DNA of 64,000 nt from the NCBI GenBank assembly GCA_049318805.1, contig JBMOFP010000003.1, positions 5,702 to 69,701 of the forward strand. The letters run 5' to 3'. The position numbers and the translations under genes were made by a program. The notes beneath the pieces are model-generated. The model did no database searches. It was not told the origin of the DNA and saw only the letters and a list, made by a program, of their open reading frames with translations. Below are positions 1 through 64,000 of the stretch, piece after piece. Numbering within the stretch: position 1 is the first letter of the stretch; each line of letters begins with the position of its first letter. The DNA comes from Bradymonadia bacterium (GTDB taxonomy: Bacteria > Myxococcota_A > Bradymonadia > UBA7976 > UBA1532).

Positions 1-300
1 CACGCTCGCCTGCCACTCCTGGTCGCTGTACGCGCGGGGCTTCGGGTTGAGCGCGGCGGCGCCCGGGCCATCGCCCATGCCGTTCTGCCCGTGGCAGGTC
101 GCGCAGAGGGTGTTGAACTTCGCCTCGGCCTCGGCCACGGGGGTGAGGGCCGCGGCCTGGGTGGCGGGCGCGGGGGCGGCGGTCGCAGGCGCGGGGGCCG
201 CCGTCGTCGGCGAAGCGGGCTTGGCCGCTTCCTCTGCCTTGGAGCACGAAACCGCGGAGACGCTCAGCGCGAGCGCGAAGACGACGAGACAAGAACGCAT
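1..300 (-). CDS. c-type cytochrome (class I) lipoprotein, 5' part only; start at 300, gene runs off the window
   Basis: Reverse-complement translation from ATG at 300 gives MRSCLVVFALALSVSAVSCS..., a lipoprotein signal peptide. It continues to a CATCHG haem-binding motif (CxxCH). The gene is truncated at the window edge and is absent from the ORF track. Confidence 0.75.
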   Translation of the reverse strand, partial: MRSCLVVFALALSVSAVSCSKAEEAAKPASPTTAAPAPATAAPAPATQAAALTPVAEAEAKFNTLCATCHGQNGMGDGPGAAALNPKPRAYSDQEWQASV

Positions 301-373
301 GGTGCATGTCCTTGGGCGCGGCTGCGCCCGGCCGGGAGAAAACGCCCGCATTGTGAGCCGCTCACCCGTGCTG

Positions 374-880
374 TCAACAGCGGAGGAGGCCCGAGCCGAC
401 GAGGAGCACGAGGCTGAAGCCCGCGAGCGCGACGCCTCGCCAAATCGGCGGCCCGCCCCGGTCACCGTGGCGGCGCCCGCGGTACTTCTCGGGGGCCTCC
501 TCACCGAGCACGTCCAGCTCCCAGCGGACCGGGCCGCGCCAATCGCCCTCGGGCGGCGTGAAGGGCTCGCGGGGCATCAAGCGCCCGCGCTCGGCTTTGA
601 GGACAAGCGCGCAGGTGCGGTCGGCGCGCTCGAGGAGCCACCGCTCCGGATCCGGCAAACGCTCGTGCGGCGCCAAGGCTTTGAAGGCCTCGACGAAGGT
701 CTCGTGCCGCGCGTCCCACACCAGGCCGACGTCGGCCTGGCTCCCGCCCAGCCGAAGCCGACAACGCTGGAGCACCGCGTCCCCGTAGGTTTCCATGAGG
801 CGCTCGACGACCGCGCGGTCGTCGCCCTCGGCGAGCAGCGCGTCCAGTGTGGGTGGGTCCGTGAGGCTCATCGGCGCCAT
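374..880 (-). CDS. hypothetical protein with C-terminal TM anchor (possible anti-sigma-like)
   Basis: ORF with a balanced, charged, protein-like composition (DALLAEGDDRAVVERLMETYG...) and a C-terminal hydrophobic helix GVALAGFSLVLLVGSGLL. It is divergent from the 927 gene. Confidence 0.45.
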   Translation of the reverse strand: MAPMSLTDPPTLDALLAEGDDRAVVERLMETYGDAVLQRCRLRLGGSQADVGLVWDARHETFVEAFKALAPHERLPDPERWLLERADRTCALVLKAERGRLMPREPFTPPEGDWRGPVRWELDVLGEEAPEKYRGRRHGDRGGPPIWRGVALAGFSLVLLVGSGLLRC

Positions 881-926
881 GGTTTCTTCGGCGCGGGGGG
901 CCCTGTCAACCTGCTACGTTCCGCCC

Positions 927-1502
927 ATGTCTGCGCCCTCGCTCGTGGTCGACGGTCTCCAGGTTCACCCTTCGATCCTCGGGCGCACCCGAGGCGCCCG
1001 GTGCCGCATCGAGCAGTGCCGCGGCCTCTGTTGCCGCAACGGCGTCTGGCTGGACGCGGGCCTGCGAGAGCGGATTCTCGCCCGCAGGGACGAGGTCGCG
1101 GCGCTGCTCCCCGCAGACCGCGCCGATCCGGAGTCCTGGTTCGAGGCCGATGTGCTCGAGCACGTGGACTTCCCTTCGGGTCGGGGTGTTTCGACAGCGG
1201 TCGTCGTCGACCCCGAGGACGACGCCGAGGACAACTGCGTTTTCCTGCGGCCCGAGGACCGGAAGTGCGCGCTCCAGTGTGTCGATCCCGGCCTCAAGCC
1301 CTTCGACTGCGCGACCTACCCGGTGCTCCGCTCCGAGGGCGAGCTCACGCTCGATCTCGAGAGCCCGAAGGAGAGCGGACACGATTGCCAGCGCGAGACC
1401 GACACACCCGCGCTGGTGCTCGACGTCTTCGCCGACGAGCTGCGGCTCGTGCTCGGCGAGGATGGGTACCAGAGGCTCCGCGCCGCCGCCGGCCTGGCCT
1501 GA
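927..1502 (+). CDS. Cys-cluster protein (YkgJ/DUF3109-like, CxxxCxxxCC), hypothetical
   Basis: Internal ATG (MSAPSLVV...) in the 795-1502 ORF. It has a Cys cluster CRIEQCRGLCCRNG plus later Cys residues, and a protein-like composition. Start is uncertain; 879 is an alternative. Confidence 0.5.
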   Translation: MSAPSLVVDGLQVHPSILGRTRGARCRIEQCRGLCCRNGVWLDAGLRERILARRDEVAALLPADRADPESWFEADVLEHVDFPSGRGVSTAVVVDPEDDAEDNCVFLRPEDRKCALQCVDPGLKPFDCATYPVLRSEGELTLDLESPKESGHDCQRETDTPALVLDVFADELRLVLGEDGYQRLRAAAGLA

Positions 1503-1515
1503 CGGGCGCCGGGCG

Positions 1516-2031
1516 TCAGTCCTCGTCGGACTTCGTGTCCTGACCGATGGCGTCGGGCTTGTGTGCGTCCGCGGCGCCGTGGATGTAGACGAGTCGGCCG
1601 CCGAGGTGGCCGAGCCGCATGCCGAGGACGAGCACGACCCCCGCGAGGGCCGTCGCGATGAGGTAGCCGAGAGGCACGAGGCCGTTGCTCTCGAAGAAGA
1701 GCAGCACGAGCGAGAAGACGAAGCTGCCCGCCGCGACCAACATGAAGACCTCGGCGGCCTCTTCATGGGCCTCGATGGGCGCGTCGTCGACGATGCCGCC
1801 GACGAGGTCGCCTTCTTTCTCGCCGGTGTTGTAGGCGGCGGCGCCCCCCACGAGCATCACGCCCTGGAGGACGACGACGAGGAGCCACGCGCGCCGCGCG
1901 AACCACCCGCGCCAGGTGCCCACGAGCACGAGCAGCGCGACGAGCGGCACCGCCATCGCCAGGCCCAGCGGGACGTGCACGAGCGCCGGGTGAAGGGGCA
2001 CGCCGTCGCGAAAGAAGTCGAGGAACTGCAT
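1516..2031 (-). CDS. integral membrane protein (DUF2231-like), 4 TM helices
   Basis: A 171 aa ORF with four clear hydrophobic helices (LVHVPLGLAMAVPLVALLVLV..., VVLQGVMLVGGAAAY...). Confidence 0.6.
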   Translation of the reverse strand: MQFLDFFRDGVPLHPALVHVPLGLAMAVPLVALLVLVGTWRGWFARRAWLLVVVLQGVMLVGGAAAYNTGEKEGDLVGGIVDDAPIEAHEEAAEVFMLVAAGSFVFSLVLLFFESNGLVPLGYLIATALAGVVLVLGMRLGHLGGRLVYIHGAADAHKPDAIGQDTKSDED

Positions 2032-2163
2032 GGGGTCTCCGAAGGGTCCGAGTGCGGCGGCAGCCTAACACGCGTGACCCGTCGGTCGAAGGCTCGACCG
2101 CCTTCGCGGCGGGCGTCCGACCTGCTAGTGTGCCGCCATGTTCCGGCCTCGAGGCGAAACACG

Positions 2164-3828
2164 ATGAGCGCGCCCAACGTCTCGCCCCGCATGGTCTGCC
2201 GACAATGCGGGCACATGAACCCCGCGACCCGCCTCGGGACGCGGTGTCCGAACGACGGCAGCGTGCTCGTGCTCGAGGCGGACCTCAATCGCAAGCCCGA
2301 CGACGCGCTCATGGGCACGGTGGTCGGCGGCAAGTTCCCCGTGGTCGGCATGCTCGGCGAAGGGGGCTTCGGCGCGGTGTACCGCGCGGTCCAGGACCCC
2401 GTGGGTCGCCAGGTCGCGCTCAAGGTGATGCGGGCCGGCGAGGCCGCCGATCCCGAGACGCGGGCCCGATTTTTCCGCGAGGCGCGGGTCGTCGCGAGCC
2501 TGAGCCACCCGGCCATCGTGATGCTCCACGACTACGGGGAGCAGGCCGACGGCCTCATCTACATCGCCTTCGAGCTCGTGGCCGGTCGGCCCCTGAGCGG
2601 GGTGATCCGCGACGATGCCCCCATGGCCCCGAGCCGCGCGGTGCACCTGCTCGTGCAGGTGCTGGGCGCATTGTCCGAGGCCCACTCCGCGGGTCTGCTC
2701 CACCGCGACATGAAGCCCGACAACCTCATGGTGGTGCAGGGCACGCTCGGCGAAGAGAAGCTGCGCCTGCTCGACTTCGGCCTTTCGAAGCGCTTCAACG
2801 CCGAGGCCGGGACCGACTCGCTGGCGACCCGCCAGGGCATCATCATGGGCACGCCGCGCTACATGTCGCCGGAGCAGGCGAGCGGCCGCTCCATCGACGG
2901 GCGAAGCGACCTGTACGCCTGCGGGGTGCTGCTGTACGAGATGCTCTCGGGCCGTCCCCCGTTTACGCAGACGAGCCCGCTCGACCTCCTGATGGCGCAC
3001 ATCGGCGAGGCCGTGCCGCCGCTCCCGGCGTCGCTGGGTCTGTCCCCGGCGCTGGTATCGGTGGTGACGAAGGCCCTCGCGAAGTCGCCGGACGCCCGGT
3101 GGCAGACCGCGGCGGAGCTTGCGAACGCGCTGCAGGCGGCCGTCCATGGCGACGCCGTCGCCCCTGCGCCGAGCCAGCGCCCGATCACGAGCAGCGAGGA
3201 CACGTTCCCGGCCCCGAACATCGCGTCGTTGCCCACGCTCGAGAGCGCCCCCGTGGCGGTCCTCGCGGCGCAGGCGGGCGTTCCCCTGCCGCGCGAGCCG
3301 TCGGTGGTCGCCCCAGCGGCGCCGAGCCCGACCTTCGGCGAGCCGTCCACGCCGGTGAGCGCACCGTCCCTCGGGACCCTTCGTCCCCCCCAGGAGGCCC
3401 CTTCGATGAACGCCCGGCGCGGCCCGCCCATCGCCCTGATCGCCGTCGGGGCCGTCCTCCTTTTGGGCGGCCTGGGCTGGTTGCTCCTCGGTGGAAGCGG
3501 GCCGGAGACGCCCGCGCCCAGCACTCCGGACCTTTCGCCGGTGCGCCAGGTCGTGTCGATCGGCGGCGCTTCCGTGGCGCCGCCCTCGGCGGTGGAAGCG
3601 GCGCCCGGAACGCGCCCGATCCAGCCGTGGGAGCGCGCGCTCGCCTTCGCCGAGAAGGGGCAGATCGACCAGGCCGCGGCCCAGCTCCACTACCTGATGC
3701 GGGGCTCGAAGAACCCGCGCGAGGTCTACGAGCGCGCGAAGGCCGACGCCCGCCTCGCGGCGGTGGTGCAGCACCCGATCGTGCAGAGCGCATTGCCCCC
3801 CAGCGGGGCGCCGACCTCGGCGCCGTAA
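2164..3828 (+). CDS. eukaryotic-like Ser/Thr protein kinase
   Basis: ATG at 2164 lies in frame inside the over-extended 1150-3828 ORF. Kinase motifs: GxGxxG (GEGGFGAVY), VALK, HRDMKPDN, DFG, GTPRYMSPE. A Pro/Ala-rich linker, one TM helix (IALIAVGAVLLLGGLGWLLL) and a C-terminal TPR-like segment follow. Confidence 0.85.
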   Translation: MSAPNVSPRMVCRQCGHMNPATRLGTRCPNDGSVLVLEADLNRKPDDALMGTVVGGKFPVVGMLGEGGFGAVYRAVQDPVGRQVALKVMRAGEAADPETRARFFREARVVASLSHPAIVMLHDYGEQADGLIYIAFELVAGRPLSGVIRDDAPMAPSRAVHLLVQVLGALSEAHSAGLLHRDMKPDNLMVVQGTLGEEKLRLLDFGLSKRFNAEAGTDSLATRQGIIMGTPRYMSPEQASGRSIDGRSDLYACGVLLYEMLSGRPPFTQTSPLDLLMAHIGEAVPPLPASLGLSPALVSVVTKALAKSPDARWQTAAELANALQAAVHGDAVAPAPSQRPITSSEDTFPAPNIASLPTLESAPVAVLAAQAGVPLPREPSVVAPAAPSPTFGEPSTPVSAPSLGTLRPPQEAPSMNARRGPPIALIAVGAVLLLGGLGWLLLGGSGPETPAPSTPDLSPVRQVVSIGGASVAPPSAVEAAPGTRPIQPWERALAFAEKGQIDQAAAQLHYLMRGSKNPREVYERAKADARLAAVVQHPIVQSALPPSGAPTSAP

Positions 3829-3841
3829 GCGCCGCGCGATC

Positions 3842-4384
3842 CTACGGGGACGCGGGCCTGGGGAAACGCAGCGCCTCAATCGCCGGGATCGGACCCTGGC
3901 ACGTGTCTTGGTGGCACGCGACGCACGTGTCGAGGACCCGGTCGTGGGCGGCGCGGGCTTCGTCGCCCGAGGCCGCGTCGAGGGACGAGACCGCCGCGAG
4001 GTAAGCCTGCGAGAACGCGTCGTAGGTCGGGTTCCGGTCGTTCGGATCCGTCGGCCAAGCGCAGCGCAGCCGCGCGTGGGCCGCCCGCAGGGGACGCGCG
4101 GTGCCGCCCGCGCCCAGGGTGTCCCGCGCCTCGGCCAGGTCCTTCTGCATGACCCGCATCAGCGCCGCGAGCTCGCTGGCGCCGTTCGGGTTGATGTCCG
4201 AGGGCAGCAGGTTTCCGGGGCTGCCGGGCACACCCGGCACGAGCGGCGTCTCCAGCGTGCACTCCGCGACGGCGCTGGCCGGGGCGCTGGTCGGGGTCGC
4301 GGCCTCGGGCGCGGTCGGGGACGTCGGCTTCGCGCTGCCGCACCCGAGGACGAGGGTCGTCAGCGCCAGCGCGCGGGCGCTCAC
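3842..4384 (-). CDS. lipoprotein, hypothetical
   Basis: Signal peptide plus lipobox (LTTLVLGCGS) and a Cys-containing C-terminal region (CVACHQDTC). Its start overlaps the tex stop by 4 nt. Confidence 0.55.
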   Translation of the reverse strand: MSARALALTTLVLGCGSAKPTSPTAPEAATPTSAPASAVAECTLETPLVPGVPGSPGNLLPSDINPNGASELAALMRVMQKDLAEARDTLGAGGTARPLRAAHARLRCAWPTDPNDRNPTYDAFSQAYLAAVSSLDAASGDEARAAHDRVLDTCVACHQDTCQGPIPAIEALRFPRPASP

Positions 4385-6717
4385 GTCTTGCCCCGCAGCA
4401 GGTCGGCGAAGGGGTTGTGGCGGAAACCATCGCCCCCCTTGGGCGGTGGGCCCTTGGGTGAGCCGCCGCCCCCCGGGCCGGGACGCCCTCCCGGGCCGTC
4501 GCGACGCGGACCGCGGCCCTCGTTCGGCCGCGCCCCCGGACCACTCTCCGCGGCCACGGTCTTCGAGGTCTCGCTCATGCGGGCCGTCAGCGAGATGCGC
4601 TTTCTCGGCAGGTCGATGGAGAGCACCCGCACCTTGAGTCTGTCGCCGGCCCGCACGACCTGTGCCGGGTCCGAGACGAACTTGTCCGAGAGCTGCGACA
4701 CGTGCACCAGGCCATCCTGGTGCACGCCGAGGTCGACGAAGGCGCCGAAGGCCGTCACGTTCGTCACCACACCCTCGAGCACCATGTCGGGCTTCAGGTC
4801 CTCGAGCGTGTGCACGTCGTCGCGGAAGCGGGGCGGCTCGAAGGTGTCGCGCGGGTCACGGCCCGGCTTCTTCAGCTCGGCGGCGATGTCGCGCAGCGTG
4901 GGCTCGCCGACCTCGGGCGAGATGTAGCGGCCCAGGGGAATCCGGTCGACCTGCGCGGCGTTGCCCACGAGCTGCACCAGACCGACGCCGAGGTCGACGG
5001 CCATGCGCTCCACCAAAGCGTAGCGCTCCGGGTGCACCGCCGAGGCGTCCAGCGGGTGGGCCCCGGTGCGAATGCGCAGAAAGCCCGCGCACTGCTCGAA
5101 GGTCTTCGGCCCGAGGCCCGAGACCTGGAGCAGCGCGGCGCGGCTCTCGAAGGGGCCGTGACTCTCGCGATGGCGCACGATCTTCTTCGCCGTCGACGGA
5201 CCGATGCCCGCGACCTGGGCGAGCAGCGGGGCGCTGGCGGTGTTGAGGTCCACGCCCACGTGGTTCACGCAGCTCTCGACGACCTCCTCGAGCTTCTTCT
5301 GCAACAGCGGCCCGTGCACGTCGTGCTGGTACTGGCCGACGCCGATCGCCTTCGGGTCGATCTTCACCAGCTCCGCCAGCGGGTCCTGCAGGCGCCGTGC
5401 GATGGAGATCGCGCCCCGGATCGTGAGGTCGAGGTCCGGGAACTCCTCGCGGGCCACGTCGGACGCGCTGTAGACGCTGGCGCCGGACTCGTTGACCAGC
5501 ACGACGATCGTGTCCGACAGCCCGGCCTCCTTGAGGGTGGCGCGCACGAAGGCCTCGGTCTCGCGGCCTGCGGTCCCGTTGCCGACGGCGATGGCGTAGG
5601 GCGGGTGCTTGCGCACGAAGGCGGCGAAGTCTTGCGCGGCGCGGGCGGCCTGCCCCGTGGGGTAGACCGTGATGGTCTCGAGGAACCGCCCGGTCAGGTC
5701 GACCGCGGCGCACTTGCACCCGGTGCGGATGCCCGGATCGACGCCGAGGACGGCGCGGGCGCCCAGGGGGGCGGTGAGGAGAAGGGCCCGCAGGTTCGTG
5801 GCGAAGACCTGGACCGCCTCGAGGTCGGAGCGTTGCTTGAGCTCCACCCGCACGTCGGTCTCCACGCTCGGCGCGAGCAGGCGCTTGAAGGCGTCCGCCA
5901 CAGCGCGGGCGAGCTCCGGCGCGAACGGGCTCCGGGCATCGAGCCCGAAGCGGCCCTCGATGAACGGCAGAACACGCTCGGCCTCTACGGCCACCTCGAC
6001 CTGCAGGAAGCCCTCGCGCTCACCCCGGCGAATCGCGAGGAAGCGGTGCGACGGGATCGTCGCGACGGGCTCGCGGTGCTCGTAGTAGGCCTCGAACTTC
6101 GTCGGCGCTTGCGTCTTCTCGGGCACACGCTCGGAGACGACGACGCCGTGCCGCGAGAAGGTCTCGCGCACGAAGGTGCGGACGTCCGCGTCCTCGCTCA
6201 CCCGCTCGGCCACGATGTCTCGGGCGCCGGCGAGGGCCGCTTCGGCGTCGAGCACCTCGCCCTCGGGGCGCACGTACGCGGCGGCCTCGGCGCGGGGGTC
6301 ACCGATGCGCGGCTGCTCCAGGATACGCAAGGCCAGGGGCTCGAGCCCGCGCTCGCGCGCGATGGTGGCCTTCGTGCGGCGCTTCGGCTTGAAGGGCAGG
6401 TACAGGTCCTCGAGCTGGGCCTTGGTCGTGCACGCCGAGATGCGGGCGGTCAGCTCGGCCGTGAGCTTGCCCTGCTCGGCGATGCTCGCGAGCACGGCCA
6501 CGCGCCGCTCCTCGAGCTCACGCAAGTAGAGTCCGCGCTCCTCGATGGCCCGGATCTGCACCTCGTCGAGGCCGCCGGTGGCCTCTTTGCGGTAGCGGGC
6601 GATGAAGGGCACGGTGCTGCCCTCGGCGAGCAGCTTCGTGACGGCCGCGACCCCATGGGGCGGGAGTTGCAGCTCGGCGGCGAGAAAGGGGACGACGTCG
6701 AAGGGCGCGGTGCTCAT
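4381..6717 (-). CDS. tex: transcription accessory protein Tex (YqgF/RuvC-like, HhH and S1 domains)
   Basis: N-terminus MSTAPFDVVPFLAAELQLPP..., the Tex YqgF motif GVDPGIRTGCKCAAVD, HhH segments, and a C-terminal S1 domain (GVVTNVTAFGAFVDLG...). A Gly/Pro-rich basic tail follows. Confidence 0.9.
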   Translation of the reverse strand: MSTAPFDVVPFLAAELQLPPHGVAAVTKLLAEGSTVPFIARYRKEATGGLDEVQIRAIEERGLYLRELEERRVAVLASIAEQGKLTAELTARISACTTKAQLEDLYLPFKPKRRTKATIARERGLEPLALRILEQPRIGDPRAEAAAYVRPEGEVLDAEAALAGARDIVAERVSEDADVRTFVRETFSRHGVVVSERVPEKTQAPTKFEAYYEHREPVATIPSHRFLAIRRGEREGFLQVEVAVEAERVLPFIEGRFGLDARSPFAPELARAVADAFKRLLAPSVETDVRVELKQRSDLEAVQVFATNLRALLLTAPLGARAVLGVDPGIRTGCKCAAVDLTGRFLETITVYPTGQAARAAQDFAAFVRKHPPYAIAVGNGTAGRETEAFVRATLKEAGLSDTIVVLVNESGASVYSASDVAREEFPDLDLTIRGAISIARRLQDPLAELVKIDPKAIGVGQYQHDVHGPLLQKKLEEVVESCVNHVGVDLNTASAPLLAQVAGIGPSTAKKIVRHRESHGPFESRAALLQVSGLGPKTFEQCAGFLRIRTGAHPLDASAVHPERYALVERMAVDLGVGLVQLVGNAAQVDRIPLGRYISPEVGEPTLRDIAAELKKPGRDPRDTFEPPRFRDDVHTLEDLKPDMVLEGVVTNVTAFGAFVDLGVHQDGLVHVSQLSDKFVSDPAQVVRAGDRLKVRVLSIDLPRKRISLTARMSETSKTVAAESGPGARPNEGRGPRRDGPGGRPGPGGGGSPKGPPPKGGDGFRHNPFADLLRGKT

Positions 6718-6761
6718 GGGCCGCCCGCTATACCCGACGTGGGGCCCGAAATCACCCGCGT

Positions 6762-7292
6762 TCAGGGGGTGGCGAGCGCCTTCTCGACGGCGGCCGCGAG
6801 CTCCGGGGCGTCCGGGCGAACGCTGGACGGGAACCGGGCCACGACCTGGCCTTTGCGATCGACGACGAACTTCTCGAAGTTCCAGCCGATGTCCTTGCCC
6901 CCGCCCGCGGGGCTCCCGATGAGCGCTGCGTAGAGCGGGGTGCGCTTGGCGCCGTTCACGTCCTGCTTCTCGAGGAGCGGGAAGTCCACGTTGTACTTGG
7001 TGGAGCAGAAGGTCTGGATCTCCTGGGCGGTGCCTGGCTCCTGACCACCGAACTGGTTGCTCGGCACTCCGACCACCACGAGGCCCTTCGCCTTGTGCTG
7101 GGCGGAGAGCGCTTGGAGCCCGGCGTACTGCGAGGTGTAGCCGCAGCGGCTCGCCACGTTGACGAAGAGCACGGCCTTGCCCTGGAGCTGGGCGGCGGGG
7201 AACGGGGTGCCGTCCAACGCCTTGAGCTCCAATCGACCGAAGTCGACCAGGGCGAGGGCGGACGCGAGCAGGGCGGAGAGCACGAGGGTCAT
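6762..7292 (-). CDS. glutathione peroxidase
   Basis: A 176 aa C-terminal segment of the 6762-8813 ORF. GPx motifs: VASRCGYT (peroxidatic Cys), FPSNQFGGQEPG, WNFEKF. The ATG at 7292 forms an ATGA overlap with the upstream stop. Confidence 0.9.
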   Translation of the reverse strand: MTLVLSALLASALALVDFGRLELKALDGTPFPAAQLQGKAVLFVNVASRCGYTSQYAGLQALSAQHKAKGLVVVGVPSNQFGGQEPGTAQEIQTFCSTKYNVDFPLLEKQDVNGAKRTPLYAALIGSPAGGGKDIGWNFEKFVVDRKGQVVARFPSSVRPDAPELAAAVEKALATP

Positions 7293-9595
7293 GGGGAGGG
7301 CCTTTCGCAGGTGGAGAGAGAACGAATCCAGTCTTCGATGAGCTGGACGCTCGCGGTGTCGATCCGGTTGCTCGCCACGGGCGGCATCTGAGCCCGTCCG
7401 CGGCGATTCATCCGGGCGAGCAGCACGCTGCGCTCGGGATCGCCGGGGGCGATCAGGCGCGCGTCGGCGAGGCCCAGCTCGCCCTGGCCCGGGACTTCGT
7501 CGCATGCGCGGGTCGCCCCGAGGGGCGTGTCGAAGCGCAGGTCCAACGTGGAGTTCGCGCCGCCGTCGGGTCGGTGACAGAACGCGCAGTTTGTGTCGAG
7601 GGCCGCGCGCGCACGCAACTCCAGGTCGACCGTGGGGTCGGAGGGGGAGGGCATGCGCGGCAGGGTGTCGGCGGCGGCCGGCAACGTGAGCCATCCCGCC
7701 GTGGACAGCGCCTCGAGCTGCGAAACACCGAGCGGGGCGCCGGACGGATCGAAGGCCCGGTTCAGTTGCGGGAGCGTCAGGCCCAGCGCGCCGCCCGCCG
7801 CGGCCGTATGGCACTCGTCGCACGCGGTACGGCTCGGGTACGCCCAGTCCAGGGGGCCCGTGGCGGTCTCGTAGCGTTGGGTCACCGGGCCCGGAAGCAG
7901 GTCCGCGTCGGACAGGTCCGGGCGCCAGCGGTACGAGAAGCCCTGCCACCCGATGGCGCGGCGCACCATCAGGCGCGTCTCGATGGGCACGCGTCGCCCG
8001 TCGGCCGCGTCGATCCAGAACGTCTTCACCGTCACGGTGCCCGCCGGCAGGTCGAGGTCGCCGTCGGGCAACACGGTCGGCACCGCGTCCACGGGGAGCG
8101 CGAACGCGCGGGTCTTCTCGGCGCCATCGCTCCAGAACGGGGCGTTCAGGCTGTAGCGCACCACGGTCGCCGCGAGGGTGTGGCTCGGCACGTCGGCGAA
8201 GCACCCCGTCGCCGACAGCGTGCGGGGGAACGACGGCGAGTCGGGCGCTTCCGCCACCCGCGCGAGCCGCGAGAGGCTGCGGCCGTTCGTGAACGTCACG
8301 ATGAAAAGCTCGCCGTCGGGGTCCTCGCCGAAGCTCGTGATGCGCGCGCCGGTCTCGGCCAGCAGGGTATTCGTCGTGCGGCCGTCGGCTTCGAGCCGCA
8401 GCGCCCACACCCGGCCGCTCTGGTAGTCCCCGTAGACATAGGCGCCCCACAGCTCCGGGAAGCGCTCGCCGCGATACACGTAGCCGCCGGTGATCGACTT
8501 GCCGTCGCTGCGCGGGTACGCGAATACGGGCGGCACGAAGTCCTCGAGCGCGCAGTCGTCCCGGTCGAAGCAGTCCGGGCCCTCCACGCGGCGCCAGCCG
8601 TGGTTCCCGGCCCGCTCGACGACCGTGACCTCCTCCCACGCATCCTGTCCCACGTCTCCGGCCCAGAGCCGCCCCGAGTCCCGGTCGAAGCTCATGCGCC
8701 ACGGGTTTCGAAGGCCGGTCGCGAAGATCTCGGGGCGCCCCTCGGCCCCGGGCGCGTCCGGGCAGGCCCCCGCAAAGGGATTGTCGTCGGGCCAGGCGTA
8801 GGGTGTGAGGCACTCCGGGTCGTCCCGGTCGATGTCCAGGCGCAGCACTTTGCCGAGCAGGATGTTCGGGTTCTGCGCGTTGTCCTGCGGGTCCCCGCCG
8901 CTCCCGCCGTCGCCCACGCCCAGATACAAGAAACCGTCGGGTCCGAAGAGGAGCGCGCCGCCTTTGTGGTTGCCGTAGCGGTGTCGGATGCGCAGCAGCA
9001 CACGCTCCGAGGCCGGATCCGCAACCGTCGGTCGTGCGGCGTCTCGACGCAGCTCCGAGAGCACGGTCTCGTGGCCGCCGTCCTCCCGCAGGGCGGAGTA
9101 GTAGACGTAGAGTCGGCCGTTCTCCGCGTAGCCCGGGTGGAAGGCCAGCCCGAGCAGCCCCTCCTCGTTGTTGTCGCGTGAGACCGCGAGCTCGAGGAAA
9201 CGCTCCGCGCCCGCGACGTCGTCACGGCCCTCGAAGGCGTAGACGCGCCCGCCCTGCTCGACTACGTACCTGCGCCCGGGCTCGCCGGGCGCGAACGTGT
9301 AGAAAATCGGCCGCTCGAAGTCGAGGGCGGGATACGCCTCGACCACCTGCATGGGCGACACGGGCGGGAGCTCGGGCAAGACACAGGTCTGAGCGCCCGT
9401 GCGGGGCGGCGGCCAGTTCGCCGTCGACGGCGGCAGCGAGGGGGGCGATGCGTCCGGCTTGGGGCCGTAGGGTCCGGGGCCCGTGGCGTCGGCGTCGTCG
9501 CAGACGCCGCGACAGACGTCGTCATCGCGGTTCGTCGTGCCGCAGGCGGAGGTGAGGGCGAGCGCCAAGCAGATTCGGGACCAACTTCTACGCAT
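7289..9595 (-). CDS. PQQ-dependent sugar dehydrogenase (SGDH-like beta-propeller) fused to a C-terminal dihaem c-type cytochrome; lipoprotein
   Basis: Start MRRSWSRICLALALTSACG (lipobox). SGDH motifs (GLLGLAFHP, LYVYYS, FGPDGFLYLGVGDGG, GLRNPWRMSFD). The C-terminus carries two CxxCH motifs (CDECH, CAFCH). Confidence 0.8.
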   Translation of the reverse strand: MRRSWSRICLALALTSACGTTNRDDDVCRGVCDDADATGPGPYGPKPDASPPSLPPSTANWPPPRTGAQTCVLPELPPVSPMQVVEAYPALDFERPIFYTFAPGEPGRRYVVEQGGRVYAFEGRDDVAGAERFLELAVSRDNNEEGLLGLAFHPGYAENGRLYVYYSALREDGGHETVLSELRRDAARPTVADPASERVLLRIRHRYGNHKGGALLFGPDGFLYLGVGDGGSGGDPQDNAQNPNILLGKVLRLDIDRDDPECLTPYAWPDDNPFAGACPDAPGAEGRPEIFATGLRNPWRMSFDRDSGRLWAGDVGQDAWEEVTVVERAGNHGWRRVEGPDCFDRDDCALEDFVPPVFAYPRSDGKSITGGYVYRGERFPELWGAYVYGDYQSGRVWALRLEADGRTTNTLLAETGARITSFGEDPDGELFIVTFTNGRSLSRLARVAEAPDSPSFPRTLSATGCFADVPSHTLAATVVRYSLNAPFWSDGAEKTRAFALPVDAVPTVLPDGDLDLPAGTVTVKTFWIDAADGRRVPIETRLMVRRAIGWQGFSYRWRPDLSDADLLPGPVTQRYETATGPLDWAYPSRTACDECHTAAAGGALGLTLPQLNRAFDPSGAPLGVSQLEALSTAGWLTLPAAADTLPRMPSPSDPTVDLELRARAALDTNCAFCHRPDGGANSTLDLRFDTPLGATRACDEVPGQGELGLADARLIAPGDPERSVLLARMNRRGRAQMPPVASNRIDTASVQLIEDWIRSLSTCERPSP

Positions 9596-9648
9596 GCCGT
9601 CGAGGATACTCTCGGGCGGGCGCGCGTTTCGTGGGAACCTCACGCGCC

Positions 9649-11565
9649 ATGTGCACCGTGCTGATCTTGCGCCACGCCCACCCCGTCTTTCCGCTGCTCA
9701 TCGCCGCCAACCGGGACGAGATGTTCGGCCGGCCGGCCACCGGGCTCGAGGTGCAAGGCGAGTCGCCCCGGGTGCTCGCCGGACGCGACCTGGAGCGTGG
9801 CGGCACCTGGATGGGCGTGACGGCGCGCGGCTTCTTCGCGGGGCTCACGAACCTGCGACCGACGGAGCGGCCCATGACGGCGCCGCGCTCGCGGGGGGAG
9901 GTCGTGCTGGCGGTGCTGCGGGCCGGGGAAGTCGGCGCGGCGTGCGCCTACCTGGACTCGCTGGCGCCCGCGGACTTCAACGGCGGGCAGCTCCTCTTCG
10001 GGGACGCCCGCGACCTGCGCGTCGCCTATTTCCGTCCTGACGCGCCGCGTGTGCGCGTGGAGCGTGTCCCGGAGGGGGTGCACGTGCTGCCGACCTCCGT
10101 GCTGGACGACCCGAGCTACCCGAAGGTCGGGCGTCTGCGGGCCGCCGCGCTGGACTTGCCCCGCGACTGGCCGGGGGTGCGCGCACGCCTCATCGGCGCG
10201 CTCGCGAGTCATGTGCAGCCCGAGGCGAGCGCCGTGTCTGGGGGCGGCTCGCTCTTCGAGCCCGAGACACTCCGCGCGCTCGACGCCGTGTGTATCCATC
10301 TGCCCGGGTACGGCACCCGCTCGGCGCTCTTGCTCGCCGTGCGCCCGGGGGCCGTGGACCACGTCGAGTCCTCGAACGCACGCCCGTGCGAGGGGCCCTT
10401 CGTCGACTACACCCCGGTCTTGAACGCGCCCTCGCCCGAGCGGGTCGAGACGCTCGTGCTCGGCGCGGGCCCGTCGGGGCTCGCGGCCAGCGCGGCGCTG
10501 ACGGAGGCCGGCCTGCCCCACCTGCTGGTCGACCGGGGCGGGCGGGTCGGGGACTCGTGGCGACGCCACTACGACCGGCTTCGGCTGCACACCCTGAACC
10601 GGTGGTCGTCGCTGCCCGGCCTGCCCTTCGATGAAAACGCGCCCGAGTGGCGCACCCGCGACGACTTCGTGGCCTATCTCGAGACCTACGCGCGCACCCT
10701 CGGCGTGCGGCCCCGGCACGGCATCGAGGTGCGCGGCATACGGCGGCGCGAGGGCGACGGCTTCCGGGTCGACACCAGCGGCGGCCCCATCGACGCGCGC
10801 TTCGTCGTCGTGGCCACGGGCCTGAATCGGGTGCCCCATCGCCCGCCCATGCCGGGCGAGGGCACGTTCCGCGGCACGATCGTGCACAGCGGTGAACACC
10901 GCTCCGCCGTAGGCTTCCAGGGGCGACGCGTCGCCGTCTTCGGCATCGGCAACTCCGGCGCGGAGCTCGCCCTCGACTTCGCCGAGCAGGGGGCGTCGGT
11001 GCTGCTCGTGTGGCGGAGCCCCGCGTGGATCGTGCGCCGCACACGGTTCGGCATCCCGTCCCAGCGCATCGGGGTGTTCTACGAGACCTTGCCGAAGCGC
11101 CTCGCGGGCCCCGTGAGCTTGTTCATGGCGCGCCGGGCCGGTGTGCCGCCGAGCCTCACCGGCATCCCGCAGCCCGAGCAGAGCCCCGTCGATCTGGTGC
11201 GTGGCCACGGCCGGGTGCCGCTCATCGACATCGGCACCGTCGCCGCCATCGAGGACGGTCGGATTCGCACCGTCGAAGGCCTCCAGACCTTCACGCCCGA
11301 CGGCTTCGTCGACGCGCGGGGTGAGGCCCACGCCGTCGACCATGTGGTGCTCGCGACGGGGTGGCGCCCGGGGCTCGAGGCCCTGCTGCCCGACCCCGCG
11401 TTGCGCGCCGAGGTGCTCGACGAACGCGGTCGACCGCGCCTTCACGCGCAGGTCCACGCGGGGGGCCTCGCGTTCGTCGGTTTTGCGAACCGCATCGGCG
11501 GGGCGCTCCGAGAGGTCAGCCTCGAGACCCCTCGGCTGCTGGCCTCGCTTCGGCAGGCAACGTGA
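9649..11565 (+). CDS. NRDE-family (TANGO2-like) domain fused to an FAD/NAD(P)-binding flavin monooxygenase-like domain
   Basis: ATG at 9649 (MCTVLILRHAHPVFPLLIAANRDE, the NRDE signature). From about aa 260 there is a Rossmann motif LVLGAGPSGLAASAAL and an FMO-like second dinucleotide motif VAVFGIGNSGAELA. Confidence 0.75.
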   Translation: MCTVLILRHAHPVFPLLIAANRDEMFGRPATGLEVQGESPRVLAGRDLERGGTWMGVTARGFFAGLTNLRPTERPMTAPRSRGEVVLAVLRAGEVGAACAYLDSLAPADFNGGQLLFGDARDLRVAYFRPDAPRVRVERVPEGVHVLPTSVLDDPSYPKVGRLRAAALDLPRDWPGVRARLIGALASHVQPEASAVSGGGSLFEPETLRALDAVCIHLPGYGTRSALLLAVRPGAVDHVESSNARPCEGPFVDYTPVLNAPSPERVETLVLGAGPSGLAASAALTEAGLPHLLVDRGGRVGDSWRRHYDRLRLHTLNRWSSLPGLPFDENAPEWRTRDDFVAYLETYARTLGVRPRHGIEVRGIRRREGDGFRVDTSGGPIDARFVVVATGLNRVPHRPPMPGEGTFRGTIVHSGEHRSAVGFQGRRVAVFGIGNSGAELALDFAEQGASVLLVWRSPAWIVRRTRFGIPSQRIGVFYETLPKRLAGPVSLFMARRAGVPPSLTGIPQPEQSPVDLVRGHGRVPLIDIGTVAAIEDGRIRTVEGLQTFTPDGFVDARGEAHAVDHVVLATGWRPGLEALLPDPALRAEVLDERGRPRLHAQVHAGGLAFVGFANRIGGALREVSLETPRLLASLRQAT

Positions 11566-12737
11566 GACGCGTCTTTTGGTGGCTCGGCAGGCTGGGGCTC
11601 GCGGCGCTCGTGGCGCTGGGGCTCTTCCTTGGGGCGCTCGGGCTGGACGGCTGGACCGCGTTCGGCACCTCGGCCACGGGCGCGCGCCTCGAGCGCATGC
11701 AGGGTTCGCCCCAGTGGAGCGACGGCCAGTTCGTCAACCCCGAGCCCCTGTGGAACGACGTCTGGGGATCGCTCGTCGGCGCCTTCAACGTGAGCCCGGA
11801 CGGCCGACCGCACGACCCCCTTTCCGTGGTCCGCCCCGAGCGCACAGGCTTCGAGCGGCCGCCCGCGACGGGCCTGCGACTCACGTGGTTCGGGCACTCC
11901 GCCTTCCTCGTCGAGCTCGACGGGATCCGCCTGCTGGTCGATCCCGTGTGGGGTCCGCGGGCCTCGCCCGTCTCATGGCTCGGTCCCGAGCGCTGGTACG
12001 ACCCGCCCATGGCGCTCGCCGACCTGCCCGCGATCGACGCGGTGCTGATCTCCCACGACCACTACGACCACCTCGACCTGCCGACGATACAGGCCATGCG
12101 CGGCTGGACGGCACCGTTCATCGTGCCGCTGGGCGTGGGCGCGCACCTGGCCGGCTGGGGCATCCCCGAGGCGCGGATCATCGAGCTCGACTGGTGGGAC
12201 CAGCACCCCGTCGGGCCGGTCACCGTGGTCGCGACCCCCGCCCGCCACGCCTCCGGTCGCACCGGCGTCGACAAGGACTCTACGCTCTGGGCGGGCTTCG
12301 CCGTCGTCGGCTCGAAGCGTAGGGTCTTCTACTCCGGCGACAGCGGGCTCTTTCCGGGGCTCACCGACATCGGCGCGCGCCTCGGGCCCTTCGACCTCAC
12401 CCTCATGGACGCGGGCCAGTACGACCCCGCGTGGCCCGATTGGCACATGGGTCCCGAGCAGACGGTGCGCGCGCACCAGATGGTCCGCGGCGAGGTCCTG
12501 GTCCCGGTGCATTGGGGCCTGTTCCAGCTCGCCTACCATGGCTGGACGGAGCCCATCGAGCGGGTGCTCGCGGCGGCCGCCGGGCCGGGTGTTCGGGTCG
12601 CCACGCCGCGGCCGGGCGCGCCCTTCGAACCCCTCGATCCCACCGCCGAGGCGACCCGCTGGTGGCCCGCGTTGCCGCACCGGAGCGCCGCCGACGCCCC
12701 CGTCGTGTCGACGCTCGTCGAGCCCGAGCGTCGCTGA
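11562..12737 (+). CDS. MBL-fold metallo-hydrolase (NAPE-PLD-like) with N-terminal TM anchor
   Basis: GTG at 11562 overlaps the upstream stop (GTGA). N-terminal TM helix WWLGRLGLAALVALGLFLGAL. Beta-lactamase-fold motifs LTWFGHSAFLVE and ISHDHYDHLD. Confidence 0.75.
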   Translation: MRRVFWWLGRLGLAALVALGLFLGALGLDGWTAFGTSATGARLERMQGSPQWSDGQFVNPEPLWNDVWGSLVGAFNVSPDGRPHDPLSVVRPERTGFERPPATGLRLTWFGHSAFLVELDGIRLLVDPVWGPRASPVSWLGPERWYDPPMALADLPAIDAVLISHDHYDHLDLPTIQAMRGWTAPFIVPLGVGAHLAGWGIPEARIIELDWWDQHPVGPVTVVATPARHASGRTGVDKDSTLWAGFAVVGSKRRVFYSGDSGLFPGLTDIGARLGPFDLTLMDAGQYDPAWPDWHMGPEQTVRAHQMVRGEVLVPVHWGLFQLAYHGWTEPIERVLAAAAGPGVRVATPRPGAPFEPLDPTAEATRWWPALPHRSAADAPVVSTLVEPERR

Positions 12738-12739
12738 AC

Positions 12740-13255
12740 CTACTGCAGCAAGCTCCGCAGCATCCAGGCCGTCTTCTCCGAGACCTGCATGCGCTGGGTC
12801 AGCAGGTCGGCCGTCGGCTCGTCCGACACCTTCTCGACGGCCGGCAGCGTCGAGCGGGCGGTGCGGGTCACGGCCTCGTGCCCCTTCACCAGCAGGGCGA
12901 CCATCTCCATCGCCGCGGGCACGCCCGACGTCGCCTCGATGGAGGTCAGGCGGGCGTAGGCGCTGTAGGTGCCCGGCGCGGGGAAGCCCAGGGCGCGGAT
13001 GCGCTCGGCGATGAGGTCCACGGCCAGGGCGAGCTCGGTGTACTGCGCCTCGAACATGAGGTGCAGCGTGTTGAACATCGGCCCGGTCACGTTCCAGTGG
13101 AAGTTGTGGGTCTTGAGATAGAGCGAGTAGGTGTCGGCGAGCAGGCGCGACAGGCCCTCGGCGATCGCCTTGCGGTCTTCCTCGGAGATGCCGATGTCGA
13201 TCTGCGGCGCGGTGATGGTCTTGCTCGTGGGGCGTGTTCCTTCGGTGGGACTCAA
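12740..13255 (-). CDS. dps: Dps (DNA protection during starvation, ferritin-like)
   Basis: A 171 aa segment with a typical Dps sequence ([33 protein letters not shown]...). It has no in-frame ATG; the inferred start is TTG at 13255, which overlaps the ppk2 stop. Start is uncertain. Confidence 0.8.
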
Positions 13256-14049
13256 ACGTTCGGGATAGGCTTGACGGGGCCCTTGAAGCGCTCCTTGCGG
13301 GGCTTGGTGTCCAGGGGCGGGAACTCGAGGTCGGCCTCGGGCACGACGTGCTCGGGCACGGTGTCGAGGAGATGACGGATCAGGGTGAGTCGGCCGCGTC
13401 TCTGGTCGTTGAAGTCCACGAGCGTCCACGGCGCGTGGCGCTTGTGGGTCGCCGCGAGCATCTCGTCGCGCATGCGGCCGTACTCCGCGTACTTCGAGCG
13501 CGCCTCGAGGTCGATGGGCGAGAGCTTCCAGCGCTTCAGCGGGTCCTGCAGGCGGTCCTGGAACCGCTCCTCCTGCTGGGCCTGGTCGACGCAGAGCCAG
13601 TACTTCAGCAGCAGGATGCCGTCGTCGACCAGCATGCGCTCGAAGACCGGGGCCTGCTCCAGGAAGGCCTTCGCGGCCTTCTCGTCGCAGAAACCCATCA
13701 CCCGCTCCACCCCGGCGCGGTTGTACCAGCTTCGGTCGAAGACGGTGATCTCGCCCGCGGCGGGCAGGTGCGTCACGTACCGCTGGAAGTACCACTGCGA
13801 CCGCTCGCGCTCGCTGGGCTTCGACAGCGCGACGACCTTGCACTGCCTGGGGTTGAGCTCCTCCGTCAACGCCCCGATGACGCCGCCTTTGCCGGCCGTG
13901 TCGCGGCCCTCGACGACGACCACGAGCCGCTTGCCGGTATGCTGCAACCACCGCGCGACGTCGTTGAGCTCGATCTGCATGGGCGCGAGGCGCTCCGCGT
14001 ACTCGGCCTTGCTCAGCTTCTCTTCGACCTTCGCCTTCGACTTCGCCAT
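13252..14049 (-). CDS. ppk2: polyphosphate kinase 2 (PPK2)
   Basis: ATG at 14049 ([11 protein letters not shown]...). Walker [18 protein letters not shown]2 motifs [13 protein letters not shown] and the lid region. Confidence 0.9.
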
Positions 14050-14164
14050 CGTCGTCCTCCGCGCTCGCCCGTGCCTAGTCGTCACGCCCCGGGGCTTGTA
14101 GGCCCCGGAGGCGATCACCATAATCCCGTGCCGTTTTACTCCCGAACTGGAATGGAGCGCATCC

Positions 14165-15523
14165 GTGCAAGGCAATCCCCAGGCTCCCGCCGTCGCCGAA
14201 TTCACCGCCGCGCTGCTCGAGCGGCTGACGGCGCGCAAGGCCACCATCGGCGTGGTCGGGCTCGGCTACGTCGGTCTGCCCCTCGCCGTCGGCTTTGCCG
14301 ATGCCGGCCACACCGTCGTCGGCTTCGACGTGGATGCGTCCAAGACGCAGCTCCTCTCCGAGGGCAAGTCGCACATCCCCGACGTGCCCGCTGAAGAGGT
14401 CGCGCGTCTCGTCGCCGCCGGTCGATTCAGCGCCACCACGGACGACGCCGTGCTCGCGGGCTGCGACGCCATCGCGATCTGCGTGCCCACGCCGCTCAAC
14501 AAGACCCGCGATCCGGACCTCAGCTTCGTCGTCTCGGCCGTGGAGCGGGTGGCGAAGCGGCTGCGCAAGGGCCAGCTCATCGTGCTCGAGAGCACCACCT
14601 GGCCCGGCACGACCGTCGAGGTCGTGGCCCCGATGCTCGAGCGCACCGGCCTCGTCGTGGGCGCGGACTTCCACCTCGCGTTCAGCCCCGAGCGCATCGA
14701 CCCGGGCAACGCCGTCTTCCAGGTCGGCAACACCCCCAAGGTCGTCGGCGGCATGAGCCCCGCGTGTTCCAAGGCCGCTGAGGCGCTCTACGCGTGCGTG
14801 ACCACGCGGGTCGTGTCGGTCTCGAGCCCCACCGCCGCCGAGATGGTGAAGATCCTCGAGAACACGTTCCGTGCGGTGAACATCGGTCTCGTCAACGAGA
14901 CGGCCGTCATCGCCAACAAGCTCGGCCTCGACATCTGGGAGATCATCGACGCCGCGGCCACGAAGCCCTTCGGCTTCATGCCCTTCTGGCCGGGGCCCGG
15001 GCTCGGCGGCCACTGCATCCCCATCGACCCGCACTACCTGAGCTGGAAGCTGCGGGCGATGAACTACCGCACGCGGTTCATCGAGGTCGCCGACGACATC
15101 AACAACGCCATGCCGAACTACGTGGTCGAGCGGGTCGCGCTGGCGCTCAACGACGACGAGCGCTCGTTGAAGGGCAGCCGGATTCTGGTGCTGGGCGCCG
15201 CCTACAAGCGCGACATCACCGACTGGCGCGAGAGCCCCGCGATCCCCGTCATCGAGGGCTTGCTGTCCCGCGGCGCGAAGGTCGAGTACCAGGACGACTT
15301 CGTGCCGAAGATCGAGCTGCACGGGCACGACTTCGTCGGGCGCGAGCTCGAGAGTGTGGCGCTCGACTACAGCAAACTCGGCGAGTGGGACTGCGTGGTG
15401 GTGATCACCGACCACCGGTACTTCGACCGCCAGAAGCTGCTCGACAACGCGCGGCGGATTGTCGACACGCGGAACCTGCTCGGGGATCTCGGGAAGGGGC
15501 ACCCGCGCGTCACGCGGTTGTGA
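14165..15523 (+). CDS. UDP-N-acetyl-D-glucosamine/mannosamine dehydrogenase family (nucleotide-sugar dehydrogenase, WecC/TviB-like)
   Basis: Rossmann motif IGVVGLGYVGLP. Catalytic region GGHCIPIDP. C-terminal UDPG_MGDP_dh domain. GTG start at 14165. Confidence 0.85.
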   Translation: MQGNPQAPAVAEFTAALLERLTARKATIGVVGLGYVGLPLAVGFADAGHTVVGFDVDASKTQLLSEGKSHIPDVPAEEVARLVAAGRFSATTDDAVLAGCDAIAICVPTPLNKTRDPDLSFVVSAVERVAKRLRKGQLIVLESTTWPGTTVEVVAPMLERTGLVVGADFHLAFSPERIDPGNAVFQVGNTPKVVGGMSPACSKAAEALYACVTTRVVSVSSPTAAEMVKILENTFRAVNIGLVNETAVIANKLGLDIWEIIDAAATKPFGFMPFWPGPGLGGHCIPIDPHYLSWKLRAMNYRTRFIEVADDINNAMPNYVVERVALALNDDERSLKGSRILVLGAAYKRDITDWRESPAIPVIEGLLSRGAKVEYQDDFVPKIELHGHDFVGRELESVALDYSKLGEWDCVVVITDHRYFDRQKLLDNARRIVDTRNLLGDLGKGHPRVTRL

Positions 15524-15563
15524 GGCGCGGGCCGGTTCGGTCCGCGCGCGGCCTCGCCAGGGC

Positions 15564-17381
15564 TCACCCGCCCAGCGCCTCGAGGCGGGCACGGAGCGCC
15601 GGGCTCAGATCGGGCCGCGCAGCCAGCGTGACGAGCAGAAGCCGGCCCTCGGGGCGCTCGCGATAGCGCGCGGCGGTGTTCACCATCGCCCCGGCGACGG
15701 CTTCGGCGAGGTGGGCGCTGCCTGCGACGCCGATGAGGGCGTCGAGCTCGGTGGAGCCCAGCTCCAACCCGGTGAGAGACTGAAACGCCGAGAGGGCAAC
15801 GTCCCGGTCGGCGTCCCCGGCGAGGGTCACGAGCAGGGAACGCGCCTGCGGGGTGTCGAGCTTGCGGAGCGCTGAACCTACGGCGGCGCGGACCCCGGGT
15901 TCATCGGCGTCCGCGTGGGCGGCCAGCGTCTCGAAGTCGGACGCCAGGCCGGCGTTGCCGAGGGCCCGCAGGGCGTCGGCCCGCGCCTCGGGCGTCTCGG
16001 CGTGCTCCAAGGCCTCGCGCAGGGGTTCGACGAGCGCCACCGCGTCCGCCTCGCGGCCTTGTCGCGCGACCTGACCGGCCACGGCCCCGAGTCCGAAGGC
16101 GGCGGCCTTCTCCGTCCCGGCGGGCGGATGCGCGGCGAGCTCTCGGGCGAAGTCCACCAGGGCCGGCGACGGGTCGGGGACGAAGCCCATCCGCTGCACA
16201 TGGACCTCGTAGAGGGGGTCCGCCACCGCGGTCGCGGAGCTCAGAACCTCCACGAGGGCGCGTTGGGTGCCGTCGGTGCCGACCTGCGACAGCAAATCGA
16301 GGACGAGCCCGCGGCCCGGTGCGGCGCTCGGGAGCTCATCGTAGGTGGCCGCCAGCGCGGCGGCCGCCTCGGGGTCCAGCCGCAGCAGCGCCGCGGCTCG
16401 GTACAGGAATCGCGAGAGGTCCGGCATCCGGCCGGCAGCCCCGTGCAGGCGGACGAGGCGAACCAGGGTCTCACGGTCCAGCCCCGCGGCGGCCGCGCGC
16501 AAAAGCTCGGCCTCCGCGAGGCCGTCCGGTGCCACCTCGCCGACACCCACGGTGCGTCGAGTCGCATCGAGGTCCGCCACCGAGATCGGGGCGTCGCCGA
16601 GACGCCGCAGCGTCAGGCTCAGGTGGTCGTTCACACGCTCGGTGTGGGTGTCGTTGAGGAGGCGCGTGCGCTCCTCGTGGCTCACGGAGACCACTCGGCC
16701 GACGGTGTCGAGACCGAAGCGGGTGCTCGAGGTCGGCAGCTCGACCTGGGTGGCGCCCGGATGCCTCGGGGCCGGGTCCGAGGCGGCGCTGCGGGCGCGC
16801 TCGAGGTCGCCTTGCGGGGTGACGGACCACGTGGCGTCCATCCGCGCGAGCACCGTGGCCTCCGAAACACCCTCAGGCGTGCGCTGCAACACACCCGCCA
16901 GCGCCTGGTAGAGCCCCTGGGCCGCCTCGCCCACACCCGGAGGGACCTCGAGGCCGGTGAAGACACCCTGGGCGTCGTAGCGTGCGATCACGACCTGGCC
17001 GACGGCGCCCTCGAAGACCGCGTCGAGGCCACGGAGGCCACCCCCACCGAATCGGCCCTCGACGCGCCGCGCGGCCTGGAGCGTCAACGCGAGTCGACCG
17101 GGGCCCTCGGGCGTGAGCGTCACCTCGCCTTCGAACGTGAGCGCGCTCTCCAGCAGGCCGAGGCCCTGCTCGCCGTGGTCGGCGCTCTGGTGGGCGTCCA
17201 GGGCGAGCGCGTAGAGACCGCGCAGCTCGAGTCGTTCGTGCGCCCGGCGGGCTTCATCCGGCCCGGTCGTCGGGTCCGCGAAAGGGGTCGGCTCGAAGGC
17301 GAGCGCGGCGGCGAGACCGCCGACCAAGAGAGCGGGCAAAAGCAGAGCCCGGCGAAACGACGTAGGACGACTGCGAGACAT
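15564..17381 (-). CDS. secreted HEAT/PBS-lyase-like repeat protein, hypothetical
   Basis: Signal peptide (LLLPALLVGGLAAALA) and a repetitive alpha-helical, Ala/Leu-rich C-terminal half (EARADALRALGNAGLASDFETL... repeats). Confidence 0.6.
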   Translation of the reverse strand: MSRSRPTSFRRALLLPALLVGGLAAALAFEPTPFADPTTGPDEARRAHERLELRGLYALALDAHQSADHGEQGLGLLESALTFEGEVTLTPEGPGRLALTLQAARRVEGRFGGGGLRGLDAVFEGAVGQVVIARYDAQGVFTGLEVPPGVGEAAQGLYQALAGVLQRTPEGVSEATVLARMDATWSVTPQGDLERARSAASDPAPRHPGATQVELPTSSTRFGLDTVGRVVSVSHEERTRLLNDTHTERVNDHLSLTLRRLGDAPISVADLDATRRTVGVGEVAPDGLAEAELLRAAAAGLDRETLVRLVRLHGAAGRMPDLSRFLYRAAALLRLDPEAAAALAATYDELPSAAPGRGLVLDLLSQVGTDGTQRALVEVLSSATAVADPLYEVHVQRMGFVPDPSPALVDFARELAAHPPAGTEKAAAFGLGAVAGQVARQGREADAVALVEPLREALEHAETPEARADALRALGNAGLASDFETLAAHADADEPGVRAAVGSALRKLDTPQARSLLVTLAGDADRDVALSAFQSLTGLELGSTELDALIGVAGSAHLAEAVAGAMVNTAARYRERPEGRLLLVTLAARPDLSPALRARLEALGG

Positions 17382-17492
17382 GGTGCTCCTCCGGTGCGCG
17401 GACGCGGCGCGCGGATGGGGTGGCGGTGGGCCGCCGAAACGACGGCAAGGCCTCGGATTGTCCTTCGCCGCAGGACACCGAGACCTTGCACG

Positions 17493-17516
17493 GACGGGTC
17501 ACTTTTTCGACCCGTC
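17493..17516 (-). terminator. 8-bp perfect GC-rich hairpin (GACGGGTC-N8-GACCCGTC), 7 nt after the stop of the 17523-20192 gene; no U-tract
   Basis: Read directly from the sequence. Candidate terminator, attenuator or RNA-stability element. It forms part of repeated motif site A (see finding). Confidence 0.3.
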
Positions 17517-17522
17517 TCGCGC

Positions 17523-20192
17523 TCACATCGCGAGCGCGGCGAAGGGTGCCTTGAAGGAGGCGGCGAAGAGCTGGGCCGTAGTGCGCAGACCCGTCCAGGA
17601 GAAGAGCTCGAAGTCCCAGGACTCGCAGCCGATGAGGTAGCAGACCTCGGCGTAGAGCGACGCGCGGCCGTCGAGGAAACGAGCCTCGAGGTCCAGCGCG
17701 GCGTCGAAGGAGACCGCCCCGTCGGGCTGATTCACGTCGGTCATGGCGATGGCGGCCTTCAGGGGCAAGCCCAGGCTCGCCAGGACGAGGTCGATCTTCA
17801 TGCCGACCTCGACGATGACGGCCGAGATGCCCGCGCTGGCCTGTGCCTTGATGCCGGCGTAGGGCCTGAAGCTCCCCGTCATCGACGCCGCGGCCCCGTC
17901 GCAATCCCCGGACACGTCGTAGTCGAAACCCGCGAAGCCCGCGGCGCTGGCCGCCACACGTACCGGGAACGGCCCGATCATGATGATTTGCGAAACGGAG
18001 AGGAACGACTGGTCGCGAGAGACGTTGCCCGTGATGAGGTTGAACTCGAGTGACTCGTTGTCCACGTTCGCCAGCCCGAGCTCCTGGCCGAGGACCTTCA
18101 CGCTGAGCTTGCTGGTGGTGTTCTGGCCGGCGTAGAGCGAGGCGTCCACGGCGAGGAGCGTGCTGGCGGTTCCGAAGACCTTCGCCGCGATGCTCGCGTT
18201 GGCGTTCAGACCCGCCTTGGAGTTGCAGAGCTGGGCGCTCCGCAGGTTGGCCAGCTCCCAGCCTGCGCCGTAGCTCACGGTCGTCCCGAACATCGAGTTG
18301 CCGCCGCTGAACTGGTCACCCTTCCACTGCTTCAGGCTCGTGATGTTGCCGGTTTGTTGGTTGGTGGTGACCGTGCCGGCCGCTCCGACGGCCGCCTTGA
18401 CGCGCGCCTGGTCGCCGAGCTGCTGGCCCTCGCGCTTGGCACGACGGCACGCGAAGTACCGTTCGACGAGGTCCGGATCGGTCCGGTAGTCGAGGCCCGC
18501 CTGGCACGCCACACCGTCGACGACCGCCGTTCGCGAGACGTTGTTGCCGTCCAGGTAGGTGAACTCGCCGGCGTCCGAGACCAGCGTGCTGGTGTAGCCG
18601 TTCGCCGTGCCCTCGGTCTCCCCCAGACAGCGGTCGAAATCGGCTTGGCGTTGCACCTCGAAGAGGCGGCGAACGCGGCTGGCGAAGAGGCCGGGGGACC
18701 AGTCGCAGCGCGTGAATCCGGGCTCGAGGCAGCCGTACCTGTCGGCCGTGGCGACCAGCGCCTCGATCTCGGTATCGATCGCGTACAAGGCCCAACGGAG
18801 CGCGTCGTCCCAGAGGGTGACGCAGATGCCTCCGCCGTTGTCGTTCTGGATCGGACCTGCAAAGAAGTTCGCGCCCGGGAAGAGGCCGCCCAGGTCCATC
18901 GGGAGGCCGATGGGCTCGAAGTAGGGGGTCGCGATGTCGAGCCCGTCGCCTGGGTTCCAGACCGGAGAGAGCTGGTCGAGGCTGCTCGGCACGACCGAGG
19001 TGGCCACCAGGTCGAGCTCCGGCGCGCAGAAGACACGCGCCGCGATGGTCTGGGCGCGTTGGTTCAACAGACTCTGCAGCTCGGCCCCGAGAGCGGCCCC
19101 GCGGTCGAGCTCCTCGTCACTGTACTGCCCGGCGGCGGCGGCGGCGTTGCTGAGGGCGTGCCATTCGAAGGTCTCTACGTGCTGCCCGTCGCCGCTGGCC
19201 GCCAGCGCGTTCAGCTTGTTTCTCAGCGCGTCGTTCACCAGACCCGGCTGGGCGCCGATGGTTCCGAGGTCCGGGGCGTCGTAGTAGCTGATGGGCTGGA
19301 AACCCGGTCCAAACACGGGAATCCGGTCCACGTGGGTCTCGGAGAACGACACGGCCGTGAAGTCATTCTTCGGCTGCACGCCCGCGGGGAAGAGGTTCTG
19401 ACCCAGCAAGGCGCGCTGGTTCCAATCGTAGATGCCGCCCCGCACACCCAGCGCTCGGCGAGACCGGTCTCCCGCGATGTCCGTGTAGGCGACGGTCAAC
19501 GCGATGCGCGGGTTGCCGAGCCCGTAGAGCGTTGCGTCCTCGAAGAGCGCGTACCCTTCGTACTTGTGGAAGACATACTCGTCGCAGGTGCCCGAGAACG
19601 CCCCGTTCGCGCGCCAGGGCGCGTGGTCGTTCTCGAGCTTGGTCTGCCCGTTCACGGGGACGCCCTGCGCCTGGCCGACCAGCTTGCCGACCAGTGTGCC
19701 GGTCATGGGCGTGGGGTTCGTTACGGGCCGCGTCGACGCGACTGAACGCACGTTGTTGCAGGTGCCGCTCCCCGACTGACAGGCCGCGACGCCGGCACGG
19801 CTGTTCGAGCGCTGCCAGTTGTCCCCGAGGGCAGTCGATGCCATGGCCACGCGCTTGAGTGTGTGCGCGGGGCGAACGCCGTTCTCAATCACGCCGCGGC
19901 ACTTCGAGGCGTTCGGGTTGCTTTCGAGGCGAACCTGCTCGAACTGACCGCAGGCGCTCGAGTACCACGCCTCGCTCGTGCACGTATTCGCCGGCAGCGG
20001 CGTGGCCTGGGCGTCGCAGACCGCCGTGCACTGCGCGATGAAGTTCCGGGTGGTGCGCACGCAGACCGCCGTCTGCGCGGCGCTGCCGCAGTTCGCAAGG
20101 TTGATCGCGCACTGCGCCAGCGCGGTCGCGGGTGCGGCGAAGGCGACGGTGAGTGCGGTGGACGCAAGAATACGGAGCACGGTGACGCGCAT
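17523..20192 (-). CDS. large secreted protein of unknown function (889 aa)
   Basis: ATG at 20192 gives a signal peptide MRVTVLRILASTALTVAFAAPATALA. The N-terminus is Cys-rich, and the large Gly/Ala/Ser-rich body has no recognisable catalytic motif. Confidence 0.6.
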   Translation of the reverse strand: MRVTVLRILASTALTVAFAAPATALAQCAINLANCGSAAQTAVCVRTTRNFIAQCTAVCDAQATPLPANTCTSEAWYSSACGQFEQVRLESNPNASKCRGVIENGVRPAHTLKRVAMASTALGDNWQRSNSRAGVAACQSGSGTCNNVRSVASTRPVTNPTPMTGTLVGKLVGQAQGVPVNGQTKLENDHAPWRANGAFSGTCDEYVFHKYEGYALFEDATLYGLGNPRIALTVAYTDIAGDRSRRALGVRGGIYDWNQRALLGQNLFPAGVQPKNDFTAVSFSETHVDRIPVFGPGFQPISYYDAPDLGTIGAQPGLVNDALRNKLNALAASGDGQHVETFEWHALSNAAAAAGQYSDEELDRGAALGAELQSLLNQRAQTIAARVFCAPELDLVATSVVPSSLDQLSPVWNPGDGLDIATPYFEPIGLPMDLGGLFPGANFFAGPIQNDNGGGICVTLWDDALRWALYAIDTEIEALVATADRYGCLEPGFTRCDWSPGLFASRVRRLFEVQRQADFDRCLGETEGTANGYTSTLVSDAGEFTYLDGNNVSRTAVVDGVACQAGLDYRTDPDLVERYFACRRAKREGQQLGDQARVKAAVGAAGTVTTNQQTGNITSLKQWKGDQFSGGNSMFGTTVSYGAGWELANLRSAQLCNSKAGLNANASIAAKVFGTASTLLAVDASLYAGQNTTSKLSVKVLGQELGLANVDNESLEFNLITGNVSRDQSFLSVSQIIMIGPFPVRVAASAAGFAGFDYDVSGDCDGAAASMTGSFRPYAGIKAQASAGISAVIVEVGMKIDLVLASLGLPLKAAIAMTDVNQPDGAVSFDAALDLEARFLDGRASLYAEVCYLIGCESWDFELFSWTGLRTTAQLFAASFKAPFAALAM

Positions 20193-20280
20193 GGTCGGAG
20201 CCTTTCCCCTGAGTGGGCGGGTGACGGGCGCTCGCGCTGCGGCGAACGCCACACCCCCTCTTCGCGGGCTGGGACGAAAT

Positions 20281-20316
20281 CCTTGCACGGTCGGGTGCGT
20301 TTTTTTCGGAACGGGC
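20281..20316. promoter_or_regulatory. second copy of the CCTTGCACGGnCGGGT...TTTTT...CG motif (site B) in the divergent promoter region between the 20192(-) and 20429(+) genes
   Basis: CCTTGCACGGTCGGGTGCGTTTTTTTCGGAACGGG, compared with site A (17484-17516) CCTTGCACGGACGGGTCACTTTTTCGACCCGTC. It contains an ECF-like GGAAC at 20308-20312. Confidence 0.35.
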
Positions 20317-20428
20317 CCGGGCAGCTCCGTGGGCGCGCCCGGCCCGGGTCGGCGCGCGCGGACCGTGGACGTCTTGATGCGTCGACGGCGGGGACATCGG
20401 CCCGACGGGTGCGCTACGCTCCACCTCC

Positions 20429-22849
20429 GTGAAACGCGCGCTCCTCACGCTTGCCCTCTCGCTCGCGGGTCACCTCACCGCGGCCTGCGGCGACTCGGCC
20501 GATGACACGGTCACCCCGACCGGTGGCGCGGCCTCCTCCGGGGGCGCACGCCCGCCAGGCTCGGGTGGCGGTTTCCCCCCGGGCACCGGCGGCGAGGGTG
20601 TCTCTCCCGACACGGACACCGGCGTCGGCCCGGGTCAGCCTGGCGACGGCCGCGCGCTCTACGCCTCCCTGTGCGCGAGCTGCCACGGCGCCTCGGGCGA
20701 GGGCGGCGCCGGCCCCGCGCTGACGCGCCCCTACGTGCGCGACTACCTGGTGGACTACATCGACGCTTCGATGCCGCTGGGCCGCCCGGAGCTGTGTGAC
20801 CGCGCGTGCGCCGAGGCCGTCGCGGACTACGTGCTGGCCGAGCTGCGCGAGACCCCGCGCCTGGATTGCGCCGCGCCCCAGCCCGGGCCGCGCGCGCTGC
20901 GCCTGCTGAATCGCCGCGAGTGGCTCGCCAGCGTGCGGGCGCTCTTCGCGACCGTCGAGGCGGGCCCGGGCGTGGCGTGCGACACTCTGGCGAACTGCGA
21001 CTGGGCGCGGGCCACCTGCGCCGACGCGGTCTGCGTCGATGATCCTTGTCCCGTGCGCACCTTCGTCTTCGACCCGGCCGGTCGGAGCCCGACCACGGTC
21101 CATGTCGCGGGCTCGTTCAACGATTGGGCGCCGACCATCGCCGCGGGCGGCTGGCCGCTCACCCTCGAGCCGGACCTCGGCCGGTGGCTCGGCAAGTTCC
21201 AGGTCCCCGACGGCGAGCACGCCTACAAGCTCGTGGTCGACGAGCGCGAGTGGCTGACCGACCCCGAGAACCCGCGCCGCTCGCCGGACGGCTTTGGCGG
21301 ACAGAACGCGCTCTTGACCCAGCGCTGCGCCGACGCGGTCGCCCCGGGAGGCGGCGGCTTCGCCCTGCCGGACCTCGAGTCCCTGGCCCGCAACCTGCCG
21401 GCCGAGACGCGACCGAAGGGCTACCCCTACGACACCCACGCCGAAGCGGCCGTCGTGACGACGTCGCACATCGAGGCGTGGCTCCAGGCGGGTCGCGCCG
21501 TGGCCGCGGTCGTCGAGGCGCGTGCGGCGCAGGTGGCCCCGTGCCTGGGCACACCCGGCTGCGGCGCCACCTTCGTGGAGGCCTTCGTCGGTCGCGCATT
21601 CCGCGCCCCGTTGGAGGCCGAGGTCGCCGCCCGCTACCGCACGCTCTTCGCCGAGGTCGAGGCCGAGTCCGGTCCCGCCGCGGCCGTCGCCACGGTCGTC
21701 GAGGCGGTGCTGTCGTCGCCGCTCTTCCTGTATCGGAGCGAGTTGGGGAGCGCCGACGGAGACGGCTTCACCCTCTCGGGCTGGGAGCTCGCCGAGGCCA
21801 TGGCCTACGCCTTCTGGGGCACCCCGCCCGACGCCGCCCTGCGCGCGGCCGGGCTCGAGGGCCGCCTGTCGACCCCCGAGGGCCGCGCCGCCGAGGCCGA
21901 GCGGCTCCTGGCCGATCCCCGCGCCGAGCCCGTGGTGCGCGCCTTCGCCGAGCAGTGGCTCGGGATCGCGGGGCTCGGGCAGTTGGAGAAGCGCGCCGAC
22001 CTCTTCCCCGGCTGGTCTCCGGCGCTGTCGACGGCGCTGCTCGAGGAGTCCCGACGCTTCGTCGCCCACGTGATGCTCGACCCCGAAGCGCGCTTCCCCG
22101 CGCTGCTCACGGCGGACTACACCTTCGCCAACGGCCTGCTGCGCGCGCACTACGGCCTGCAGGGCGACCGCGCGTCGACGACCTACGAGCGCACCCCGCT
22201 GAACGTCGGCGAGCGCGCCGGGGTGCTGGGACACGGCGCGGTCCTCGCGGTCACGGCGCACTCGGACCAGACCTCGCCCATCCGCCGCGGCCTCTTCGTG
22301 CGGGAGCGCCTGCTCTGCACCGAGTTCGGCGCGCCCCCGCCCGACGCCGGCGGTGTGCCCGAGGTGGACCCCAACGCCACCACCCGCGAGCGCTTCCGTC
22401 AGCACACGGCCGAGGCGCGCTGCGCCGCCTGCCACCAGTACATCGACGACGTCGGCTTCGGCTTCGAGGCCTTCGACGCCGTGGGCGCGCATCGAGACAC
22501 CGACCTGGGACGCCCCCTCGACACCTCGGCGGACATGAACGACGTCGAGGGCCTGGGCACCGGCACCTCGGCGCCCTTCGGCAGCCTGCCGGAGCTGGGC
22601 CGCATCCTCGCGGACAGCGAGCGCGCGGAGGTGTGCTTCGCGACGCAGGCGTGGCGGTTCGTCCGCGGTCGTTTGGAGACCCACGGCGGCCTGCAGGGCG
22701 AGCTGGACCGCTGCGAGGTCGAGCGCGCCCTCGCGCCGTTCCGCGCCGGCGGCGGGGACGTGCGCGCGTTGCTCGTCGCGCTGGTTTCGGACCCCGCCTT
22801 CGCGCGCCGCGCAGCGACCGCAGAACCTACGGGGGAGGGCACGCCGTGA
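20429..22849 (+). CDS. DUF1592/DUF1595/DUF1587/DUF1588/DUF1585 multi-domain protein with cytochrome-c-like CxxCH and a CBM48/E-set-like domain; lipoprotein
   Basis: GTG start. Lipoprotein signal LTLALSLAGHLTAACG. Haem motif CASCHG. E-set/CBM48-like block VHVAGSFNDWAP...KFQVPDGEHAYKLVVDEREW. Long conserved DUF15xx body. Confidence 0.8.
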   Translation: MKRALLTLALSLAGHLTAACGDSADDTVTPTGGAASSGGARPPGSGGGFPPGTGGEGVSPDTDTGVGPGQPGDGRALYASLCASCHGASGEGGAGPALTRPYVRDYLVDYIDASMPLGRPELCDRACAEAVADYVLAELRETPRLDCAAPQPGPRALRLLNRREWLASVRALFATVEAGPGVACDTLANCDWARATCADAVCVDDPCPVRTFVFDPAGRSPTTVHVAGSFNDWAPTIAAGGWPLTLEPDLGRWLGKFQVPDGEHAYKLVVDEREWLTDPENPRRSPDGFGGQNALLTQRCADAVAPGGGGFALPDLESLARNLPAETRPKGYPYDTHAEAAVVTTSHIEAWLQAGRAVAAVVEARAAQVAPCLGTPGCGATFVEAFVGRAFRAPLEAEVAARYRTLFAEVEAESGPAAAVATVVEAVLSSPLFLYRSELGSADGDGFTLSGWELAEAMAYAFWGTPPDAALRAAGLEGRLSTPEGRAAEAERLLADPRAEPVVRAFAEQWLGIAGLGQLEKRADLFPGWSPALSTALLEESRRFVAHVMLDPEARFPALLTADYTFANGLLRAHYGLQGDRASTTYERTPLNVGERAGVLGHGAVLAVTAHSDQTSPIRRGLFVRERLLCTEFGAPPPDAGGVPEVDPNATTRERFRQHTAEARCAACHQYIDDVGFGFEAFDAVGAHRDTDLGRPLDTSADMNDVEGLGTGTSAPFGSLPELGRILADSERAEVCFATQAWRFVRGRLETHGGLQGELDRCEVERALAPFRAGGGDVRALLVALVSDPAFARRAATAEPTGEGTP

Positions 22850-24228
22850 ACCGACGTGACTTCTTGCGCTTCGCCGGGGCGGCGGCGGCGGGTCTGCCCC
22901 TCCTCGCACGCCCGGGTCGCGCGTGGGCCCAGGCGCGTCAGGCCCGCCGCGCGATCTTCTTCTACTTCCCCGACGGCGTGCCCGGGCGCAGCGCCGACGG
23001 AGAGCGCAGCGCGTGGCACTGCACGGGCACCGAGTTCGACTTCCAGCTCGGGCGAGTGCTCGAACCGCTCGCCGCGTTCAAGGACCACACACTCTTCTTC
23101 AACGGTCTCTCCATGGGCTCCACCGACGCGGGCAGTCACCCCGGCGGCGCGGTCAAGCTCCTCACCGCGGCGGACGGCGGTCGGGGCGAGTCCATCGACC
23201 AGTTCCTCGCGCGCACCGCGGGGGCGTCTTCGCCCTTCCGGCACGTGTACCTGGGCGCGATGGCCAACGTGAGCAACGCCACGGGCGACAAGCACATCAG
23301 CTATCCGAGCCCCGGTCAGAGCATCGCCCCGGACGACGATCCGGTGCGCGCCTTCGAGCGCCTCTTCGGAGCGGGGGTCCTCGTGCCGCCGAGCCCGCCC
23401 TCGATGCCGGGGTCCGCCGCCCCGTCGGTCCGTGATCGCCGCCTGCGGGTCCTCGACACGGCCCTGGCGGACCTCGCGTCGGTGCGGGGTCGCGCCGGTA
23501 CGGCCGAGCGGGCGCGTCTGGACTTGCACGCCGAGGCGCTGCGTGAGGTCGAGCGACGCATCGAGACGCTCGCCATGGAGCCGGGCGTGAACCCCGAGCC
23601 CGGCGAACCTGGGCTGCCCACCTGCGACGCCCCCCGTCTCGCCGCCGAGGGCCTCGACGCCGGACGCCTCTACGCCCCGGAGCTCTTCCCGCAGATCCTC
23701 CGGCTCCAGACCGACGTGCTCGTACAGGCGATGGCCTGCGGCCTTACGCAGGTCGGCGTGATTCAGGCTTCGCTGCACACAAGCGAGCTCATCATGAGCC
23801 GTTTCGCCGACACCGAGATGTACGACCCTGGCTTCGACATGCGGAGCCACCAGGCGAGCCACTACGGGCCGCGGCACGACGAAGCGCGCCGCGAGTACCG
23901 CGACTACGTGGCGCAGCGCCGCTGGTTCGTCGCGCAGTTCGCCTACCTGCTGGAGCAGCTCCGCCTCCGCCCCGAGGGTGACGGCACGATGCTCGACTAC
24001 ACGCTCGTCTTCTGCGGCAGCGAGGTGAGCGACGGCAACACCCACCTGCACGACGACATGCCGTTTCTGCTCTCGGGCCACGGGGGCGGCGCAGTTTCGC
24101 CCGGGCGCCTCGTCGACGTGGGCTATGCGCGCCACGGTGGCCTGTGGACGGCGGTGGCGCACGCGATGGGACAGCGCATCGACCGCTTCGGCGACCAGGG
24201 CGTGGGCCCGCTCGACGCGATTTTCTGA
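22846..24228 (+). CDS. DUF1552 family protein with twin-arginine (Tat) signal
   Basis: GTG at 22846 overlaps the upstream stop (GTGA). Tat motif NRRDFLRFAGAAAAGLPLLA. This is the conserved partner of DUF1592 proteins. Confidence 0.8.
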   Translation: MNRRDFLRFAGAAAAGLPLLARPGRAWAQARQARRAIFFYFPDGVPGRSADGERSAWHCTGTEFDFQLGRVLEPLAAFKDHTLFFNGLSMGSTDAGSHPGGAVKLLTAADGGRGESIDQFLARTAGASSPFRHVYLGAMANVSNATGDKHISYPSPGQSIAPDDDPVRAFERLFGAGVLVPPSPPSMPGSAAPSVRDRRLRVLDTALADLASVRGRAGTAERARLDLHAEALREVERRIETLAMEPGVNPEPGEPGLPTCDAPRLAAEGLDAGRLYAPELFPQILRLQTDVLVQAMACGLTQVGVIQASLHTSELIMSRFADTEMYDPGFDMRSHQASHYGPRHDEARREYRDYVAQRRWFVAQFAYLLEQLRLRPEGDGTMLDYTLVFCGSEVSDGNTHLHDDMPFLLSGHGGGAVSPGRLVDVGYARHGGLWTAVAHAMGQRIDRFGDQGVGPLDAIF

Positions 24229-24231
24229 CGC

Positions 24232-24963
24232 TCAGGGGATGCCTTGCGAGGCCTCGCAGGCCGGATAGACCGTGCACAGCTCCGGATCAGGGCCGGGGCG
24301 CGAGTTGGCCTGGTCCACGCATGCCCAGAACCCGAAGGGCTGGTCCAGGCACTGCTCGACGCAGGGGGCGGGAGGCGACTCCGGGTCTTCCGGGGCCTCG
24401 CAGCCATCGAAGAGCCAAAGCTCCTGCAGGCACAACAAGCCGCAGGTGCGCTCGAGCGAACAAAAGAACTGGAAGCCGGTGTCCTCCGAGAGCGCCCGCA
24501 CGACCTGGACGCAATTGCGCGGGTCCGTGAGGGTCTCGAACTGGTCCTCGGTGTACCAGCCCCCCGAGGTGCACTCGAAGGTGCAGAAGGTCACGTAGCC
24601 CTCGACGAGGTCGTCCGAGAGCTTGCGCCAAGAGGCGCACGACTCCGAAGCCGCGAGGCACACGTTGACCGCGTCGCACACGAGCTCGCACTGCGACTGC
24701 AGGTCCTCCGGACGTCCACCGCCGCCGTCGCCGCCGTCGCCGCCGTCGCCGCCACTCCCGGCTTCACCGCCGAGCGGGTCGCCCCCTGTGGCACCCGACC
24801 CATCCTCGCCCCCGAGCGGGTCGCCCCCCGTGGCACCCGCGCCGTCCTCACCGCCCTCGCCGCCGGTCTCACCGGGGTAGTCGCGGTCGAAGTCGAGGGA
24901 AACCGAACAGCCCGCGCCGACGCAGAGGGCGATGAGAAGAGGTCTGGCGTCCATGGTGCGCAT
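24232..24963 (-). CDS. Cys-rich lipoprotein with Gly/Asp-rich tandem repeats
   Basis: Start MRTMDARPLLIALCVGAGCS (lipobox). Near-exact repeat GGDPLGGE(D/A)GSGATGG. The C-terminal half has 16 Cys. Confidence 0.6.
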   Translation of the reverse strand: MRTMDARPLLIALCVGAGCSVSLDFDRDYPGETGGEGGEDGAGATGGDPLGGEDGSGATGGDPLGGEAGSGGDGGDGGDGGGGRPEDLQSQCELVCDAVNVCLAASESCASWRKLSDDLVEGYVTFCTFECTSGGWYTEDQFETLTDPRNCVQVVRALSEDTGFQFFCSLERTCGLLCLQELWLFDGCEAPEDPESPPAPCVEQCLDQPFGFWACVDQANSRPGPDPELCTVYPACEASQGIP

Positions 24964-25032
24964 CCTACCACTACTCCCCACTACTCCGCAGACCTGCGCG
25001 TCGCGTATGGTCCGCCCCCGAGGAGGAACCGG

Positions 25033-26466
25033 ATGCGGTCGAACTTTGTGCACTGCGTGGCGGTGGTGGCCCTGCTGGGCTGCACCGGCGCCGAGAAGAA
25101 GCCCGATGAAACCGCCGGCGGCGACGCGGACGGCCCCGTCCTGCTCGACCCGCCCGTCGAGGTGACGCCGCCGCCCTTCGAGCCGGCCCGCGCCGCTTCG
25201 GGGCCTACGCTGATTCGGGATGCGACGGTCCTGACGGCGGCCGGACCGGTCTGGACCCGCGGCTGGGTGCGCCTGGAGAACGGGCGCATCGCCGACCTGG
25301 GCGAGGGCGACGCGCCGGCGGCCCGCGAGGGCGAGACCGTCGTCGAGGGCAAGGGGCGCTGGGTGACCCCGGGCCTCATCGACACCCACAGTCACCTCGG
25401 GGTCTACGCGTCGCCCGGGGTCTGGGCCCACGCCGACGGCAATGAGATGACGAACCCCATCACCGCGGGCGTGCGGGCCGAGGAGGCCTTCTGGCCCCAG
25501 GACCCCGGCCTAGAGCGGGCGGTTGCGGGCGGTGTCACCACGCTCCACGTGCTGCCCGGCAGCGGCAACCTGATGGGCGGGCGCGGCGTGACGCTCAAGC
25601 TCAACCCCGCGCGCGAAGCTGCGGCGATGCGGTTCCCCGGCGCCAAGGACTCGCTGAAGATGGCGTGCGGCGAGAACCCGAAGCGCGTCTACGGCCGCGA
25701 CAAGGGCTCGATGCCCATGAGCCGCATGGGCAGCCTCTACATGATGCGTTCGCGATGGCTCGAGGCGCGTCGCTACAAGGTCAAGTGGGACCAGTGGCGC
25801 AAGAAGCCCTACGACCTGAAGGACGGGAAGAAGATCCCCACGAACCCGCCCGACCGCGACCTCGTGCTCGAGACCCTGGCGGGTGTGCTCTCCGGTGAGA
25901 TCCTGCCCCAGGTCCACTGCTACCGGGCCGACGAGATGCTGCTGCAGCTCAAGGTCGCGCGCGAGATGGGCTACCGCGTGCGGTCGTTCCACCACGCGGT
26001 CGAGGCCTACAAGATCCGCGACGTACTGGCCAAGGAAGAGGTCTCGGTCAGCACCTGGGCCGACTGGTGGGGCTTCAAGATCGAGGCGTGGGACGGCGTC
26101 GAGGCGAACATCGCTCTGCTGCAAGAGGCCGGCGCGCGCGCCATCGTGCACACCGACAGCGCCGAGGGCATCCAGCGCATGAACCAGGAAGCCGCGAAGG
26201 CCCTGGCGACGGGGCGCGCCCTCGGCATGAAGCTCGACGAGAACACGGCGCTGCGTTGGATCACGGCGAACCCCGCCTGGGCGCTCGGCATCGAGGCCGA
26301 GACCGGTACGCTCGAGAAGGGCAAGATGGCGGACGTCGTCGTGTGGGACGCCCACCCGTTCAGTGTGTACGCCCACGCCGAAAAGGTCTTTGTGGACGGA
26401 CACTTGCGGCACGACCGAACCGCGCCTCCGAAGGCGCCCTGGAGTGATTTCGAGGTGTACCGATGA
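25033..26466 (+). CDS. amidohydrolase family protein (metal-dependent; prolidase/imidazolonepropionase-like)
   Basis: RBS aggagga at 25021-25027. Signal peptide or lipobox (LLGCTG). HxH motif GLIDTHSHLG. Downstream His/Asp ligands are present (HVLPGSGN, VHTDSAEG, VVWD). Confidence 0.85.
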   Translation: MRSNFVHCVAVVALLGCTGAEKKPDETAGGDADGPVLLDPPVEVTPPPFEPARAASGPTLIRDATVLTAAGPVWTRGWVRLENGRIADLGEGDAPAAREGETVVEGKGRWVTPGLIDTHSHLGVYASPGVWAHADGNEMTNPITAGVRAEEAFWPQDPGLERAVAGGVTTLHVLPGSGNLMGGRGVTLKLNPAREAAAMRFPGAKDSLKMACGENPKRVYGRDKGSMPMSRMGSLYMMRSRWLEARRYKVKWDQWRKKPYDLKDGKKIPTNPPDRDLVLETLAGVLSGEILPQVHCYRADEMLLQLKVAREMGYRVRSFHHAVEAYKIRDVLAKEEVSVSTWADWWGFKIEAWDGVEANIALLQEAGARAIVHTDSAEGIQRMNQEAAKALATGRALGMKLDENTALRWITANPAWALGIEAETGTLEKGKMADVVVWDAHPFSVYAHAEKVFVDGHLRHDRTAPPKAPWSDFEVYR

Positions 26467-27662
26467 GCCTCTCCGGACTCCTCGCCGCGACCATCGCCCT
26501 GGTCGGCGCCACCGTGCACCCGGGCAACGCCCCCCCCATCGAGAACGCGACGGTGGTCTTCGACGGCGCGCGCATCACCGCCGTCGGCGCCGGCCTCGCG
26601 CCGCCGCCCGGCGCGACCGTGGTGGACGTCAAGGGGCGCGTCGTGACCCCCGGGCTCTTCGAGTCCTGGACCCAGCTCGGCCTCGTGGAGATCGAGGCCA
26701 TCGACGAGACCCGAGACGACGACGCCGGCGGGGACCCGATCCGCGCGGCCCATCGCATCGTCGACGGGTACAACGCCGACAGCGAGGTCATCCCCGTGCA
26801 GCGCGCCCACGGTATCACGACCGCGGTCGTCGTGCCGCGGGGTGGGCTCATCGCGGGCCAGGCCGCGGTCTACGACCTGGACGCGACGGCCCCCGGGGCG
26901 GGTCTCGTCAACGCCGAGGTCGGCATGGTCCTCTCGCTGGGCGCCACGGGCGGACCCAGCCGGAGCGCGGTGCTCGCTTCGGTGCGCGAGCTTTTCGACG
27001 ACGCCCGTGCCTATGCGCTCAACCGCGCGGCGTGGGAGCGCAACCAGTACCGACCCCTGTCGGCGTCGTACCTGGACCTCGACGCCCTCCAGCCCGTGCT
27101 CAAGGGCGAGGTGCCTTTGCTCGTCTCGGTGGCGCGGCGCGCCGACATCCTCGCGGTGCTCGAGCTCGCCCGAACGCAGAAGGTCAAGGTCGTGCTCGTG
27201 GGCGCGACCGAGGCCTGGACGCTCGCCGACGTGCTCGCGAAGGCCGGTGTCCCGGTCATCCTCGACCCGGTCGAGAACGCGCCGGAGAACTTCGACCGTC
27301 TGCGGGCCCGCGCCGACGCGGCGGCAATCCTCGAGAAGGCGGGCGTGTCGGTCATCCTGTCGACCTTCAGCACCCACAACGCCCGCAAGCTGCGCCAGTG
27401 GGCGGGCAACGCCGTCCGCGAGGGCATGACCCACGACGGCGCCCTGGCGGCGATCACCTCGGTGCCCGCTCGGGTCTTCGGCCTGAAGGACCGCGGCACG
27501 CTGGCGGCCGGGCAGCGCGCCCACGTCGTCGTCTGGTCCGGCGACCCGTTCGAGCCTCTGACGCAGGTCGAGCAGGTCTACGTCGACGGCCGCGCCGTCA
27601 GCCTCTCGCACCGCCAGTCGCGCCTCGTCGAGCGTTACAGAATGCTCCCGCCCGCGCGGTGA
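26463..27662 (+). CDS. amidohydrolase-family paralogue lacking the HxH metal-binding motif (likely non-catalytic partner)
   Basis: ATGA overlap with the upstream gene. The fold is homologous (VVTPGL..., HVVVWSGDPFEP), but the N-terminal HxH position reads PGLFESWTQLG. Confidence 0.8.
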   Translation: MSLSGLLAATIALVGATVHPGNAPPIENATVVFDGARITAVGAGLAPPPGATVVDVKGRVVTPGLFESWTQLGLVEIEAIDETRDDDAGGDPIRAAHRIVDGYNADSEVIPVQRAHGITTAVVVPRGGLIAGQAAVYDLDATAPGAGLVNAEVGMVLSLGATGGPSRSAVLASVRELFDDARAYALNRAAWERNQYRPLSASYLDLDALQPVLKGEVPLLVSVARRADILAVLELARTQKVKVVLVGATEAWTLADVLAKAGVPVILDPVENAPENFDRLRARADAAAILEKAGVSVILSTFSTHNARKLRQWAGNAVREGMTHDGALAAITSVPARVFGLKDRGTLAAGQRAHVVVWSGDPFEPLTQVEQVYVDGRAVSLSHRQSRLVERYRMLPPAR

Positions 27663-27704
27663 CCGTGGTATAAGCTCGCCCGCCTAAATCGAGGAGAGGC
27701 TCGC

Positions 27705-28841
27705 ATGTCCGAACCGCAGTTTTCACCCGGTCTCGCCGGGGTCGTGGCCGGGAAGTCCGGCGTGGGTCTGGTCAACGGGACCGACGGCATCCTGCTGTAC
27801 CGCGGGTATCGCGTCGAAGACCTGGCCGAGCACTGCACGTTCGAAGAGGTCGCCCATCTCCTGCTGAAGGGCAAGCTGCCGAACCGCGAGGAGCTGTCGG
27901 CGTTCGACGCCGAGCTGAAGGCGCGTCGGGCGCTGCCGGCGGGCATCCTCGCGCTCTTGCGCACGCTCCCCACCAAGACCCACCCCATGGCGGCGTTGCA
28001 GTCGGCGGTCGCCGCGTTGAGCGGCTTCTACCCGGCGCCGGACGCCGCTGATCGTGCCGCGAGCTGGGAGGGCATCCTGCGCCTCACGGCGAGCATGCCG
28101 ACCATCGTGGCCGCGTTTCATCGGATTCGTCAGGGCAAGGACGTCGTCGACCCGGACCTTACGCAGGGCATGGCGGGCGACTTCCTGACGATGCTCAACG
28201 GCGAGAAGCCGACCGACAAGGCCGCGCGCCTCTTCGACGTGTGTCTCGTACTGCACGCGGAGCACGGCTTCAACGCGAGCACCTTCACCGGTCGCGTGGT
28301 CGGGTCGAGCCTCGCGGACATCTTCGCGTCGATGTCGGCGGCCGTGGGCTCGCTCTCGGGGCCCCTGCACGGCGGCGCCAACGAAGAGGTGCTCGTCCAG
28401 CTCAAAGAGATCCCCAACGCCGAGGCGGCGCCCGCGTGGTTCGACCACATGATCGAGACCAAGCAGAAGGTCATGGGCCTCGGCCACCGCGTGTACAAGG
28501 TGAAGGACCCGCGGGCCGGCATCCTGCAGCGGATGGCCTCCGACCTGTTCTCGACCGAGGGCTCCACGCCGCTCTATGACATCGCCCACGCCATCGAGCA
28601 GCGGGCGGCCGTCAAGGTCGGTCCCAAGGGTGTGTGGCCGAACGTCGACTTCTACTCCGGCCTCGTCTACCAGAAGCTCGGCCTCACTGTGGACCTCTTC
28701 ACGCCCATCTTCGCCATCGCCCGCATCGCCGGGTGGAGCGCGCACTGGATGGAGCAGATGGAAGACAACCGGATCTACCGTCCCGACTGCATCTACACCG
28801 GGCCGAACGACCTCACCGTTCCGGCCATCGACGCACGCTGA
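27705..28841 (+). CDS. citrate synthase family (378 aa, type found in Gram-positives/archaea; citrate or 2-methylcitrate synthase)
   Basis: Signature GHRVYKVKDPRA. Catalytic His/Asp regions (LHAEHGFNAST, GPLHGGANE). Confidence 0.9.
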   Translation: MSEPQFSPGLAGVVAGKSGVGLVNGTDGILLYRGYRVEDLAEHCTFEEVAHLLLKGKLPNREELSAFDAELKARRALPAGILALLRTLPTKTHPMAALQSAVAALSGFYPAPDAADRAASWEGILRLTASMPTIVAAFHRIRQGKDVVDPDLTQGMAGDFLTMLNGEKPTDKAARLFDVCLVLHAEHGFNASTFTGRVVGSSLADIFASMSAAVGSLSGPLHGGANEEVLVQLKEIPNAEAAPAWFDHMIETKQKVMGLGHRVYKVKDPRAGILQRMASDLFSTEGSTPLYDIAHAIEQRAAVKVGPKGVWPNVDFYSGLVYQKLGLTVDLFTPIFAIARIAGWSAHWMEQMEDNRIYRPDCIYTGPNDLTVPAIDAR

Positions 28842-28856
28842 CGCGCGCGGTCCGGC

Positions 28857-29591
28857 GTGGACAGGTTCGAATTCTACGCGCGCCTGCCGCGCAACGAGCC
28901 CGGCGGTGTTGCGTTCACCAACGCCTACCTCACGGCCGTCCCCATCAAAGCGAACGACCGGGTGTGCGACCTGGAGTGCGCCAGCGGTGATCGTGCGGTC
29001 TGGATCGCGCGGTCGCGCGGCTGCCGCGTCGTCGCGGTCGACGGCGACGCGCGTTACCTGCCGAACGTGCGACGCCGCGCGGTCGAAGGGGGCGCCAGCC
29101 AGTTGGTGCTCCCGGTGTGCGCCGATCCGCGCAATCCGCCCCTCGTGGACGGTGCGTTTCGTGTGGTGCTCGCCGAAGGCGCGGCGCTCGGGCTCGGGCT
29201 CAAGGCCGCGCTGACTCTCTGGCGCCGGATCATCATGCCCGAGGGCCACCTGTGCGTGACCTACCCCGGGGTCGTGAACAAGGACGCGCCCAACGAGGTG
29301 CGCGCCCCCCTCGAGCGCCGCATGGCCGACCCATTGGGCACCCTCGCCGACTATCACGGCTTGGTGCGCTCCACGGGCTTCGAGCTGGTGCACCAGGTCC
29401 CGCTGCACGCGGACTTGTGGGAACAGTTTTACGCCGAGTCCCAGCGCCACGCCTGGGCGCTCGTGGCCTCGGGGGCCGCGCGCGAGGATGATCCCACCAT
29501 CAAGACCGTTCTCGCGGAAGCTCAATGGTTTCGCACGGTTGGGCGCTCCAGGGTGTTCCTCCAAGCGATGGTCTTGCGCCGCGTCCGCTGA
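28857..29591 (+). CDS. class I SAM-dependent methyltransferase-like protein
   Basis: GTG start. Motif I-like VCDLECASGDRAVWIA. Acidic loop VVAVDGD. Confidence 0.65.
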   Translation: MDRFEFYARLPRNEPGGVAFTNAYLTAVPIKANDRVCDLECASGDRAVWIARSRGCRVVAVDGDARYLPNVRRRAVEGGASQLVLPVCADPRNPPLVDGAFRVVLAEGAALGLGLKAALTLWRRIIMPEGHLCVTYPGVVNKDAPNEVRAPLERRMADPLGTLADYHGLVRSTGFELVHQVPLHADLWEQFYAESQRHAWALVASGAAREDDPTIKTVLAEAQWFRTVGRSRVFLQAMVLRRVR

Positions 29592-29618
29592 ACGCTGTAC
29601 GCGGACGGCAAAATCGCG

Positions 29619-32306
29619 GTGGCGAAGAAGGCGAGGACGCTGATGGGGAAGTGTCGAAACGGGGGCGTGTTTTTCGCGCTGGCGAGCCTGCTCGCGGCGT
29701 GCGGCGGGGACGATAAGAGCGAGGGCGGCCAGCCGCCCGTGGAGCAGGACGCCGAGGTCCGCCAGCTCGAGGACGTCGGCACCCCGCCCGACGGCACGAC
29801 CAATGCCGACTCGGGCGACGACGAGGACGCCGGCGGGGGCACCGACGGTGGGCCGGTCGACGATCTCGGGCTCGTGCGCACCGTCGAGGACTGCGAGTCC
29901 GCCTGCCAGGTCTACGCGGACTGCGGCCGGCTCGACGTGTGGAACGGCACGCTCGACGCCTGCCGGGCCGCGTGTGACGCGGGCGCCGGCCCCCGACTGC
30001 CGGACTTCTTCTCCTGCGTGGCCGTGAGCACCTGCGACGCGCTCGACCAGTGCCAGCCGCCGCCGCCGCCACCGGCGACCTGCGCGGACGTCTGCGACGC
30101 GCTCTTCGCCTGCGAGGGCGACACCACGGGTCTTCCGTTCTCCGACTCGGCGGCGTGCCAGGCCGAGGTGTGCGCCGCCGACGCCGAACGCGCCACCGAC
30201 CTGCTGCGGTGCGGCGAAGCGCACGTTCTCGAGGACGCTTGCGAGGTCGACGATTTCGCGTTCTGCCTCGGGGAGGCGTTCTACGACGACTGTTTCCTGG
30301 CCTGTGCCGCCGACGCGGCCTGCGCGGGGGACGCCTCCGTGGCCTCGACCTGGGCCTGTGCCGTGGCGTGCGACGAGGCGACCCGCAGCGGGGACCCCCT
30401 GCAACGGCGCCGAGACGAGCAGCGCCGTGACTGCGTCGTGGCCGCGAGCGGCAACTGCGATGCCATCGGCCGCTGCGGCGCGCCCGCGGTCCGCCCGATC
30501 GTCGGCGACGCGACCGTCGAGGCGCTGTGCGCCGCGAACGCGGACTGCCCGGTCTTCGCCGTCGAGACGTGCGCCGAGACCGCTGCCGCCGTCCTCCCGG
30601 ACCTGGCCGACGGCGCCATCGATTGCCTCCTCGAGCACATGACCGCCGCCTGTGAGGACGGCGCCCTCTACCGCTGCTTCGCGCCCGCCCCCGCCGCGGA
30701 CGGTGGGTGCGAGGAGCACTGCCTCGTGCAGCAGCTCTGCGGGACTCTGCCCGATGGTCAGAGCGAGGGCGCGTGTGTGGACGCGTGCGCGGCGACGCTC
30801 GCGGCCGGTGGTGCGGCCGCGGCGGAGCTCGACGCCTCGTTCCGGTGTGACGCCGAGGCGACCTGCGCCGGGGTCGAGGCCTGTCAGGCTGCGGGTGGTC
30901 CCGTGGACCTTTGCCGGAGCGCGTGCGGTCGACAGGTCGAGTGCGGTGCGTCCGCCGACCTGCAGGGCTGCGAGACCGCGTGTGTCGAGGGCTTCGGCAC
31001 CGTGCGTCGCGCCGCCGAGCGTCTCTGCGCGCAGAACGCCGAGTGCGATCAGGTCGACCTTTGCCTCCCGCCGGCGCCCCCGCCGTGCGCGGCGCTCTGC
31101 GACCTGCTCGACGACTGCAACCTCGAGGGCGACGTGTCGTGCGTCACGGCGTGCGACGACGCGGACTACGTCGCGCCCGAGGCCTTCGACCCGCGCCTGG
31201 CATGTCACGCGTCCACGGCGCGATGCCGTGAGCGCATCGAGTGTGAGGCCGGCGACCTCTCTGGCGGCTACGCGTGCATCGGCTACTGCCGGGCGCGCCT
31301 CGAGTGCAACGGCGACACCTCCGTCGAGGCGCAGCGCGACTGCCTCCAGGCGTGCGGGGCCGGGCCCGGCGGGGCGGACGGACTCGTCTTCGATGCTGCG
31401 GCCGAGTGCCTCGCGGGCGCCGGTCTGGGCGCCGAGTGCGCCGTGCTCCAGGCGTGCCTGAACGACGCCGCCGGGGACGAGACCTGCGACCGGGTCTGCG
31501 GCGCGCAGGCGGACTGCGGCGTCGGCTTCGACGGCGACCCCAGCGCCTGTGTCCGGGCCTGCGAAGCCAGTCTCGACTCCGCCGACGGCGCCGCGGATGC
31601 CGCGTGCACCCTCTCCGCCGTTCGACGGGGCGAAGGGTGCCGTGCGGTCCTCACGTGCAACGACCTGCCCGTCGCCGAGCCGTCCGCGGCGTGCGCCACG
31701 GTGTGCGGCGCCCGCGCGGTCTGCGGAGAGGACCTCGACGCGTATCGGTGCGAGGTCGAGTGTGACGCCGATCCTACGGGGGACGCGGTCCGCGCCGCCT
31801 GCGCCGAGCGGGTCGAGTGCGCTGAACTCCAGCTCTGCGTGGACGCGGCCGGGGTCGTGCCGGACGCCTGCGCGGCCGGTTGCGGCGCCGTGGAGCCCTG
31901 CAACGCCTTCGGGGCGGACGGCGTCGCGGACGACGTGGCGGACTGCGGCGCCCAGTGTGGCGCGAGCGCGATCCTCGAGGGCGCGGAGACCGCCGACGCG
32001 TTGGGCGCCTGCCTGAGCGCCAGCGCCGAGGTCTGCACACGGGACGCCGCCGAGAGCTGTTTCGCGGTGTCCAACGCCGACCCCATCTGCGTCGAGAGCT
32101 ACGACGCGCTCGAGTCGTGCGGCATCGCGGACATCATCCAGGGCGATCGCGACCAGTACTATCTGGATTGCGCGGCGAACCTCGCCGCGGATGAGGCCGG
32201 GACCCGCATGTCCGCGCAGTGCATCATCGACACCGCGGCGATGGCCATGGGCGACATGTTCGCGTGCTTCGGGGTGATCGCGTGTTTCCCTGGCCTGGGG
32301 ATGTGA
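29619..32306 (+). CDS. extremely Cys-rich acidic secreted lipoprotein (about 100 Cys in 895 aa) with internal Cys-spacing repeats
   Basis: Lipoprotein signal GVFFALASLLAACGG. Recurring C-x-A-C...C-G and C-x(3)-C-x(5-7)-C patterns throughout. Asp/Glu/Ala-rich. No detectable enzyme motif. Confidence 0.65.
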   Translation: MAKKARTLMGKCRNGGVFFALASLLAACGGDDKSEGGQPPVEQDAEVRQLEDVGTPPDGTTNADSGDDEDAGGGTDGGPVDDLGLVRTVEDCESACQVYADCGRLDVWNGTLDACRAACDAGAGPRLPDFFSCVAVSTCDALDQCQPPPPPPATCADVCDALFACEGDTTGLPFSDSAACQAEVCAADAERATDLLRCGEAHVLEDACEVDDFAFCLGEAFYDDCFLACAADAACAGDASVASTWACAVACDEATRSGDPLQRRRDEQRRDCVVAASGNCDAIGRCGAPAVRPIVGDATVEALCAANADCPVFAVETCAETAAAVLPDLADGAIDCLLEHMTAACEDGALYRCFAPAPAADGGCEEHCLVQQLCGTLPDGQSEGACVDACAATLAAGGAAAAELDASFRCDAEATCAGVEACQAAGGPVDLCRSACGRQVECGASADLQGCETACVEGFGTVRRAAERLCAQNAECDQVDLCLPPAPPPCAALCDLLDDCNLEGDVSCVTACDDADYVAPEAFDPRLACHASTARCRERIECEAGDLSGGYACIGYCRARLECNGDTSVEAQRDCLQACGAGPGGADGLVFDAAAECLAGAGLGAECAVLQACLNDAAGDETCDRVCGAQADCGVGFDGDPSACVRACEASLDSADGAADAACTLSAVRRGEGCRAVLTCNDLPVAEPSAACATVCGARAVCGEDLDAYRCEVECDADPTGDAVRAACAERVECAELQLCVDAAGVVPDACAAGCGAVEPCNAFGADGVADDVADCGAQCGASAILEGAETADALGACLSASAEVCTRDAAESCFAVSNADPICVESYDALESCGIADIIQGDRDQYYLDCAANLAADEAGTRMSAQCIIDTAAMAMGDMFACFGVIACFPGLGM

Positions 32307-32312
32307 CGCGCC

Positions 32313-33965
32313 TCAGCGGCCCTTCACGCTGCGCACGTACTCGAGCAACAGCCGCAGGGCGCACTGCTCGAGCGCTCGCAGCGCGGTGACCGCCTCGTCG
32401 TCCGTGCGGGCGGCGGTCTGCTCGTTGCGATAGCCGTCGTCCTGCTCCTCGAGGTCGGCGTCGGCGAGGGCCCGCTGGACGTCGACCTCCTCGCCGCGCA
32501 GCGCCGCCAACTGCTCCGCCGAGATGCGCTCTTCACGGCGCGCCTCGGCCAGCGCCGCCGCGCGCGCGCCGCGCTCGATGAAGACGGACTCGACGGCGTG
32601 CAGCATCTGCAAGAGCGCCTTCTGGTCGACGTCTGCGGCGATGCCGCCCGTCAGCCCGCGGACGCCGAGCAGGGCGTGTTCGTAGCGGTCGTCCACCTGG
32701 TCGAGCGCCGCGCAGCGCTCGTCCGCCTCGCGGCTCGTGTCCCGGTGTCGCGCCCGGGCCCGCTCCATGGCGGTCGCGATGCGGCGTGAACGCCGATTGA
32801 GCTGCTCGCGATGCTCGATGCGGGCGCGGGCCGCGTTGTCGGCCACCTCACGCGCCTCGTCGGCCTCCCGGTGGGCCTTCTCGACGTGCGCGCGGGCCGC
32901 GGCGGCGTCCGCGCTCGCCGTGCGGATGGCCGACGGGGCGGCGCCGCGGGGCCAGTACGCCGTGACGTAGTGCTCGAGGAGCTCCGCATAGCGCACCCAG
33001 TCCGCCGTCTGGCCCGGGAGGGGCAGCTCGGGCAGAGGCGCGGCGCGGACCGACGGGGCCGGGTCGAAGCCGCCGGCCATTTGCTCCAGGCAGGCGTCGA
33101 TGGACGCGATGACCGCGGCGGCGTTGACCGGGCGGTCGTCTCGGACCTTCTCGAGGCACTGGTGCACGATCGCGCAGATGTCGGCCGAGAGCTCCGGCAA
33201 GAGCCGCTGCAAGGGCTCGACCTCGGCCTGGACGTGGCGCGCCACGATGTCGGCGGGGTCGTCGCCCTCGAAGGGCGGGCGCCCCGAGAGCATGTGGTAG
33301 AGCACGCCGCCAATCGCGTAGAGGTCGGTGCGCGGGTCCGGCGTCTCGCCTGTCGCCTGCTCCGGCGCCAGGTAGAGCGGCGTGCCCATGATGAACTGCC
33401 CGGTCGTCTCGTGGGCGCGCTCGGGGTCATCTCCAGGCAGCGCGAGGATGCCCAGGTCGATGAGTTTCACGTGGTCCGGGAATCGACCATCCGCGCACAG
33501 GAAGACGTTCTCAGGCTTCACGTCGCGGTGAATGGCGCCTCGGCGGTGCAGGACCTGCAGGGCCTCGCACATCTGCCGCGCGATGCGGAGCGCGCGCACG
33601 GGCTCGAGCTTCGGCTGACGCTCGAGCTCCTGCATCAGGTCGTGCCCGTGGAGGCGCTCCATGACGAGGAACGCACGCCCGTCCGAGAGCACCCCGCCCT
33701 CGTAGACCGACACGAGGTGTGGATGGCGCAGCCCACGCCCGACGTTCCACTCCGTCTGCATGCGCGCGACGATGAGCGCGGCCTCGGGCACGTCGGTTCG
33801 GCTGATCTTGACCGCGACGCGACGCGCGTCCTCGCGGCGGCGCGCGTCGAAGACCTCGGAGGTCGCCCCCTCGCCGATCTTGCCGAGCAACGTATAGCCC
33901 AGGCGGAGGAGCTCTCCCGCCACGTTGATGCGGGGCAGCGGCCCGGTGATGAGCGGACCTTCCAT
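32313..33965 (-). CDS. eukaryotic-like Ser/Thr protein kinase with C-terminal coiled-coil region
   Basis: ATG at 33965 (MEGPLITGPL...). Kinase motifs GEGATSEVF, VAVK, HRDVKPEN, DLG (DFG variant), GTPLYLAPE. The C-terminal roughly 200 aa are charged and helical. Confidence 0.85.
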   Translation of the reverse strand: MEGPLITGPLPRINVAGELLRLGYTLLGKIGEGATSEVFDARRREDARRVAVKISRTDVPEAALIVARMQTEWNVGRGLRHPHLVSVYEGGVLSDGRAFLVMERLHGHDLMQELERQPKLEPVRALRIARQMCEALQVLHRRGAIHRDVKPENVFLCADGRFPDHVKLIDLGILALPGDDPERAHETTGQFIMGTPLYLAPEQATGETPDPRTDLYAIGGVLYHMLSGRPPFEGDDPADIVARHVQAEVEPLQRLLPELSADICAIVHQCLEKVRDDRPVNAAAVIASIDACLEQMAGGFDPAPSVRAAPLPELPLPGQTADWVRYAELLEHYVTAYWPRGAAPSAIRTASADAAAARAHVEKAHREADEAREVADNAARARIEHREQLNRRSRRIATAMERARARHRDTSREADERCAALDQVDDRYEHALLGVRGLTGGIAADVDQKALLQMLHAVESVFIERGARAAALAEARREERISAEQLAALRGEEVDVQRALADADLEEQDDGYRNEQTAARTDDEAVTALRALEQCALRLLLEYVRSVKGR

Positions 33966-34092
33966 CGGGGGCGGTATAGCACACCCCGACGCCGGCTCCG
34001 ACGAGGAATCATGGTCCCCGTGCGTCGGCGGTTCGCGTACACTCCCGCGCGGCCCCGTGGAGCGGCGCCGACACGGCCCGCGAGGAGATTCG

Positions 34093-36411
34093 ATGCGCTC
34101 CAGGACGTTCCTGCTCCCTCTCTTGCTCGTGTTGCACGCGTGCGGCGGTGACGGGTCCGGCGGTGGCGGCGATCCGGCCGACACCGCGGTGACCGACGCC
34201 GCCCCTCCCGCCGACTCCGGCCCCGTGGGCGGCATGTCGTCCGACGTGGGGCCCGGCGCCGACGCGGCGCGCACCGCCTCGCTCGCCATCGAACCCGTCG
34301 AGGTGGACCTGGGCCGCGTCGGCCTCGGTCAGGAGGCCGAGACGACCGTACTGCTGCGGAACACGGGGGACGCTGACCTCACGGTGACGACCTTCGCGGG
34401 GCTGCAGACGCCGTTCGCGAGCAGCCGCATGCCGCCGCTGCCCATCGGCGCCGGGCAGACCCGCATGCTCGCAATCCAGTTCTCGCCCGAGGCAGCCGGG
34501 CCCGTGGAGCAGGTCGTGACCTTCGAGACCGAGCCCCCGCTCGAAGCGGCGGCCACGCTGACGCTCCGCGGTGAGGGCATCTCCGCCGAGGCCACCCTGG
34601 TGACCGAGGTCGTCGACTTCGGCGTGGTCGCGCCGGGCGAGCCGACGAGCCGCCCGTTGCAGCTCCGCAACGACTCCGTGGACACCGCACTGCAAATCAC
34701 CGGTCTCGAGGGGCTGATGGCGCCCTTCGAGGTGCCGAACGGGCAGGTCCCGCGCGAGGTGTCGGGCGGCCAGACCGGCCAGGTCATCGTGCAGTTCGCG
34801 CCCGCCGCCGCCGGGGACTTCGAGCAGAACGTCGTGTTGCGCACGACCGCCGGCGACTTCAACGTCACCCTACGGGGACGCGCGATCGTGCGCGGCGACC
34901 TCGTGGTCGAGGCGGTCTCTCCCGCGTGGGCGCCCACGGACCGTGAGACCGTGATCGAGGTCACGGGCGGTCCCTTCGAAGCCGTCCCGCGCGCCATTCT
35001 TGTGGGCGAGGTCGCGTTGGAGTCGCTCGAACGGGTCGACGCGGGCCGTGTTCGAGGCACTCGACCGGCCGGCGGCGCGGCCACACGCACCATCGAGGAC
35101 CTGGTCGACGTGCGGGTCGAGGTCGGCGCGTCCTTCGGCATCCTGACGGATGCGTTCACGTTGACGCCCCCCGTCGCGGAAGCCACGCCCATCGAGGCGG
35201 CGGCTCTCACGGCTGCAAACGAAGACCCTCGCCCGCTGGGCGTCGAGGGTAACCCGTGGCAACTCGCGCTGGGCGCCGTGCCCGAGGGTCAAGTGCTCAC
35301 CCTCGGCCCCGGGGCCGTCGTGGTGGTGCCCGAGGGTGGGGGCCTGCAGGTCGATGGTGTGCTCACGGCCGACGGCACCGCAGGCCAGATCGTGTGGGCG
35401 CCCGAGGCGACGAACGGGACCTGGGCGGGCCTGACCTTCGGGCCGGTCATGCCGACGAGCGCGCTGCGCAAGGTCGTGCTGGAGCGCGCCGGGACCGACG
35501 GCGCCGCGATCATTTCGAGCCAGGCCCTCGAGCTGACGGGCGTTCGTATCCTCGACGCTCAGGGGGGCGGTGTGCGGGTCGACGGCACGGGCACACTGGT
35601 GCTCATCAGCAGCCGCATCGAAGGCGCTCAGGGGCCCGCGGTGGAACTCGCTTCGGGCGAGGCGACCATTTTTCGCTTTCAGAACAACGACATCCGACGC
35701 GCTGGTCTCGCGTTCGTCGGTGCGCCTCACCAGTTCGGTCGGCCCCTGGGGGCCGGCAACGTCCTCCAGGAGAACGCCGAGAACGCGTTGGTCGTTCGCG
35801 GCCTCGCCGTGGGTGACGCCGACCTGGGCAACCAGCCCGTAGGCCTGCCTTATCTCCTGGGCATCGCGGATGCGGCGCTCTCCGTGCCGCGCGGCGCGAC
35901 GCTCGAGCTCGGCGCCGCCGTGGTCGGTGCGCTCGGCGGTGTGCTGGACCTCGAGTCGCAGACCACGCTGCCCGCGGGCCTGGCGCTCGACGCACGCGGC
36001 GGAGCGTCGGTGCGGATTCGCGGGCCGCTGACCGTGGGTGGGACCGCGGAGGCGCCCGTCACCCTGGGCGGCGAGGTCCAGTGGGACGGCGTCCAGCTCG
36101 AGGGCGGCGGCCGCCTCGAGGGCGGACACCTGCAGGTCCAGGGCGGGCCCGTCCGGCTCGGCGCGAACGTGCCCGCTTTCGAGGGGCTCAGCGTAACGGC
36201 CGGCGGGGACGCGCTCCTCATCGAAGCCGATGCCACACTCGAGAGCCTACGTGTGGAAGGCGGCGCGCTCGTCGTTCGAGGCGGCGTGGGCCGACTCGCG
36301 GGGGTGGCCACGGGCGAGGTTCGATTCGAAGCGCCCGGCGCGTGCGCGGACTGGGACCTCACGGAGTTGCTGGACGGCGCGGGCGCGCCGGTGAGCCCGA
36401 TCTGCCCGTGA
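34093..36411 (+). CDS. secreted lipoprotein with two HYDIN/ASPM-like (choice-of-anchor D) Ig-fold domains plus a right-handed beta-helix region
   Basis: Lipobox LLLVLHACGG. Two segments resembling a conserved ASPM-like repeat motif. Gly-rich parallel beta-helix-like repeats in the C-terminal half. Confidence 0.7.
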   Translation: MRSRTFLLPLLLVLHACGGDGSGGGGDPADTAVTDAAPPADSGPVGGMSSDVGPGADAARTASLAIEPVEVDLGRVGLGQEAETTVLLRNTGDADLTVTTFAGLQTPFASSRMPPLPIGAGQTRMLAIQFSPEAAGPVEQVVTFETEPPLEAAATLTLRGEGISAEATLVTEVVDFGVVAPGEPTSRPLQLRNDSVDTALQITGLEGLMAPFEVPNGQVPREVSGGQTGQVIVQFAPAAAGDFEQNVVLRTTAGDFNVTLRGRAIVRGDLVVEAVSPAWAPTDRETVIEVTGGPFEAVPRAILVGEVALESLERVDAGRVRGTRPAGGAATRTIEDLVDVRVEVGASFGILTDAFTLTPPVAEATPIEAAALTAANEDPRPLGVEGNPWQLALGAVPEGQVLTLGPGAVVVVPEGGGLQVDGVLTADGTAGQIVWAPEATNGTWAGLTFGPVMPTSALRKVVLERAGTDGAAIISSQALELTGVRILDAQGGGVRVDGTGTLVLISSRIEGAQGPAVELASGEATIFRFQNNDIRRAGLAFVGAPHQFGRPLGAGNVLQENAENALVVRGLAVGDADLGNQPVGLPYLLGIADAALSVPRGATLELGAAVVGALGGVLDLESQTTLPAGLALDARGGASVRIRGPLTVGGTAEAPVTLGGEVQWDGVQLEGGGRLEGGHLQVQGGPVRLGANVPAFEGLSVTAGGDALLIEADATLESLRVEGGALVVRGGVGRLAGVATGEVRFEAPGACADWDLTELLDGAGAPVSPICP

Positions 36412-36448
36412 TGAGCGCGGGGCCCGTGCCGACCGCGCCGAGGCGCCG

Positions 36449-37525
36449 ATGGGTCCTGGACCCGGGGGCGTCGCGTTCATGCTGACGGCGGTCGTCGTCG
36501 TCGTCTGTTTCGCGCTCGTAGGCCTCGTGCGCTCGGCCCTGCAGTGGCTGGTCGCCTGGGTGCTCGGCGCCCGACCGTTGCACCTGATCGTCGGGGTCGG
36601 GCCGGCCATCTTTCGCCGGGGCATCGCGGGTGTGCCCCTCGAGATCCGCGCCGTACCGCTGGGCGGTCACGTGCAGTGGGGGGATACACCCTACGCCGTG
36701 CCGCCCCCGGGACCGCTGGGCGCGAGATTCGCGCTGGCGCTGTCCGGACCCCTCGCGACGCTGGTCCTCGCGTTCTTTTTGCTGTTCGGTCTGCACGTCT
36801 CGTTTCAGGCGCGCACGGTCGAAGGGCGGCCCGTCGCGACGAACGTGGTCTCGCTGCCGCTGGGCAGCGCGGTCGCCGCCGGTCTGCGTCCGGGCGACGT
36901 CATCACCGCGGTCGACGGGCAATCGGTCGAGTTCCATGACGAGATCGTCGGGCTCGTCGGTCGAAGTGGGGGGCGTGCCCTCGAGGTGACGGTCTCGCGT
37001 CCGCCCCCGGGTACGCCGTCCAGGGACGACCACATTCGCGGCACGCTCATGGGGCGCGCGCTGCTGGGGCCGAAAGTCGACGCGTCGTGGAGCGAGCTGG
37101 AGCTCACCGTCCAGCCCGAGCCGACGCCGCGGGGGTACGAACTCGGCGTGGAGCCCCGTGTGGGGCGCTTTGGCACCGACCGATGGGCGTCGGCGTTGGG
37201 CTTCGCCGGAGCCGAGCTCGGGGCGAGCCTGGTCGAGCTGCTGGGGCCGCGCCCGGGGCCGCTGTCGATCCTGCCGACGGTCGACGCGTGGTGGGGCCCC
37301 TTCTTTCACCTGCTCGCGCAGATCGCCCTCGTCGCGTTCATCGTCAACCTGGCCTTGCCCGCGCACGACCTGCACCGCCTTTGCCTGCTGGCCTTCGAGC
37401 TCGTTCTGCGTCGGCCGGTCCGACCCAACGCCGAGCTCGCGCTCGTTCGCTTCGAGCTGCTGCTCTTGCTGGTCCTGGTGGTCGCGTGGATCGCGCGGGA
37501 CGTCGTCACACTCCTGAACGGTTGA
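36449..37525 (+). CDS. site-2 protease (M50/RseP-like) homologue with PDZ domain and a degenerate HExxH motif
   Basis: The first TM region aligns with RseP HEFGHFWVARRCGV...SIGFGP, but reads ALQWLVAWVLGARPLHLIVGVGP (H, E and H lost). PDZ-like segment GLRPGDVITAVDGQSV. The LDGGH region reads LPAHDLH. Alternative start at 36479. Confidence 0.65.
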   Translation: MGPGPGGVAFMLTAVVVVVCFALVGLVRSALQWLVAWVLGARPLHLIVGVGPAIFRRGIAGVPLEIRAVPLGGHVQWGDTPYAVPPPGPLGARFALALSGPLATLVLAFFLLFGLHVSFQARTVEGRPVATNVVSLPLGSAVAAGLRPGDVITAVDGQSVEFHDEIVGLVGRSGGRALEVTVSRPPPGTPSRDDHIRGTLMGRALLGPKVDASWSELELTVQPEPTPRGYELGVEPRVGRFGTDRWASALGFAGAELGASLVELLGPRPGPLSILPTVDAWWGPFFHLLAQIALVAFIVNLALPAHDLHRLCLLAFELVLRRPVRPNAELALVRFELLLLLVLVVAWIARDVVTLLNG

Positions 37526-37533
37526 GGCCCGCC

Positions 37534-38487
37534 TTGAAGTTCGCGTTTCGCGTCGCCCTCGCCTGTGCCACCGCCACGACCGCATGCAGCGTGGACGACG
37601 CCGACCCTTGCGCCGAGGGCGAGCCCTTCGCCGAGTCGACCCTGCGCGCACGCGTCGAGACGCTCGCCGCACAAGAGCGGGGTGGGCGCCTGCCGGGCTC
37701 CGCGGGGGACGAGGCCACCCGCGACGACCTGCGCGCGCTGCTCGGCTGCTTCGGCCTGGAGGCCCCCGAGGGGGGCTTCGTGCAGCCCTTCGTCGATGGA
37801 GAGGGGCGGTCCACGGGCAACGTCGTGGGGATTCTCCGGGGCGGCGATCCCGAGGTCGCCGACGAGGTCATCGTGCTCGGCGCGCACCACGACCACCTGG
37901 GGCAGGACGAGACCGGGGTCTACGCGGGGGCCAACGACGACGCCTCGGGGGTCGCCGCGCTCCTCTCGGTCGCCCAGGCCATGGCGGCGCGGGACACCCC
38001 GCCGCGGCGCACCGTCGTCTTCGCGATGTTCGGCGCCGAGGAGCTGGACCTCGATGGCTCGAGCTTCTACGTGGAGAACCCGCCCCCGGGGCTGTCCATG
38101 GACGCGACGGTCTTCATGATCCAGCTCGACATGGTGGGGACCTACGCCCAGGCGGGTCAGGTCTACGCCCTCGACGCCGCCCCGGGGACACGGGGGCGCG
38201 CCGCCGTCGAGGCTCAGCTCTCGGACTTCCCCGACCTCGAGGTGAACCTCGACGAGCCCGGGGACAGCTCGGACCAGGTCAACTTCTGCGACGCCGGGGT
38301 GCCGACGCTGTTCTTCCACACCCCCGACGAGGCCTGCTACCACCAGACCTGCGACACGCCGGAGAACCTGGACTACGTGCACCTGGCGATGATCGCCGAG
38401 CTCGTCGACGCCACGGTCCGCGAGCTCGCCGACAGCGATGCAGACCTCGCGGCGGAGCGGGGCGAGGGGTGTCCGCAGGCAGAGTGA
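37534..38487 (+). CDS. M28 family Zn-aminopeptidase lipoprotein
   Basis: TTG start gives a lipoprotein signal LKFAFRVALACATATTACS. M28 motifs VLGAHHDHLG, GANDDASGVAALL, MFGAEE. Confidence 0.8.
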   Translation: MKFAFRVALACATATTACSVDDADPCAEGEPFAESTLRARVETLAAQERGGRLPGSAGDEATRDDLRALLGCFGLEAPEGGFVQPFVDGEGRSTGNVVGILRGGDPEVADEVIVLGAHHDHLGQDETGVYAGANDDASGVAALLSVAQAMAARDTPPRRTVVFAMFGAEELDLDGSSFYVENPPPGLSMDATVFMIQLDMVGTYAQAGQVYALDAAPGTRGRAAVEAQLSDFPDLEVNLDEPGDSSDQVNFCDAGVPTLFFHTPDEACYHQTCDTPENLDYVHLAMIAELVDATVRELADSDADLAAERGEGCPQAE

Positions 38488-38538
38488 ACCCCGGCGGTCC
38501 GGTGCCTGGCAGGACGCTCGGACCTGACCACTCGCGCT

Positions 38539-39249
38539 TCAGAAATACAGTCCCAGTCGGGCGTCCAGGCTCACCCGGTGAGGCCAGTCGTGGAAGACGG
38601 CCTTGGGTGAGCTCTCGTACGCATTATCGTCGTCGAATTCGACCTCTTGTTCGACCCAGCGTTTGCTGGCCATGAGTGAAACGAACGCCCCGCTCGAGCC
38701 GCCCACGGCCAGAGTGAAGCCGGCCCCGATCTGCGCGTGGGACTGCGAGATTTCGCCCTCGAACGAGCCAGATGACCTTTCGGCCAGCACCTTGTACTGA
38801 CCCGCAATCGCTCGGCCGGCCTCGAAAGCGCCCGTGAGAAAGAAGCTCCGGTCATCGTCGAGCGGGATGTCGACCTCGGTCCCAAGGACCAGCGACGTCG
38901 TGGAACTGCTCTGTTCCATGTCGCTGTCGTCCAGGTTGCGGTCGGTGCGCTCGTATTCGATGCCGACCTGCAACTGCAGGCCGGCCGTCACGAAGTACCC
39001 GAATCTGGGCGAGAATCGGTACTGATCCACGCTGCCACTGACTTTGCTCTCGTCGTCCTCGGGTTCCCTCCAATCGCTCCGCTCGATGTTCTGGTCAATC
39101 GCGGTCGTCGAGACCGAGAACGCCCCCGACAGTGTCCTCTTGGAGACTTGACCGAAACGCGCCGGGTCCGCGAGCGCAGTTCCAACGCCGACTGTGTTCA
39201 GAATGAATGGGGTGAGCGCGAGGAGAGACAGACGTTTGGTGGTCGACAT
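38539..39249 (-). CDS. outer-membrane beta-barrel protein (OmpA/OmpW-like), lower GC than neighbours
   Basis: Signal peptide MSTTKRLSLLALTPFILNTVGVGTALA. Alternating amphipathic beta-strands. C-terminal ...RLGLYF with a terminal Phe. Confidence 0.65.
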   Translation of the reverse strand: MSTTKRLSLLALTPFILNTVGVGTALADPARFGQVSKRTLSGAFSVSTTAIDQNIERSDWREPEDDESKVSGSVDQYRFSPRFGYFVTAGLQLQVGIEYERTDRNLDDSDMEQSSSTTSLVLGTEVDIPLDDDRSFFLTGAFEAGRAIAGQYKVLAERSSGSFEGEISQSHAQIGAGFTLAVGGSSGAFVSLMASKRWVEQEVEFDDDNAYESSPKAVFHDWPHRVSLDARLGLYF

Positions 39250-39358
39250 GACTTCACACTGCCTTCGGTCGATGGTTGTAATGACTCCATTCAGCAATGG
39301 GCATGCCATCGAGAGTGCCGGGGCCGCGGAACGCGCCGACGTTGATCGAGCAAGGAAA

Positions 39359-39404
39359 GTGACGTCACACGTTCGGCGGAGATGACACTGTGTCATGTGA
39401 CACC
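39359..39404. promoter_or_regulatory. cluster of perfect palindromes (GTGACGTCAC; ATGACACTGTGTCAT; GTGACAC half-site) in a low-GC intergenic region, candidate LysR-type (T-N11-A) operator
   Basis: Read directly from the sequence: GTGACGTCAC at 39359-39368, ATGACAC-T-GTGTCAT at 39382-39396, and GTGACAC at 39397-39403. They sit between the LysR gene end and the OMP gene start. Confidence 0.4.
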
Positions 39405-39436
39405 GCCCGCCATCGGTCGCCGGTGGCGGTGCCGGA

Positions 39437-40336
39437 TCAACCGAGCGGGGCGACCGCGTCGCGCAGCATCTGCAAAAGCGCGTCCACGGCGGGACTCGAG
39501 GTGGGCCGTGAGGGCATCAACGCGTAGAGGCTGACCGACTTCCAGATCCAGCCGGGGCAGAGGTCGACGAGCCGGCCCGCCTCGAGGTGGGCGCGCAGCC
39601 CGTACATCGGAAAGACCCCCACGCCTGCGCCCGCGAGCATCAGCGCGAGCACCGCCTCGCCCGTGTTGGCCTCCGCGCGGACGTGAGGCGTCAGCTCGTC
39701 TGCTGCACCGTCCGGTCCGATGAAACGCATCGGGCCTGGGGACAGGAGCGCATGGCGCACCCACGGCGCGTGGGCCAACTCCCGGGGACGAGACACCGAA
39801 CCGAGCGTCTCGGCCAATGCGGGGGAGGCGACGATGGGCTCGTCGAACGTCGCCAGTTTCCGCGCCACGAAGATGGACGACCTCGGCGCCCCGAGACGCA
39901 CGGCGACGTCGATGTTCTGCGCCAGGATGTCGTGCGGGGCATCGTCGGCGACGATCTCGACGCGCAGTTTCGGCCACGCCCGCACCATCCTCGCCACAAC
40001 GGGCGCGACCAGCTGTGGTGCCAGATCGACCGTGGTCGCCACCCGCAACGAGCCCGCCGGTTCGCGTTGGGCCTCGGCCAGCCGATGCCCCAGGTTCGAC
40101 AGCACATCCGTGACCTGTAGTACGGAGTCGAGCACATCCTGACCGGTCTGCGTGAGTCGCAGGCGGCGCGTCGTGCGCTCGAGAAGGCGTACGCCGCACT
40201 GGGCCTCGAGCTGCCGCACGCGGTCGCTCACCACGCTCTTCGAGAGCTTGAGCTCCGCCGACGCACCGGTGAACGAGCCGTGCCGTACGACCGCGGCGAA
40301 GGCCAACAGGAGCGGACCGTCGGCGGCAGTGATCAT
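39437..40336 (-). CDS. LysR-family transcriptional regulator
   Basis: N-terminal HTH LLLAFAAVVRHGSFTGASAELKLSKSVVSDRVRQLE. LysR substrate-binding domain. Confidence 0.85.
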   Translation of the reverse strand: MITAADGPLLLAFAAVVRHGSFTGASAELKLSKSVVSDRVRQLEAQCGVRLLERTTRRLRLTQTGQDVLDSVLQVTDVLSNLGHRLAEAQREPAGSLRVATTVDLAPQLVAPVVARMVRAWPKLRVEIVADDAPHDILAQNIDVAVRLGAPRSSIFVARKLATFDEPIVASPALAETLGSVSRPRELAHAPWVRHALLSPGPMRFIGPDGAADELTPHVRAEANTGEAVLALMLAGAGVGVFPMYGLRAHLEAGRLVDLCPGWIWKSVSLYALMPSRPTSSPAVDALLQMLRDAVAPLG

Positions 40337-40432
40337 TGTTCGGAAGTACCGAACACTGATTGCGGAATCAACCGATTGTTCGGGAACGCGTGGGGCGCAA
40401 CCCTGAAGCCGGTCGAGTCACCCCCCCGAACG

Positions 40433-40858
40433 ATGGAGAGAGTCATGAACACCGAAGCCGCCCGTGCCCTCGTCGCCCCCTTCTACGACGCCCTGAATCA
40501 GCCTGCCGCGAAGGATGTCCGCGCCCTCGTGGAGTCCGTCGTTCACCCCGAATGGCGCTCCTTCGCCGGTGAGAACCTCAGCAAGGACCGCGACGCCTTC
40601 ATCGGGCAGGTGCTCGGCTTCGGCAAGCTGATCCCCGACCTCACCTGGGAGATCAAAGAGGTCGTGGCCGCCGACGGTAAGATCGTGGTGCGCAGCGAGG
40701 CCCGCGGGACGCCGGCCGGCGACTTCATGGGCGTGCCCCACAGCGGGCGCGGCTTCGCCATCATGACGCTCGACCTGCACACGGTGCGCGATGGCCGGCT
40801 GGTTCGCGCCGACCACGTGGAGGATTGGGCCCTGGCGCTGCGTCAGCTCCGCGGCTGA
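40433..40858 (+). CDS. SnoaL-like ester cyclase / NTF2-fold protein
   Basis: Divergent from the LysR gene. SnoaL-like polyketide-cyclase pattern (VAPFYDALNQ..., IKEVVAADGKIVV, DHVEDW). Confidence 0.7.
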   Translation: MERVMNTEAARALVAPFYDALNQPAAKDVRALVESVVHPEWRSFAGENLSKDRDAFIGQVLGFGKLIPDLTWEIKEVVAADGKIVVRSEARGTPAGDFMGVPHSGRGFAIMTLDLHTVRDGRLVRADHVEDWALALRQLRG

Positions 40859-41586
40859 GCGCCCCCGGCGAGGGTCGCCGGAGCCTCGCCGCCGTAGTTC
40901 TTCTCGAGGTACGCCACGATGTCGTCGGACTCGTAGATCGCCGTCTCGGTGTTCGCGTCCTCGAGGAAGGGGACCTGCATCTTGCCGCCTCGGGCGACGA
41001 GCTCGCCGCGCAGGCGCCCGTTCTTCGCCACGTTGCGGCAGAGGTACTCGAGGTTCAGGCGGCACAGCGCTTCCCGGACCTTGCGGCAGTAGGGCGAGGC
41101 CTCGAAACCCCACAGGACGAGGCGGTGCTCGGGCTGAATGCGGATCGCCGACGGCGCGTAGGTCGTGCCGCCTCGACTCCGCAACACCGAGGTGAGGGTG
41201 GAGCCGAGGTCGTCGAGCGGAGAGATCCGGCGCCGCCAGCGGGCCCGGGGCGTGCGGTAGGTCGCGTGCACGTAGTCGATGATGTCCTCGGACTCGAAGA
41301 GCCGCGCCCCGGTGTTCGGGTCCACGAGGAACGGGAACTGCTGGTGCCCCATGAGGCGCAGCACGGTCTCCCGGTGGTTCGAGCCCCGTGCGCACGGTCG
41401 CGCGACGTACTCGAGGTCGAGCTCCGAGAGCGTCTCGCGGACCTTGCGGCAGTAAGGGCAGGACTCGAACTCGTACAGCTCGAGGGGCAGCTCGGGGAGG
41501 CGGGTGGCGGGCGCCGTGACACTCAGCCCGCGCCCGAGACGCGCGACGGACGCGGCGTAGCTGTGAACGTTGTCGAGGGTGGACAT
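40843..41586 (-). CDS. tandem glutaredoxin/GST-N-like thioredoxin-fold protein (two CPYC motifs)
   Basis: Two repeats of LYEFESCPYCRKVRE and LWGFEASPYCRKVRE, each followed by an FL(V/E)DxN region. Confidence 0.7.
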   Translation of the reverse strand: MSTLDNVHSYAASVARLGRGLSVTAPATRLPELPLELYEFESCPYCRKVRETLSELDLEYVARPCARGSNHRETVLRLMGHQQFPFLVDPNTGARLFESEDIIDYVHATYRTPRARWRRRISPLDDLGSTLTSVLRSRGGTTYAPSAIRIQPEHRLVLWGFEASPYCRKVREALCRLNLEYLCRNVAKNGRLRGELVARGGKMQVPFLEDANTETAIYESDDIVAYLEKNYGGEAPATLAGGAQPRS

Positions 41587-41646
41587 GGGGACGGCGTTAC
41601 CGGTTGACGTGGGGCGTGTCAATTCGGGGCCCGGTCGTCTGGCGGC

Positions 41647-43350
41647 GTGTCGTACTCTGCGTTCATGCGCGCGACACACCGTCTGACCTGGGTTCTGGCC
41701 GCGATGCTGGGCTGCGCCGAGAGCGGGCGCGACGCCGATGTGGCGGACGCGCAGTCGCCGAGGGTCCCGCGCCTCGACGCCGACGTGACGGGGCCCGTCC
41801 CTGTCGCGGACCTGGGGTCGGCCCGCGACGGTCTACGCCCGCCCGCGGATGCGTCCGTGCAGGCCGCCGACGCCGCGCGAGACCTCGGCGTTCCGCCGGA
41901 CGCCGCGCCTACGGGTGCGGACGCGACGCCCCCGCCGGCCGTCGATGCGGCGCCCATCCCGGTCGTCGACGCCGGGCCCGCACCCGACTTGGACGCCGCG
42001 CTCGCCCCCGCGGACGCCGCCGCCCCCGTGCACCCCGCGCTCCCCTGGGACGACGACCCCTGCGCGACCCTCGACGTCGGCGACGATCCCTACGCCGGTC
42101 CGGTCGCTCGATTCACCGCCGCCGACGACGCCGCACCCCCGCCTCAGGGCGGACTCGTCGTGCTCGGCTCTTCGACGGTGCGTCGTTGGGAGGATGCCCA
42201 GCGCCTGCTTTCGGCCTGGGACCCGCTGCAACGGGGCCTCGGAGGCGCGCGTCTCGTCGACCTCGCGCGGTGGACCGAGCCGCTCGTCGTCCGCCACGCC
42301 CCCTCGGGCGTGCTCGTTTTCGCCGGCACGAACGACATCGCCGCCGGCCGCACCGTGGAACAGACCGTCGATGCGTTCCGCTGCCTGGTCACACGGGTGG
42401 ACGCGGCGCAGCCCGGGACGCCGGTGCTCTACATCGGCATCACACCGGCGCCGTCGCGATGGGGGTCCTGGCCCGCCGCGGCGGAGGTGAACGCACGCAT
42501 CGCCGCGCTGGCCGATCAGCACCCCAGCATCGTCTACGTGGACACACCCGCGGCGTTCCTGGAGACAGGCAGCCCGCCGGATCCGTCGCTCTTCGTCGGC
42601 GACCTGCTCCACCTCTCGGACACAGGCTATGCGCTGTGGGGGGACCTGGTGCGCGACGCCGTCGAGGCCCATGTGCCGCGTGCGGTGTCCCCTCTGCCCC
42701 CAGGTCCGCCCCCGGGCACCTACCTGCGCGTCGATCTGGGGCCCTTCAACCCCGAAGATGGCCGCCTCGCTCCGGCCTCGGACCGCTTCGACATCCGGTG
42801 GAATGCGTGGCCCGACGCTCGCGGCGGCGACCAGGTGCTCGCGGGCGAGGCGCTCCGTGGCCTGGTCTCCACACGGGGTGACCGCACTCAGGTGGACCTG
42901 CTCATCGCCGGCGGCTTTCGCTCCAACGGGCTCCGCAATGGCGGCTTGCTCGCGCCGGACTTCGCCCACCTCGGCACCCTCGCCGTGCCCGAGGCCACGG
43001 AGGACTTCTTTTTTACCGGCGGTTCCGACGATCCCGCCGGGCTCACCTTCTCCGGGCTCTCCCCGGATGCGACCCATACGCTGCGCCTCTTCGCGAGCCG
43101 AGCGAGCGGCGACGAGCGTCGGACGACACGCTTCATCGTCTACGGCGGCGGGCCCTCCAGCGAGGCCACGGTGCTCACGACGGGGCCGGGCATCGGCGTG
43201 AACGGCGGCGACGCGAACGTGAGCGAGCTCGTGGTCTTCACCGGGCTCGTGCCCGACACGCGCGGTCGGCTGCACCTCGACGTCCGCATCGACGCGGGGC
43301 AGTTCGCCTACCTGAATCTGCTGGAGCTCGAGGTCGAGGCGGCCCGCTGA
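41647..43350 (+). CDS. SGNH/GDSL hydrolase-family lipoprotein with C-terminal beta-sandwich-like domain
   Basis: Signal peptide or lipobox (MRATHRLTWVLAAMLGCAESG; alternative ATG at 41665). An Ala/Asp/Pro-rich linker. SGNH blocks VVLGSST, FAGTNDIAAG, DLLHLSDTGY. Confidence 0.75.
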   Translation: MSYSAFMRATHRLTWVLAAMLGCAESGRDADVADAQSPRVPRLDADVTGPVPVADLGSARDGLRPPADASVQAADAARDLGVPPDAAPTGADATPPPAVDAAPIPVVDAGPAPDLDAALAPADAAAPVHPALPWDDDPCATLDVGDDPYAGPVARFTAADDAAPPPQGGLVVLGSSTVRRWEDAQRLLSAWDPLQRGLGGARLVDLARWTEPLVVRHAPSGVLVFAGTNDIAAGRTVEQTVDAFRCLVTRVDAAQPGTPVLYIGITPAPSRWGSWPAAAEVNARIAALADQHPSIVYVDTPAAFLETGSPPDPSLFVGDLLHLSDTGYALWGDLVRDAVEAHVPRAVSPLPPGPPPGTYLRVDLGPFNPEDGRLAPASDRFDIRWNAWPDARGGDQVLAGEALRGLVSTRGDRTQVDLLIAGGFRSNGLRNGGLLAPDFAHLGTLAVPEATEDFFFTGGSDDPAGLTFSGLSPDATHTLRLFASRASGDERRTTRFIVYGGGPSSEATVLTTGPGIGVNGGDANVSELVVFTGLVPDTRGRLHLDVRIDAGQFAYLNLLELEVEAAR

Positions 43351-43354
43351 GGCG

Positions 43355-45292
43355 TCAGTCTTTCGCGCTCCACCGCACCAGCACGGACCGGTCCTTCTCC
43401 GTGGGAGCGCGCTCGCCCAAGCGCGGGTTCGGAGAGCGGTCCGTGAGGTTCCAGACCTCGATGGACCGCACCTGGGCGTCCGGCGGTAGCCCCAACCGTT
43501 GCACCGGCTTCCGCAGCCACCGGGTGAGCTCGCCGCGGTACGCCTTGTAGCGCTCCTGGGGCAGCCGCATCACGTAGCTGCCCCAGAACTGCCCGTAGTC
43601 GATCCGGCCCGCCGTCTCGAGGTCGAAGTCGGGCAGCCGACCGGTCTGCGGATCCACGTGGGTGCCGTCCGCGAGGGTGACGTCGACGACGAACCGGTTG
43701 TCGTCCAGGGGCACCTCGGGCGCGAACATGCTCCAGCTCTGGAAGGTGCGGGTGTACGCGATGAACGCGCGAATCCAACGGGGCGCGTCGTAGGGCGCGA
43801 CGCCCCGTATGGCCGGGTTCACCGAGCCGGCCTCGATCAGCAGAACGACGAGGACCGCGACCGTGAGGGCCTCGCGGGTGAGCGTCCGGCCGCGACGCCA
43901 CGCGACCTCGACGCCGCTCGGCGTCGGCGCCTCGGGCACCGCTTCGTTCGCCCTCGGCAGGCCGCACGCGGGCAAGCCCAGGTAGATGCTGACCTGGACC
44001 CGATGCGCGGCGAGGCGTCGATACCCGGCCTCGAGCAGGCCCCGGACGCCCGGCAAGCCCCCGACGAAGGGCGCGAGGCCGAGGCCGGGCACCGCCGACG
44101 CGAGGCGAAGGCACGCCGCGGCGCCCCCCGAGACCTCGCCACGCCGTTCGTCGTACACCACGAGCTCGTGGGCCCGACGGGCTTCCAACGCCGCCCTGTC
44201 GACGCCGGGCGGGAGCGGGATCGTCTCGCCGTACCCGACCCAGACGAGGCGGTCGAGCACGTCGAGGCGGTCGAAGAGGCGCGCCGTGCCGTGGCAGATG
44301 CCGCAGTCCGCGTCGTAGTAGACGAAGCGGGCGCCCGCACGCCGCGTGCGTGCCCACGCGCCGAGTCGGTCCAGGTCCACGGCGGGCAGCAGCACGAGGA
44401 GCCCCACGAGCATCGAATACGAGAACAGCCCGACGTCCACCAGGAGCGCGATGCCGAGGTGCAGGCCGGCGAGCGAGACCAGCACGAGGCGTCTGCACAG
44501 CGCCGTTCGCCACGGTGAGAAGATCAGGAGCGGGGCCGCACCCTCGATGACGAGCGTGCCCCACGTGAGCGCGTGGTCCAGCCCGAGGGGCAGCCCCAGG
44601 TCACGGAGCCAGACCCCGAACGTCGTCACGAACTTGTCCATCTCGAGCACGTACGAGATCGCCACGCCGTCTCGCCACGAGGCGCCGCCTTTGTGCACCG
44701 CGTTGAAGACGTAGACGATCGCGAGCTGCACCAGGACCGCGGTGACCGCAAACCGGCGTACGGGGGCGCGGTCTCGTACACGCGGCCCGGCGAGCGCCTC
44801 GGGGCCAGGCTCCGGTCGATCGCGCAGGTCCGCGAGGACGGCGTCCACCGAGAAGCGTCGACCCAGCGGCAGGGCCTGCGCCCACAGCCACCAGATCTGC
44901 TGAATCACATCCCCGCCGTTCTCCAGCAGGGGGTTGCGTGCATGCACGCTGAGCATGACGAGCCAGCCCAGGAAACCCGTGAGGCGTGTGCGGAAGCCGA
45001 GCCCGAAGGCCACGAGCACCGCGGCGCCCACAGCGAAGAAGACCTGCACCTCCGCCGGGCGAGAGAGGCTCCACAGCAGGCTGAAGCTCCAGCCGTTGAC
45101 CGGCTCGAACAGCCCGAAGTGGTTCGAGAACACACCGTCGTTCGAATAGAACGTCGAAATCCAAGGCCATCGGCGCAGCAGATCCACGAGCGCCAGCGTG
45201 GCGAGCGCGATCCGGAAGAGGGCCAGTGCTCTGGGGTCAGCGGCGACCCAGGTGTCGAAGCGTCGATGCGGCGCAGGCCCGACTTCGCTCAT
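43355..45292 (-). CDS. HTTM-domain (vitamin-K-dependent gamma-carboxylase-like) membrane protein with an embedded DCC-type thiol-disulfide oxidoreductase (DUF393) domain
   Basis: ATG at 45292 (MSEVGP...). HTTM region DPRALALFRIALATLALVDLL with multiple TM helices. DCC motif FVYYDADCGICHG. A C-terminal domain of about 200 aa. Confidence 0.75.
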   Translation of the reverse strand: MSEVGPAPHRRFDTWVAADPRALALFRIALATLALVDLLRRWPWISTFYSNDGVFSNHFGLFEPVNGWSFSLLWSLSRPAEVQVFFAVGAAVLVAFGLGFRTRLTGFLGWLVMLSVHARNPLLENGGDVIQQIWWLWAQALPLGRRFSVDAVLADLRDRPEPGPEALAGPRVRDRAPVRRFAVTAVLVQLAIVYVFNAVHKGGASWRDGVAISYVLEMDKFVTTFGVWLRDLGLPLGLDHALTWGTLVIEGAAPLLIFSPWRTALCRRLVLVSLAGLHLGIALLVDVGLFSYSMLVGLLVLLPAVDLDRLGAWARTRRAGARFVYYDADCGICHGTARLFDRLDVLDRLVWVGYGETIPLPPGVDRAALEARRAHELVVYDERRGEVSGGAAACLRLASAVPGLGLAPFVGGLPGVRGLLEAGYRRLAAHRVQVSIYLGLPACGLPRANEAVPEAPTPSGVEVAWRRGRTLTREALTVAVLVVLLIEAGSVNPAIRGVAPYDAPRWIRAFIAYTRTFQSWSMFAPEVPLDDNRFVVDVTLADGTHVDPQTGRLPDFDLETAGRIDYGQFWGSYVMRLPQERYKAYRGELTRWLRKPVQRLGLPPDAQVRSIEVWNLTDRSPNPRLGERAPTEKDRSVLVRWSAKD

Positions 45293-45395
45293 GGCGACGA
45301 CGCTCCTCCGATTTCGGGATTGACACCAACGGGCACAGTAGGGAGGATGCGCGCGCCGCTGGCCCCGGAGCATGCGGCGAAATTGATAATGATTT

Positions 45396-45412
45396 CAAGG
45401 GCTTTTTGCCCT
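45396..45412. promoter_or_regulatory. palindrome AAGGGC-TTTTT-GCCCTT in a low-GC divergent intergenic region
   Basis: A 6 bp perfect inverted repeat around a T5 loop, inside an AT-rich patch (gaaattgataatgatttc...) between the HTTM gene start and a small ORF. Confidence 0.3.
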
Positions 45413-45435
45413 TCCAACCCTTACGGGAGGTCTCT

Positions 45436-45666
45436 TTGGACGCCATCACCCTCGAGCTCGACAACCACATGTTCAACGTGCAGCACGGCACCCAGCTCCA
45501 CACCGTCACCGGCCGCGCCGAGGCCGTGACGCTCGCGAAGCAGCTCAGCCGCGAAGGCAACGCCCGTGTCTCCGTCGAGCGCCAGGACGGCAAGGTGCAG
45601 ATGATGTTCACCGGCGGGTCCCTCGACAGCTTCAACTGCGAGACCCGCGGCTTCAAGGCCGAGTGA
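45436..45666 (+). CDS. small hypothetical protein (about 76 aa)
   Basis: TTG start preceded by gggagg RBS (45424-45429); an alternative ATG lies at 45469. Non-repetitive, charged composition (…HMFNVQHGTQLHTVTGRAEAVTLAKQLSREGNARVSV...). Confidence 0.4.
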   Translation: MDAITLELDNHMFNVQHGTQLHTVTGRAEAVTLAKQLSREGNARVSVERQDGKVQMMFTGGSLDSFNCETRGFKAE

Positions 45667-45688
45667 GGCCCGACGCCCGCCGCGGCCG

Positions 45689-47371
45689 TCAGGGCCGCGC
45701 GGCGTCCCAAATGATGCGGGGCAGCATGAACGCCGACGGCGCGGCCTCCATCTCGACCAACGTGCGCGCCACCTTGTGCATCCGCCGGTGGAACACGAAC
45801 CACGGCGGCTTCGGGGCCACCTTGAGCGGCCCGTAGATCACGCTCTTCTCGGCGCGGTCGAACATGTACGTGTTGTGCACGACCCCGATGCCGCTCTGGA
45901 TGTCCTGCAGAGTGTGGCCGGGAAACGCGCCCCACGTCGTCACGCCGAGCGCGTACGCGAGCGCCGGCCAGTGGTTGACGACCACGGCCCCGTAGCGCAG
46001 CGCGCCGATGGCGTCCTCGAAGGCGAGACCGAGCGACGCCTGGGTGGTCGGGTGGCAGATGAGCTCGGCGCTCAACGTGCCCCAGACCTCGTCGTTGCAG
46101 AACTTCACGGCGTTGCGCAGGAATTCGGCCGTGTCGCGCCCGGGCAGTGAGGTCTGCCCCATGACGCCGCACCAGCTCTCGACCTTGAAGCACAGGTCGT
46201 CCACGTTCTTCGCGTCGACGTTCGGGATGAACGTCCACGGGAGCACGCCGGGCTTACGGGGCCCGATCGACTCGGCCTGGGGGTGCGCGGTGATGAAACG
46301 CTCGAGTCGCTCCTCGGCGCCGGGGTAGTAGGCCCGGCGCTGCGGGGCGCGCGCGAAGGCCGCACGAATCGCGTCGATGAACGCGCCCCGCTGCGGCCAG
46401 GTGTCGTGCACGATCAGGATGCGGGCGGCGTTGCAGTTGAAGCCGCCGTTGTTGCAGAGCTGGGTGGCGACGTTCTCGGCCTGGAACTCCAGCTCGGCCT
46501 TCGAGTAGGGCCCCGGCACCACGATGATCGGGCTCACGTTGCCGAGCTCGCTGGTGATCCGCTTGTTCATCCGCGGCTCGTTCGCGGCCTTGCGCTTCTC
46601 GCCCTCGGGTCCGACGCCGAAGACGATCGCGTCGTGGGTCTTGTCGCTGCCCGTGATGTGCACCTCGTCGATGCCTGCGTGCTGGCACAGGTAGTCGCCC
46701 ACGTCCGCGCCGCCGTAGGCCGTGCGCACGAAACCCTGGGCGATGAGGTCCGCGAAGACCTCCTCCACGAAGGGTCCGAGGTAGTCGTTGACCGGGTTGA
46801 ACTTGAGCAGGCAGACCTGACCTTCGGCCCACAGCTTCTGCACCATGTCGAGCGGGCCGATGCTGGCGACGTTGCCCGCGCCGAGCACCAAAGCCACCGC
46901 GCCTTTGGGCTCCCGCTCCCTGTAGAAGCCGGCCATGTGCTGACCGAGGTTGCTCTCGGTGACCCCGGGCTGCATCCACACCTCGGCGCGGAACCCGGCG
47001 TACATCGCCTTGTCGATGAGGTTCCCCGGGAAAACCTTCGCGATGACCTGCCCATCGGCGCGGGTCCGCAGGGCATTGTCCGGGAGACGCGGGCGACCGT
47101 GCCGCATGACGTCTTCCAGGCTGTCCGCGAGCAGGCGGCAGATGCGCGCCTGCACGACGGGGCCGCCCAGATACTCCTCGCCCACGAGCCACGAGTCGGC
47201 GGGGATGCCCTTCGCCTGGATCGCGGCCTGAACCTGCCGGTCGGCGACCTTGCGGGTGTTCTCGACGACCTTGCGCAGGAGCTCGATCTTGTCGGGGAGC
47301 GGCATCCGCGCCCAGCGGTCCTTCGACTGACGAAGGACTTCGATCGACTTGTCGAGGGCTTCGCGATTCAT
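45689..47371 (-). CDS. aldehyde dehydrogenase family protein
   Basis: ATG at 47371 (MNREALDKSIEV...). ALDH motifs ELGNVSPIIV (Glu) and FNCNAAR (catalytic Cys region), with an NAD-binding fold. Confidence 0.85.
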   Translation of the reverse strand: MNREALDKSIEVLRQSKDRWARMPLPDKIELLRKVVENTRKVADRQVQAAIQAKGIPADSWLVGEEYLGGPVVQARICRLLADSLEDVMRHGRPRLPDNALRTRADGQVIAKVFPGNLIDKAMYAGFRAEVWMQPGVTESNLGQHMAGFYREREPKGAVALVLGAGNVASIGPLDMVQKLWAEGQVCLLKFNPVNDYLGPFVEEVFADLIAQGFVRTAYGGADVGDYLCQHAGIDEVHITGSDKTHDAIVFGVGPEGEKRKAANEPRMNKRITSELGNVSPIIVVPGPYSKAELEFQAENVATQLCNNGGFNCNAARILIVHDTWPQRGAFIDAIRAAFARAPQRRAYYPGAEERLERFITAHPQAESIGPRKPGVLPWTFIPNVDAKNVDDLCFKVESWCGVMGQTSLPGRDTAEFLRNAVKFCNDEVWGTLSAELICHPTTQASLGLAFEDAIGALRYGAVVVNHWPALAYALGVTTWGAFPGHTLQDIQSGIGVVHNTYMFDRAEKSVIYGPLKVAPKPPWFVFHRRMHKVARTLVEMEAAPSAFMLPRIIWDAARP

Positions 47372-47472
47372 GGGTTCTCCTCGGCGGGGCAGGGCGGCGC
47401 GGAGTCTAGACGAGCCCCGGTCCAACTGCTACACCGACGGCCAGAACAGGGGCTTGGAAGCGGGGCGGGGAC

Positions 47473-48123
47473 ATGGGGAAGACGACCATCCTGGGGCTGC
47501 TTTGTCTTGGATTCGCGGGGTGCGCTTCCGATGAGCAGCGGGACTTCTACGACGGCTGCCGACCCGAGGTCGGGCCGCCCCGCGCGGGTTGCCCCGACCA
47601 GGGCACCGTCGTCGAGACGCCGGACGCGGCGCCGGGGGACGCCGCCGTGGAGGCCGACGCCGCCCCGAGCGTCGATGCGAGCGTGGTGACCGACGTCGCG
47701 TCGCCTGAAGACGCCGCGACCCCGCCCGACGCCGGCCCACCGCCGGGCGAGGGCATCGGCGGGCCCTGCGTCGACCCGACGGACTGCCAGTCCGGCTTCT
47801 GCCTCGACAGCACCTTCGCCCGCAGCGTCGCCATGGACGAGGACGTGGAGATCCCCGGCGGTTACTGCGCCGACCTCACCTGCATGGCCTCGGACTACTG
47901 CGGCGCGGAGTCGGCCTGCATCGACCTGCGCGCGTCGGGGGTCGACATCCCCTTCAAGGCCTGCCTTCGCACGTGTGCGGGTCCCGAGGGCCCCGTCGAC
48001 CAGTGCCGGGCCGACCAGGAGTGCTTCTGCGACGCCGAGGGCGACGTGACCGACGTCGAGGGCAATCGCGGCCTTTGCCTGTGCCTCCCCGGTGTGCTGG
48101 CCGAGCTGCTCGCTGGGGAATGA
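47473..48123 (+). CDS. Cys-rich secreted lipoprotein
   Basis: Lipobox LLCLGFAGCAS. Asp/Pro/Ala-rich linker. C-terminal module with 16 Cys (GGPCVDPTDCQSGFCLD..., resembling the N-terminus of the 57935 protein). Confidence 0.6.
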   Translation: MGKTTILGLLCLGFAGCASDEQRDFYDGCRPEVGPPRAGCPDQGTVVETPDAAPGDAAVEADAAPSVDASVVTDVASPEDAATPPDAGPPPGEGIGGPCVDPTDCQSGFCLDSTFARSVAMDEDVEIPGGYCADLTCMASDYCGAESACIDLRASGVDIPFKACLRTCAGPEGPVDQCRADQECFCDAEGDVTDVEGNRGLCLCLPGVLAELLAGE

Positions 48124-48159
48124 CCGGGCGCTCACGGCCAGCGCCCGGACGAGATTGGC

Positions 48160-48558
48160 TCAGAGTCCCTGAGGCTGGTAGCGCTTGATCGGGAGACTCC
48201 GCGCGACGGCGTCGACGCGCGGGTTCATCGTCCAGAGCGGCCACTCTTCCCGCAGGCAGAGCGTGAGCACGCAGGCGTCGGCGAGCTGCACGTGGTTGCC
48301 CTGGCCAGCGAGGTGCGCCCCGAGGTCGCCGACCGCGATCCAGCTGCCGCGCGTCTCCTCGACCCAGGGCACCTGCACGGCCCACGTGCGCAGGCGGTGC
48401 GCGAACCCGGGCTGGTCGGCCTCCTGCAGGAGCTGGGCGAAGACCGCCCCCGGCGCCGTCAGCTCGCTCTTCAACAAGAGGTCGTTGAAAAGCGACTCGA
48501 AGCCGCGGGTCTGTCCCCTGAGGGCCGCGCTCCAGATGGTCAGGTCGGCGACGATCAC
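48160..48558 (-). CDS. PIN-domain protein (VapC-like toxin), no cognate antitoxin gene adjacent
   Basis: GTG start gives VIVADLTIWSAALRG... (PIN N-terminal Asp). The conserved acidic positions Glu at about 32 and Asp at about 96 are present. The fourth acidic position appears to be Asn (LWTMN). Confidence 0.6.
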   Translation of the reverse strand: MIVADLTIWSAALRGQTRGFESLFNDLLLKSELTAPGAVFAQLLQEADQPGFAHRLRTWAVQVPWVEETRGSWIAVGDLGAHLAGQGNHVQLADACVLTLCLREEWPLWTMNPRVDAVARSLPIKRYQPQGL

Positions 48559-48684
48559 GGGCTCATCAAAGCCGGATTGCCCCGAGTCGGCAACAGGGGT
48601 CGGAACTTGAATTATTTATGTGATTCTGTATCCTCGCCGACGCCGGGGGGCGGGACGTCCACACGCGACGAAACAGGGGTCAAC

Positions 48685-51600
48685 ATGGTCTCGGGAAACC
48701 GACGGGTGCTGGGTTGGGTGTTGGGTGCGTCCGCCGTCCTGGCCTCGGGGGCCGCGAACGCCGCGCCCCCGCCCGGTTTTGTGGAACAAGAGATCCCCGG
48801 ACCTTGGAGCGAGGCCTCGGGCCTCGAGTGGGGCTCCGACGGGCGCATGTACGTCGTGGAACGCGGCGGTCGGGTCTGGCTCGTCGAGAACGGCGTGAAG
48901 TCCCAGACCCCGTTCATCGACCTCGCGGCCGAGGTCGGCGGATGGCGGGACTTCGGGCTGCTCGGCTTCGCGCTGCACCCCAACTTCGACCAGAACGGCT
49001 TCGTCTACCTGTACTACGTGGTGGACCACTACCACCTGTCGTGTGAGACCAACCCGGCCCAGGCGAAGTGCACGCCTTACAACCCCGCGGCCAACGAGTA
49101 CTTCCAGCCGACGATCGGTCGAATCACCCGGTACACGGCCGATCCGGCGACGGGACGCCGCACGGTGCTGCCGGCCTCGCGGCGCGTACTGCTCGGTGAG
49201 ACGATCTCGACGGGCGTGCCGATCCTGCACCAAAGCCACGGCACGGGTCAGCTCGTCTTCGGCGAGGACGGCACGCTCCTGGCCAGCTCCGGAGACGCCG
49301 GGAGCTACAACCGGGTCGACATCGGCGGGCAGGTCGCCAACGACGACACCTACCGTGTGCAGGCCCTCGCGGAGGGCATCCTCCGGCCTGAAGAGGACAT
49401 CGGCGCGATGCGCTCGCAGTTCCTCGGCTCGCTGGACGGCAAGCTCCTCCGCATCGACGCCGACACCGGCGACGGCTTGAGCTCGAACCCCTTCTACGAC
49501 GCCGCGAACCCCCGCTCCGCGCAATCGCGTGTGTGGGCGCTCGGCCTGCGGAATCCTTACCGTTTCTCGCGGAAACCCGGCACCGGCGGACACACCCCCG
49601 CCGAGGGCGATCCCGGGGTCTTCTACCTGGGCGACGTCGGCTGGGGCTCGGCGGAGGACCTGCACGTCATCGATGGGCCGGGCCGCAACCTGGGCTGGCC
49701 GATCTTCGAGGGCCTGACCGCGCACGGGCAGTACTCGGCGGCCAACGTGAACAACATGCACGCGCCCAACCCGCTCTTTGGCGTCAACGGTTGCGCGCAG
49801 CAGTACCTGTACTTCCGAAACCTCATCGTCCAGGAGAACCGCAGCGGCATCGGCTCGTGGCCGAACCCCTGCAACGCCGCGGTTCAGATCCCCGACAGCT
49901 GGACGGACGGGGCCGGGCGGACGTGGACATACCGCAAGTTCATGCACACCCGGCCGCCTCTGGACTGGCGCGGGAGCGCGCGCGTCGCGACCTTCGACGG
50001 CGCGGGCAACGCGACCACGATCGGCGTCGGTGCGGCCGGCTCGCCGGTCACGGGCACGAGCTTCAGCGGGAACGCGGCGACCGGCGGTGTCTGGTACACC
50101 GGCTCGGACTTCCCGCCGGAGTGGCGCAACCTCTACTTCTTCGCGGACTACGGCGGTGGCTGGATCAAGGCCGGCGTCTTCAACGACGACGACCAGCTCT
50201 CGGCGGTGCGTAACTTCATCGATCCGGGCAACGCCGTCGTCTTCGTCAGCACCTCGCCGACCGCGGGCGGCATCTACTACGTGAAGTGGGGTGACCGCGT
50301 CCGCAAGGTCACCTACAGCCCCGGCAACCGCGCCCCCGTAGCCTCCGCGATCCCGAGCGTCCAGTTCGGCCCCGGCCCGCTGACGGTCAGCTTTCAGAAC
50401 ACGTCGAGCGACCCGGAGAACGGCGCGCTGACGTACGCGTGGGACTTCGGCGATGGCACGACCAGCACCGACGCCTCTCCGACCCACGTCTTTGCGTCCG
50501 AGGGCGGTGGCCCGACGGCCTACTCCGTGCGTCTGACCGTGCGGGATCCGCAGAACGCGGTCGGCGACACCACGGTCGTGGTCACGGTCGACAACACACC
50601 GCCCGCGGTCGAGATCACCTCGCCCCGTGAGGGCACCGAATACCCCATGGACACACAGCGCATCTTCGACCTCACGGCCGACGTGTCCGATGCGGAGTCC
50701 CCGGTCGGGGCGCTCGAGTGTGTTTGGAACATCAATCTGCACCATAACAACCACGTGCACGGCGAGGCCGCCATCCACACCTGCGACGCGCAGGCGGTGG
50801 TGACCCCGGCCGGCTGCGACGGCAACGTCTACTTCTACCGCGCGACGCTCTCGGTGACGGATCCCGAGGGCCTCGTGACGGTCCGCTCCGTCGACCTGCT
50901 CCCGGACTGCGAGAACGACCCGCCGTCGGTGCGAGGCGAGGAGCTCTCGGTCGTGCAGGGCGAGAGCGGGTCGGTCGATCCCAGCCTGAACGATTGGGAC
51001 CGGGACGGTTTCCTCGACCTCACGACGGTCGTCGTCACGCGCCAGCCGAACCACGGCTTCGTCAACGTGGACCCCGAGACCGGCGTGATGACCTACTCCC
51101 ACGACGGGACCGTCAACCTCGAGGACGACTTCGCGTACACGGTGGACGACGACGACGGCGCGACCTCGGCCGAGGCGAACGTGCTCGTGACCGTGTCGCG
51201 GCGCACACCCGTGGTGACGATCTCCGCGCCGAACGACGGCGGCTTCGTCACGGGCATGGCCTTCTACGTCGCCTGGTCCGTGGACTGGGTGCCTCCGGGC
51301 TTCGTCTTCAGCGACGTGTACTTCGGCGGCGCGCTCGTGGCCTCTCTGCCGGCCGGGGCGGGCACGGCGAAGGTCGTGGCGCCCGCGCCCGGCTTCTACG
51401 GACTCAAGGTCGCCCTCGCCGACGCCAATCACACGATCCACGACGGCGGCTTCTCGTCCATCACCTTCGAGGTCCGCGACGCCGACTTCGACGGGGACGG
51501 TGTGCTCGATCTCCAGGACGCCGCGCCCGCCAATCCCCGCATCTGCCGCGACGTCGACGCCGACACCTGCGACGACTGCGCGCGGACCGTCGCCGATCCG

Positions 51601-52350
51601 TTCAACGACGGGCCGGACAAGGACTTCGACGGCCTGTGCAATGCGGGCGACTTCAACGGATGCGACGTGGACAACGGTGGCTGCGACGACAACGCGACCT
51701 GCACGCCCACACCCGGCGCGCGGGTCTGTCGATGTGTCGCGGGCTTCGCGGGCAACGGGGTCTCGTGCACCTCCGTCGACGTCTCGTTCTCGACGGCCGG
51801 CGGCCTGAAGCTCCCGATTCCCAACGACGGGTACGACGGCACCGAGAAGTCGATGGTCTGTCAGGCCTTCGAGGTCCCGGCCTTGACCATCAACAACCAG
51901 ACCTACAACCGCGTCTCGGGGCGCATGAGCGTCGACGTGGCCCTGAACCACACCTACGCCGGCGACCTGACGGTCAAGGTCTTCGGCCCCGCCGGCGACG
52001 CCCTCGCGGTCGTGAATCGGCCCCGAAGCAATGCCGCGGACAATGGCGTGGACCTGCCCCGTGGCGATGGCTCGGACCTGGTTGAGACCCATCCGATCCG
52101 TTTTGTCGACGGTGCGGCCATCTCGGCGGAGAACATGGGCCGTTACCTGGCCGACGACCTCGCGATTTGCCGCGACAACGCCGAGTGCCAGCAGCGCGCG
52201 AACCGCGGGAGCGCCGCGACCTTGAGCAGCTTCGGCGGCTTCACCTCCAAGGTCGCCAACGGCACCTGGAAGGTCTGCGTGGGCGACGCCCACCCTGCGG
52301 ACATCGGGACCCTCGAGTCGGTGTCGTTCACGTTCCGACGCAAGCGCTGA
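48685..52350 (+). CDS. giant secreted PQQ-dependent sugar dehydrogenase (SGDH beta-propeller) fused to PKD, EGF-like and proprotein-convertase P-domains
   Basis: ATG at 48685 with RBS aggggt. Signal peptide VLGWVLGASAVLASGAANA. SGDH motifs (GLLGFALHP, GLRNPYRFS). PKD (YAWDFGDGT). EGF-like (CTPTPGARVCRCVAGFAGNGVSC). P-domain (HTYAGDLTVKVFGPAGDA). Confidence 0.85.
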   Translation: MVSGNRRVLGWVLGASAVLASGAANAAPPPGFVEQEIPGPWSEASGLEWGSDGRMYVVERGGRVWLVENGVKSQTPFIDLAAEVGGWRDFGLLGFALHPNFDQNGFVYLYYVVDHYHLSCETNPAQAKCTPYNPAANEYFQPTIGRITRYTADPATGRRTVLPASRRVLLGETISTGVPILHQSHGTGQLVFGEDGTLLASSGDAGSYNRVDIGGQVANDDTYRVQALAEGILRPEEDIGAMRSQFLGSLDGKLLRIDADTGDGLSSNPFYDAANPRSAQSRVWALGLRNPYRFSRKPGTGGHTPAEGDPGVFYLGDVGWGSAEDLHVIDGPGRNLGWPIFEGLTAHGQYSAANVNNMHAPNPLFGVNGCAQQYLYFRNLIVQENRSGIGSWPNPCNAAVQIPDSWTDGAGRTWTYRKFMHTRPPLDWRGSARVATFDGAGNATTIGVGAAGSPVTGTSFSGNAATGGVWYTGSDFPPEWRNLYFFADYGGGWIKAGVFNDDDQLSAVRNFIDPGNAVVFVSTSPTAGGIYYVKWGDRVRKVTYSPGNRAPVASAIPSVQFGPGPLTVSFQNTSSDPENGALTYAWDFGDGTTSTDASPTHVFASEGGGPTAYSVRLTVRDPQNAVGDTTVVVTVDNTPPAVEITSPREGTEYPMDTQRIFDLTADVSDAESPVGALECVWNINLHHNNHVHGEAAIHTCDAQAVVTPAGCDGNVYFYRATLSVTDPEGLVTVRSVDLLPDCENDPPSVRGEELSVVQGESGSVDPSLNDWDRDGFLDLTTVVVTRQPNHGFVNVDPETGVMTYSHDGTVNLEDDFAYTVDDDDGATSAEANVLVTVSRRTPVVTISAPNDGGFVTGMAFYVAWSVDWVPPGFVFSDVYFGGALVASLPAGAGTAKVVAPAPGFYGLKVALADANHTIHDGGFSSITFEVRDADFDGDGVLDLQDAAPANPRICRDVDADTCDDCARTVADPFNDGPDKDFDGLCNAGDFNGCDVDNGGCDDNATCTPTPGARVCRCVAGFAGNGVSCTSVDVSFSTAGGLKLPIPNDGYDGTEKSMVCQAFEVPALTINNQTYNRVSGRMSVDVALNHTYAGDLTVKVFGPAGDALAVVNRPRSNAADNGVDLPRGDGSDLVETHPIRFVDGAAISAENMGRYLADDLAICRDNAECQQRANRGSAATLSSFGGFTSKVANGTWKVCVGDAHPADIGTLESVSFTFRRKR

Positions 52351-52376
52351 CGCCCCGACCCGGCACGCGCGTAGGC

Positions 52377-54485
52377 TCAGGGCGCGACCGTCGGCTCCCC
52401 CTGCGTCGAGCTCCGACGCGCCTCGCAGGCCTCGAGCTGCTTGCGGAGGATGACCGCGTCGAGGGCCGTCTGCCGCAGTAGGCGCTGGCGAGCGGACTCG
52501 TCGGGACCGTCCAAGCGCAGGTCGGGTGGGCCCGAGGGCCGCACGAGGTCGCGCACGGGGTCGGACGGCGGCGGGTCCCCGAAGGGCACGGGACGCGCGC
52601 TCAGCTCCAGCACACGTTGCTCGAGCTGAGCGCGGAGCGCCCGCTCGCGCACCAGGGACTCGTCGAGGCGCTCCACGTCGTCTCTGCACGTGTCCAGGGG
52701 GTTCTCGACGCTGGATGGGGTCGGTGCCGGCTCGGGGTCCTGAACCAGAGCGACCTCCTGCGCGTAGCGCTGGGTGACCGCGGCCAGCGCTTCTCGCAGC
52801 GCGTCGGAGCTGCGATTGCGCGCGGCCTCGGCGGCCTTGAGGCGATGGGTGAGCTCTTGCACCTCGGCCCGACGCTCCGCGGCCTCGCGCTCCGTCGACT
52901 CGAGCCGGAGTCGGTCCTGGGCGTCGAGTCGTCGGAGCGCTCTCAGTCGCCGAATCTCGGAAACCGCGGCCTCGTGTCGGGCGTTCACCTCGTCCAGAGT
53001 CTCCAACAGCGCCGAGGCCTCGCCCGCGCCCGATCCGCTCTCGAGCCGTGTCTCCACGGTTCGACGCGCATCGTCGAGGGCCTGCGACCCGAGCGTGCTG
53101 AGGCCCGCCTGCACGCTCTCCGAGTGCTGCCGATACGCCAGCAGCGCGGCCGTGCCCGCCGTGGCGACGAACGTGAGCAGCATCGCGGCCCGCCACCGCA
53201 GCGTGCGGGTCGCGGCGACGTTGGCCGCCTGCAGATAGGCGAGCTCCGCCTCCGTGAGGTCCGGCTGCCCCGCGGCGCGCGCCGTGGCTCGAGCGAGCGC
53301 TCCCCCGGTCGGTAGGCGGGCGCGAGGCCGCCCGGCGTCCTCCCACGCCCGCGCCGCTTCATAGAGCGGTCTGCGGTCGAGCAAGCCGTCCACCCAGGTG
53401 AGGTCCAGAGTTCGAGCGAAGACCCGGTTCCTGACGGCGAGCGTGCCGCCGCGCTCGCAGGCCGCCCCGGACATGAACAACGCGCTCTGCACGGGATCGC
53501 CCGCCACCGAGACGACCGCGTGACCGGCGCGCACCCGCCGGTACAGGTGCAGAACGCGCATCGCGGGCGCCTCGACCCAGTCCCGCTCGAGGAACGCCGC
53601 CGCGCTCGCCAGCAAAGGGTGGGCGTGGGGTCCGGTGCGCGGGAACAAGCGCTCGCTCTCCGCCGCGACGCGCGTGACCCAGTCCGCGGCCGATGGGGGC
53701 GAGGTCGGCGTCGGTGCACTCCCGAGGGCGCGCAGCAGCGCCATCGTCATGTACGGGTGGCCGGCGGTTTCGTCCCACACGGCGTCGAGCAGCGCGCCGG
53801 CCTCGGCGGCGCTCCACGCTTCCAGGGCGGGCCGCGCCTGCTCGAGCGAAGCGCGAGAGAAGTCGCCGAGGGGCACGGGCGTGGCGATGTCGAAGGGGTT
53901 GTTCGTCGAGTCGGGGACCAGGTCTTCGGTCCGCGCGAAGCCGACGAGGCAGAACGTGAAGCGCGCCCAGTCGGGGTTGGAGGCCCGCTCGTTGTGCATC
54001 GCCCGCAGGCTGCCCAGGAACTCACCGCGAAAGCGCAGTCGCGTGAGCACGTTGATCTCGTCCAGGAAGAGCACGAGCGGCCGCGCATCGGACGGGAGCA
54101 AGAGGTCCGAGACGAAGCGCCGAAACCGGCCCACACCCCGCTCGGGACAAGCGTTCCAGAAGGCCGTGACCCGGGCGACCCCGAGGTCCGCGGCGCGTGC
54201 GACCTCGACCGCCAGGGAGAGATACCAGCGATCCTGGGCGGCCTCGCCCTCGGCGACGTCGGCGCCGATGGCGGTGAGGTCGATGGCCACGCACCGCCGG
54301 CCCGCGTCGGCCTCGAGACGGCGTTGGACCTCGAGGCGCAGGCTCGTCTTCCCGACCTGACGCGGGGCGAGGACGTGGCAGTGCTCCCCGGCCTTCAGGG
54401 CCTCGTAGAGCCGGTCGTCGGCGTCTCTCCGCACGTAGAGCGCGTTCGGCGGCAGCGCGCCCCCCACGTGGAGCGCGCGGCTCAA
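52377..54485 (-). CDS. AAA_35-like P-loop NTPase with C-terminal TM helix and long coiled-coil (system gene 2)
   Basis: TTG at 54485 overlaps the gene-1 stop (TTGA). The N-terminus LHVGGALPPNALYVRRDADDRLYEALKAGEHCHVLAPRQVGKTSL resembles what I recall of the AAA-like (PF14516-type) family N-terminus. Walker B LVLFLDEINVL. TM helix WRAAMLLTFVATAGTAALLAY. The following roughly 250 aa are heptad-rich and charged. Confidence 0.75.
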   Translation of the reverse strand: MSRALHVGGALPPNALYVRRDADDRLYEALKAGEHCHVLAPRQVGKTSLRLEVQRRLEADAGRRCVAIDLTAIGADVAEGEAAQDRWYLSLAVEVARAADLGVARVTAFWNACPERGVGRFRRFVSDLLLPSDARPLVLFLDEINVLTRLRFRGEFLGSLRAMHNERASNPDWARFTFCLVGFARTEDLVPDSTNNPFDIATPVPLGDFSRASLEQARPALEAWSAAEAGALLDAVWDETAGHPYMTMALLRALGSAPTPTSPPSAADWVTRVAAESERLFPRTGPHAHPLLASAAAFLERDWVEAPAMRVLHLYRRVRAGHAVVSVAGDPVQSALFMSGAACERGGTLAVRNRVFARTLDLTWVDGLLDRRPLYEAARAWEDAGRPRARLPTGGALARATARAAGQPDLTEAELAYLQAANVAATRTLRWRAAMLLTFVATAGTAALLAYRQHSESVQAGLSTLGSQALDDARRTVETRLESGSGAGEASALLETLDEVNARHEAAVSEIRRLRALRRLDAQDRLRLESTEREAAERRAEVQELTHRLKAAEAARNRSSDALREALAAVTQRYAQEVALVQDPEPAPTPSSVENPLDTCRDDVERLDESLVRERALRAQLEQRVLELSARPVPFGDPPPSDPVRDLVRPSGPPDLRLDGPDESARQRLLRQTALDAVILRKQLEACEARRSSTQGEPTVAP

Positions 54486-56503
54486 GCCGACCCCCCGGCG
54501 TAGCGCTTCAGGTAGGTCGACCAGACCGGACACAGCGGAAGCGCGGAGCCGGCGCCGTCCTGGGCGCAGAGCCCTTCGGCGAAGATCGCCTCCTGCACCG
54601 CGCGCGGACGCAGCTTCGGCTCGAGCTGCGGCAACCCGGCCAAGGACGGGGCCACGTCGCTCCGTGTGACCAGCCGCGTGAACTGTAGGTCGATGAGGCT
54701 TCGCAGGGTCTGGGCGCGCTCCAGCGGTGCATTCAGCCGCGCGTCCAGCTCGGCATCGTCCGGGCCACCGCTGAGGAGCGCGCTCACCAGGTGCGGTCCA
54801 CCCCCGACCGCGGCCCGAATGCGCGCGCAGGCGTCGACGGCGGTGACCGCGGGGGCCCACCGCCGTAGGACCGCGTCGAGCTCGCTCGGGCTCAGGTCCG
54901 CCAGGAAGTGGCGCTGCGCCAGGTCGAAGAAGCTCGACTCCGTGCGTGTGCCCGGTCGGTTCAGGCGCGTCACCCAGGCCGTCGGTGTCGCCGAGGTGGT
55001 CACGACGACCTGGAGGCGTCGCCAGGTCGCGCGACCCTCACGGGCCCAATGGGCCGCCCGACGAAGCAGCCCGAAGAGCTCGAGGTCGAGCGCGGCGTCG
55101 CTCGTCGGTAGGTCGCCGGGGTTCTCCACCACGAGGGTGATCCAAGGCTCGGGTGTGGCGTCGATGAGGGCTTCGAAGGCCACCATCAAGCGTTGCATCG
55201 GGGCGTCCACGTCGAGCAGGGACCAGGCCTCGTGGGCGCTGCGTCCGTCCCGCCCGAGGCCCCGCGCCAGCTCGTTCACGAGGGAGTGCGCGAAGCCCTC
55301 GAGGGTGTCGCAGGCGAGGGCGCCGGGCTCGAGTGTGAGTCGGCGACCGGCGCGGTCGCCCGCGACCTCGAGCAGCCGCTGGGCCCAGGAGGTCTTGCCG
55401 AAGCGACGCGGGGAGAGCACGAGCAGCGGCTGTTCGGGGTCCAGGAGGCGCGCGGCGACCTGCGGGTCGAGGTCCCACGGCACCGGCGCGGGCCTCAGCG
55501 TGGGGGGCGGTGTCGGTGGGCTCGAGAGGCCGGCATCGGCGCTGGCGCGGGGCGCCCGTGGCCCCTGCGCGACCGGGGGCGGGCGAGGCGGGGGCACGGG
55601 CCCGCGTGGACTGCCCGCGGGGGGGACCGCCGCGAGGTGCGCGAGCAGGGGCTCGAGCTGCTCGTGGCGCCCCTGGGCGTACCAGACCGGGAAAATCCGA
55701 TACGTCTGCAGCGCGCGGGAGCGTTCGAGCCACGCGGCGTCCCCAGGGTACTCCAGCAGCGCGTAGTGAAAGCACCCCGCGTCGCCCAGGTCGGCGGCGA
55801 CGCGGCTCAAGAGCAGCAGAGTGCGATCGACCCCGAGGCTGCACCCCACGAAGAGGATCGGCCGGGCGCTGAACAGGCGCCGCAGCACCTGCGGCAGCGG
55901 CTTGTCCAGGTCGACCTGGTCGGCGACCTGACTGCCGTAGCAGGCGTCGTACTCCGAGAGGGTCAGCACCCGGTTCGCCCGGTCCTCGATGTCGCCGTGC
56001 AGCTTGAGCAGCGCGCGGCGGCCACCGTCGAGCGCGGCGCGAAACGGCCACGCCGACCGCCCAGGCACCACGGTCTCGAAGCGTCGGCCGGCCGACTCGA
56101 AGACACTCTCGAGCAAGCGGTCGAAGTTCGTCGTCACCACGGGACCACGGGCGAGCGCGGGCAGGTGTTTCACGGCGCCGTCGAGCGGCCGGTCTTGCAG
56201 GGCGTTCGGCCCGTAGACCTTCTCGAGTCGTTTGTGGAAGCTCGAGGCGCCCGCGGAGCGTTCGACACACTCCGCAGCCTCTTCGTACTCGCCTGCGGTC
56301 AGATGTAACTCGACCTGAGACGCGACGCCGTAGCGCGCCCCCAGCGCCCTCAACAGCGCGCTCCAGCTCGGGAGCCCGAAGGGCACACCGAGACCCGCAC
56401 CCACCCAGGGCACGACACCCTGGCCGCTGCCGACCAGCTCCAGCAGCGCGGGCAGGTGCAGGTCGTTCTCGCCGAGGGCGAGGAAAGCGTCGTCGGGTGC
56501 CAT
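54482..56503 (-). CDS. SIR2_2-like NADase domain fused via a Pro-rich linker to a divergent AAA_35-like P-loop NTPase (system gene 1)
   Basis: ATG at 56503 (MAPDDAFLALGEN...). SIR2_2 motifs VVPWVGAGLGVPFGLPSWSALL, VVTTNFDRLLE, LLKLHGDIED. Linker PPAGSPRGPVPPPRPPPVAQGP... Walker A LVLSPRRFGKTSW. Walker B-like LVVENPGDL, lacking the usual DE. Confidence 0.75.
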   Translation of the reverse strand: MAPDDAFLALGENDLHLPALLELVGSGQGVVPWVGAGLGVPFGLPSWSALLRALGARYGVASQVELHLTAGEYEEAAECVERSAGASSFHKRLEKVYGPNALQDRPLDGAVKHLPALARGPVVTTNFDRLLESVFESAGRRFETVVPGRSAWPFRAALDGGRRALLKLHGDIEDRANRVLTLSEYDACYGSQVADQVDLDKPLPQVLRRLFSARPILFVGCSLGVDRTLLLLSRVAADLGDAGCFHYALLEYPGDAAWLERSRALQTYRIFPVWYAQGRHEQLEPLLAHLAAVPPAGSPRGPVPPPRPPPVAQGPRAPRASADAGLSSPPTPPPTLRPAPVPWDLDPQVAARLLDPEQPLLVLSPRRFGKTSWAQRLLEVAGDRAGRRLTLEPGALACDTLEGFAHSLVNELARGLGRDGRSAHEAWSLLDVDAPMQRLMVAFEALIDATPEPWITLVVENPGDLPTSDAALDLELFGLLRRAAHWAREGRATWRRLQVVVTTSATPTAWVTRLNRPGTRTESSFFDLAQRHFLADLSPSELDAVLRRWAPAVTAVDACARIRAAVGGGPHLVSALLSGGPDDAELDARLNAPLERAQTLRSLIDLQFTRLVTRSDVAPSLAGLPQLEPKLRPRAVQEAIFAEGLCAQDGAGSALPLCPVWSTYLKRYAGGSA

Positions 56504-56654
56504 CGCAGTCACGAATCTCCGCACAGGAGATCGCCGAGGTCCAATTTGGTCTGATGCCCGCGCCCTCGGGCCTGAAGTTCGTTGCGGAACGACCGTCCAG
56601 AGAAGATTCTCCGCGCACTCAGAGCAACCCACCCTGCCCTCAAGGAGCTTCCCC

Positions 56655-57875
56655 GTGCGCACAGTGAATCTGGTCTCGCGTTCCCTCCTCGTTCTCGCCG
56701 TGGGCGCGACCTGCGTCGTCGGTCTCTGCCCGGCCGCCGAAGCGGCGCGGCGCACCAGCCTCGCCGGCAATCTTTTGCTCGAGGACGCGGACGACGTCTT
56801 CCCGTTCCCGCAGCTCTCGACGAAGTACGCGCGGTCCGTGAGCTTCGACTACGGCGAGGCCAAGGGCAGCGGCAACGGCCTGCTGTTGATGGGCGACACG
56901 TACCAGGCGTGGGGCATCGCGCTGCATCGCGGCGATACGACGGACCCGCAGGGGCTGTCCATCGACCACGACCTCGTGCGCCTCGGGGACCCGTCGGGCA
57001 ACGTGAACGACGGGACGTTTCCGACCCCGCTGACGATCGTGGACTTTCTCTATGCCTCGGCCAACCCGGGGGACGGCTCCGGCTGGGGGCTCCGCATCTC
57101 GCTCGGCAATGGCAGCCAGTCCCAAGACCCGAACGGTGACCCCAAGGAGTCCGGCGCCGACCAGACCTACCTGGCCCTGACTGCGGGCTACAGCGCCGCG
57201 GGCAGCGACCTCGCCTATGACCTGGCCGGTTCGCTCGTCTACTCGACCGGCACGCAGCTCGCGAACGGCAAGGAGGTCAAGAGCGGCACCGCCATCGACC
57301 TCACTGTGACCGGTCGCGGCAGCATGTCCCTGGCCGGCGAGAAGGACACACGCCTGGGGCTCCTGGGTCAGCTCGGCGTGAAGGACGACACCAGCTCTCA
57401 GACGGTCGACCCCAAGTTCGACGACGTGGCCCGCTCCATCTTTCTGCTCGCGGGCGCCGGTCCCGTCGTGAAGGTCGCGCAGCGCATCCAGCTCGCGGCC
57501 TACGGCTTCATCGGCGCGACCCTGAACAGCGCGGACCCGAACAGTGAAGGCGACGACGACCAGACCGACATCGCGTCCTACGTGCTCCCGGGCGTGAACC
57601 TCGCCACCGAGGTCCAGCTCCGGGACTGGCTGTTCTTCCGTACGGGCGGCGAGTACACCTTCGCCATCCGCACCGAGGACTCGGGCGACAACGCGAATGC
57701 GCGGAAGGCCTCGGATCGGCAGGGCACCTTCGGGTGGAACGCGGGCATCGGCCTCGTCTTCGAGAACATCACCTTCGACGGCGCCCTCGCCCACGGCTTC
57801 CTGACCCAGGGGCCGGACTTCATCGGCGGCGACTCGGCGCTCTTCGGCATGTTCTCGGCGCGCGCCAAGTTCTGA
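56655..57875 (+). CDS. outer-membrane beta-barrel (porin-like) protein
   Basis: Signal peptide LLVLAVGATCVVGLCPAAEA. Alternating beta-strand pattern. C-terminal ...FSARAKF (terminal Phe). Confidence 0.65.
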   Translation: MRTVNLVSRSLLVLAVGATCVVGLCPAAEAARRTSLAGNLLLEDADDVFPFPQLSTKYARSVSFDYGEAKGSGNGLLLMGDTYQAWGIALHRGDTTDPQGLSIDHDLVRLGDPSGNVNDGTFPTPLTIVDFLYASANPGDGSGWGLRISLGNGSQSQDPNGDPKESGADQTYLALTAGYSAAGSDLAYDLAGSLVYSTGTQLANGKEVKSGTAIDLTVTGRGSMSLAGEKDTRLGLLGQLGVKDDTSSQTVDPKFDDVARSIFLLAGAGPVVKVAQRIQLAAYGFIGATLNSADPNSEGDDDQTDIASYVLPGVNLATEVQLRDWLFFRTGGEYTFAIRTEDSGDNANARKASDRQGTFGWNAGIGLVFENITFDGALAHGFLTQGPDFIGGDSALFGMFSARAKF

Positions 57876-57934
57876 CCCTCCGCGCGGTCCCTCGGACTCG
57901 CGCCGAACGCCGCAGGTTGTGCTAGACATTGGGC

Positions 57935-60900
57935 ATGACGAAGCGGGGTCAACGGAAAACACTCTCGATCCCGGGGGGCGGCCGCGCCGTGCTCCGGGAC
58001 CTCGGCCTCTGGACTGCGCTGCTCCTGGCCGCCTGTGGCAGCGACACGACCACGGGAGGCGCGCCACCGGGCGGGGACGACCCGGACGCGGACCTGGCGG
58101 ACCTCGACCAGGGCGGCTTGCCGGACGCGTACGTCGCACCCGGGCAGGACGCCGGCGGGGACGGCGGGCGGCCGGGTGTCTTCGGCGATCCTTGTCGCAA
58201 CGCACGCGAGTGTGAGTCCGGCTTCTGCATCGAGAACCCCGGGGGGGGCAACATCTGCAGCAGTCGGTGCGCGGGGGACTGCCCCACGGGCTTCGAATGC
58301 CTGCCCATCGGCAACGATGGCCCCGACCGCACCTTCGTGTGCATTGCCGACCGGGGGGAGCTGTGCAAGCCGTGTCAGACGAACCAGGAGTGCGACGACA
58401 ACGAGGACCTGTGTATCCCGATCGGCAACGGCTCCTACTGCGGTGAGGACTGCAGCACGGGGCGCGCGTGCCCGGACGGGTACAGTTGTGAGGATGTGCA
58501 GGTCGCGGGCGCCGGCGGGGAGCCGATCACTGGCCGGCAGTGTATCCCCGCGAACGGCGGCGGGTGTTTGCCCTGTAGGGACGCCGACGGCGACAAGTTC
58601 GGCGACGGCGGTGACTGCCGAGGCTTCGATTGCGACGACGGGGACCCGACGGTCTACGAAGGGGCGCCGGAACTGTGTGACGGCATCGACAACAACTGCA
58701 ACTCCATGGCCGACGAGCCCCAGCTCCTCGAGGCGGCCCCCGTCGGCATGAGCTGCTTCGACCAGGGGGTGTGCCGCGGCGCGTTCGTGCAGTGTTCGGG
58801 CGGCGAGTGGCGGTGCGGTTACCCGGACACCTACGAGGACGCGGTCGAGCGCTCTTGCGATGGCCTCGACAACGACTGCGACGGACAGGTCGACGACGAC
58901 TTCGACTTCCAGAACGACGCGAACAACTGCGCGCGCTGCGGACAGCGCTGCGAGTTCCAGAACGCCGCGGGCGAGTGCCTCGACGGGCAGTGCGAGCTCG
59001 GGGCGTGCGTCGCCGGCTTTCACGACGCCGACCGCAACGCGGGCAACGGGTGTGAGTACGGTCCCTGTCAGCTCACGGCCGCGGGCGTCGAGCAGTGCGA
59101 TGGGATCGACAATGACTGCGACGGCGGCATCGACGAGGACGTGCGGCGGAGCTGCGGCATCGCCGGGGGCCTCTGCCAGATGGGTGTGCAGACCTGCGTC
59201 GATGCGCAGTTCGGGCCGTGCGAAGGGGTCCGCGAACCCTCCGAGGAGCAGTGCGACACGCTCGACAATGACTGCGACGGCAGCATCGACGAGGCCTACA
59301 ACCTGCTCGAGGATGCGCTCAACTGCGGGCGTTGCGGGAACCCCTGCGACATTCGCAACGCGCTGCCCCGGTGCGCGGGCGGCGCGTGCGTCGTCGCGCA
59401 GTGCTTGCCCGGCTGGAACGACGCGAACGGCGACCAGAACGACGGGTGCGAGTACGCGTGCGACCTGACGGAGGATGGCTTCGAGGTCTGCGACGGCGTC
59501 GACAACGACTGCGACGTGAGCGTGGACGAGGGCATCGACCCCGCCGTCGACATCGACAACTGCGGCGGCTGCGGGCGTATCTGCGAGTTCGCGAACGCGG
59601 CACCCGTCTGCATCGACGGCGATTGTCGCCTCCGGGAGTGCGCGCCGGGCTTCTACGACATCAACGGCAATCCGGCCGACGGCTGCGAGTACGCCTGTGT
59701 CTTCCAGTCCCCGGCCGACGATCCGGACCCCGCCTTCGTGGACGCGAACTGCGACGGCATCGACGGTGAGATCGGCCGCGCGATCTTCGCCTCGCCGCGC
59801 GGGAACGACCTCAACCCCGGCACCAAGGAAGCCCCCGTCGGCACGTTGGCGCGGGCCATGGACCTGGCCCTCGATCCGGGTCTGGCCGAGCCCAAGTACG
59901 TGCTCGCCGGTGAAGGGGTCTTCGAAGCGACGCTCCGTTTGCGCTCGGGGGCGCATCTGCACGGCGGTTATCGCCCCGAGAGCGGGTGGGCGCGTTCGGT
60001 GAACTACGAGACCGTGGCCCGTGGTCGCGGTGTCGGGGCCGTGGCGGACGGCCTCGACCGGCCCACCTCCGTGAACTTCATCACGCTCGAGGGCACCTCG
60101 GCCGCCGCCGCCGGGGCCAGCAGCTACGGCCTCTGGGTGCGCGGCGGCGCCGACCTGCTCACGGTCGTCGGCGGTCGGATCATCGCCGGAGACGGCGGCC
60201 CCGGGCTCGCGGGCAACGGGGGCCTCCCGGGTGCGGGGGGCAACTCCGGCGCGCGCGGCAGCGACGGCTGTGACCAGGGCTTCCTGGGCACGGGCGGATG
60301 CACGGCCCAGGGCGGCTTCGGCGGTCCGGCGGTCGCGTGCGCGGCCGGTGACACCGGCGGGGCCGGACGCGGCGGCAACGCGGGCTCCGGGGGCGACCGC
60401 GGCGGGGACGGCGGCGCGGGCAACGCTTCAGCGAACGGCGTGGGCGGTGGCGCCGGCGGACCGGGCGCGAACGCGGGTCGGCACAGCATCGGGTGCGGCT
60501 TCCTCGGTCTGGGCTGCTGCGGCGAGCAGAAGGGGGCGAACGCGGGCATCGGGGGCAACGGCCTCGGCGGCCCCGACGGAGACGCGGGTCCCGGAGGCCC
60601 GGCCTTCGGCGGCATTGGCGGCGACGGGCTCTACGCCCCCGCCCCGGGCGGCGGTGGCGGCTTCGGGCGCGCCGGCGGTGGCGCGGGCGGCGGCGGCGGT
60701 GGCGGCGGCGGGAACTGCGACATCGTGTGCTGCAACAGTGACGTGGGCGGCGCAGGCGGCGGCGGCGGCTCCGGCGGCTGCGGGGGCACGGGCGCAAACG
60801 GTGGCGGCGGCGCGGGTGGCTCCTTTGCGGTCTTCCTCATCGACGCGTGGCCTCGCCTGGCGCCGTTCGAGGTCCGCACGGGCGCCGGCGGTCGCGGCGG

Positions 60901-61192
60901 CGACGGCGGACCGGGCGGTCAGGGCGGACCCGGCGGCGCGCCGGGCGGCGGCGGCAACGGCAACCAGGCGGGCGGCAACGGCGGCAACGGCGGCAGCGGC
61001 GGTCCTGGTGGGCGCGGCGGCGCCGGCGGCGGCGGCGGCGGTGGCCCGTCCGTGGGCATCGTGCGGCTGGGCAACCTCGGCCCCGGCCCGGCGATCGAGG
61101 TCGTCTCGTTTGTGATCGGCGCGCCCGGTCAGGGCGGCGCCAGCCAGGGGATCCCGGGCACGCCGGGTGTCACCGCCAACGTCTGGCCCTGA
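57935..61192 (+). CDS. MopE-like putative metal-binding Cys-repeat lipoprotein with a long Gly-rich C-terminal region
   Basis: Lipobox LLLAACGSD. At least six tandem CDG(I/L/V)DNDCDGxxDE motifs (Myxococcus cysteine-rich repeat). A beta-helix-like region follows. About 300 aa of GGxGG repeats, two CC dyads, then an Ig-like end. Confidence 0.75.
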   Translation: MTKRGQRKTLSIPGGGRAVLRDLGLWTALLLAACGSDTTTGGAPPGGDDPDADLADLDQGGLPDAYVAPGQDAGGDGGRPGVFGDPCRNARECESGFCIENPGGGNICSSRCAGDCPTGFECLPIGNDGPDRTFVCIADRGELCKPCQTNQECDDNEDLCIPIGNGSYCGEDCSTGRACPDGYSCEDVQVAGAGGEPITGRQCIPANGGGCLPCRDADGDKFGDGGDCRGFDCDDGDPTVYEGAPELCDGIDNNCNSMADEPQLLEAAPVGMSCFDQGVCRGAFVQCSGGEWRCGYPDTYEDAVERSCDGLDNDCDGQVDDDFDFQNDANNCARCGQRCEFQNAAGECLDGQCELGACVAGFHDADRNAGNGCEYGPCQLTAAGVEQCDGIDNDCDGGIDEDVRRSCGIAGGLCQMGVQTCVDAQFGPCEGVREPSEEQCDTLDNDCDGSIDEAYNLLEDALNCGRCGNPCDIRNALPRCAGGACVVAQCLPGWNDANGDQNDGCEYACDLTEDGFEVCDGVDNDCDVSVDEGIDPAVDIDNCGGCGRICEFANAAPVCIDGDCRLRECAPGFYDINGNPADGCEYACVFQSPADDPDPAFVDANCDGIDGEIGRAIFASPRGNDLNPGTKEAPVGTLARAMDLALDPGLAEPKYVLAGEGVFEATLRLRSGAHLHGGYRPESGWARSVNYETVARGRGVGAVADGLDRPTSVNFITLEGTSAAAAGASSYGLWVRGGADLLTVVGGRIIAGDGGPGLAGNGGLPGAGGNSGARGSDGCDQGFLGTGGCTAQGGFGGPAVACAAGDTGGAGRGGNAGSGGDRGGDGGAGNASANGVGGGAGGPGANAGRHSIGCGFLGLGCCGEQKGANAGIGGNGLGGPDGDAGPGGPAFGGIGGDGLYAPAPGGGGGFGRAGGGAGGGGGGGGGNCDIVCCNSDVGGAGGGGGSGGCGGTGANGGGGAGGSFAVFLIDAWPRLAPFEVRTGAGGRGGDGGPGGQGGPGGAPGGGGNGNQAGGNGGNGGSGGPGGRGGAGGGGGGGPSVGIVRLGNLGPGPAIEVVSFVIGAPGQGGASQGIPGTPGVTANVWP
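60160..61065 (+). repeat. GGN-codon low-complexity region (Gly-rich, PGRS-like) within the 57935-61192 CDS
   Basis: Long runs of ggcggcggc / ggcggtggc codons. The overlapping antisense and frame-shifted ORFs in the track (60124-60615, 60180-60797, 60231-61115, 60428-61249) are artefacts of this repeat. Confidence 0.6.
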
Positions 61193-61254
61193 ACGGTCGC
61201 CTTCACGACGCGAAGTCGGGGCGCCCCGGCAACGCTTCGTGATATGCACGCCGC

Positions 61255-63669
61255 GTGCAGAAAGTCGACGCCTATCTCCTCCATCGCCCGCGCCGTCTCG
61301 CCGAAGATTGGCGAACGGTCGTCGGGCTCACGCTCCTGTTGTGTGCGCTCTACCTGCCCGGGCTCGGCAGCTACGGCCTCTACGACCCGTGGGAGACCCA
61401 CTACGGTGAGGTCGGCCGCAACATGGTCGAGACCGGGAACTACATCGACCCGTGGTGGGGCTCGCCCTGGGACACGGCCGACGTCAAGCGCGAGAAGGAA
61501 GGCTTCTACAGCAAGCCGCTCCTGATCATGTGGATGATGGCCGCCGGTATCGAGCTCGTAGGCTACGGCGAGCTGGGCGTGCGGATGTTCTTCCCGCCGC
61601 TCGCGCTGCTCGCGCTGTTGAGCATCTACCTCTCGGTCTCCAGGTTCTTCAACCGACGCGCGGCGCTTCTGGCGACCGTGGTCACCGCCACGGCGCCTTT
61701 CTTCGCTTTCCTCAGTCGGCAAGCCGTCACGGACGGTCCCATGGTCAGCATCATGACCGTGGGGGTCATGTTCCTCGTGCAGGGCCTCTTCCTCCCCTGG
61801 GGCGAGTCCGCGGACGACGAGGAGCGGCAGGTGAGCCCTTTCTCGCGAGCTCTGGTCGCCACGCTCGTGGCGTTCGCCATCGGCTGGCAGCTCTGGGCCA
61901 TGTGGCCCATGGACCGGAGCCCGGACATCGTTCGGGCCTACACCGGCGAGAACCCGCTGCTCGCCCTCGGACACTTCTTCACGGACGCCTTCGCCGTCGG
62001 GCGCGGCAAGGGCTGGGCCGTCGCGTTGCTGCTTCTGCCGTTGGGGGCGCTCGCGGTGTGGCGCGTGTGGAAGGAGAAGGATCGTCGCCTTCTCTACGTC
62101 TACGTCTTCTACCTCTGCTGCGGGCTCGTGGTGCCGGCAAAGGGGTGGGTCGAGTGGGCGCCGGTGGGCATCGCGATCCTGCTCTACTGCGCCGTCACGG
62201 GGGCGTGGGGCATCTGGACCCGTGTCCGCGTCGGCACCGGCATCTTGATCGTGCTCATGACCGGCCACCCCTGGATCGTCGCGATGCTCGGAGGCCACCA
62301 CCCCGGCTGGTACGACCGCTTCATCATCCACGACCACGTGAACCGCATCTTCGCCGGGGTGCACAGCACGGACGACGGCGGGTTCGAGTACTTCTTCCGC
62401 TGGATCGGCTTCGGGCTCTTCCCGTGGATCGGGCTCCTACCGGCCGCCGTGGCGCGGTGCGCGGGCGGCCTGCGGGGCGCGTTGAACGACCTGAGCCCGC
62501 AGCGCCGATTCGAGCTCTTCGTCTTCCTCTGGGGGCTCGTCGCGTTCTTCCTCTTCTCGCTGTCGAAGACGAAGTTCCACCACTACATTTTCCCTGCGAT
62601 TCCGCCGTTCTGCATCCTGGTGGCGCTGGTCCTCGAGGACGCGCTGTCGTCGGAGCGGCGTACGCTCCCGATCCTGGCGTTCGGCGGGCTGGGCGTGACG
62701 TTGTGGGTCGGTCAGGACCTGTACCTGATGCCGAAGAACTACGGGGACTCGGCCCAGAACCTCGTCAACCTGTTCACCTACAAGTACGACCGGGAGTGGG
62801 CGCGATTCACCTCACCCGATGGCCTCACCAAGCTCACCGGCGACGCGCTGGAGAAAGCGACGACCGACAACGCCTTCCTCGCGTCCTTGTCGGGGCCCCT
62901 GAGCTGGGTGGCGGTGCTCGCGTGCCTGGGGCTGGCGTGCCTCGCGTTCCGTCGGCTGTGGCTGCGGGAGTACGGCACGATGGTGCTCGGCGTCTCGGGG
63001 CTCTGGATGGCGTGGTTCTGCCTGCACGACTACCTGCCCGCGGTGGCGGTCTCCTGGAGCCAGAAAGGCATGTGGGATACCTACTATGCGGAGTGCCAGA
63101 AGTTCGCACCGGAGGAAGAGGAAGACTTCAAGCGCCACATGCTCCTGACCGCGAGCCGTGTCCCCGAGCGTCGGGCCGAGTTCCCGCGGGCCTGGTGCAA
63201 GGAGCCCATCGTCGCGTTCCGCACCAACTGGCGCGGTGAGTGCTACTACAGCGCGAACACGGTGGTGCCCGTACCGGAGGTCAAGAACCTCAAGCCCTTC
63301 CTGGAGGAGTACAAGGTCGCCGAGGGGCGCCCGTTCTACCTCTTCACGGAGAAGGGGCGCGTGAAGTCCGAGCTCGAGCCCAACCTGCCCGCGTGGCTGA
63401 AGGGCAAGGGCGTCGAGGTCTACGCGGACGGTCGCAAGTTCACGATGCTGCGCTTCGAGCAGAAGAAGCCGCCCGATCCCCCCCCGCCGCCGCCGAGCGC
63501 GGCTGCGAGCGCCGGGGGGTCGGTCCCGGGCTCCGGCGCGCCCGTGCCACCGTCCGGTGCCGTTCGCACGCCCGCGTCCGTGCCGCTGGGTGCGCCGCTC
63601 GCGCCCGCAGAGGCCGAGCAGGGCGGCGGTCGCCCCGAGAATGAAGGGCCGCTCGGCTCTCCGGAGTGA
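61255..63669 (+). CDS. glycosyltransferase family 39 (PMT/ArnT-like dolichyl-phosphate-mannose-protein mannosyltransferase) membrane protein
   Basis: At least 10 TM helices. N-terminal loop YDPWETHYGEVGRNMVETGNY, typical of the PMT_2/ArnT family. A Pro-rich C-terminal tail. Confidence 0.8.
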   Translation: MQKVDAYLLHRPRRLAEDWRTVVGLTLLLCALYLPGLGSYGLYDPWETHYGEVGRNMVETGNYIDPWWGSPWDTADVKREKEGFYSKPLLIMWMMAAGIELVGYGELGVRMFFPPLALLALLSIYLSVSRFFNRRAALLATVVTATAPFFAFLSRQAVTDGPMVSIMTVGVMFLVQGLFLPWGESADDEERQVSPFSRALVATLVAFAIGWQLWAMWPMDRSPDIVRAYTGENPLLALGHFFTDAFAVGRGKGWAVALLLLPLGALAVWRVWKEKDRRLLYVYVFYLCCGLVVPAKGWVEWAPVGIAILLYCAVTGAWGIWTRVRVGTGILIVLMTGHPWIVAMLGGHHPGWYDRFIIHDHVNRIFAGVHSTDDGGFEYFFRWIGFGLFPWIGLLPAAVARCAGGLRGALNDLSPQRRFELFVFLWGLVAFFLFSLSKTKFHHYIFPAIPPFCILVALVLEDALSSERRTLPILAFGGLGVTLWVGQDLYLMPKNYGDSAQNLVNLFTYKYDREWARFTSPDGLTKLTGDALEKATTDNAFLASLSGPLSWVAVLACLGLACLAFRRLWLREYGTMVLGVSGLWMAWFCLHDYLPAVAVSWSQKGMWDTYYAECQKFAPEEEEDFKRHMLLTASRVPERRAEFPRAWCKEPIVAFRTNWRGECYYSANTVVPVPEVKNLKPFLEEYKVAEGRPFYLFTEKGRVKSELEPNLPAWLKGKGVEVYADGRKFTMLRFEQKKPPDPPPPPPSAAASAGGSVPGSGAPVPPSGAVRTPASVPLGAPLAPAEAEQGGGRPENEGPLGSPE

Positions 63670-63691
63670 GCGCCCGCGCGACCGTTCGCGC

Positions 63692-64000
63692 CTACTCCAC
63701 GCGCTCCACGCCGATCTTCTTCATGCGGCTCTGCAGCGTCGACGGTTTCAGGCCCAGGAGCTTCGCCGCGCCCTGCGCGCCGTAGAGTCGGCCGCCGGTG
63801 TGCTTGAGGACCGCTCGAATGTGCGCGCGCTCGACCTCTTCGAGGGTGCGCAGGTCCTCTTGCTCGGAGGTGGGCCGCGCGGTCGGCGCAGGCTCCGGGC
63901 CTGTGGCCTGCGGCCGCGGGAGGTCGAGGACCTCGGGGCCGAGCGCGCTCGAACGCGTGAGGATCGTCGCCCGCTCGAGCACGTTGCCGAGCTCGCGAAT
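63692..64000 (-). CDS. 3' end of a Fis-type HTH transcriptional regulator (probably a sigma-54-dependent activator); gene continues beyond the window
   Basis: C-terminal Fis-family HTH TLEEVERAHIRAVLKHTGGRLYGAQGAAKLLGLKPSTLQSRMKKIG. The upstream part lies outside the window. Confidence 0.6.
   Translation of the reverse strand: MRELGNVLERATILTRSSALGPEVLDLPRPQATGPEPAPTARPTSEQEDLRTLEEVERAHIRAVLKHTGGRLYGAQGAAKLLGLKPSTLQSRMKKIGVERVE

Follow-up and report, generated by a model that had tools for sequence, protein, structure and literature searches.

An RseP-type site-2 protease homologue without HExxH, predicted to be non-catalytic, in uncultured freshwater Myxococcota and Bradymonadia

In active site-2 proteases (S2Ps), the HExxH sequence in the first transmembrane helix (TM1) is the zinc-binding and catalytic motif (PMC7728848, PMC10202637). 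The zinc ion of RseP is held by the two histidines of TM1 together with an aspartate of TM3, and the glutamate activates water (PMC10202637, PMC7728848). Group I S2Ps, represented by RseP and RasP, have one or more PDZ domains inserted between TM2 and TM3 (PMC7728848). According to a 2023 review of bacterial S2Ps, HExxH and LDG are common to all S2Ps (PMC10202637), and when we searched the literature, this review included, for a bacterial S2P pseudoprotease, none was found. The chloroplasts of Arabidopsis contain EGY3, an S2P homologue that lacks HExxH, is regarded as a non-proteolytic pseudoprotease and stabilises other proteins (PMC10978774), and the rhomboid family has its own pseudoproteases, the iRhoms (PMC3149277). 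Such intramembrane pseudoproteases (iRhoms, Derlins, EGY3) are informative on how clients can be recognised without being cut.

Here we describe a bacterial S2P homologue that lacks HExxH and is predicted to be a pseudoprotease. Its gene was found in a 64,000-nucleotide stretch of DNA from a Bradymonadia bacterium, which was analysed as a whole and is termed the window; the coordinates of the gene, of the elements of its product and of the flanking genes are collected in Table 1. The GC content of the window is 72%, and the GC1/2/3 values of the open reading frame (0.78/0.51/0.87) are coding-like. Most gene callers choose an alternative start, the ATG at 36479 (M11), which gives a product of 348 aa. 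At the other extreme, an N-terminal extension of the protein is excluded by an in-frame TGA at 36392, located 57 nt 5' of the open reading frame, and by the end of the preceding gene at 36411. A scan for promoters and terminators returned weak intragenic matches only.

Table 1. Coordinates of the RseP-like pseudoprotease gene, of the structural elements and motifs of its product, and of the flanking genes in the window.
Feature	Coordinates	Strand	Basis
Ser/Thr protein kinase ORF (start uncertain), divergent	32313..34289	-	locus comparison
Upstream lipoprotein (772 aa, lipobox LHAC, two choice-of-anchor-D/Ig-like domains, beta-helix)	34093..36411	+	domain matches
RseP-like pseudoprotease gene (358 aa plus stop)	36449..37525	+	ORF, coding-like GC3, Pfam M50
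TM1 (residues 5-38; HExxH-bearing helix in active S2Ps)	36461..36562	+	AF2 helix, pLDDT 92-95; hydrophobic segment
R28-S-A-L-Q32, opposite H-E-x-x-H	36530..36544	+	alignments; R28 and Q32 invariant in family
Membrane-reentrant beta-hairpin (residues 43-77; IVGVGP ... PLGGHVQW)	36575..36679	+	AF2 strands 43-59, 62-77
TM2 (residues 90-119)	36716..36805	+	AF2 helix; alignment
Single PDZ (residues 127-185; 129-184 in AF2)	36827..37003	+	PDZ_6, PDZ_2 and PDZ matches; Foldseek
Post-PDZ beta-rich insert and PCT-like helix (residues 186-265)	37004..37243	+	alignment, AF2
TM3, kinked (residues 282-320; AF2 282-302 / 307-320)	37292..37408	+	AF2; alignment
Remodelled NxxPxPxLDGG: N300-L-A-L-P304-A-H306-D307-L-H309-R310	37346..37378	+	alignments; LPAHDLHR invariant in family
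TM4 (residues 326-357)	37424..37519	+	AF2 helix; hydrophobic segment
M28 peptidase lipoprotein (317 aa, TTG start 9 nt past pseudoprotease stop)	37534..38487	+	domain matches

The product is homologous to S2P/M50 proteases and, like RseP, carries a PDZ domain and falls into Group I; the homology to RseP had been proposed by an earlier reading made from the sequence alone (the sequence-only reading). The Pfam profile Peptidase_M50 (PF02163) matches residues 34-343 above its cutoff (35.9 bits against 27.2; E 6.6e-9), the match beginning at profile position 19, past the HExxH region, and phmmer retrieves the Aquifex, Kangiella and E. coli RseP chains of the PDB with E-values of 1e-9 to 7e-8. A single PDZ domain, which the sequence-only reading had also recognised, is placed between TM2 and TM3 as in other Group I S2Ps; PDZ_6 matches it slightly below the cutoff of 27 bits (26.3 bits; E 6e-6), PDZ_2 and PDZ match as well, and both the structural model and the structural search described below recover it. 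Scores against the RseP equivalog models stay below their cutoffs (TIGR00054, 45.4 bits against 147.55; NF008046, 15 against 477), and there is one PDZ domain in place of the tandem pair that marks RseP orthologues. The window contains no second M50 gene that tblastn with seven canonical RsePs could detect.

An AlphaFold2 model built from an alignment of 57 sequences has a mean pLDDT of 83.8 and a pTM of 0.73. Foldseek matches this model in the PDB to RasP (9a6w) and to the RseP structures of Kangiella (7w6y), Aquifex (9j83/9j82) and E. coli (7w6x), with E-values from 3e-17 to 4e-15, followed by RseP PDZ fragments at a probability of 1.00; the proposed RseP relationship is thus recovered at the level of fold as well. 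According to the model, the protein retains the S2P membrane core, with TM1 to TM4, the membrane-reentrant β-hairpin, one periplasmic PDZ domain and a clade-specific post-PDZ insert, the last comprising a β-rich portion (residues 215-241) followed by a helix (residues 246-265).

The catalytic motifs have been altered within this core. The protein was aligned in turn to canonical RseP, to 11 close active relatives and to 78 proteins from the closest active clade (MAFFT for the first and the last), and all these alignments give one motif register. In this register HExxH is replaced family-wide by R28-S/A29-x-x-Q32, and both histidine zinc ligands and the catalytic glutamate are gone. The sequence-only reading was right that HExxH is absent; the replacement it gave, ALQWLVAWVL, is shifted by two or three residues, and it is RSALQ that aligns with the motif in the window protein. 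An alternative HMMER pairwise alignment with a gap of three residues puts HExxH in yet another register. The exact register is immaterial to the absence of the motif, because the first histidine of the protein is residue 45 and neither the protein nor any of the six frames of 36200-37700 contains HExxH, HxxEH or H[ED]xxH; H306-x-x-H309 is the only histidine pair.

The TM3 motif N-L-L-P-L-P-A-L-D-G-G-R is likewise remodelled, to N300-L-x-(gap)-L-P304-A-H306-D307-L308-H309-R310. The change from LDGGH to AHDLH had been correctly noticed from the sequence; what had gone unmentioned is that the third zinc ligand is kept, since D307 aligns with the aspartate of LDG, and that N300 and one proline (P304) are kept likewise. 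The two glycines of LDGG have become L308 and H309, which are invariant in the family, and the retained D307 is flanked by H306 and H309, which are new relative to the 78 active relatives and also invariant. In addition, the conserved TM2 asparagine of GPxxN is replaced by T104, and the stretch from the PCT helix to TM3 has lost 17 residues (12 + 5) relative to the active relatives. Several further positions are fixed in both groups with different residues, namely R to W37, M to A41, V to P43, S to I47, W to P284, F to L313, H to V333 and G to E336 (active to pseudoprotease), and many residues of the PDZ domain are invariant specifically within the pseudoprotease family. Judged from the loss of H, E and H, the protein is very probably catalytically dead. 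Public records name it 'RseP', 'regulator of sigma E protease' or 'site-2 protease family protein', and none describes it as inactive; the labels 'RseP' and 'site-2 protease family protein' are misleading for a protein that lacks the defining catalytic feature of the family.

The family sharing these replacements is small. It comprises six or seven clusters at 90% identity, and a profile search of 1.84e9 representatives recovered one full-length cluster at 50% identity and a truncated fragment (P0007), beyond which the score falls from 612 to 151 bits. The gene was found in four MAGs, assigned to Myxococcales (Lake Zurich and Lake Baikal), to Myxococcota and to Bradymonadia (Lake Mendota), as well as in five JGI metagenome contigs, the only loci that a metagenome scan for further members returned, all from known lineages. 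The family is thus confined to a few uncultured freshwater Myxococcota/Bradymonadia and consists of about five lineages that are 52-79% identical. Across these lineages, some of which share only 52-56% identity, 117 positions are invariant, 'invariant' referring here and elsewhere to a small sample of about five lineages with metagenome copies included. They include R28, Q32, H74, H116, H287, H306, D307, H309, R310 and E317. The invariant share is 32% overall, 39% in the PDZ domain, 41% in TM3 and 49% in the β-hairpin, the most conserved long element of the protein, in which G49, G51, P52, P70, G72, G73 and V75 are common to the pseudoprotease family and its active relatives. The most conserved parts are the β-hairpin and PDZ domain, which in RseP hold the substrate, and the former active-site helix.

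The nearest relatives of the family, with 31-36% identity, are single-PDZ M50 proteins of 370-480 aa from Myxococcota/Bradymonadia MAGs, which fall into about 80 clusters, and all 80 full-length members of this closest active clade keep both HExxH and NxxPxPxLDG. Of the M50 proteins retrieved, 354 have a complete N-terminus, and among these HExxH is missing only from the pseudoprotease family and from P0075, an unrelated two-PDZ protein with HEMGQ. In a neighbour-joining tree on Kimura distances, computed without bootstrap, the family is monophyletic and nested in the Myxococcota/Bradymonadia single-PDZ M50 clade, and its stem, at 0.715 substitutions per site, is far longer than the internal branches nearby (0.04-0.10). 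This combination of monophyly, nesting and a long stem fits one loss event accompanied by rapid remodelling and followed by constraint. We also considered whether the active relatives occupy the same locus, which would point to an orthologue that had lost its site in place, and rejected this because the genomic contexts of the active relatives are unrelated to the pseudoprotease locus. None of the assemblies of six active relatives that were looked up is a MAG bearing the pseudoprotease gene. The sister active subclade has a recurring context of its own, with a divergent protein of ~900-1000 aa without a Pfam match in all loci and a DUF3419 gene downstream at a varying distance.

The pseudoprotease gene follows a conserved block of genes in the order amidohydrolase, citrate synthase, methyltransferase, a ~900-aa protein of unknown function and the Ser/Thr kinase on the minus strand. 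This block is present in the window and in lineages L003, L004 and L015, and its visible portion also in L001; the kinase is found wherever the upstream flank is available (window, L001, L003, L004 and L015). In the window, L001 and L002/L015, a lipoprotein gene lies between the kinase and pseudoprotease genes, with a spacing to the latter of 28-37 nt in the window and L001 (37 nt in the window). In L015 a gene for a PaaI thioesterase separates them, with overlaps of 4 bp. The C-terminus of the lipoprotein is conserved (...[IAV]CP). This lipoprotein is the probable operon partner and is probably co-transcribed with the pseudoprotease; it is kept directly upstream in three of the five lineages (L001, L002/L015 and L012), and since it is absent in L003/L004 it cannot be an obligatory partner.

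The downstream side varies among the lineages. The flanking genes in the window are those described by the sequence-only reading, a β-helix lipoprotein and an M28 aminopeptidase, from which it had argued for a role in envelope proteolysis or signalling. The upstream half of this context argument stands in the lineages that keep the lipoprotein and does not extend to L003/L004. The M28 half does not hold, for as a neighbour of the pseudoprotease gene the M28 gene is confined to the window strain and to contigs nearly identical with it, and is not found beside the orthologues in L001-L004 and L015. In L001 an HTTM/DCC1 gene comes immediately after the pseudoprotease gene; in the window this HTTM/DCC1 gene sits 5.8 kb further on. 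The downstream genes of L015 and of L003/L004 differ again. No ECF sigma or anti-sigma gene adjoins the pseudoprotease at any locus examined.

We propose that the protein is a non-catalytic descendant of RseP-type (Group I) S2Ps that binds without cleaving, as a membrane receptor, holder or scaffold, and consider this reading likely. A binding role is proposed because the substrate-holding elements of RseP, the β-hairpin and the PDZ domain, are among the most conserved parts of the protein. Placed by homology to the RseP zinc site, R28 and Q32 would occupy the former positions of the zinc-binding histidines, opposite D307. An Arg-Asp ion pair (R28-D307), together with hydrogen bonds from the glutamine and H306/H309, probably replaces Zn2+ as the link between TM1 and TM3, and L308 and H309 would fill the former catalytic cavity, the space left open by the two glycines for water and substrate. 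Hydrolysis of peptide bonds would then be impossible, and binding of a client would still be possible. The client may be a membrane-spanning segment or a C-terminal tail that lies exposed, for which the protein would serve as receptor, holder or scaffold; among possible partners, the lipoprotein encoded upstream in the same direction is the best candidate, and its conserved C-terminus offers a lead.

The main alternative to a scaffold is sequestration of substrate from an active S2P. In its wider form, the protein would be an inactive paralogue that competes or pairs with an active RseP or single-PDZ S2P and damps or gates a sigma/anti-sigma pathway, instead of acting on behalf of the neighbouring lipoprotein. 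The conservation of the substrate-holding elements would suit competition for site-1-cleaved substrates, the clade from which the family descends consists of active paralogues in the same phylum, and iRhoms act in this way for rhomboids (PMC3149277). The gene neighbourhoods described above, in which no ECF sigma or anti-sigma gene adjoins the pseudoprotease, argue against such a regulator, and the long stem and the family-specific invariant residues of the PDZ domain suggest a new specific partner, not simple competition. We regard this explanation as unlikely.

A still less probable explanation is a relocated active site, in which H306 and H309 (i, i+3 on TM3) would rebuild a zinc site with D307 or with E317, E329 or E336, and R28/Q32 would assist catalysis or substrate binding. 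The two new invariant histidines beside the retained, equally invariant aspartate may leave a small chance of such a rebuilt metal site; the invariant H74, H116 and H287 lie in or near the membrane core, and a review mentions apparent pseudoenzymes of which some have 'migrated' catalytic residues (PMC10211241). However, there is no Glu or Asp at the general-base position beside a histidine pair, the glycine pair that opens the cavity is replaced by the bulky Leu and His, the TM2 asparagine is lost, and the 17 residues before TM3 are deleted. Moreover, a positively charged arginine stands exactly at a former ligand position, which favours replacement of the metal by a charge over a new metal site. 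Just as improbable, in our estimate, is the formulation of the change as a rewired, 'inverted' intramembrane metallo-site of a kind not seen before, in which the metal centre would have moved from HExxH of TM1 to H306-D307-x-H309 of TM3 with R28/Q32 as second-shell or transition-state residues, the site being catalytic or metal-sensing. Under the ion-pair reading proposed above, the family would instead be a natural case of an Arg-Asp pair that structurally replaces the catalytic zinc within a membrane protease fold.

That the gene is a decaying pseudogene or a functionless relic is suggested by the lost catalytic motif and the long branch, and is nevertheless very improbable. The open reading frame is intact in every lineage, and the 117 invariant positions persist across lineages as divergent as noted above. 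By the Nei-Gojobori method, with deeper pairs (dS about 0.9-1.1) left out as saturated, dN/dS between the window and L001 is 0.168 for the pseudoprotease and 0.27-0.39 for four syntenic neighbours, and between L003 and L004 it is 0.144 against 0.04-0.13 for five syntenic neighbours. The pseudoprotease is under purifying selection, and its constraint equals or exceeds that of most of its syntenic neighbours. Lastly, an artefact of misalignment, frameshift or assembly that conceals an intact HExxH is scarcely credible, given that the six-frame search and the in-frame stop upstream rule out a hidden, upstream or frameshifted motif and that the same sequence occurs in many independent assemblies (JGI, ENA, Logan, NCBI). 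In this small family the loss of the motif is fixed and kept by selection; it is neither an error nor the mark of a pseudogene.

The family provides a natural, selected RseP-type protein free of zinc-binding histidines, with an invariant arginine and glutamine in their place. It could serve as a natural 'substrate-trap' form of RseP for structural work, and it is a test case for the replacement of a buried metal site. Its value is limited by the tiny size of the family, by its occurrence in uncultured freshwater Myxococcota/Bradymonadia and by a function that is inferred.

Compared with the RseP and RasP proteins of known structure (E. coli 7W6X, Kangiella 7W6Y, Aquifex 9J82 and RasP of B. subtilis), the pseudoprotease has in common the four-TM core, the β-hairpin, a PDZ domain between TM2 and TM3, and the Asn, Pro and Asp of the TM3 motif. 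It differs from them in the absence of HExxH, in the change of LDGG to HDLH and in the 17-residue deletion before TM3, and from E. coli RseP also in having one PDZ domain instead of a tandem. Closer to it are the active single-PDZ M50 proteins (P0015, P0016, P0019, P0312 and others, annotated as 'site-2 protease family protein' or 'M50 family metallopeptidase'), which belong to the same length class and share with it the single PDZ domain and the post-PDZ insert (...TVxPExT..GYxLG...ARFG), whereas all 80 full-length members of that clade keep HELGH and NLLPLPALDGG and their genomic contexts differ. The same concept, client binding without cleavage, is found in iRhoms and Derlins and in the B. 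subtilis rhomboid YqgP, a protease-independent adaptor (PMC3149277, PMC7231995), whose fold and catalytic type are unrelated to those of the pseudoprotease. The closest functional analogue is EGY3, since both are S2P homologues without HExxH. EGY3 is a eukaryotic, plastid-located protein of the EGY branch, which lacks a PDZ domain; its loss of HExxH is independent, and its sequence relationship to the bacterial pseudoprotease is no closer than that of the family.

The lipoprotein encoded directly upstream of the pseudoprotease gene ends in a conserved tail with two cysteines, C[AP]xWDL[TS][EG]L...[IAV]CP-COOH, which is shared by its orthologues in the window and at three pseudoprotease loci (L001, L002, and L015), and which could form a disulfide loop or act as a PDZ ligand. 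The lipoprotein and pseudoprotease genes are separated in the Baikal-type lineage by a PaaI/4HBT thioesterase gene, with 4-bp overlaps; the 508-aa database entry P0421 is a read-through fusion call of this thioesterase gene and the pseudoprotease gene.

Downstream of the pseudoprotease gene, a 5.8-kb block (window 37534-43350) is confined to the window strain, and its gene content is listed in the table. At the orthologous locus L001 the block is absent, and the HTTM/DCC1 gene immediately adjoins the pseudoprotease gene.

Features of the window and of the Baikal-type loci (window coordinates unless a locus is named)
Feature	Location	Strand	Remark
PaaI/4HBT thioesterase gene	L015 9519-10004; L016 3624-4109
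Conserved lipoprotein C-terminus	36290-36411		orthologue comparison
M28 lipoprotein gene	in 37534-43350 block
285-aa ORF	38539-39396	minus	no Pfam match; local GC down to 0.665
LysR gene	in 37534-43350 block
SnoaL gene	in 37534-43350 block
Double GST_N/glutaredoxin protein gene	in 37534-43350 block
GDSL lipase gene	in 37534-43350 block
Cytochrome-c/PSD protein	20378-22849	+
904-aa protein	29592-32306	+	no Pfam match
788-aa SIR2_2 protein	54482-56848	minus

Elsewhere in the window, the gene for the 904-aa protein adjoins a Ser/Thr kinase gene, and its synteny is kept at four pseudoprotease loci (L001, L003, L004, and L015) with identities of 46-69%. The 788-aa protein, which carries a SIR2-like (SIR2_2) domain, is possibly encoded by an anti-phage defence gene. 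The window also encodes a cytochrome-c protein with PSD5, PSD4, PSCyt3, and PSD2 domains (DUF1595, DUF1592, DUF1588, and DUF1585); a protein of this type, along with DUF1501, is also encoded near the active M50 relative P0312 at L005 and L006, a resemblance that is probably coincidental.

The active single-PDZ M50 genes that make up the sister subclade (P0312 and P0290; loci L005, L006, and L024-L027) have a recurring context of their own. At all of these loci, a divergently transcribed gene upstream of the M50 gene encodes a 900-1024-aa protein without Pfam matches. A DUF3419 gene also lies downstream, directly after the M50 gene at L024-L027 and approximately 5 kb beyond it at L005 and L006.

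Loss within the zinc site also occurs outside the pseudoprotease family. The representative search recovered, from outside the window, the 523-aa two-PDZ RseP-type protein P0075, in which HEMGQ replaces HExxH (the second histidine being changed to glutamine) and the P-I-P-R-LDG residues are retained. In this separate lineage, the zinc site has degenerated partially and independently.

Follow-up and report, generated by a model that had tools for sequence, protein, structure and literature searches.

Two adjacent genes within the window analyzed here (a 64,000-nucleotide stretch of a Bradymonadia bacterium contig) are best explained as a split NLR-like sensor/executor pair, built on the AAA_35 branch of the STAND/ORC-Cdc6-type NTPases, in which the SIR2-bearing protein (gene 1) would bind nucleotide but hardly hydrolyze it. 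We put the probability of this reading at roughly 60%. An obligate two-protein system with the canonical ATPase site on the downstream partner (gene 2) is strongly favored by the sequence comparisons, and lopsided NTPase pairing of this kind recurs across many bacteria with varied effector and sensor domains. The features of gene 1 are as follows:

54482..56503, reverse strand: gene 1, 673 residues; SIR2 NADase-type effector and sensor-less AAA_35/STAND NTPase module; predicted output (E-type) subunit
55604..56431, reverse strand: SIR2 domain, residues ~25–300
56381..56404, reverse strand: SIR2 Rossmann motif VGAGLGVP
56120..56134, reverse strand: SIR2 motif TTNFD with catalytic-type Asn126
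55991..56005, reverse strand: SIR2 motif KLHGD with catalytic-type His169
55388..55414, reverse strand: Walker A (P-loop) SPRRFGKTS, residues 364–372, after strand β1 of the AlphaFold2 (AF2) model
55109..55141, reverse strand: non-canonical Walker B ITLVVENPGDL, residues 455–465
54992..55018, reverse strand: strand β4/sensor-1 region RLQVVVTTS, residues 496–504 (AF2 strand, domain residues 167–173)
54788..54940, reverse strand: ESSFFDLAQRHFLADLS (β5 and helical-domain entry) and VGGGPHL (GxP motif of STAND-type modules)

The gene was taken to start at the ATG at 56503, where every orthologue in the family alignment (A1) starts; the open reading frame as listed extends beyond it to a TTG at 56770. 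The last 343 residues and the stop codon occupy 54482..55513 (reverse strand). Pfam assigned SIR2_2 (E 5e-22) and AAA_35 (E 3.5e-4), and eight of the nine full-length homologues carried the same precomputed combination. The family was found solely in a few Myxococcota/Bradymonadia MAGs, and its orthologues are only 44–48% identical, with the exception of P0001 (97%). The C-terminus of gene 1 coincides with the end of the AAA_35 module, and the protein has no sensor domain. All three SIR2 motifs are invariant in A1. The best solved relatives of the effector are the SIR2 NADase of KomC (E 1.8e-10) and ThsA; KLHGD aligned with KFHGD of KomC, for which the structure of an H146N mutant has been deposited, and PADLOC returned a ThsA match (E 3.6e-12). 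Judging from this relatedness, the output of gene 1 would be an NADase.

Within the P-loop, F368, G369, K370, T371, and S372 are invariant in the family, the orthologues (except P0001) reading GPKQFGKTS. At Walker B, E460 (55124..55126) takes the place of the Asp and N461 that of the catalytic Glu, and E460, N461, P462, and G463 are invariant in 10/10 sequences (gene 1 and its nine orthologues). In the AF2 model of the module (pLDDT 91.3), ITLVVE forms strand β3, which ends at E460, and alignment of the two orthologue families with hhalign set E-N of gene 1 against D-E of gene 2. A conserved hhhh[DE][DE] elsewhere in gene 1 was not found among the ten family members scanned. Thus, the substitution of E-N for D-E, proposed in a sequence-only reading of this DNA, was borne out by A1, hhalign, and the model. 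Its description as degenerate was not: ENPG[DE]L is invariant among orthologues despite their low identity, which marks it as a selected motif and not as the product of decay. Further downstream, RLQVVVTTS is followed by xTPxAW, compared with STE[PA] in canonical AAA_35 members (motif table), and, among AAA_35 relatives, S193, F196, G238, and P240 (domain numbering) show little or no variation. In the favored reading, the SIR2 subunit probably binds nucleotide and hydrolyzes it poorly or not at all.

The downstream partner is organized differently:

52377..54485, reverse strand: gene 2, 702 residues; canonical AAA_35/STAND NTPase, one transmembrane (TM)-like helix, and an all-helical coiled-coil C-terminus; predicted sensor (S-type) subunit
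54342..54368, reverse strand: Walker A APRQVGKTS, residues 40–48
54045..54077, reverse strand: canonical Walker B LVLFLDEINVL, residues 137–147
53133..53189, reverse strand: TM-like hydrophobic helix AAMLLTFVATAGTAALLAY, residues 433–451, from a Kyte-Doolittle scan
52380..53105, reverse strand: C-terminal helical/coiled-coil region, residues ~461–702
54482..54485, reverse strand: TTGA junction, where the TTG start of gene 2 and the TGA stop of gene 1 overlap by 4 nt

Pfam assigned AAA_35 to gene 2 with E 3.3e-21 (homologues P0020–P0030). P41, R42, Q43, V44, G45, and K46 are invariant in the corresponding alignment (A3), as are D142 and E143 of Walker B, and a CH/CY-VLAPRQxGK signature is common to all S-type partners. 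Foldseek matched the AF2 model of gene 2 (pLDDT 82) to Orc1/Cdc6, Avs3, Avs4, and plant TNLs. The TM-like helix falls within AF2 helix 411–454, and all full-length S-type partners inspected have a comparable one after the NTPase module (in locus L067, after the kinase domain). The C-terminal region, modeled as helices 461–482, 486–580, 595–629, and 662–692, is where orthologues diverge; BLASTP alignments with P0021–P0029 reached no further than the N-terminal ~60% of gene 2, and the Cys-rich tail of the orthologues is shortened in gene 2 itself. With a TM helix and C-terminal extension, and no effector domain, gene 2 is likely the sensor and regulator. The sequence-only reading had assigned the regulatory role to gene 1, which is instead to be regarded as the output subunit because its effector is present and a sensor is absent. 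The junction of the two genes (GGTCGGCTTGAGCC) shows the start/stop overlap described earlier; an NTGA overlap occurs in 7/7 related loci checked (the window, L001, L004, L005, L006, L007, and L062), and the pair is kept, 4-nt overlap included, wherever an orthologous locus is long enough to show it. The stoichiometric co-expression read from this overlap is putative.

Gene 1 had also been considered a diverged paralogue of the downstream NTPase. BLASTP aligned the two proteins in the Walker A region only (E 0.002), but hhalign of the orthologue families yielded a probability of 97.5% (E 8.3e-12, 241 columns), and both modules adopt NBD-HD-WHD folds matching 2qen, Orc1/Cdc6, Avs3, and RPP1; homology of the modules is thereby established. 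A local duplication is not: in a neighbor-joining tree, small and based on sequences ~20% identical, the sensor-type partners formed one clade (100/100 bootstraps), and the gene 1 family grouped with its own partners in 0/100. When 1.84 billion representatives were searched with the gene 1 NTPase domain using phmmer, the matches were other effector-fused AAA_35 proteins, with no gene-2-type protein at E ≤ 1e-3. By tree and search together, the gene 1 module is not a diverged copy of its own neighbor. As read from these comparisons, the two modules come from two old AAA_35 lineages, the split being older than the swapping of effectors and sensors; given the monophyly of the S-type modules, the two roles correspond to ancient lineages inherited together.

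A metagenome scan anchored on S-type NTPases retrieved 34 loci, in 28 of which an AAA_35 gene without sensor domain lies directly upstream. The N-terminal outputs of these upstream genes are Metallophos, Trypsin, HTH, or kinase domains; TIR, SIR2, and EAD7 were encountered in loci beyond the scan. Spacing ranged from −10 to +42 nt in 25/26 metagenomic pairs, with an NTGA overlap in 13/26. Individual pairs combine Metallophos-AAA_35 with AAA_35-TM-coiled coil (L062), TIR-AAA_35 with AAA_35-WD40 (L066), EAD7-AAA_35 with AAA_35-kinase-FGE (L067), and an AAA_35 protein whose N-terminus has no assigned domain with AAA_35-WD40 (L069); a sister system uses an MFS/POT transporter as the sensor. Walker B of the metagenomic loci reads D-E in 32/32 S-type modules and in 0/26 E-type modules, which show DR, DN, DK, DQ, DA, EK, EQ, ER, EN, EE, or no motif. 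This comparison is what speaks for the canonical ATPase site being carried by the downstream partner. The truncated S-type protein of L068 reads A-E. Five E-type modules have two acidic residues (E-E), and in L070, where gene order is reversed, a canonical D-E is present in a TIR-AAA_35 protein encoded beside an S-type-like gene. Pairing thus often goes along with loss of the catalytic Glu but does not require it.

These exceptions bear on the foremost alternative, which we nevertheless regard as unlikely, namely, that gene 1 is a working NTPase. E460 would coordinate Mg2+, and E460, D464, or a conserved acidic residue in LDLELF would activate water; gene 1 would self-oligomerize, and gene 2 would only trigger it, with neither a mixed ring nor supplied catalysis. 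The E-E modules, the strictly conserved P-loop, and the selection acting on ENPG[DE]L agree with such a role. Moreover, acidic residues are kept at the Mg2+-coordinating position (E460) and at +4 (D/E464), and relatives retain a D-x-x-D pattern. NACHT-type modules use hhhhDGxDE, so that hydrolysis in gene 1 could proceed via a shifted acidic residue. However, the complete separation of output-type from sensor-type modules at Walker B argues against this alternative, as does the additional loss of the Walker A Lys or Thr in some output-type modules (K→R or GKG), an outcome to be anticipated where the E-type lineage can do without hydrolysis and, at times, without binding. Furthermore, the E410Q variant of Avs5 (see below) shows that a SIR2-STAND protein can function without the catalytic carboxylate, and gene 1 has no sensor to set off self-assembly.

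In the favored split NLR-like pair, the usual single chain of effector, nucleotide-binding oligomerization module, and sensor would be divided into two proteins, each with its own NTPase module. The C-terminal or membrane part of gene 2 would receive a signal, rendering its NTPase assembly-competent and nucleotide-bound; this module would then recruit or template that of gene 1 via NTPase–NTPase contacts, and in the resulting mixed oligomer, the SIR2 domains would be gathered and activated, leading to NAD+ depletion and growth arrest or death. Nucleotide in gene 1 would serve as a structural or conformational cofactor, with slow or absent hydrolysis, and hydrolysis-driven control or reset, if any, would sit in gene 2. 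Both the hetero-oligomerization and the nature of the signal are inferred.

The same contacts could, with lower probability still, serve inhibition: gene 2 would be a guard or antitoxin-like inhibitor whose NTPase module keeps the SIR2-NTPase protein inactive in a heterocomplex, until its loss, sequestration, or conformational change frees gene 1 for self-assembly and NAD+ depletion. The close translational coupling, in which the effector gene leads, resembles toxin–antitoxin logic, and homologous modules could heterodimerize. Negative regulation is known inside plant NLR pairs. Activation and release fit the data alike; yet, the large variable sensor-like domains of S-type partners (WD40, FGE, kinase, and MFS) are typical of activating receptors, and the HTH outputs of some pairs are non-toxic and need no antitoxin. 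Because the locus lies outside any defense island, with no defense or mobile genes nearby and with secreted/housekeeping neighbors syntenic across genomes, an immune role of the pair is only putative. Housekeeping trans-membrane signaling (e.g., envelope or developmental, in a myxobacterium-like organism), with SIR2 as a regulated deacylase or ADP-ribosyltransferase and not a suicidal NADase, would suit this stable chromosomal context, the HTH outputs and MFS/POT sensor of sister systems, and the narrow distribution of the family, but is highly improbable given that the SIR2 domain falls within the SIR2_2 group and best matches the defense NADases ThsA, KomC, and Dsr1, that its nearest relatives outside the family are carried by NB-ARC-TPR STAND proteins, and that the other outputs of sister systems (TIR, trypsin, metallophosphatase, and EAD7) count among the classic conflict effectors.

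Among known systems, ORC and archaeal Orc1-Cdc6 heteromers provide the closest solved folds to the AAA_35 modules, and only some subunits of these hetero-oligomers are catalytically competent (PMC8195603). They are, however, DNA replication initiators without effector or sensor domains, and sequence similarity is confined to the P-loop. In plant paired sensor/helper NLRs and animal NAIP-NLRC4, homologous NOD proteins, often encoded by adjacent genes, split sensing from execution, and non-canonical nucleotide-binding motifs are frequent in one partner. The likeness to gene 1/gene 2 is one of analogy only: the NOD families differ, the dispensable P-loop in plant pairs is typically that of the sensor and not of the executor, and LRRs are usually present on both plant proteins, whereas the executor here is devoid of any sensor. 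In EAD-coupled STAND systems, effector and STAND sensor are separate neighboring genes joined by homotypic interaction (Kaur et al, 2020; PMC7159879). One sister system here does have an EAD7-AAA_35 output subunit, but coupling there relies on small adaptor domains (EADs), whereas here the NTPase module itself is shared. In two-gene nSTAND2 operons, the effector-fused STAND protein has eroded NTP motifs, its paralogous partner is intact, effectors vary, and a hetero-multimer was predicted (Kaur, Iyer, Burroughs, and Aravind, 2021, eLife; PMC8195603). That clade is described as lying near CR-ATPases and S29/Dap3 and uses GT4 and HEPN effectors (PMC8195603), whereas the two proteins of the present pair both fall into Pfam AAA_35, the effector subunit has kept its P-loop with Walker B alone altered, and the intact partner bears a TM helix and sensor domains. 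Avs5 (AVAST type 5; SIR2-nSTAND3-TPR/Sel1 sensor) shares with gene 1 an N-terminal SIR2 NADase-type effector followed by a STAND-type NTPase, and a Walker B with a single Glu before a non-acidic residue (LVVE-N in gene 1; IIFIE followed by Arg in the single-chain PaAvs5-1; PMC12931631). Defense by PaAvs5-1 was abolished by E410A and retained in E410Q, which its authors attributed to nucleotide binding and conformational change, not hydrolysis (PMC12931631). Unlike gene 1, Avs5 has nSTAND3 in place of AAA_35 and its own C-terminal repeat sensor on the one chain, whereas here a second protein, equipped with an NTPase module too, carries the sensor; the NCBIfam Avs5 model scored 11.3 bits against gene 1 (cut-off 1000), matching the SIR2 part only. 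The Walker B of Avs5 and the nSTAND2 pairs are, nonetheless, published parallels to the split SIR2 pair described here.

Gene 1, which encodes a SIR2-AAA_35 fusion, and gene 2, which encodes its AAA_35 NTPase partner, abut on the minus strand of the window, the G+C content of which is ∼70%. The listed open reading frame of gene 1 starts further upstream, at TTG 56770; because all orthologues start at the residue matching ATG 56503 (MAPDD.../MPLPD...), the latter was taken as the start of the gene. The TTG start of gene 2 overlaps the TGA of gene 1 (junction sequence GCTTGAGC). The arrangement is as follows:

56503..54482, minus strand: gene 1, 673 aa, ATG start at 56503
54482..55513, minus strand: C-terminal 343 residues of gene 1
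54485 to 52377, minus strand: gene 2, 702 aa, TTG start at 54485

Scanning for promoters and terminators gave no signal above chance, and no recognisable defence island was found in the neighbourhood examined around the pair. The flanking genes are syntenic across the orthologous contigs. One (48292..52350, plus strand) encodes a large secreted-type GSDH/PKD/Big_9/EGF/P-domain protein, the other (56655..57875, plus strand) a protein of 406 aa without a Pfam match; synteny of both with the pair is seen in the orthologous loci L001–L003, and the GSDH-type gene is absent from L004. The open reading frame at 57929..61192 (plus strand, 1087 aa) encodes MopE-type Cys-rich metal-binding repeats ahead of a long Gly-rich tail; the local G+C content reaches 0.80 around 60000–61000, and a similar MopE-type gene is found in the orthologous neighbourhoods. 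The frame at 48616..53346 (minus strand, 1576 aa), which runs antisense to the GSDH gene into the 3′ end of gene 2, is one of several very long, overlapping alternative-frame ORFs; these are the usual artefact of ∼70% G+C, not genes.

Gene 2 scores 75.9 bits against Pfam AAA_35 (PF14516), for which the gathering threshold is 27 bits; gene 1 alone scores 19.9 bits and, thus, remains under it. Nine full-length homologues of gene 1 were found, one at 97% identity and eight at 44–48%, and precomputed PF14516 matches exist in eight of the nine (SIR2_2 plus AAA_35 in the eight more distant proteins, SIR2_2 only in the near-identical one). An end-to-end alignment of gene 1 with AAA_35 proteins of 139–381 bits was also obtained. 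Gene 2 can therefore be assigned to AAA_35 by its score, and gene 1 by way of its homologues, the alignment, and the profile match.

At the motifs of the two NTPase modules, the sequences read as follows:

P-loop: SPRRFGKTS in gene 1, APRQVGKTS in gene 2
Walker B position: ITLVVENPGDL in gene 1, LVLFLDEINVL in gene 2

Thus, gene 2 has a canonical Walker B motif, hhhhD[DE] (LFLDE), and gene 1 does not (LVVEN). In the nine homologues of gene 1, FGKTS and the block E460-N461-P462-G463 are invariant, as are D142-E143 in the gene 2 family. Because pairwise BLASTP of the two modules was too weak, aligning the Walker A region only, profiles were compared with each other. The gene 1 family matched the gene 2 family with 97.5% probability (E 8.3e-12, 241 columns), and E-N was placed opposite D-E. 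A regular-expression check of the gene 1 family members revealed no conserved hhhh[DE][DE] elsewhere, from which it follows that E-N is indeed the Walker B of gene 1. The degenerate Walker B noticed in the sequence-only reading is, thus, borne out by family-wide invariance, profile alignment, and the structural model described below, and neither an intact hhhhDE elsewhere in gene 1 nor a lack of homology between the modules was found. E460 remains acidic, and a further acidic residue follows at +4. The consensus of Walker A is GxxxxGK[ST]; at window positions 55412..55414 (residue 364 of gene 1), its first glycine is replaced by serine (SPRRFGKT), also in the 97%-identical relative, and the eight orthologues of lower identity all read GPKQFGKT.

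For the gene 1 module, AlphaFold2 produced from a 36-row alignment a model with a pLDDT of 91.3 and a pTM of 0.89, in which strands are predicted at 30–33, 57–61, 125–130, 167–173, and 200–203 (domain numbering). ITLVVE corresponds to strand β3 of this model, which places E460, its last residue, at the Walker B position. Solved folds matched by Foldseek were the Pyrococcus Walker-type ATPase 2qen, archaeal Cdc6/Orc1, Avs3, and the plant NLR RPP1 for gene 1, and Orc1/Cdc6, Avs3, Avs4, plant TNLs, and EfAvs5 for gene 2; WRR4A was also among the top matches of the modules. A GxP motif is conserved in both (VGGGPHL in gene 1, TAGHPYM in gene 2). As judged from the models, both modules are NBD-HD-WHD units of the STAND/ORC type. 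Searching the PDB sequences with a profile of the output-type modules retrieved P-loops only (midasin, ClpC, and others) and no solved AAA_35 structure. Gene 1 terminates with its AAA_35 module, and a C-terminal ligand-sensing domain on the same chain is absent.

The N-terminal domain of gene 1 matches SIR2_2 (E 5e-22). Its Rossmann motif VGAGLG, TTNFD with the catalytic-type asparagine, and KLHGD with the catalytic-type histidine are invariant in gene 1 and its homologues. The domain aligns to the SIR2 NADase of KomC (E 1.8e-10), and also to ThsA; the KomC histidine aligned to KLHGD is the residue mutated in the deposited H146N structure. Domain and motifs, thus, identify it as a putative defence-type SIR2 NADase (SIR2_2; ThsA/KomC/DSR-like). 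Outside the gene 1 family, the nearest SIR2 domains reside on single-chain SIR2-NB-ARC-TPR proteins. Identification of gene 1 with Avs5, Dsr1, PDC-S25/S65, or Lamassu LmuA was rejected, as the PADLOC and NCBIfam matches cover the SIR2 part only and fall far under the cut-offs; a weak match to DS41_1_antiphage (E 0.13), confined to the P-loop region, was set aside. From the domain content of the pair, we infer a putative immune role.

In the AlphaFold2 model of gene 2, overall pLDDT was 82, and ∼90 across residues 1–405. The remainder is predicted to consist of a helix (411–454) containing a hydrophobic, TM-like segment (433–451) and of further long helices at 461–482, 486–580, 595–629, and 662–692; the C-terminus would, thus, carry a TM helix and a coiled coil in place of repeats. 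BLASTP alignments with the orthologues P0021–P0029 cover only the N-terminal ∼60% of gene 2. At their end, the orthologues share a conserved Cys-rich tail (…LCVTAVSIA…RRLCGVAACLEARNPQDQCL…LCP), and one might guess that these cysteines would fit an extracytoplasmic location. Gene 2 of the window has a shortened tail (52377..52500), which ends …QLEACEARRSSTQGEPTVAP and leaves two cysteines in the C-terminal region.

The arrangement of the two genes recurs. In every orthologous contig that was long enough (L001–L007), gene 2 lies directly downstream of gene 1 with a 4-nt NTGA overlap. The gene 2 homologue P0029 (37% identity) is also preceded with a 4-nt overlap by a different output gene, Metallophos-AAA_35, in which the Walker B reads VLVIEALD. 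Further pairs combine other domains:

L066: upstream output TIR-AAA_35; downstream sensor AAA_35-WD40
L067: upstream output EAD7-AAA_35; downstream sensor AAA_35-kinase-FGE
L068: truncated SIR2-AAA_35 with Walker B ...IESS (LAIESS); contig ends downstream
L069: upstream output AAA_35 of unknown N-terminus; downstream sensor AAA_35-WD40
L070: TIR-AAA_35 with canonical DEVD beside an AAA_35-WD40 gene; gene order reversed

All downstream partners share the N-terminal signature GG.L...LY[IV].R.AD..L..AL..G.[HF]C[HY][VI]LAPRQxGK, and each, irrespective of its C-terminus, also has one TM-like helix, which follows the NTPase module or, in L067, the kinase domain. These loci are grouped here as split AAA_35 sensor/output pairs, that is, an output-AAA_35 gene lacking a sensor (E-type) that abuts a sensor gene (S-type) recognised by the [CA][HY][VI]LAPRQxGK signature, a Walker B with D-E, a TM-like helix, and a sensor region at the C-terminus. 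Such pairs were found in the window, L001, L004, L006, L007, the Metallophos locus L062, L066, L067, L069, and 28 of 34 metagenome loci. On the 2-kb contig of L068, positions 1549..2031, downstream of the truncated SIR2-AAA_35, encode an S-type module with alanine in place of the Walker B aspartate (VVVFIAEIDVT), the sole S-type module seen without D-E. In the S-types ending in a WD40 propeller (L066, L069, L070, L072, L079, and L085), the single TM-like helix lies between NTPase module and propeller; this would imply that the propeller is extracytoplasmic, unless the helix is no true membrane span.

The metagenome loci were obtained by scanning a metagenome collection with the S-type signature. 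In 28 of the 34, the S-type gene is directly preceded, on the same strand, by an ORF with a C-terminal AAA_35 module; three of the six loci without one offer only ∼650–720 nt of upstream sequence. Among the 26 pairs with measurable spacing, 17 overlap by 10 to 1 nt (13 of them by 4 nt), eight are separated by 2–42 nt, and one by 1.4 kb. The E-type N-termini comprise metallophosphatase, trypsin-like peptidase, a combination of the two, XRE-type HTH, or protein kinase; at their C-termini, the S-types mostly have WD40 propellers, in one case an MFS/POT transporter, and in some cases, as in the window, a region without a Pfam match. Where Walker B was visible, the two subunits differed consistently:

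S-type modules (n = 32): D-E in 32/32
E-type modules (n = 26): D-E in 0/26
E-type variants: D-R in 10, E-E in 5, D-N in 2, E-K in 2
E-type variants seen once: D-K, D-Q, D-A, E-Q, E-R, E-N (GIENADML in L100), and no acidic residue (L099)

These numbers count loci, not independent events, because many of the D-R loci are closely related to each other. The variety of substitutions shows that the E-type Walker B position has diverged repeatedly. Walker A is also changed in several E-types, to GKG in L089 and L090, and to GRT in L093 and L099, where arginine replaces its lysine (GPERCGRTW and GERGSGRTW). As L099 combines this arginine with the lack of an acidic Walker B residue, it suggests that the nucleotide site has been completely lost in part of the E-type lineage. 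The odd Walker B of gene 1 is, thus, real and conserved, and part of a lineage-wide pattern rather than the peculiarity of a single gene. Strict asymmetry does have counter-cases, namely the E-E variants and the canonical D-E output subunit of L070. In L089 (2288..6411) and L090, an XRE-type HTH-AAA_35 output (Walker A GKG, Walker B E-K) is paired with an AAA_35-MFS/POT transporter, a combination that resembles a transcription switch linked to a transporter more than it does a killing system.

A neighbour-joining tree was built from 38 NTPase modules (328 columns) with 100 bootstraps; in it, S-type modules and the gene 1 family were each monophyletic in 100/100 replicates. Because it is a small tree of sequences with an identity of only ∼20%, only strong splits were trusted. 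That the gene 1 module stems from a recent tandem duplication of gene 2 was rejected, as a clade of the gene 1 family with its own partners appeared in 0/100 replicates. The tree gave the gene 1 family no firm place among the other AAA_35 modules. The modules of the pair are, by profile comparison, homologous, and their duplication is old; the claim that the fused module is a diverged paralogue of gene 2, thus, stands as to homology, but not as to its being a copy of its own neighbour.

When 1.84 billion cluster representatives were searched by phmmer with the NTPase module of gene 1, only three strong matches, all from its own family, were retrieved, together with 16 weak ones (E 3e-8 to 8e-4) and no gene-2-type protein. 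The weak matches scanned are short AAA_35 proteins, most with N-terminal TIR, EAD7/EAD11, metallophosphatase, or BTAD; the AAA_35 module is C-terminal in all except one, where a GerE HTH forms the end. The nearest relatives also lack the glutamate after the Walker B aspartate (D-R, D-N, D-H, D-D, and D-L), one has glutamate in the aspartate position, and more distant members have canonical DExD. Of 185,579 species genomes, only three, all of them MAGs (Bradymonadia, Myxococcota, and 'Myxococcales'), were found to carry the full-length SIR2-AAA_35 family, and a word-indexed homologue search with the E-type module alignment returned four proteins only.

Most of the bacterial STAND/NLR-like immune proteins investigated to date combine sensing, oligomerisation, and execution in one chain; a division of labour between sensor and helper is known from plant NLR pairs and NAIP-NLRC4. 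The pair described here fits a split NLR-like system, in which a sensor subunit with a canonical NTPase, a TM helix, and a variable C-terminus would be coupled, through the homologous NTPase modules, to an executor subunit composed of SIR2 and an NTPase module without a sensor. More broadly, we tentatively propose, at a probability of about 0.35, a widespread class of membrane-anchored split NLR-like AAA_35 modules, in which a competent transmembrane sensor would template the assembly of a separately encoded, non-hydrolysing output, both parts would be interchangeable, and signals could pass from envelope to cytoplasm; this would amount to a sensor/helper NLR system of prokaryotes. The parts found in AAA_35 pairs are SIR2, TIR, protease, phosphoesterase, kinase, and HTH as outputs, and coiled coil, WD40, FGE/lectin, and MFS as sensors; their interchangeability suggests a general design for trans-membrane signalling beyond cell suicide. 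The fused module had previously been viewed as a possible regulatory pseudo-ATPase in a heteromer to which gene 2 would supply catalysis; the asymmetric pair with the canonical catalytic motif in gene 2 is retained from that view, but not the origin and role assigned to the fused module. As the asymmetry in the metagenome loci is clean and readable from sequence (D-E always in S-types, never in E-types), it makes the contribution of hydrolysis, as against nucleotide binding, to STAND switches directly testable by a few point mutations.

A comparable Walker B is known from PaAvs5-1, a single-chain SIR2-STAND protein in which IIFIE is followed by arginine; defence is lost in E410A and kept in E410Q, and its authors conclude that the motif acts in binding the nucleotide and in conformational change, not in hydrolysis (PMC12931631). 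In contrast to Avs5, gene 1 lacks a repeat sensor, has no nSTAND3 Pfam match at E ≤ 1, scores 11.3 bits against NCBIfam NF041814 (cut-off 1000), and matches PADLOC Avs5 with E 0.012 in the SIR2 part only. For the two-gene operons of nSTAND2, in which the effector-fused STAND has eroded NTP motifs, a toroidal hetero-multimer has been predicted (Kaur et al, 2021; PMC8195603). The window pair is likewise an operon of two STAND paralogues, one of them effector-fused, but erosion is partial, with Walker B altered and Walker A intact in gene 1; moreover, AAA_35 is the only NTPase match of both proteins at Pfam E ≤ 1, which sets them apart, by Pfam alone, from the nSTAND2 clade (close to CR-ATPase/S29-Dap3). 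No description of AAA_35 pairs, and no paper for PF14516, was found in the literature searched. Conflict and signalling systems of the STAND type in which one paralogous partner is inactive are already known, and the window pair is a variant of them; should the proposed mechanism hold, the pair would be the bacterial equivalent of the sensor/helper split in plant NLR pairs and NAIP-NLRC4.

Follow-up and report, generated by a model that had tools for sequence, protein, structure and literature searches.

A predicted extracytoplasmic helical tail on the membrane-spanning member of an AAA_35 NTPase pair from a Bradymonadia bacterium

The 3′ part of gene 2 in a 64,000-nucleotide stretch of Bradymonadia DNA (the window; GCA_049318805.1, contig JBMOFP010000003.1, positions 5,702 to 69,701) probably encodes a tail that lies outside the cytoplasm; the protein bearing it would be the membrane-spanning half of an NLR-like conflict module made of two proteins and serving immunity or programmed cell death, a reading in which we have moderate confidence. 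The NTPase of gene 2 belongs to the large AAA_35 family, in which no member has been characterised or solved structurally and which PADLOC does not cover. In this family the usual sensor position is on the far side of the inner membrane, and the effector rides on a co-evolving paralogous NTPase; pairing with that upstream paralogue is the most informative feature of the locus. An earlier sequence-only reading had marked out positions 52377-53500 as a membrane-tethered coiled coil on an NTPase. These bounds include the tail, but the upper one also takes in ~100 cytoplasmic pre-TM residues. The features of gene 2, with the evidence for each, are as follows.

52377..54485, minus strand: gene 2 (the 'B' partner), 702 aa plus stop; AAA_35 NTPase, single TM helix and helical/Pro-rich tail, predicted periplasmic
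54482..54485, minus strand: 4-nt TTGA overlap of gene 2 start and gene 1 stop (sequence)
53376..54485, minus strand: NTPase + helical + winged-helix module, cytoplasmic, residues 1-370 (AF2, Foldseek, motif alignment)
53190..53375, minus strand: pre-TM helical motif, cytoplasmic, residues 371-432 (RPLYEAARAWEDAGR...DLTEAELAYLQAA...TRTLRWR), with a basic cluster at its end (alignment, AF2)
53133..53189, minus strand: single TM helix, residues 433-451, AAMLLTFVATAGTAALLAY (Kyte-Doolittle, homologue conservation)
53028..53132, minus strand: post-TM helix, then Ser/Gly-rich stretch, residues 452-486 (AF2 helix to 482, pLDDT <50 at 484-486)
52743..53027, minus strand: main helical rod, residues 487-581 (AF2 helices 487-518 and 522-581, pLDDT 50-74)
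52701..52742, minus strand: Pro-rich disordered linker 1, residues 582-595, DPEPAPTPSSVENP (pLDDT <50 at 583-593; sequence)
52596..52700, minus strand: helix 2, heptad-patterned, residues 596-630, with Cys600 (AF2 helix 596-630)
52500..52595, minus strand: Pro-rich disordered linker 2, residues 631-662 (pLDDT <50 at 631-661)
52407..52499, minus strand: helix 3, residues 663-693, with Cys687 (AF2 helix; alignment A1)

The open reading frame at 52377-54860 (minus strand) is a real gene, with GC3 at 0.83-0.92 from ~54560 to 52377, tail included. Over the tail GC3 is 0.83-0.91, so the reading frame has been kept under maintenance there, and two ORFs considered as alternative genes, 48616-53346 (minus strand) and 52617-53315 (plus strand), failed the GC3 filter. 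Gene 2 truly starts at the TTG at 54485, overlapping the TGA of the upstream gene 1; a 99%-identical JGI protein (P0001) carries the same 702-aa call. An identical 4-bp overlap is found at loci L001, L003, L004 and L029 and, judged by this layout, gene 1 and gene 2 are translationally coupled through it. The tail DNA held no meaningful tandem repeats, no sigma-70-like promoters were found, and terminator-like sites were no more frequent than in shuffled sequence.

Gene 2 encodes a cytoplasmic AAA_35 NTPase that is STAND/Orc-like, its structural matches spanning STAND proper and Orc/Cdc6-type AAA+ alike. Pfam AAA_35 (PF14516) matches residues ~15-254 with E=2.4e-21 (76.3 bits against a cut-off of 27), and all homologues are annotated PF14516. 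Walker A (40-APRQVGKT-47, with K46; nt 54345-54368) and Walker B (LVLFLDE, D142/E143; nt 54057-54077) form invariant columns in alignment A1 and are present in 14/14 B-type modules; a GHP motif, the GxP of the helical domain, is conserved at ~residue 243. AF2 modelled residues 1-370 at pLDDT 80-95, and Foldseek matched this module with probability 1.0 to Orc1 (2v1u), Cdc6 (1fnn) and SSO1545 (2fna; TMt 0.57), as well as to Avs3 (8dgc), CED-4 (2a5y) and RPP1 (7dfv), and also matched it to Avs4.

The claim that a single TM helix follows the NTPase was borne out. Kyte-Doolittle hydropathy (threshold 1.6) gave one peak only, at residues 433-451 (1.73), directly after TRTLRWR, and a TM lies at the equivalent position in 11/11 homologues. 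The arrangement had also been called unusual, and this did not stand: the family comprises 7,773 clusters (50% identity), of which 2,910 match with E<=1e-30, and among the 153 representatives from which family statistics were drawn, 125 have the TM directly after the NTPase, which makes it the family rule. Charge statistics came from the 115 single-pass members, whose hydrophobic span has a median of 21 aa. In these relatives K+R flanking the TM stood at 4.8 on the N-terminal side versus 2.8 on the C-terminal side, with N>C in 101/115 (Wilcoxon p=1e-17), and gene 2 has three K/R in the eight residues before the TM and one in the eight after it. The domains C-terminal to the TM in relatives include TonB_C, PG_binding_1/2, Amidase_3, a 20-Cys Sel1 array and WD40. 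This family-wide positive-inside bias, taken with the envelope domains that follow the TM of relatives, indicates that the gene 2 product is bitopic, with a predicted N-in/C-out topology. On the cytoplasmic side, columns W381, G385, R386, D409, E414 and R427 of the pre-TM motif are invariant or near-invariant, and AF2 draws one unbroken helix, residues 412-482, through the membrane segment; the conserved motif and the membrane-crossing continuous helix together suggest coupling.

The tail of 251 aa (R 14%, A 13.5%, L 12.7%, E 11%) had been described as about 250 heptad-like residues. We scored heptads helix by helix, in a single register against shuffles, in place of a sliding-window score, which for the tail was 0.65 and barely exceeded the 95th percentile of shuffles (0.60). 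In the rod (487-581) strong hydrophobics occupied a/d positions at 0.44 versus 0.30±0.04 in shuffles (p=0.002), a weak occupancy by the standard of canonical coiled coils. Helix 2 (596-630) reached 0.70 versus 0.46 (p=0.009), while neither residues 452-486 (p=0.37) nor helix 3 (663-693; p=0.99) gave a heptad signal in this test. What remains of the description is a tethered P-loop NTPase with a helical tail, heptad-periodic in 487-581 and 596-630; one continuous 250-residue coiled coil on the opposite face is not what we find, as the tail is segmented by two Pro-rich breaks.

In the AF2 monomer model the tail helices reach pLDDT of just 50-74, and tail sequence entropy is 3.26 bits versus 3.50 for the NTPase. 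Profile searches returned, over the rod, noise-level matches to coiled-coil regions of SMC, LmuB, JetC and NDC80, and Pfam (E<=0.1) gave no recognisable binding domain and no TolA or TonB_C match. As modelled, the tail suggests a rod or spacer, with a possible part in oligomerisation, rather than a specific ligand-binding domain. Its identity to orthologues is 17-22%, versus 52-57% for the NTPase, i.e. it changes two to three times faster; compared with the 99% relative, it shows four nonsynonymous and two synonymous changes and the NTPase none and seven (Fisher p=0.02). This fast evolution may simply reflect low constraint. Checking orthologues for the TM-plus-tail arrangement nevertheless showed it to be kept: the order helix, Pro-linker, helix, Pro-linker, helix and a C-terminal Cys persist at ~20% tail identity, Cys687 aligning with a near-invariant Cys in the Cys-rich C-terminal end of orthologues (alignment A1), and tail length is 245-284 aa in close orthologues and 176-284 over all paired short-tail loci examined.

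Could the tail be non-functional, low-complexity or disordered sequence, the hydrophobic segment no true TM and the coiled coil over-read? The low a/d occupancy, the two of five helices without heptads, the lower entropy, the ~45 Pro-rich residues at pLDDT <50 and a TM peak that is the weakest of the orthologue set would all suit this. We consider it very improbable, given the maintained frame, the retention of TM position, ~21-aa length and charge asymmetry in about 125 divergent representatives, and the steady layout, Cys and length of the tail. A second alternative accepts the TM as a mere anchor and the tail as a passive spacer or oligomerisation stalk, and places sensing on the cytoplasmic side, where the NTPase/WH module or partner A would detect, for example, phage DNA or proteins arriving at the inner membrane. 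The window tail is compositionally simple, has diverged fast with conservative changes, and is modelled with low confidence and no recognisable ligand-binding domain; moreover, 12/115 single-pass relatives have almost no post-TM tail (<60 aa). Against this, most relatives carry 400-1000 post-TM residues, as WD40, TPR, Sel1, PG-binding, TonB_C or amidase domains, in what is the sensor position of cytosolic STANDs, and the pre-TM motif and continuous helix argue for coupling across the membrane, so that we rate the anchor-only explanation as improbable. The weak heptads, low AF2 confidence and missing binding domain of the window tail are points against the conflict-module reading as well.

Gene 1, the partner immediately upstream, is laid out as follows.

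54482..56503, minus strand: gene 1 (the 'A' partner), 673 aa (Pfam, orthologues, AF2, Foldseek)
55619-56503, minus strand: SIR2 NADase domain, residues 1-295 (Pfam SIR2_2, PF13289, E=5e-22)
Residues 298-340 of gene 1, minus strand: disordered Pro-rich linker (AF2)
54491-55483, minus strand: divergent AAA_35 NTPase + helical + WH, residues 341-671 (Pfam AAA_35, E=3.5e-4)

Its start was set at MAPDD by orthologues of 637-678 aa, and it is without a TM. The catalytic Asn, Asp and His of the SIR2 domain (N126, D128, H169) are invariant in 21 sequences. Foldseek matched the domain to KomC, ThsA, EfAvs5 and DSR2 (TM 0.75-0.80), PADLOC to ThsA, LmuA (2e-11) and Dsr1, and the closest non-orthologous relatives of gene 1 are SIR2-STAND-TPR proteins; from these we infer a predicted defence-type SIR2 NADase. 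In the NTPase module of gene 1 Walker A is retained and Walker B is degenerate (VVEN). Because gene 1 and gene 2 hardly align in a direct BLASTP (E=0.006, P-loop vicinity only), their paralogy was shown by Pfam and by a profile-based alignment and tree. The suggestion that the gene 2 product might sense envelope stress or phage entry fits this predicted context of a SIR2 effector-NTPase partner, whose effector is swapped in relatives.

Pairing of this kind is widespread. In 17/22 genome loci an AAA_35 partner lies directly upstream, and at least two AAA_35 modules are fused in a single chain in 34/153 representatives; cyanobacteria also hold solo B genes without an A partner. In the profile-based tree the A modules and the B modules of the NTPases each form a clade of their own, and the two clades mirror each other in topology, Walker B being DE in 14/14 B modules and degenerate in 10/10 myxobacterial A modules. 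On this phylogeny, the two lineages are shown to have co-diversified, as far as sequences tell, from a time preceding the Myxococcota-cyanobacteria split. The A-partner effector varies among relatives (SIR2, TIR, Metallophos, Pkinase, HTH, and Trypsin+TIR with Trypco1). On the B side, ~30/115 single-pass relatives have AELKRQ-rich tails of 80-280 aa, and the B partners of Sorangium and Chondromyces have E/R/A/K-rich tails of ~200 aa. Both the A-partner effector and the B-partner ectodomain are, by these comparisons, shown to be exchangeable cassettes. We put forward, tentatively, that AAA_35 A/B pairs could form a large and ancient prokaryotic class of 'transmembrane NLR pairs', in which a swappable periplasmic ectodomain senses a cue such as phage adsorption, penetration by a phage tail, a competitor or predator, or harm to the peptidoglycan or outer membrane, a single TM relays outside-in and a helper NTPase executes; the gene 2 rod would then measure or contact the envelope.

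Gene order around the pair in the window is shared with L001, L003 and L029 though the flanking genes are just 45-70% identical, and the pair diverges at a similar rate, so it looks like a vertically inherited lineage gene. No defence-island context was seen in the loci compared (the window, L001, L003 and L029) and no phage-borne relatives were found; cyanobacterial relatives occur on 45 plasmids, and the distribution is confined to multicellular or filamentous Myxococcota and cyanobacteria. This setting bears on a third alternative, that the pair is a general trans-envelope signalling or developmental switch rather than an immune system, in which B would behave like a one-pass receptor linked to a STAND switch and inform variable outputs (NADase, kinase, phosphoesterase, HTH) of the state of the envelope or cell wall, or of cell-cell contact in myxobacterial multicellular behaviour. 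Such a switch would accord with the syntenic, vertically inherited position outside defence islands, the restricted taxa, the Pkinase or HTH outputs of some pairs, and the precedent of the bacterial STANDs MalT and AfsR, which are transcriptional regulators (PMC7159879). We nonetheless regard it as unlikely: the commonest outputs are SIR2, TIR, Metallophos and trypsin+Trypco1, whose best matches are the defence effectors ThsA, ThsB, DSR2, KomC and Avs5; exchange of effector cassettes on a constant scaffold is a signature of conflict systems; and a SIR2 NADase with its catalytic residues intact is a destructive output. Kinase and HTH outputs in some pairs also suit ordinary signal transduction.

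Under the preferred reading as a conflict module, the B protein would sit in the inner membrane with its tail extending toward the peptidoglycan and outer membrane, a tail helix of ~95-130 residues spanning roughly 14-19 nm. A periplasmic or envelope event (candidate triggers are an adsorbing or penetrating phage, an attacking competitor or predator, and a damaged cell wall) would alter the packing or oligomeric state of the tail. The unbroken TM-spanning helix would transmit this change to the B NTPase, with its canonical Walker B (DE), which would swap nucleotide and oligomerise, and oligomerised B would nucleate co-assembly of the A partner. As the latter has a degenerate Walker B (EN) and has kept Walker A, it may act as a helper-like subunit. 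Its clustered SIR2 domains would then turn on NAD+ hydrolysis, leading to cell arrest or death.

To our knowledge, every bacterial STAND/NLR-like immune protein characterised so far (Avs, bNACHT) consists of one cytosolic chain and recognises phage proteins intracellularly. If true, the proposed mechanism would be the first case of a STAND protein signalling from outside to inside, and would give bacteria an equivalent of sensor/helper NLR pairs; it would mean that bacteria survey the periplasm or envelope via NLR-type switches, provide a tractable prokaryotic model of sensor/helper NLR hetero-assembly, and account for the many 'NTPase-TM-WD40' proteins found in cyanobacteria, myxobacteria and actinomycetes. 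The window protein, as a minimal version with a helical, Pro-interrupted tail only, would be useful to probe whether the ectodomain acts as ruler, oligomeriser or ligand binder.

Searches of PADLOC, NCBIfam and PDB sequences found no characterised homologue of the AAA_35 pair. No PADLOC or NCBIfam model matched either NTPase module, the matches in these collections being confined to the effector domain or to coiled-coil composition, and the PDB sequence search gave none for the tail alone (E<=10) or the family profile (E<=0.01). Literature searches turned up nothing specific on membrane-anchored or paired bacterial STANDs, nor on myxobacterial SIR2/STAND defence; the terms AAA_35, 'paired', 'two STAND' and 'tandem STAND' arrangement are absent from the main text of Kaur et al. 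2020 (PMC7159879), AAA_35 from that of Doré et al. (10.1101/2023.09.22.558884), and AAA_35 and A/B pairing from a 2026 Avs survey.

The pair resembles Avs1-5, bNACHT and EfAvs5 in its Orc/STAND-type NTPase with helical and WH domains, and Avs-type proteins in having N-terminal destructive effectors (SIR2, TIR), there activated by oligomerisation, and a variable C-terminal sensor position. Unlike the single cytosolic chains of Avs, it divides effector and sensor between two paralogous NTPases, a TM places the 'sensor' position outside the cytoplasm, and the NTPase belongs to AAA_35 rather than to the NACHT, NB-ARC or Avs families. Membership of Avs was rejected, as NCBIfam Avs5 matched gene 1 only, with E=0.069 and 11 bits versus a cut-off of 1000, PADLOC Avs5 (E=0.012) covered the SIR2 part only, and no NCBIfam Avs model matched gene 2. 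Thoeris and Dsr1 were likewise set aside: the PADLOC ThsA match is limited to the SIR2 part (profile 25-225 of 478) while the C-terminal half of gene 1 is AAA_35, and the Dsr1 match is restricted to the effector domain. ThsA itself joins SIR2 to a signal-binding SLOG (STALD) domain and is partnered by the TIR protein ThsB. Lamassu (LmuA + LmuB) also adjoins a SIR2-type effector gene to an ATPase gene with a coiled coil, but LmuB is cytosolic, of the ABC/SMC type of ATPase, and carries its coiled coil as an antiparallel arm, whereas gene 2 is Orc/STAND-type with a TM. The PADLOC matches of gene 2 to LmuB (E=0.017-0.062) are compositional and lie in tail residues 467-578 only, the best (E=0.017) covering 489-578, and the NTPase is AAA_35, not ABC; Lamassu membership was rejected too.

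Among envelope systems, Zorya (ZorAB with ZorC/D; PMC11890865) is anchored in the inner membrane and faces the envelope, has a very long helical tail, and is proposed to relay phage-caused envelope perturbation to cytosolic effectors. ZorAB differs as a MotAB-like ion-driven motor with a PG-binding ZorB, a cytoplasmic long tail and no STAND NTPase, and is unrelated to gene 2 in sequence and in fold. TolA and TonB share a single N-terminal-side TM anchor followed by a helical (TolA domain II-like) and Pro-rich (TonB-like) periplasm-spanning region, and one family member (P0097) ends in a TonB_C domain; unlike gene 2 they lack a cytoplasmic NTPase and are energised by TolQR/ExbBD. With no TolA_III or TonB_C match in the window protein, the resemblance is one of overall layout alone. 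The NTP-dependent conflict systems of multicellular bacteria in Kaur et al. 2020 (PMC7159879) and the DGR-diversified STAND sensors with predicted periplasmic lectin domains in Doré et al. (10.1101/2023.09.22.558884) share with the pair the Myxococcota and cyanobacteria, the TIR, SIR2, Metallophos, kinase and trypsin+Trypco1 effectors, and the idea of periplasm-facing sensors linked to some STANDs; in contrast to AAA_35 pairs, these are ternary vWA-MoxR systems or single-chain nSTAND/NACHT proteins. Paired or hetero-oligomeric eukaryotic NLRs (the plant sensor/helper systems RGA5/RGA4 and the NRC network; NAIP-NLRC4) differ in that the prokaryotic pairs arose independently, the sensor partner here spans the membrane, and hetero-assembly is here deduced from gene linkage, fusions and phylogeny only. 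Like them, the AAA_35 pairs appear to split sensing and execution between adjacent paralogous STAND NTPases, in co-diversifying lineages and with a degenerate catalytic motif in one partner.

The stretch has a G+C content of 72% and looks myxobacterial, and many spurious long ORFs overlap the flagged region, 52377-53500, for which the sequence-only reading had proposed a P-loop NTPase followed by a single transmembrane (TM) helix and a coiled coil of ~250 residues. Codon-position G+C picked out the minus-strand ORF 52377-54860 as the coding frame: GC3 is 0.54-0.65 over its first 300 nt and 0.83-0.92 from ~54560 to the stop, the whole flagged region included. The true start of this gene (gene 2) is the TTG at 54485. 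A Shine-Dalgarno-like GGGGGG run precedes it, and it shares the 4 nt TTGA with the stop codon (TGA) of gene 1, which lies upstream; P0001, a metagenomic protein 99% identical to the gene 2 product, was called independently with the same 702 residues. Orthologues and a 97-99% identical relative place the start of gene 1 at MAPDDAF (56503), giving a protein of 673 aa; the mechanical ORF, 54482-56770 (-), gives 762 aa from a TTG.

The A/B gene pair
52377-54485, minus strand: gene 2 (B partner), 702 aa; GC3 frame, TTG start, same call in P0001, Pfam AAA_35
54482-56503, minus strand: gene 1 (A partner), 673 aa; start fixed from orthologues

Only 26 nt (52351-52376) lie between the gene 2 stop and that of a convergent neighbour (48124/48292-52350, plus strand; 1,350-1,400 aa, GSDH/PKD/EGF-like), and a consensus scan found no terminator-like hairpin in this gap.

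The flagged region corresponds to residues ~329-702 of the gene 2 protein. Its only Pfam domain is AAA_35 (PF14516; E=2.4e-21), with intact Walker A (APRQVGKT) and Walker B (LVLFLDE) motifs, which bears out the NTPase. The TM helix was also correctly recognized: AAMLLTFVATAGTAALLAY (residues 433-451, nt 53133-53189), directly preceded by TRTLRWR, is the only Kyte-Doolittle peak > 1.6 in the protein. The 251-residue tail that follows is rich in R, A, L and E and has two cysteines, C600 and C687. An AlphaFold2 model built from an 11-sequence alignment (mean pLDDT 75.7) is confident over the N-terminal 430 residues and shows a single unbroken helix, residues 412-482, crossing the membrane, then tail helices at 487-518, 522-581, 596-630 and 663-693 (pLDDT 50-74) and Pro-rich segments at 583-593 and 631-661 (pLDDT < 50). 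We compared heptad periodicity in a single register with shuffles. The signal was significant in residues 487-581 (p=0.002), yet L/I/V/M/F occupy only 44% of a/d positions there, and in 596-630 (p=0.009; occupancy 70%); none reached significance in 452-482 or 663-693. The hydropathy peak, the modelled helices and the heptad test thus bear out both the TM helix and a tail that is helical and in part heptad-periodic, but a coiled coil of ~250 residues overstates what is there, with two disordered Pro-rich breaks in the tail. The model instead predicts a rod of ~95-130 residues plus two short helices, joined by these linkers.

The sequence-only reading had proposed checking whether orthologues conserve this arrangement. 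A single TM helix stands at the equivalent site in each of nine gene 2 orthologues (708-742 aa) and in two relatives that are more distant, and the orthologue tails keep the layout helix/Pro linker/helix/Pro linker/helix. The TM helix and layout are thus conserved but the tail sequence is not: BLAST aligns only the N-terminal 60% of the protein, and identity to gene 2 is 52-57% in the NTPase module and 17-22% in the tail. The orthologue C-termini carry a motif of five Cys, and C687 lines up with one of them. Compared with the 99% relative, gene 2 has seven synonymous and no nonsynonymous differences in the NTPase module versus two and four in the tail (Fisher p=0.02). The tail is the part of the protein that evolves fast. 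That we are over-reading low-complexity sequence is very improbable, since TM position, tail length and layout are all conserved. In the orthologue alignment A1, the homologue P0004 matches P0002 at 100% identity across its first ~390 residues; from a point shortly ahead of the pre-TM motif up to the C-terminus it instead matches P0006, at 96-100% identity, either through a natural swap of the TM-and-tail module between lineages or through chimeric metagenome assembly. The tail at locus L026 (MAG JBPOHC010000529.1), which has four Cys, contains two copies of an exact internal repeat, LVTANVRASEAAAQATALNAS; periplasmic tails may grow by such internal duplication.

An exhaustive phmmer search with gene 2 residues 1-451 against 1.84 billion cluster representatives matched 7,773 proteins (E<=1e-3), of which 2,910 reached E<=1e-30. 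We analysed 153 representatives, namely the best of these matches plus five earlier homologues. A hydrophobic span directly follows the NTPase module in 125 of the 153, and AELKRQ-rich helical tails of 80-280 aa occur in ~30 of the 115 single-pass members. The window architecture thus follows a family rule, of which it is a recurrent variant, and is not the oddity it had been taken for. The tails of Sorangium cellulosum and Chondromyces apiculatus (~200 residues, E/R/A/K-rich) look far more rod-like than that in the window. In the single-pass members the median span length is 21 residues, and the span is preceded by 4.8 K+R per 15 residues versus 2.8 after it; K+R is higher on the N-side in 101/115 and on the C-side in eight (Wilcoxon p=1e-17), a strong positive-inside signal that predicts an N-in/C-out topology. 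Relatives carry WD40, PQQ or PD40 propellers, TPRs, a 20-Cys Sel1 array or TonB_C after the TM helix; in Nostoc, PG_binding_1/2 is found there and, on plasmid pNsp_e, twelve WD40 repeats with an Amidase_3 cell-wall hydrolase. As TonB_C, PG-binding and amidase domains act in the periplasm, they independently support the C-out orientation. Some relatives have polytopic membrane domains after the NTPase; P0082, P0087, P0117, P0120, P0144 and P0175 show ~8-10 hydrophobic segments in place of the single TM helix. The simplicity and rapid evolution of the window tail, and the existence of almost tail-less relatives, would fit a TM helix that merely anchors a protein sensing in the cytoplasm, a reading we consider distinctly unlikely.

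The key to reading gene 2 is its neighbour. Gene 1, which overlaps it by 4 nt, codes for a SIR2_2 domain (E=5e-22), followed by a Pro-rich linker that is disordered and by a divergent AAA_35 NTPase with helical and winged-helix (WH) domains; no TM helix was found in the protein. The SIR2 Asn/Asp/His residues are invariant, and the domain superposes on those of the defence NADases KomC, ThsA, EfAvs5 and DSR2 (TM 0.75-0.80). Every close orthologous locus is a two-gene A/B unit with the identical 4-bp overlap, and adjacent pairs occur in 17 of 22 genome loci. In Myxococcota and cyanobacterial loci further removed, the AAA_35 module of the upstream partner is retained but the effector is replaced, by Metallophos, TIR, protein kinase, HTH or Trypsin+TIR (with a Trypco1 gene ahead). 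When 26 NTPase modules were placed in a neighbour-joining tree, the A-type and the B-type modules fell into two fully separate groups whose internal topologies mirror each other; the pair is therefore ancient and has co-diversified. Walker B (hhhhDE) is kept in 14/14 B modules; in 10/10 myxobacterial A modules only its first acidic residue remains and the next position holds N, S, A, G, R or H, as is known in non-catalytic subunits of hetero-oligomeric AAA+ assemblies. At least two AAA_35 modules are fused in one chain in 34/153 representatives, a hint, of the Rosetta-stone kind, of joint action by two modules; such tandems of two or three are often followed by a TM helix (e.g. P0047 and P0049-P0052, among P0046-P0185), and P0054 has a PAS domain between two modules.

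Several loci depart from the simple pair. L032 (Nostoc sp. ATCC 53789 plasmid pNsp_e, NZ_CP046708.1; 3404-10296) is a three-gene unit of Trypco1, Trypsin_2+TIR_2+AAA_35 and AAA_35+TM+12 WD40+Amidase_3, the last labelled in RefSeq simply as N-acetylmuramoyl-L-alanine amidase; its periplasmic hydrolase could be a second, extracytoplasmic effector. L020, L023-L025 and L028 (cyanobacteria and one deltaproteobacterial MAG) have B-type AAA_35-TM-WD40 genes that fall inside the B clade and lack an adjacent A partner, the upstream gene being, e.g. a family-2 glycosyltransferase. At L027 (MAG contig CAWHDJ010000017.1, 6001-9715) a Metallophos-AAA_35 partner is followed by a B gene that is split into several frames (5773-6642, 7188-8234, 7607-9715) and is either a pseudogene or the product of assembly or sequencing frameshifts. 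In the window, 57929-61192 (+) encodes a protein of 1,087 aa that contains numerous CDGxDNDCDG repeats, rich in Cys, has a long Gly-rich stretch at its C-terminus, and whose orthologue match is MopE-like and weak; this gene and one for a ~406-455-aa protein with no Pfam match are kept beside the pair in orthologous loci.

PDB sequence searches with the gene 2 tail alone (E<=10) and with the family profile (E<=0.01) detected no solved structure. Foldseek, run against the PDB with the cytoplasmic module, returned archaeal Orc1/Cdc6, SSO1545, Avs3/Avs4, CED-4 and plant TIR-NLRs (all prob 1.0, 10-15% identity), matches that identify AAA_35 as an NTPase of the Orc/STAND type, probably a switch, which also has helical and winged-helix domains. 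SIR2 NAD+ hydrolysis in Avs5, ThsA, DSR2 and KomBC is activated in filaments or tetramers. Taking architecture, topology indicators, gene coupling, effector and ectodomain swapping and co-diversification as observed, we infer that B is a membrane-spanning sensor, its ectodomain lying where cytosolic STANDs have their sensor repeats. An event in the periplasm would alter tail packing or oligomerization of B; the unbroken pre-TM/TM/post-TM helix would relay this change inward; the catalytically competent B NTPase would oligomerize and template assembly of the A helper; and clustering of A's SIR2 domains would, by analogy with those four systems, switch on NAD+ hydrolysis. The window tail looks like a rod hinged at its Pro-rich segments, no binding domain is recognizable in it, and a 95-130-residue helix would span ~14-19 nm, toward peptidoglycan and outer membrane; for these reasons it most likely serves as a ruler, contact probe or oligomerization element. 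The sequence-only reading is thus partly confirmed in its observation and partly supported in its interpretation. That B senses a periplasmic event and nucleates A's SIR2 NADase is, as a whole, somewhat favoured. Non-immune trans-envelope or developmental signalling seems unlikely, although the pair lies outside any defence island and is syntenic across genomes whose flanks are just 45-70% identical, some pairs have kinase or HTH outputs, and no phage was found to carry a relative of the pair.

By itself the gene 2 tail is a modest feature; it marks a large, uncharacterized AAA_35-TM family that may carry out outside-in NLR-type signalling. Neither AAA_35 nor the A/B pair is described in the papers that literature searching returned. 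These taxa and this effector toolkit were already recognized in work on conflict systems of multicellular bacteria (PMC7159879), and periplasm-facing STAND sensors were deemed possible in work on DGR-targeted STAND sensors (10.1101/2023.09.22.558884). Pfam, PADLOC and NCBIfam profile searches placed gene 2 in Pfam AAA_35 and rejected membership of Avs1-5, Thoeris, Lamassu and TolA/TonB. We read the A/B pair as a conflict system of the STAND type that, in this case, is split in two and spans the membrane. It would work like an Avs/NLR switch and is divided in the manner of sensor/helper NLR pairs; as in Zorya, a membrane component that faces the envelope and has a long helix would be coupled to effectors in the cytosol, and the periplasmic part of gene 2 resembles TolA/TonB in shape.
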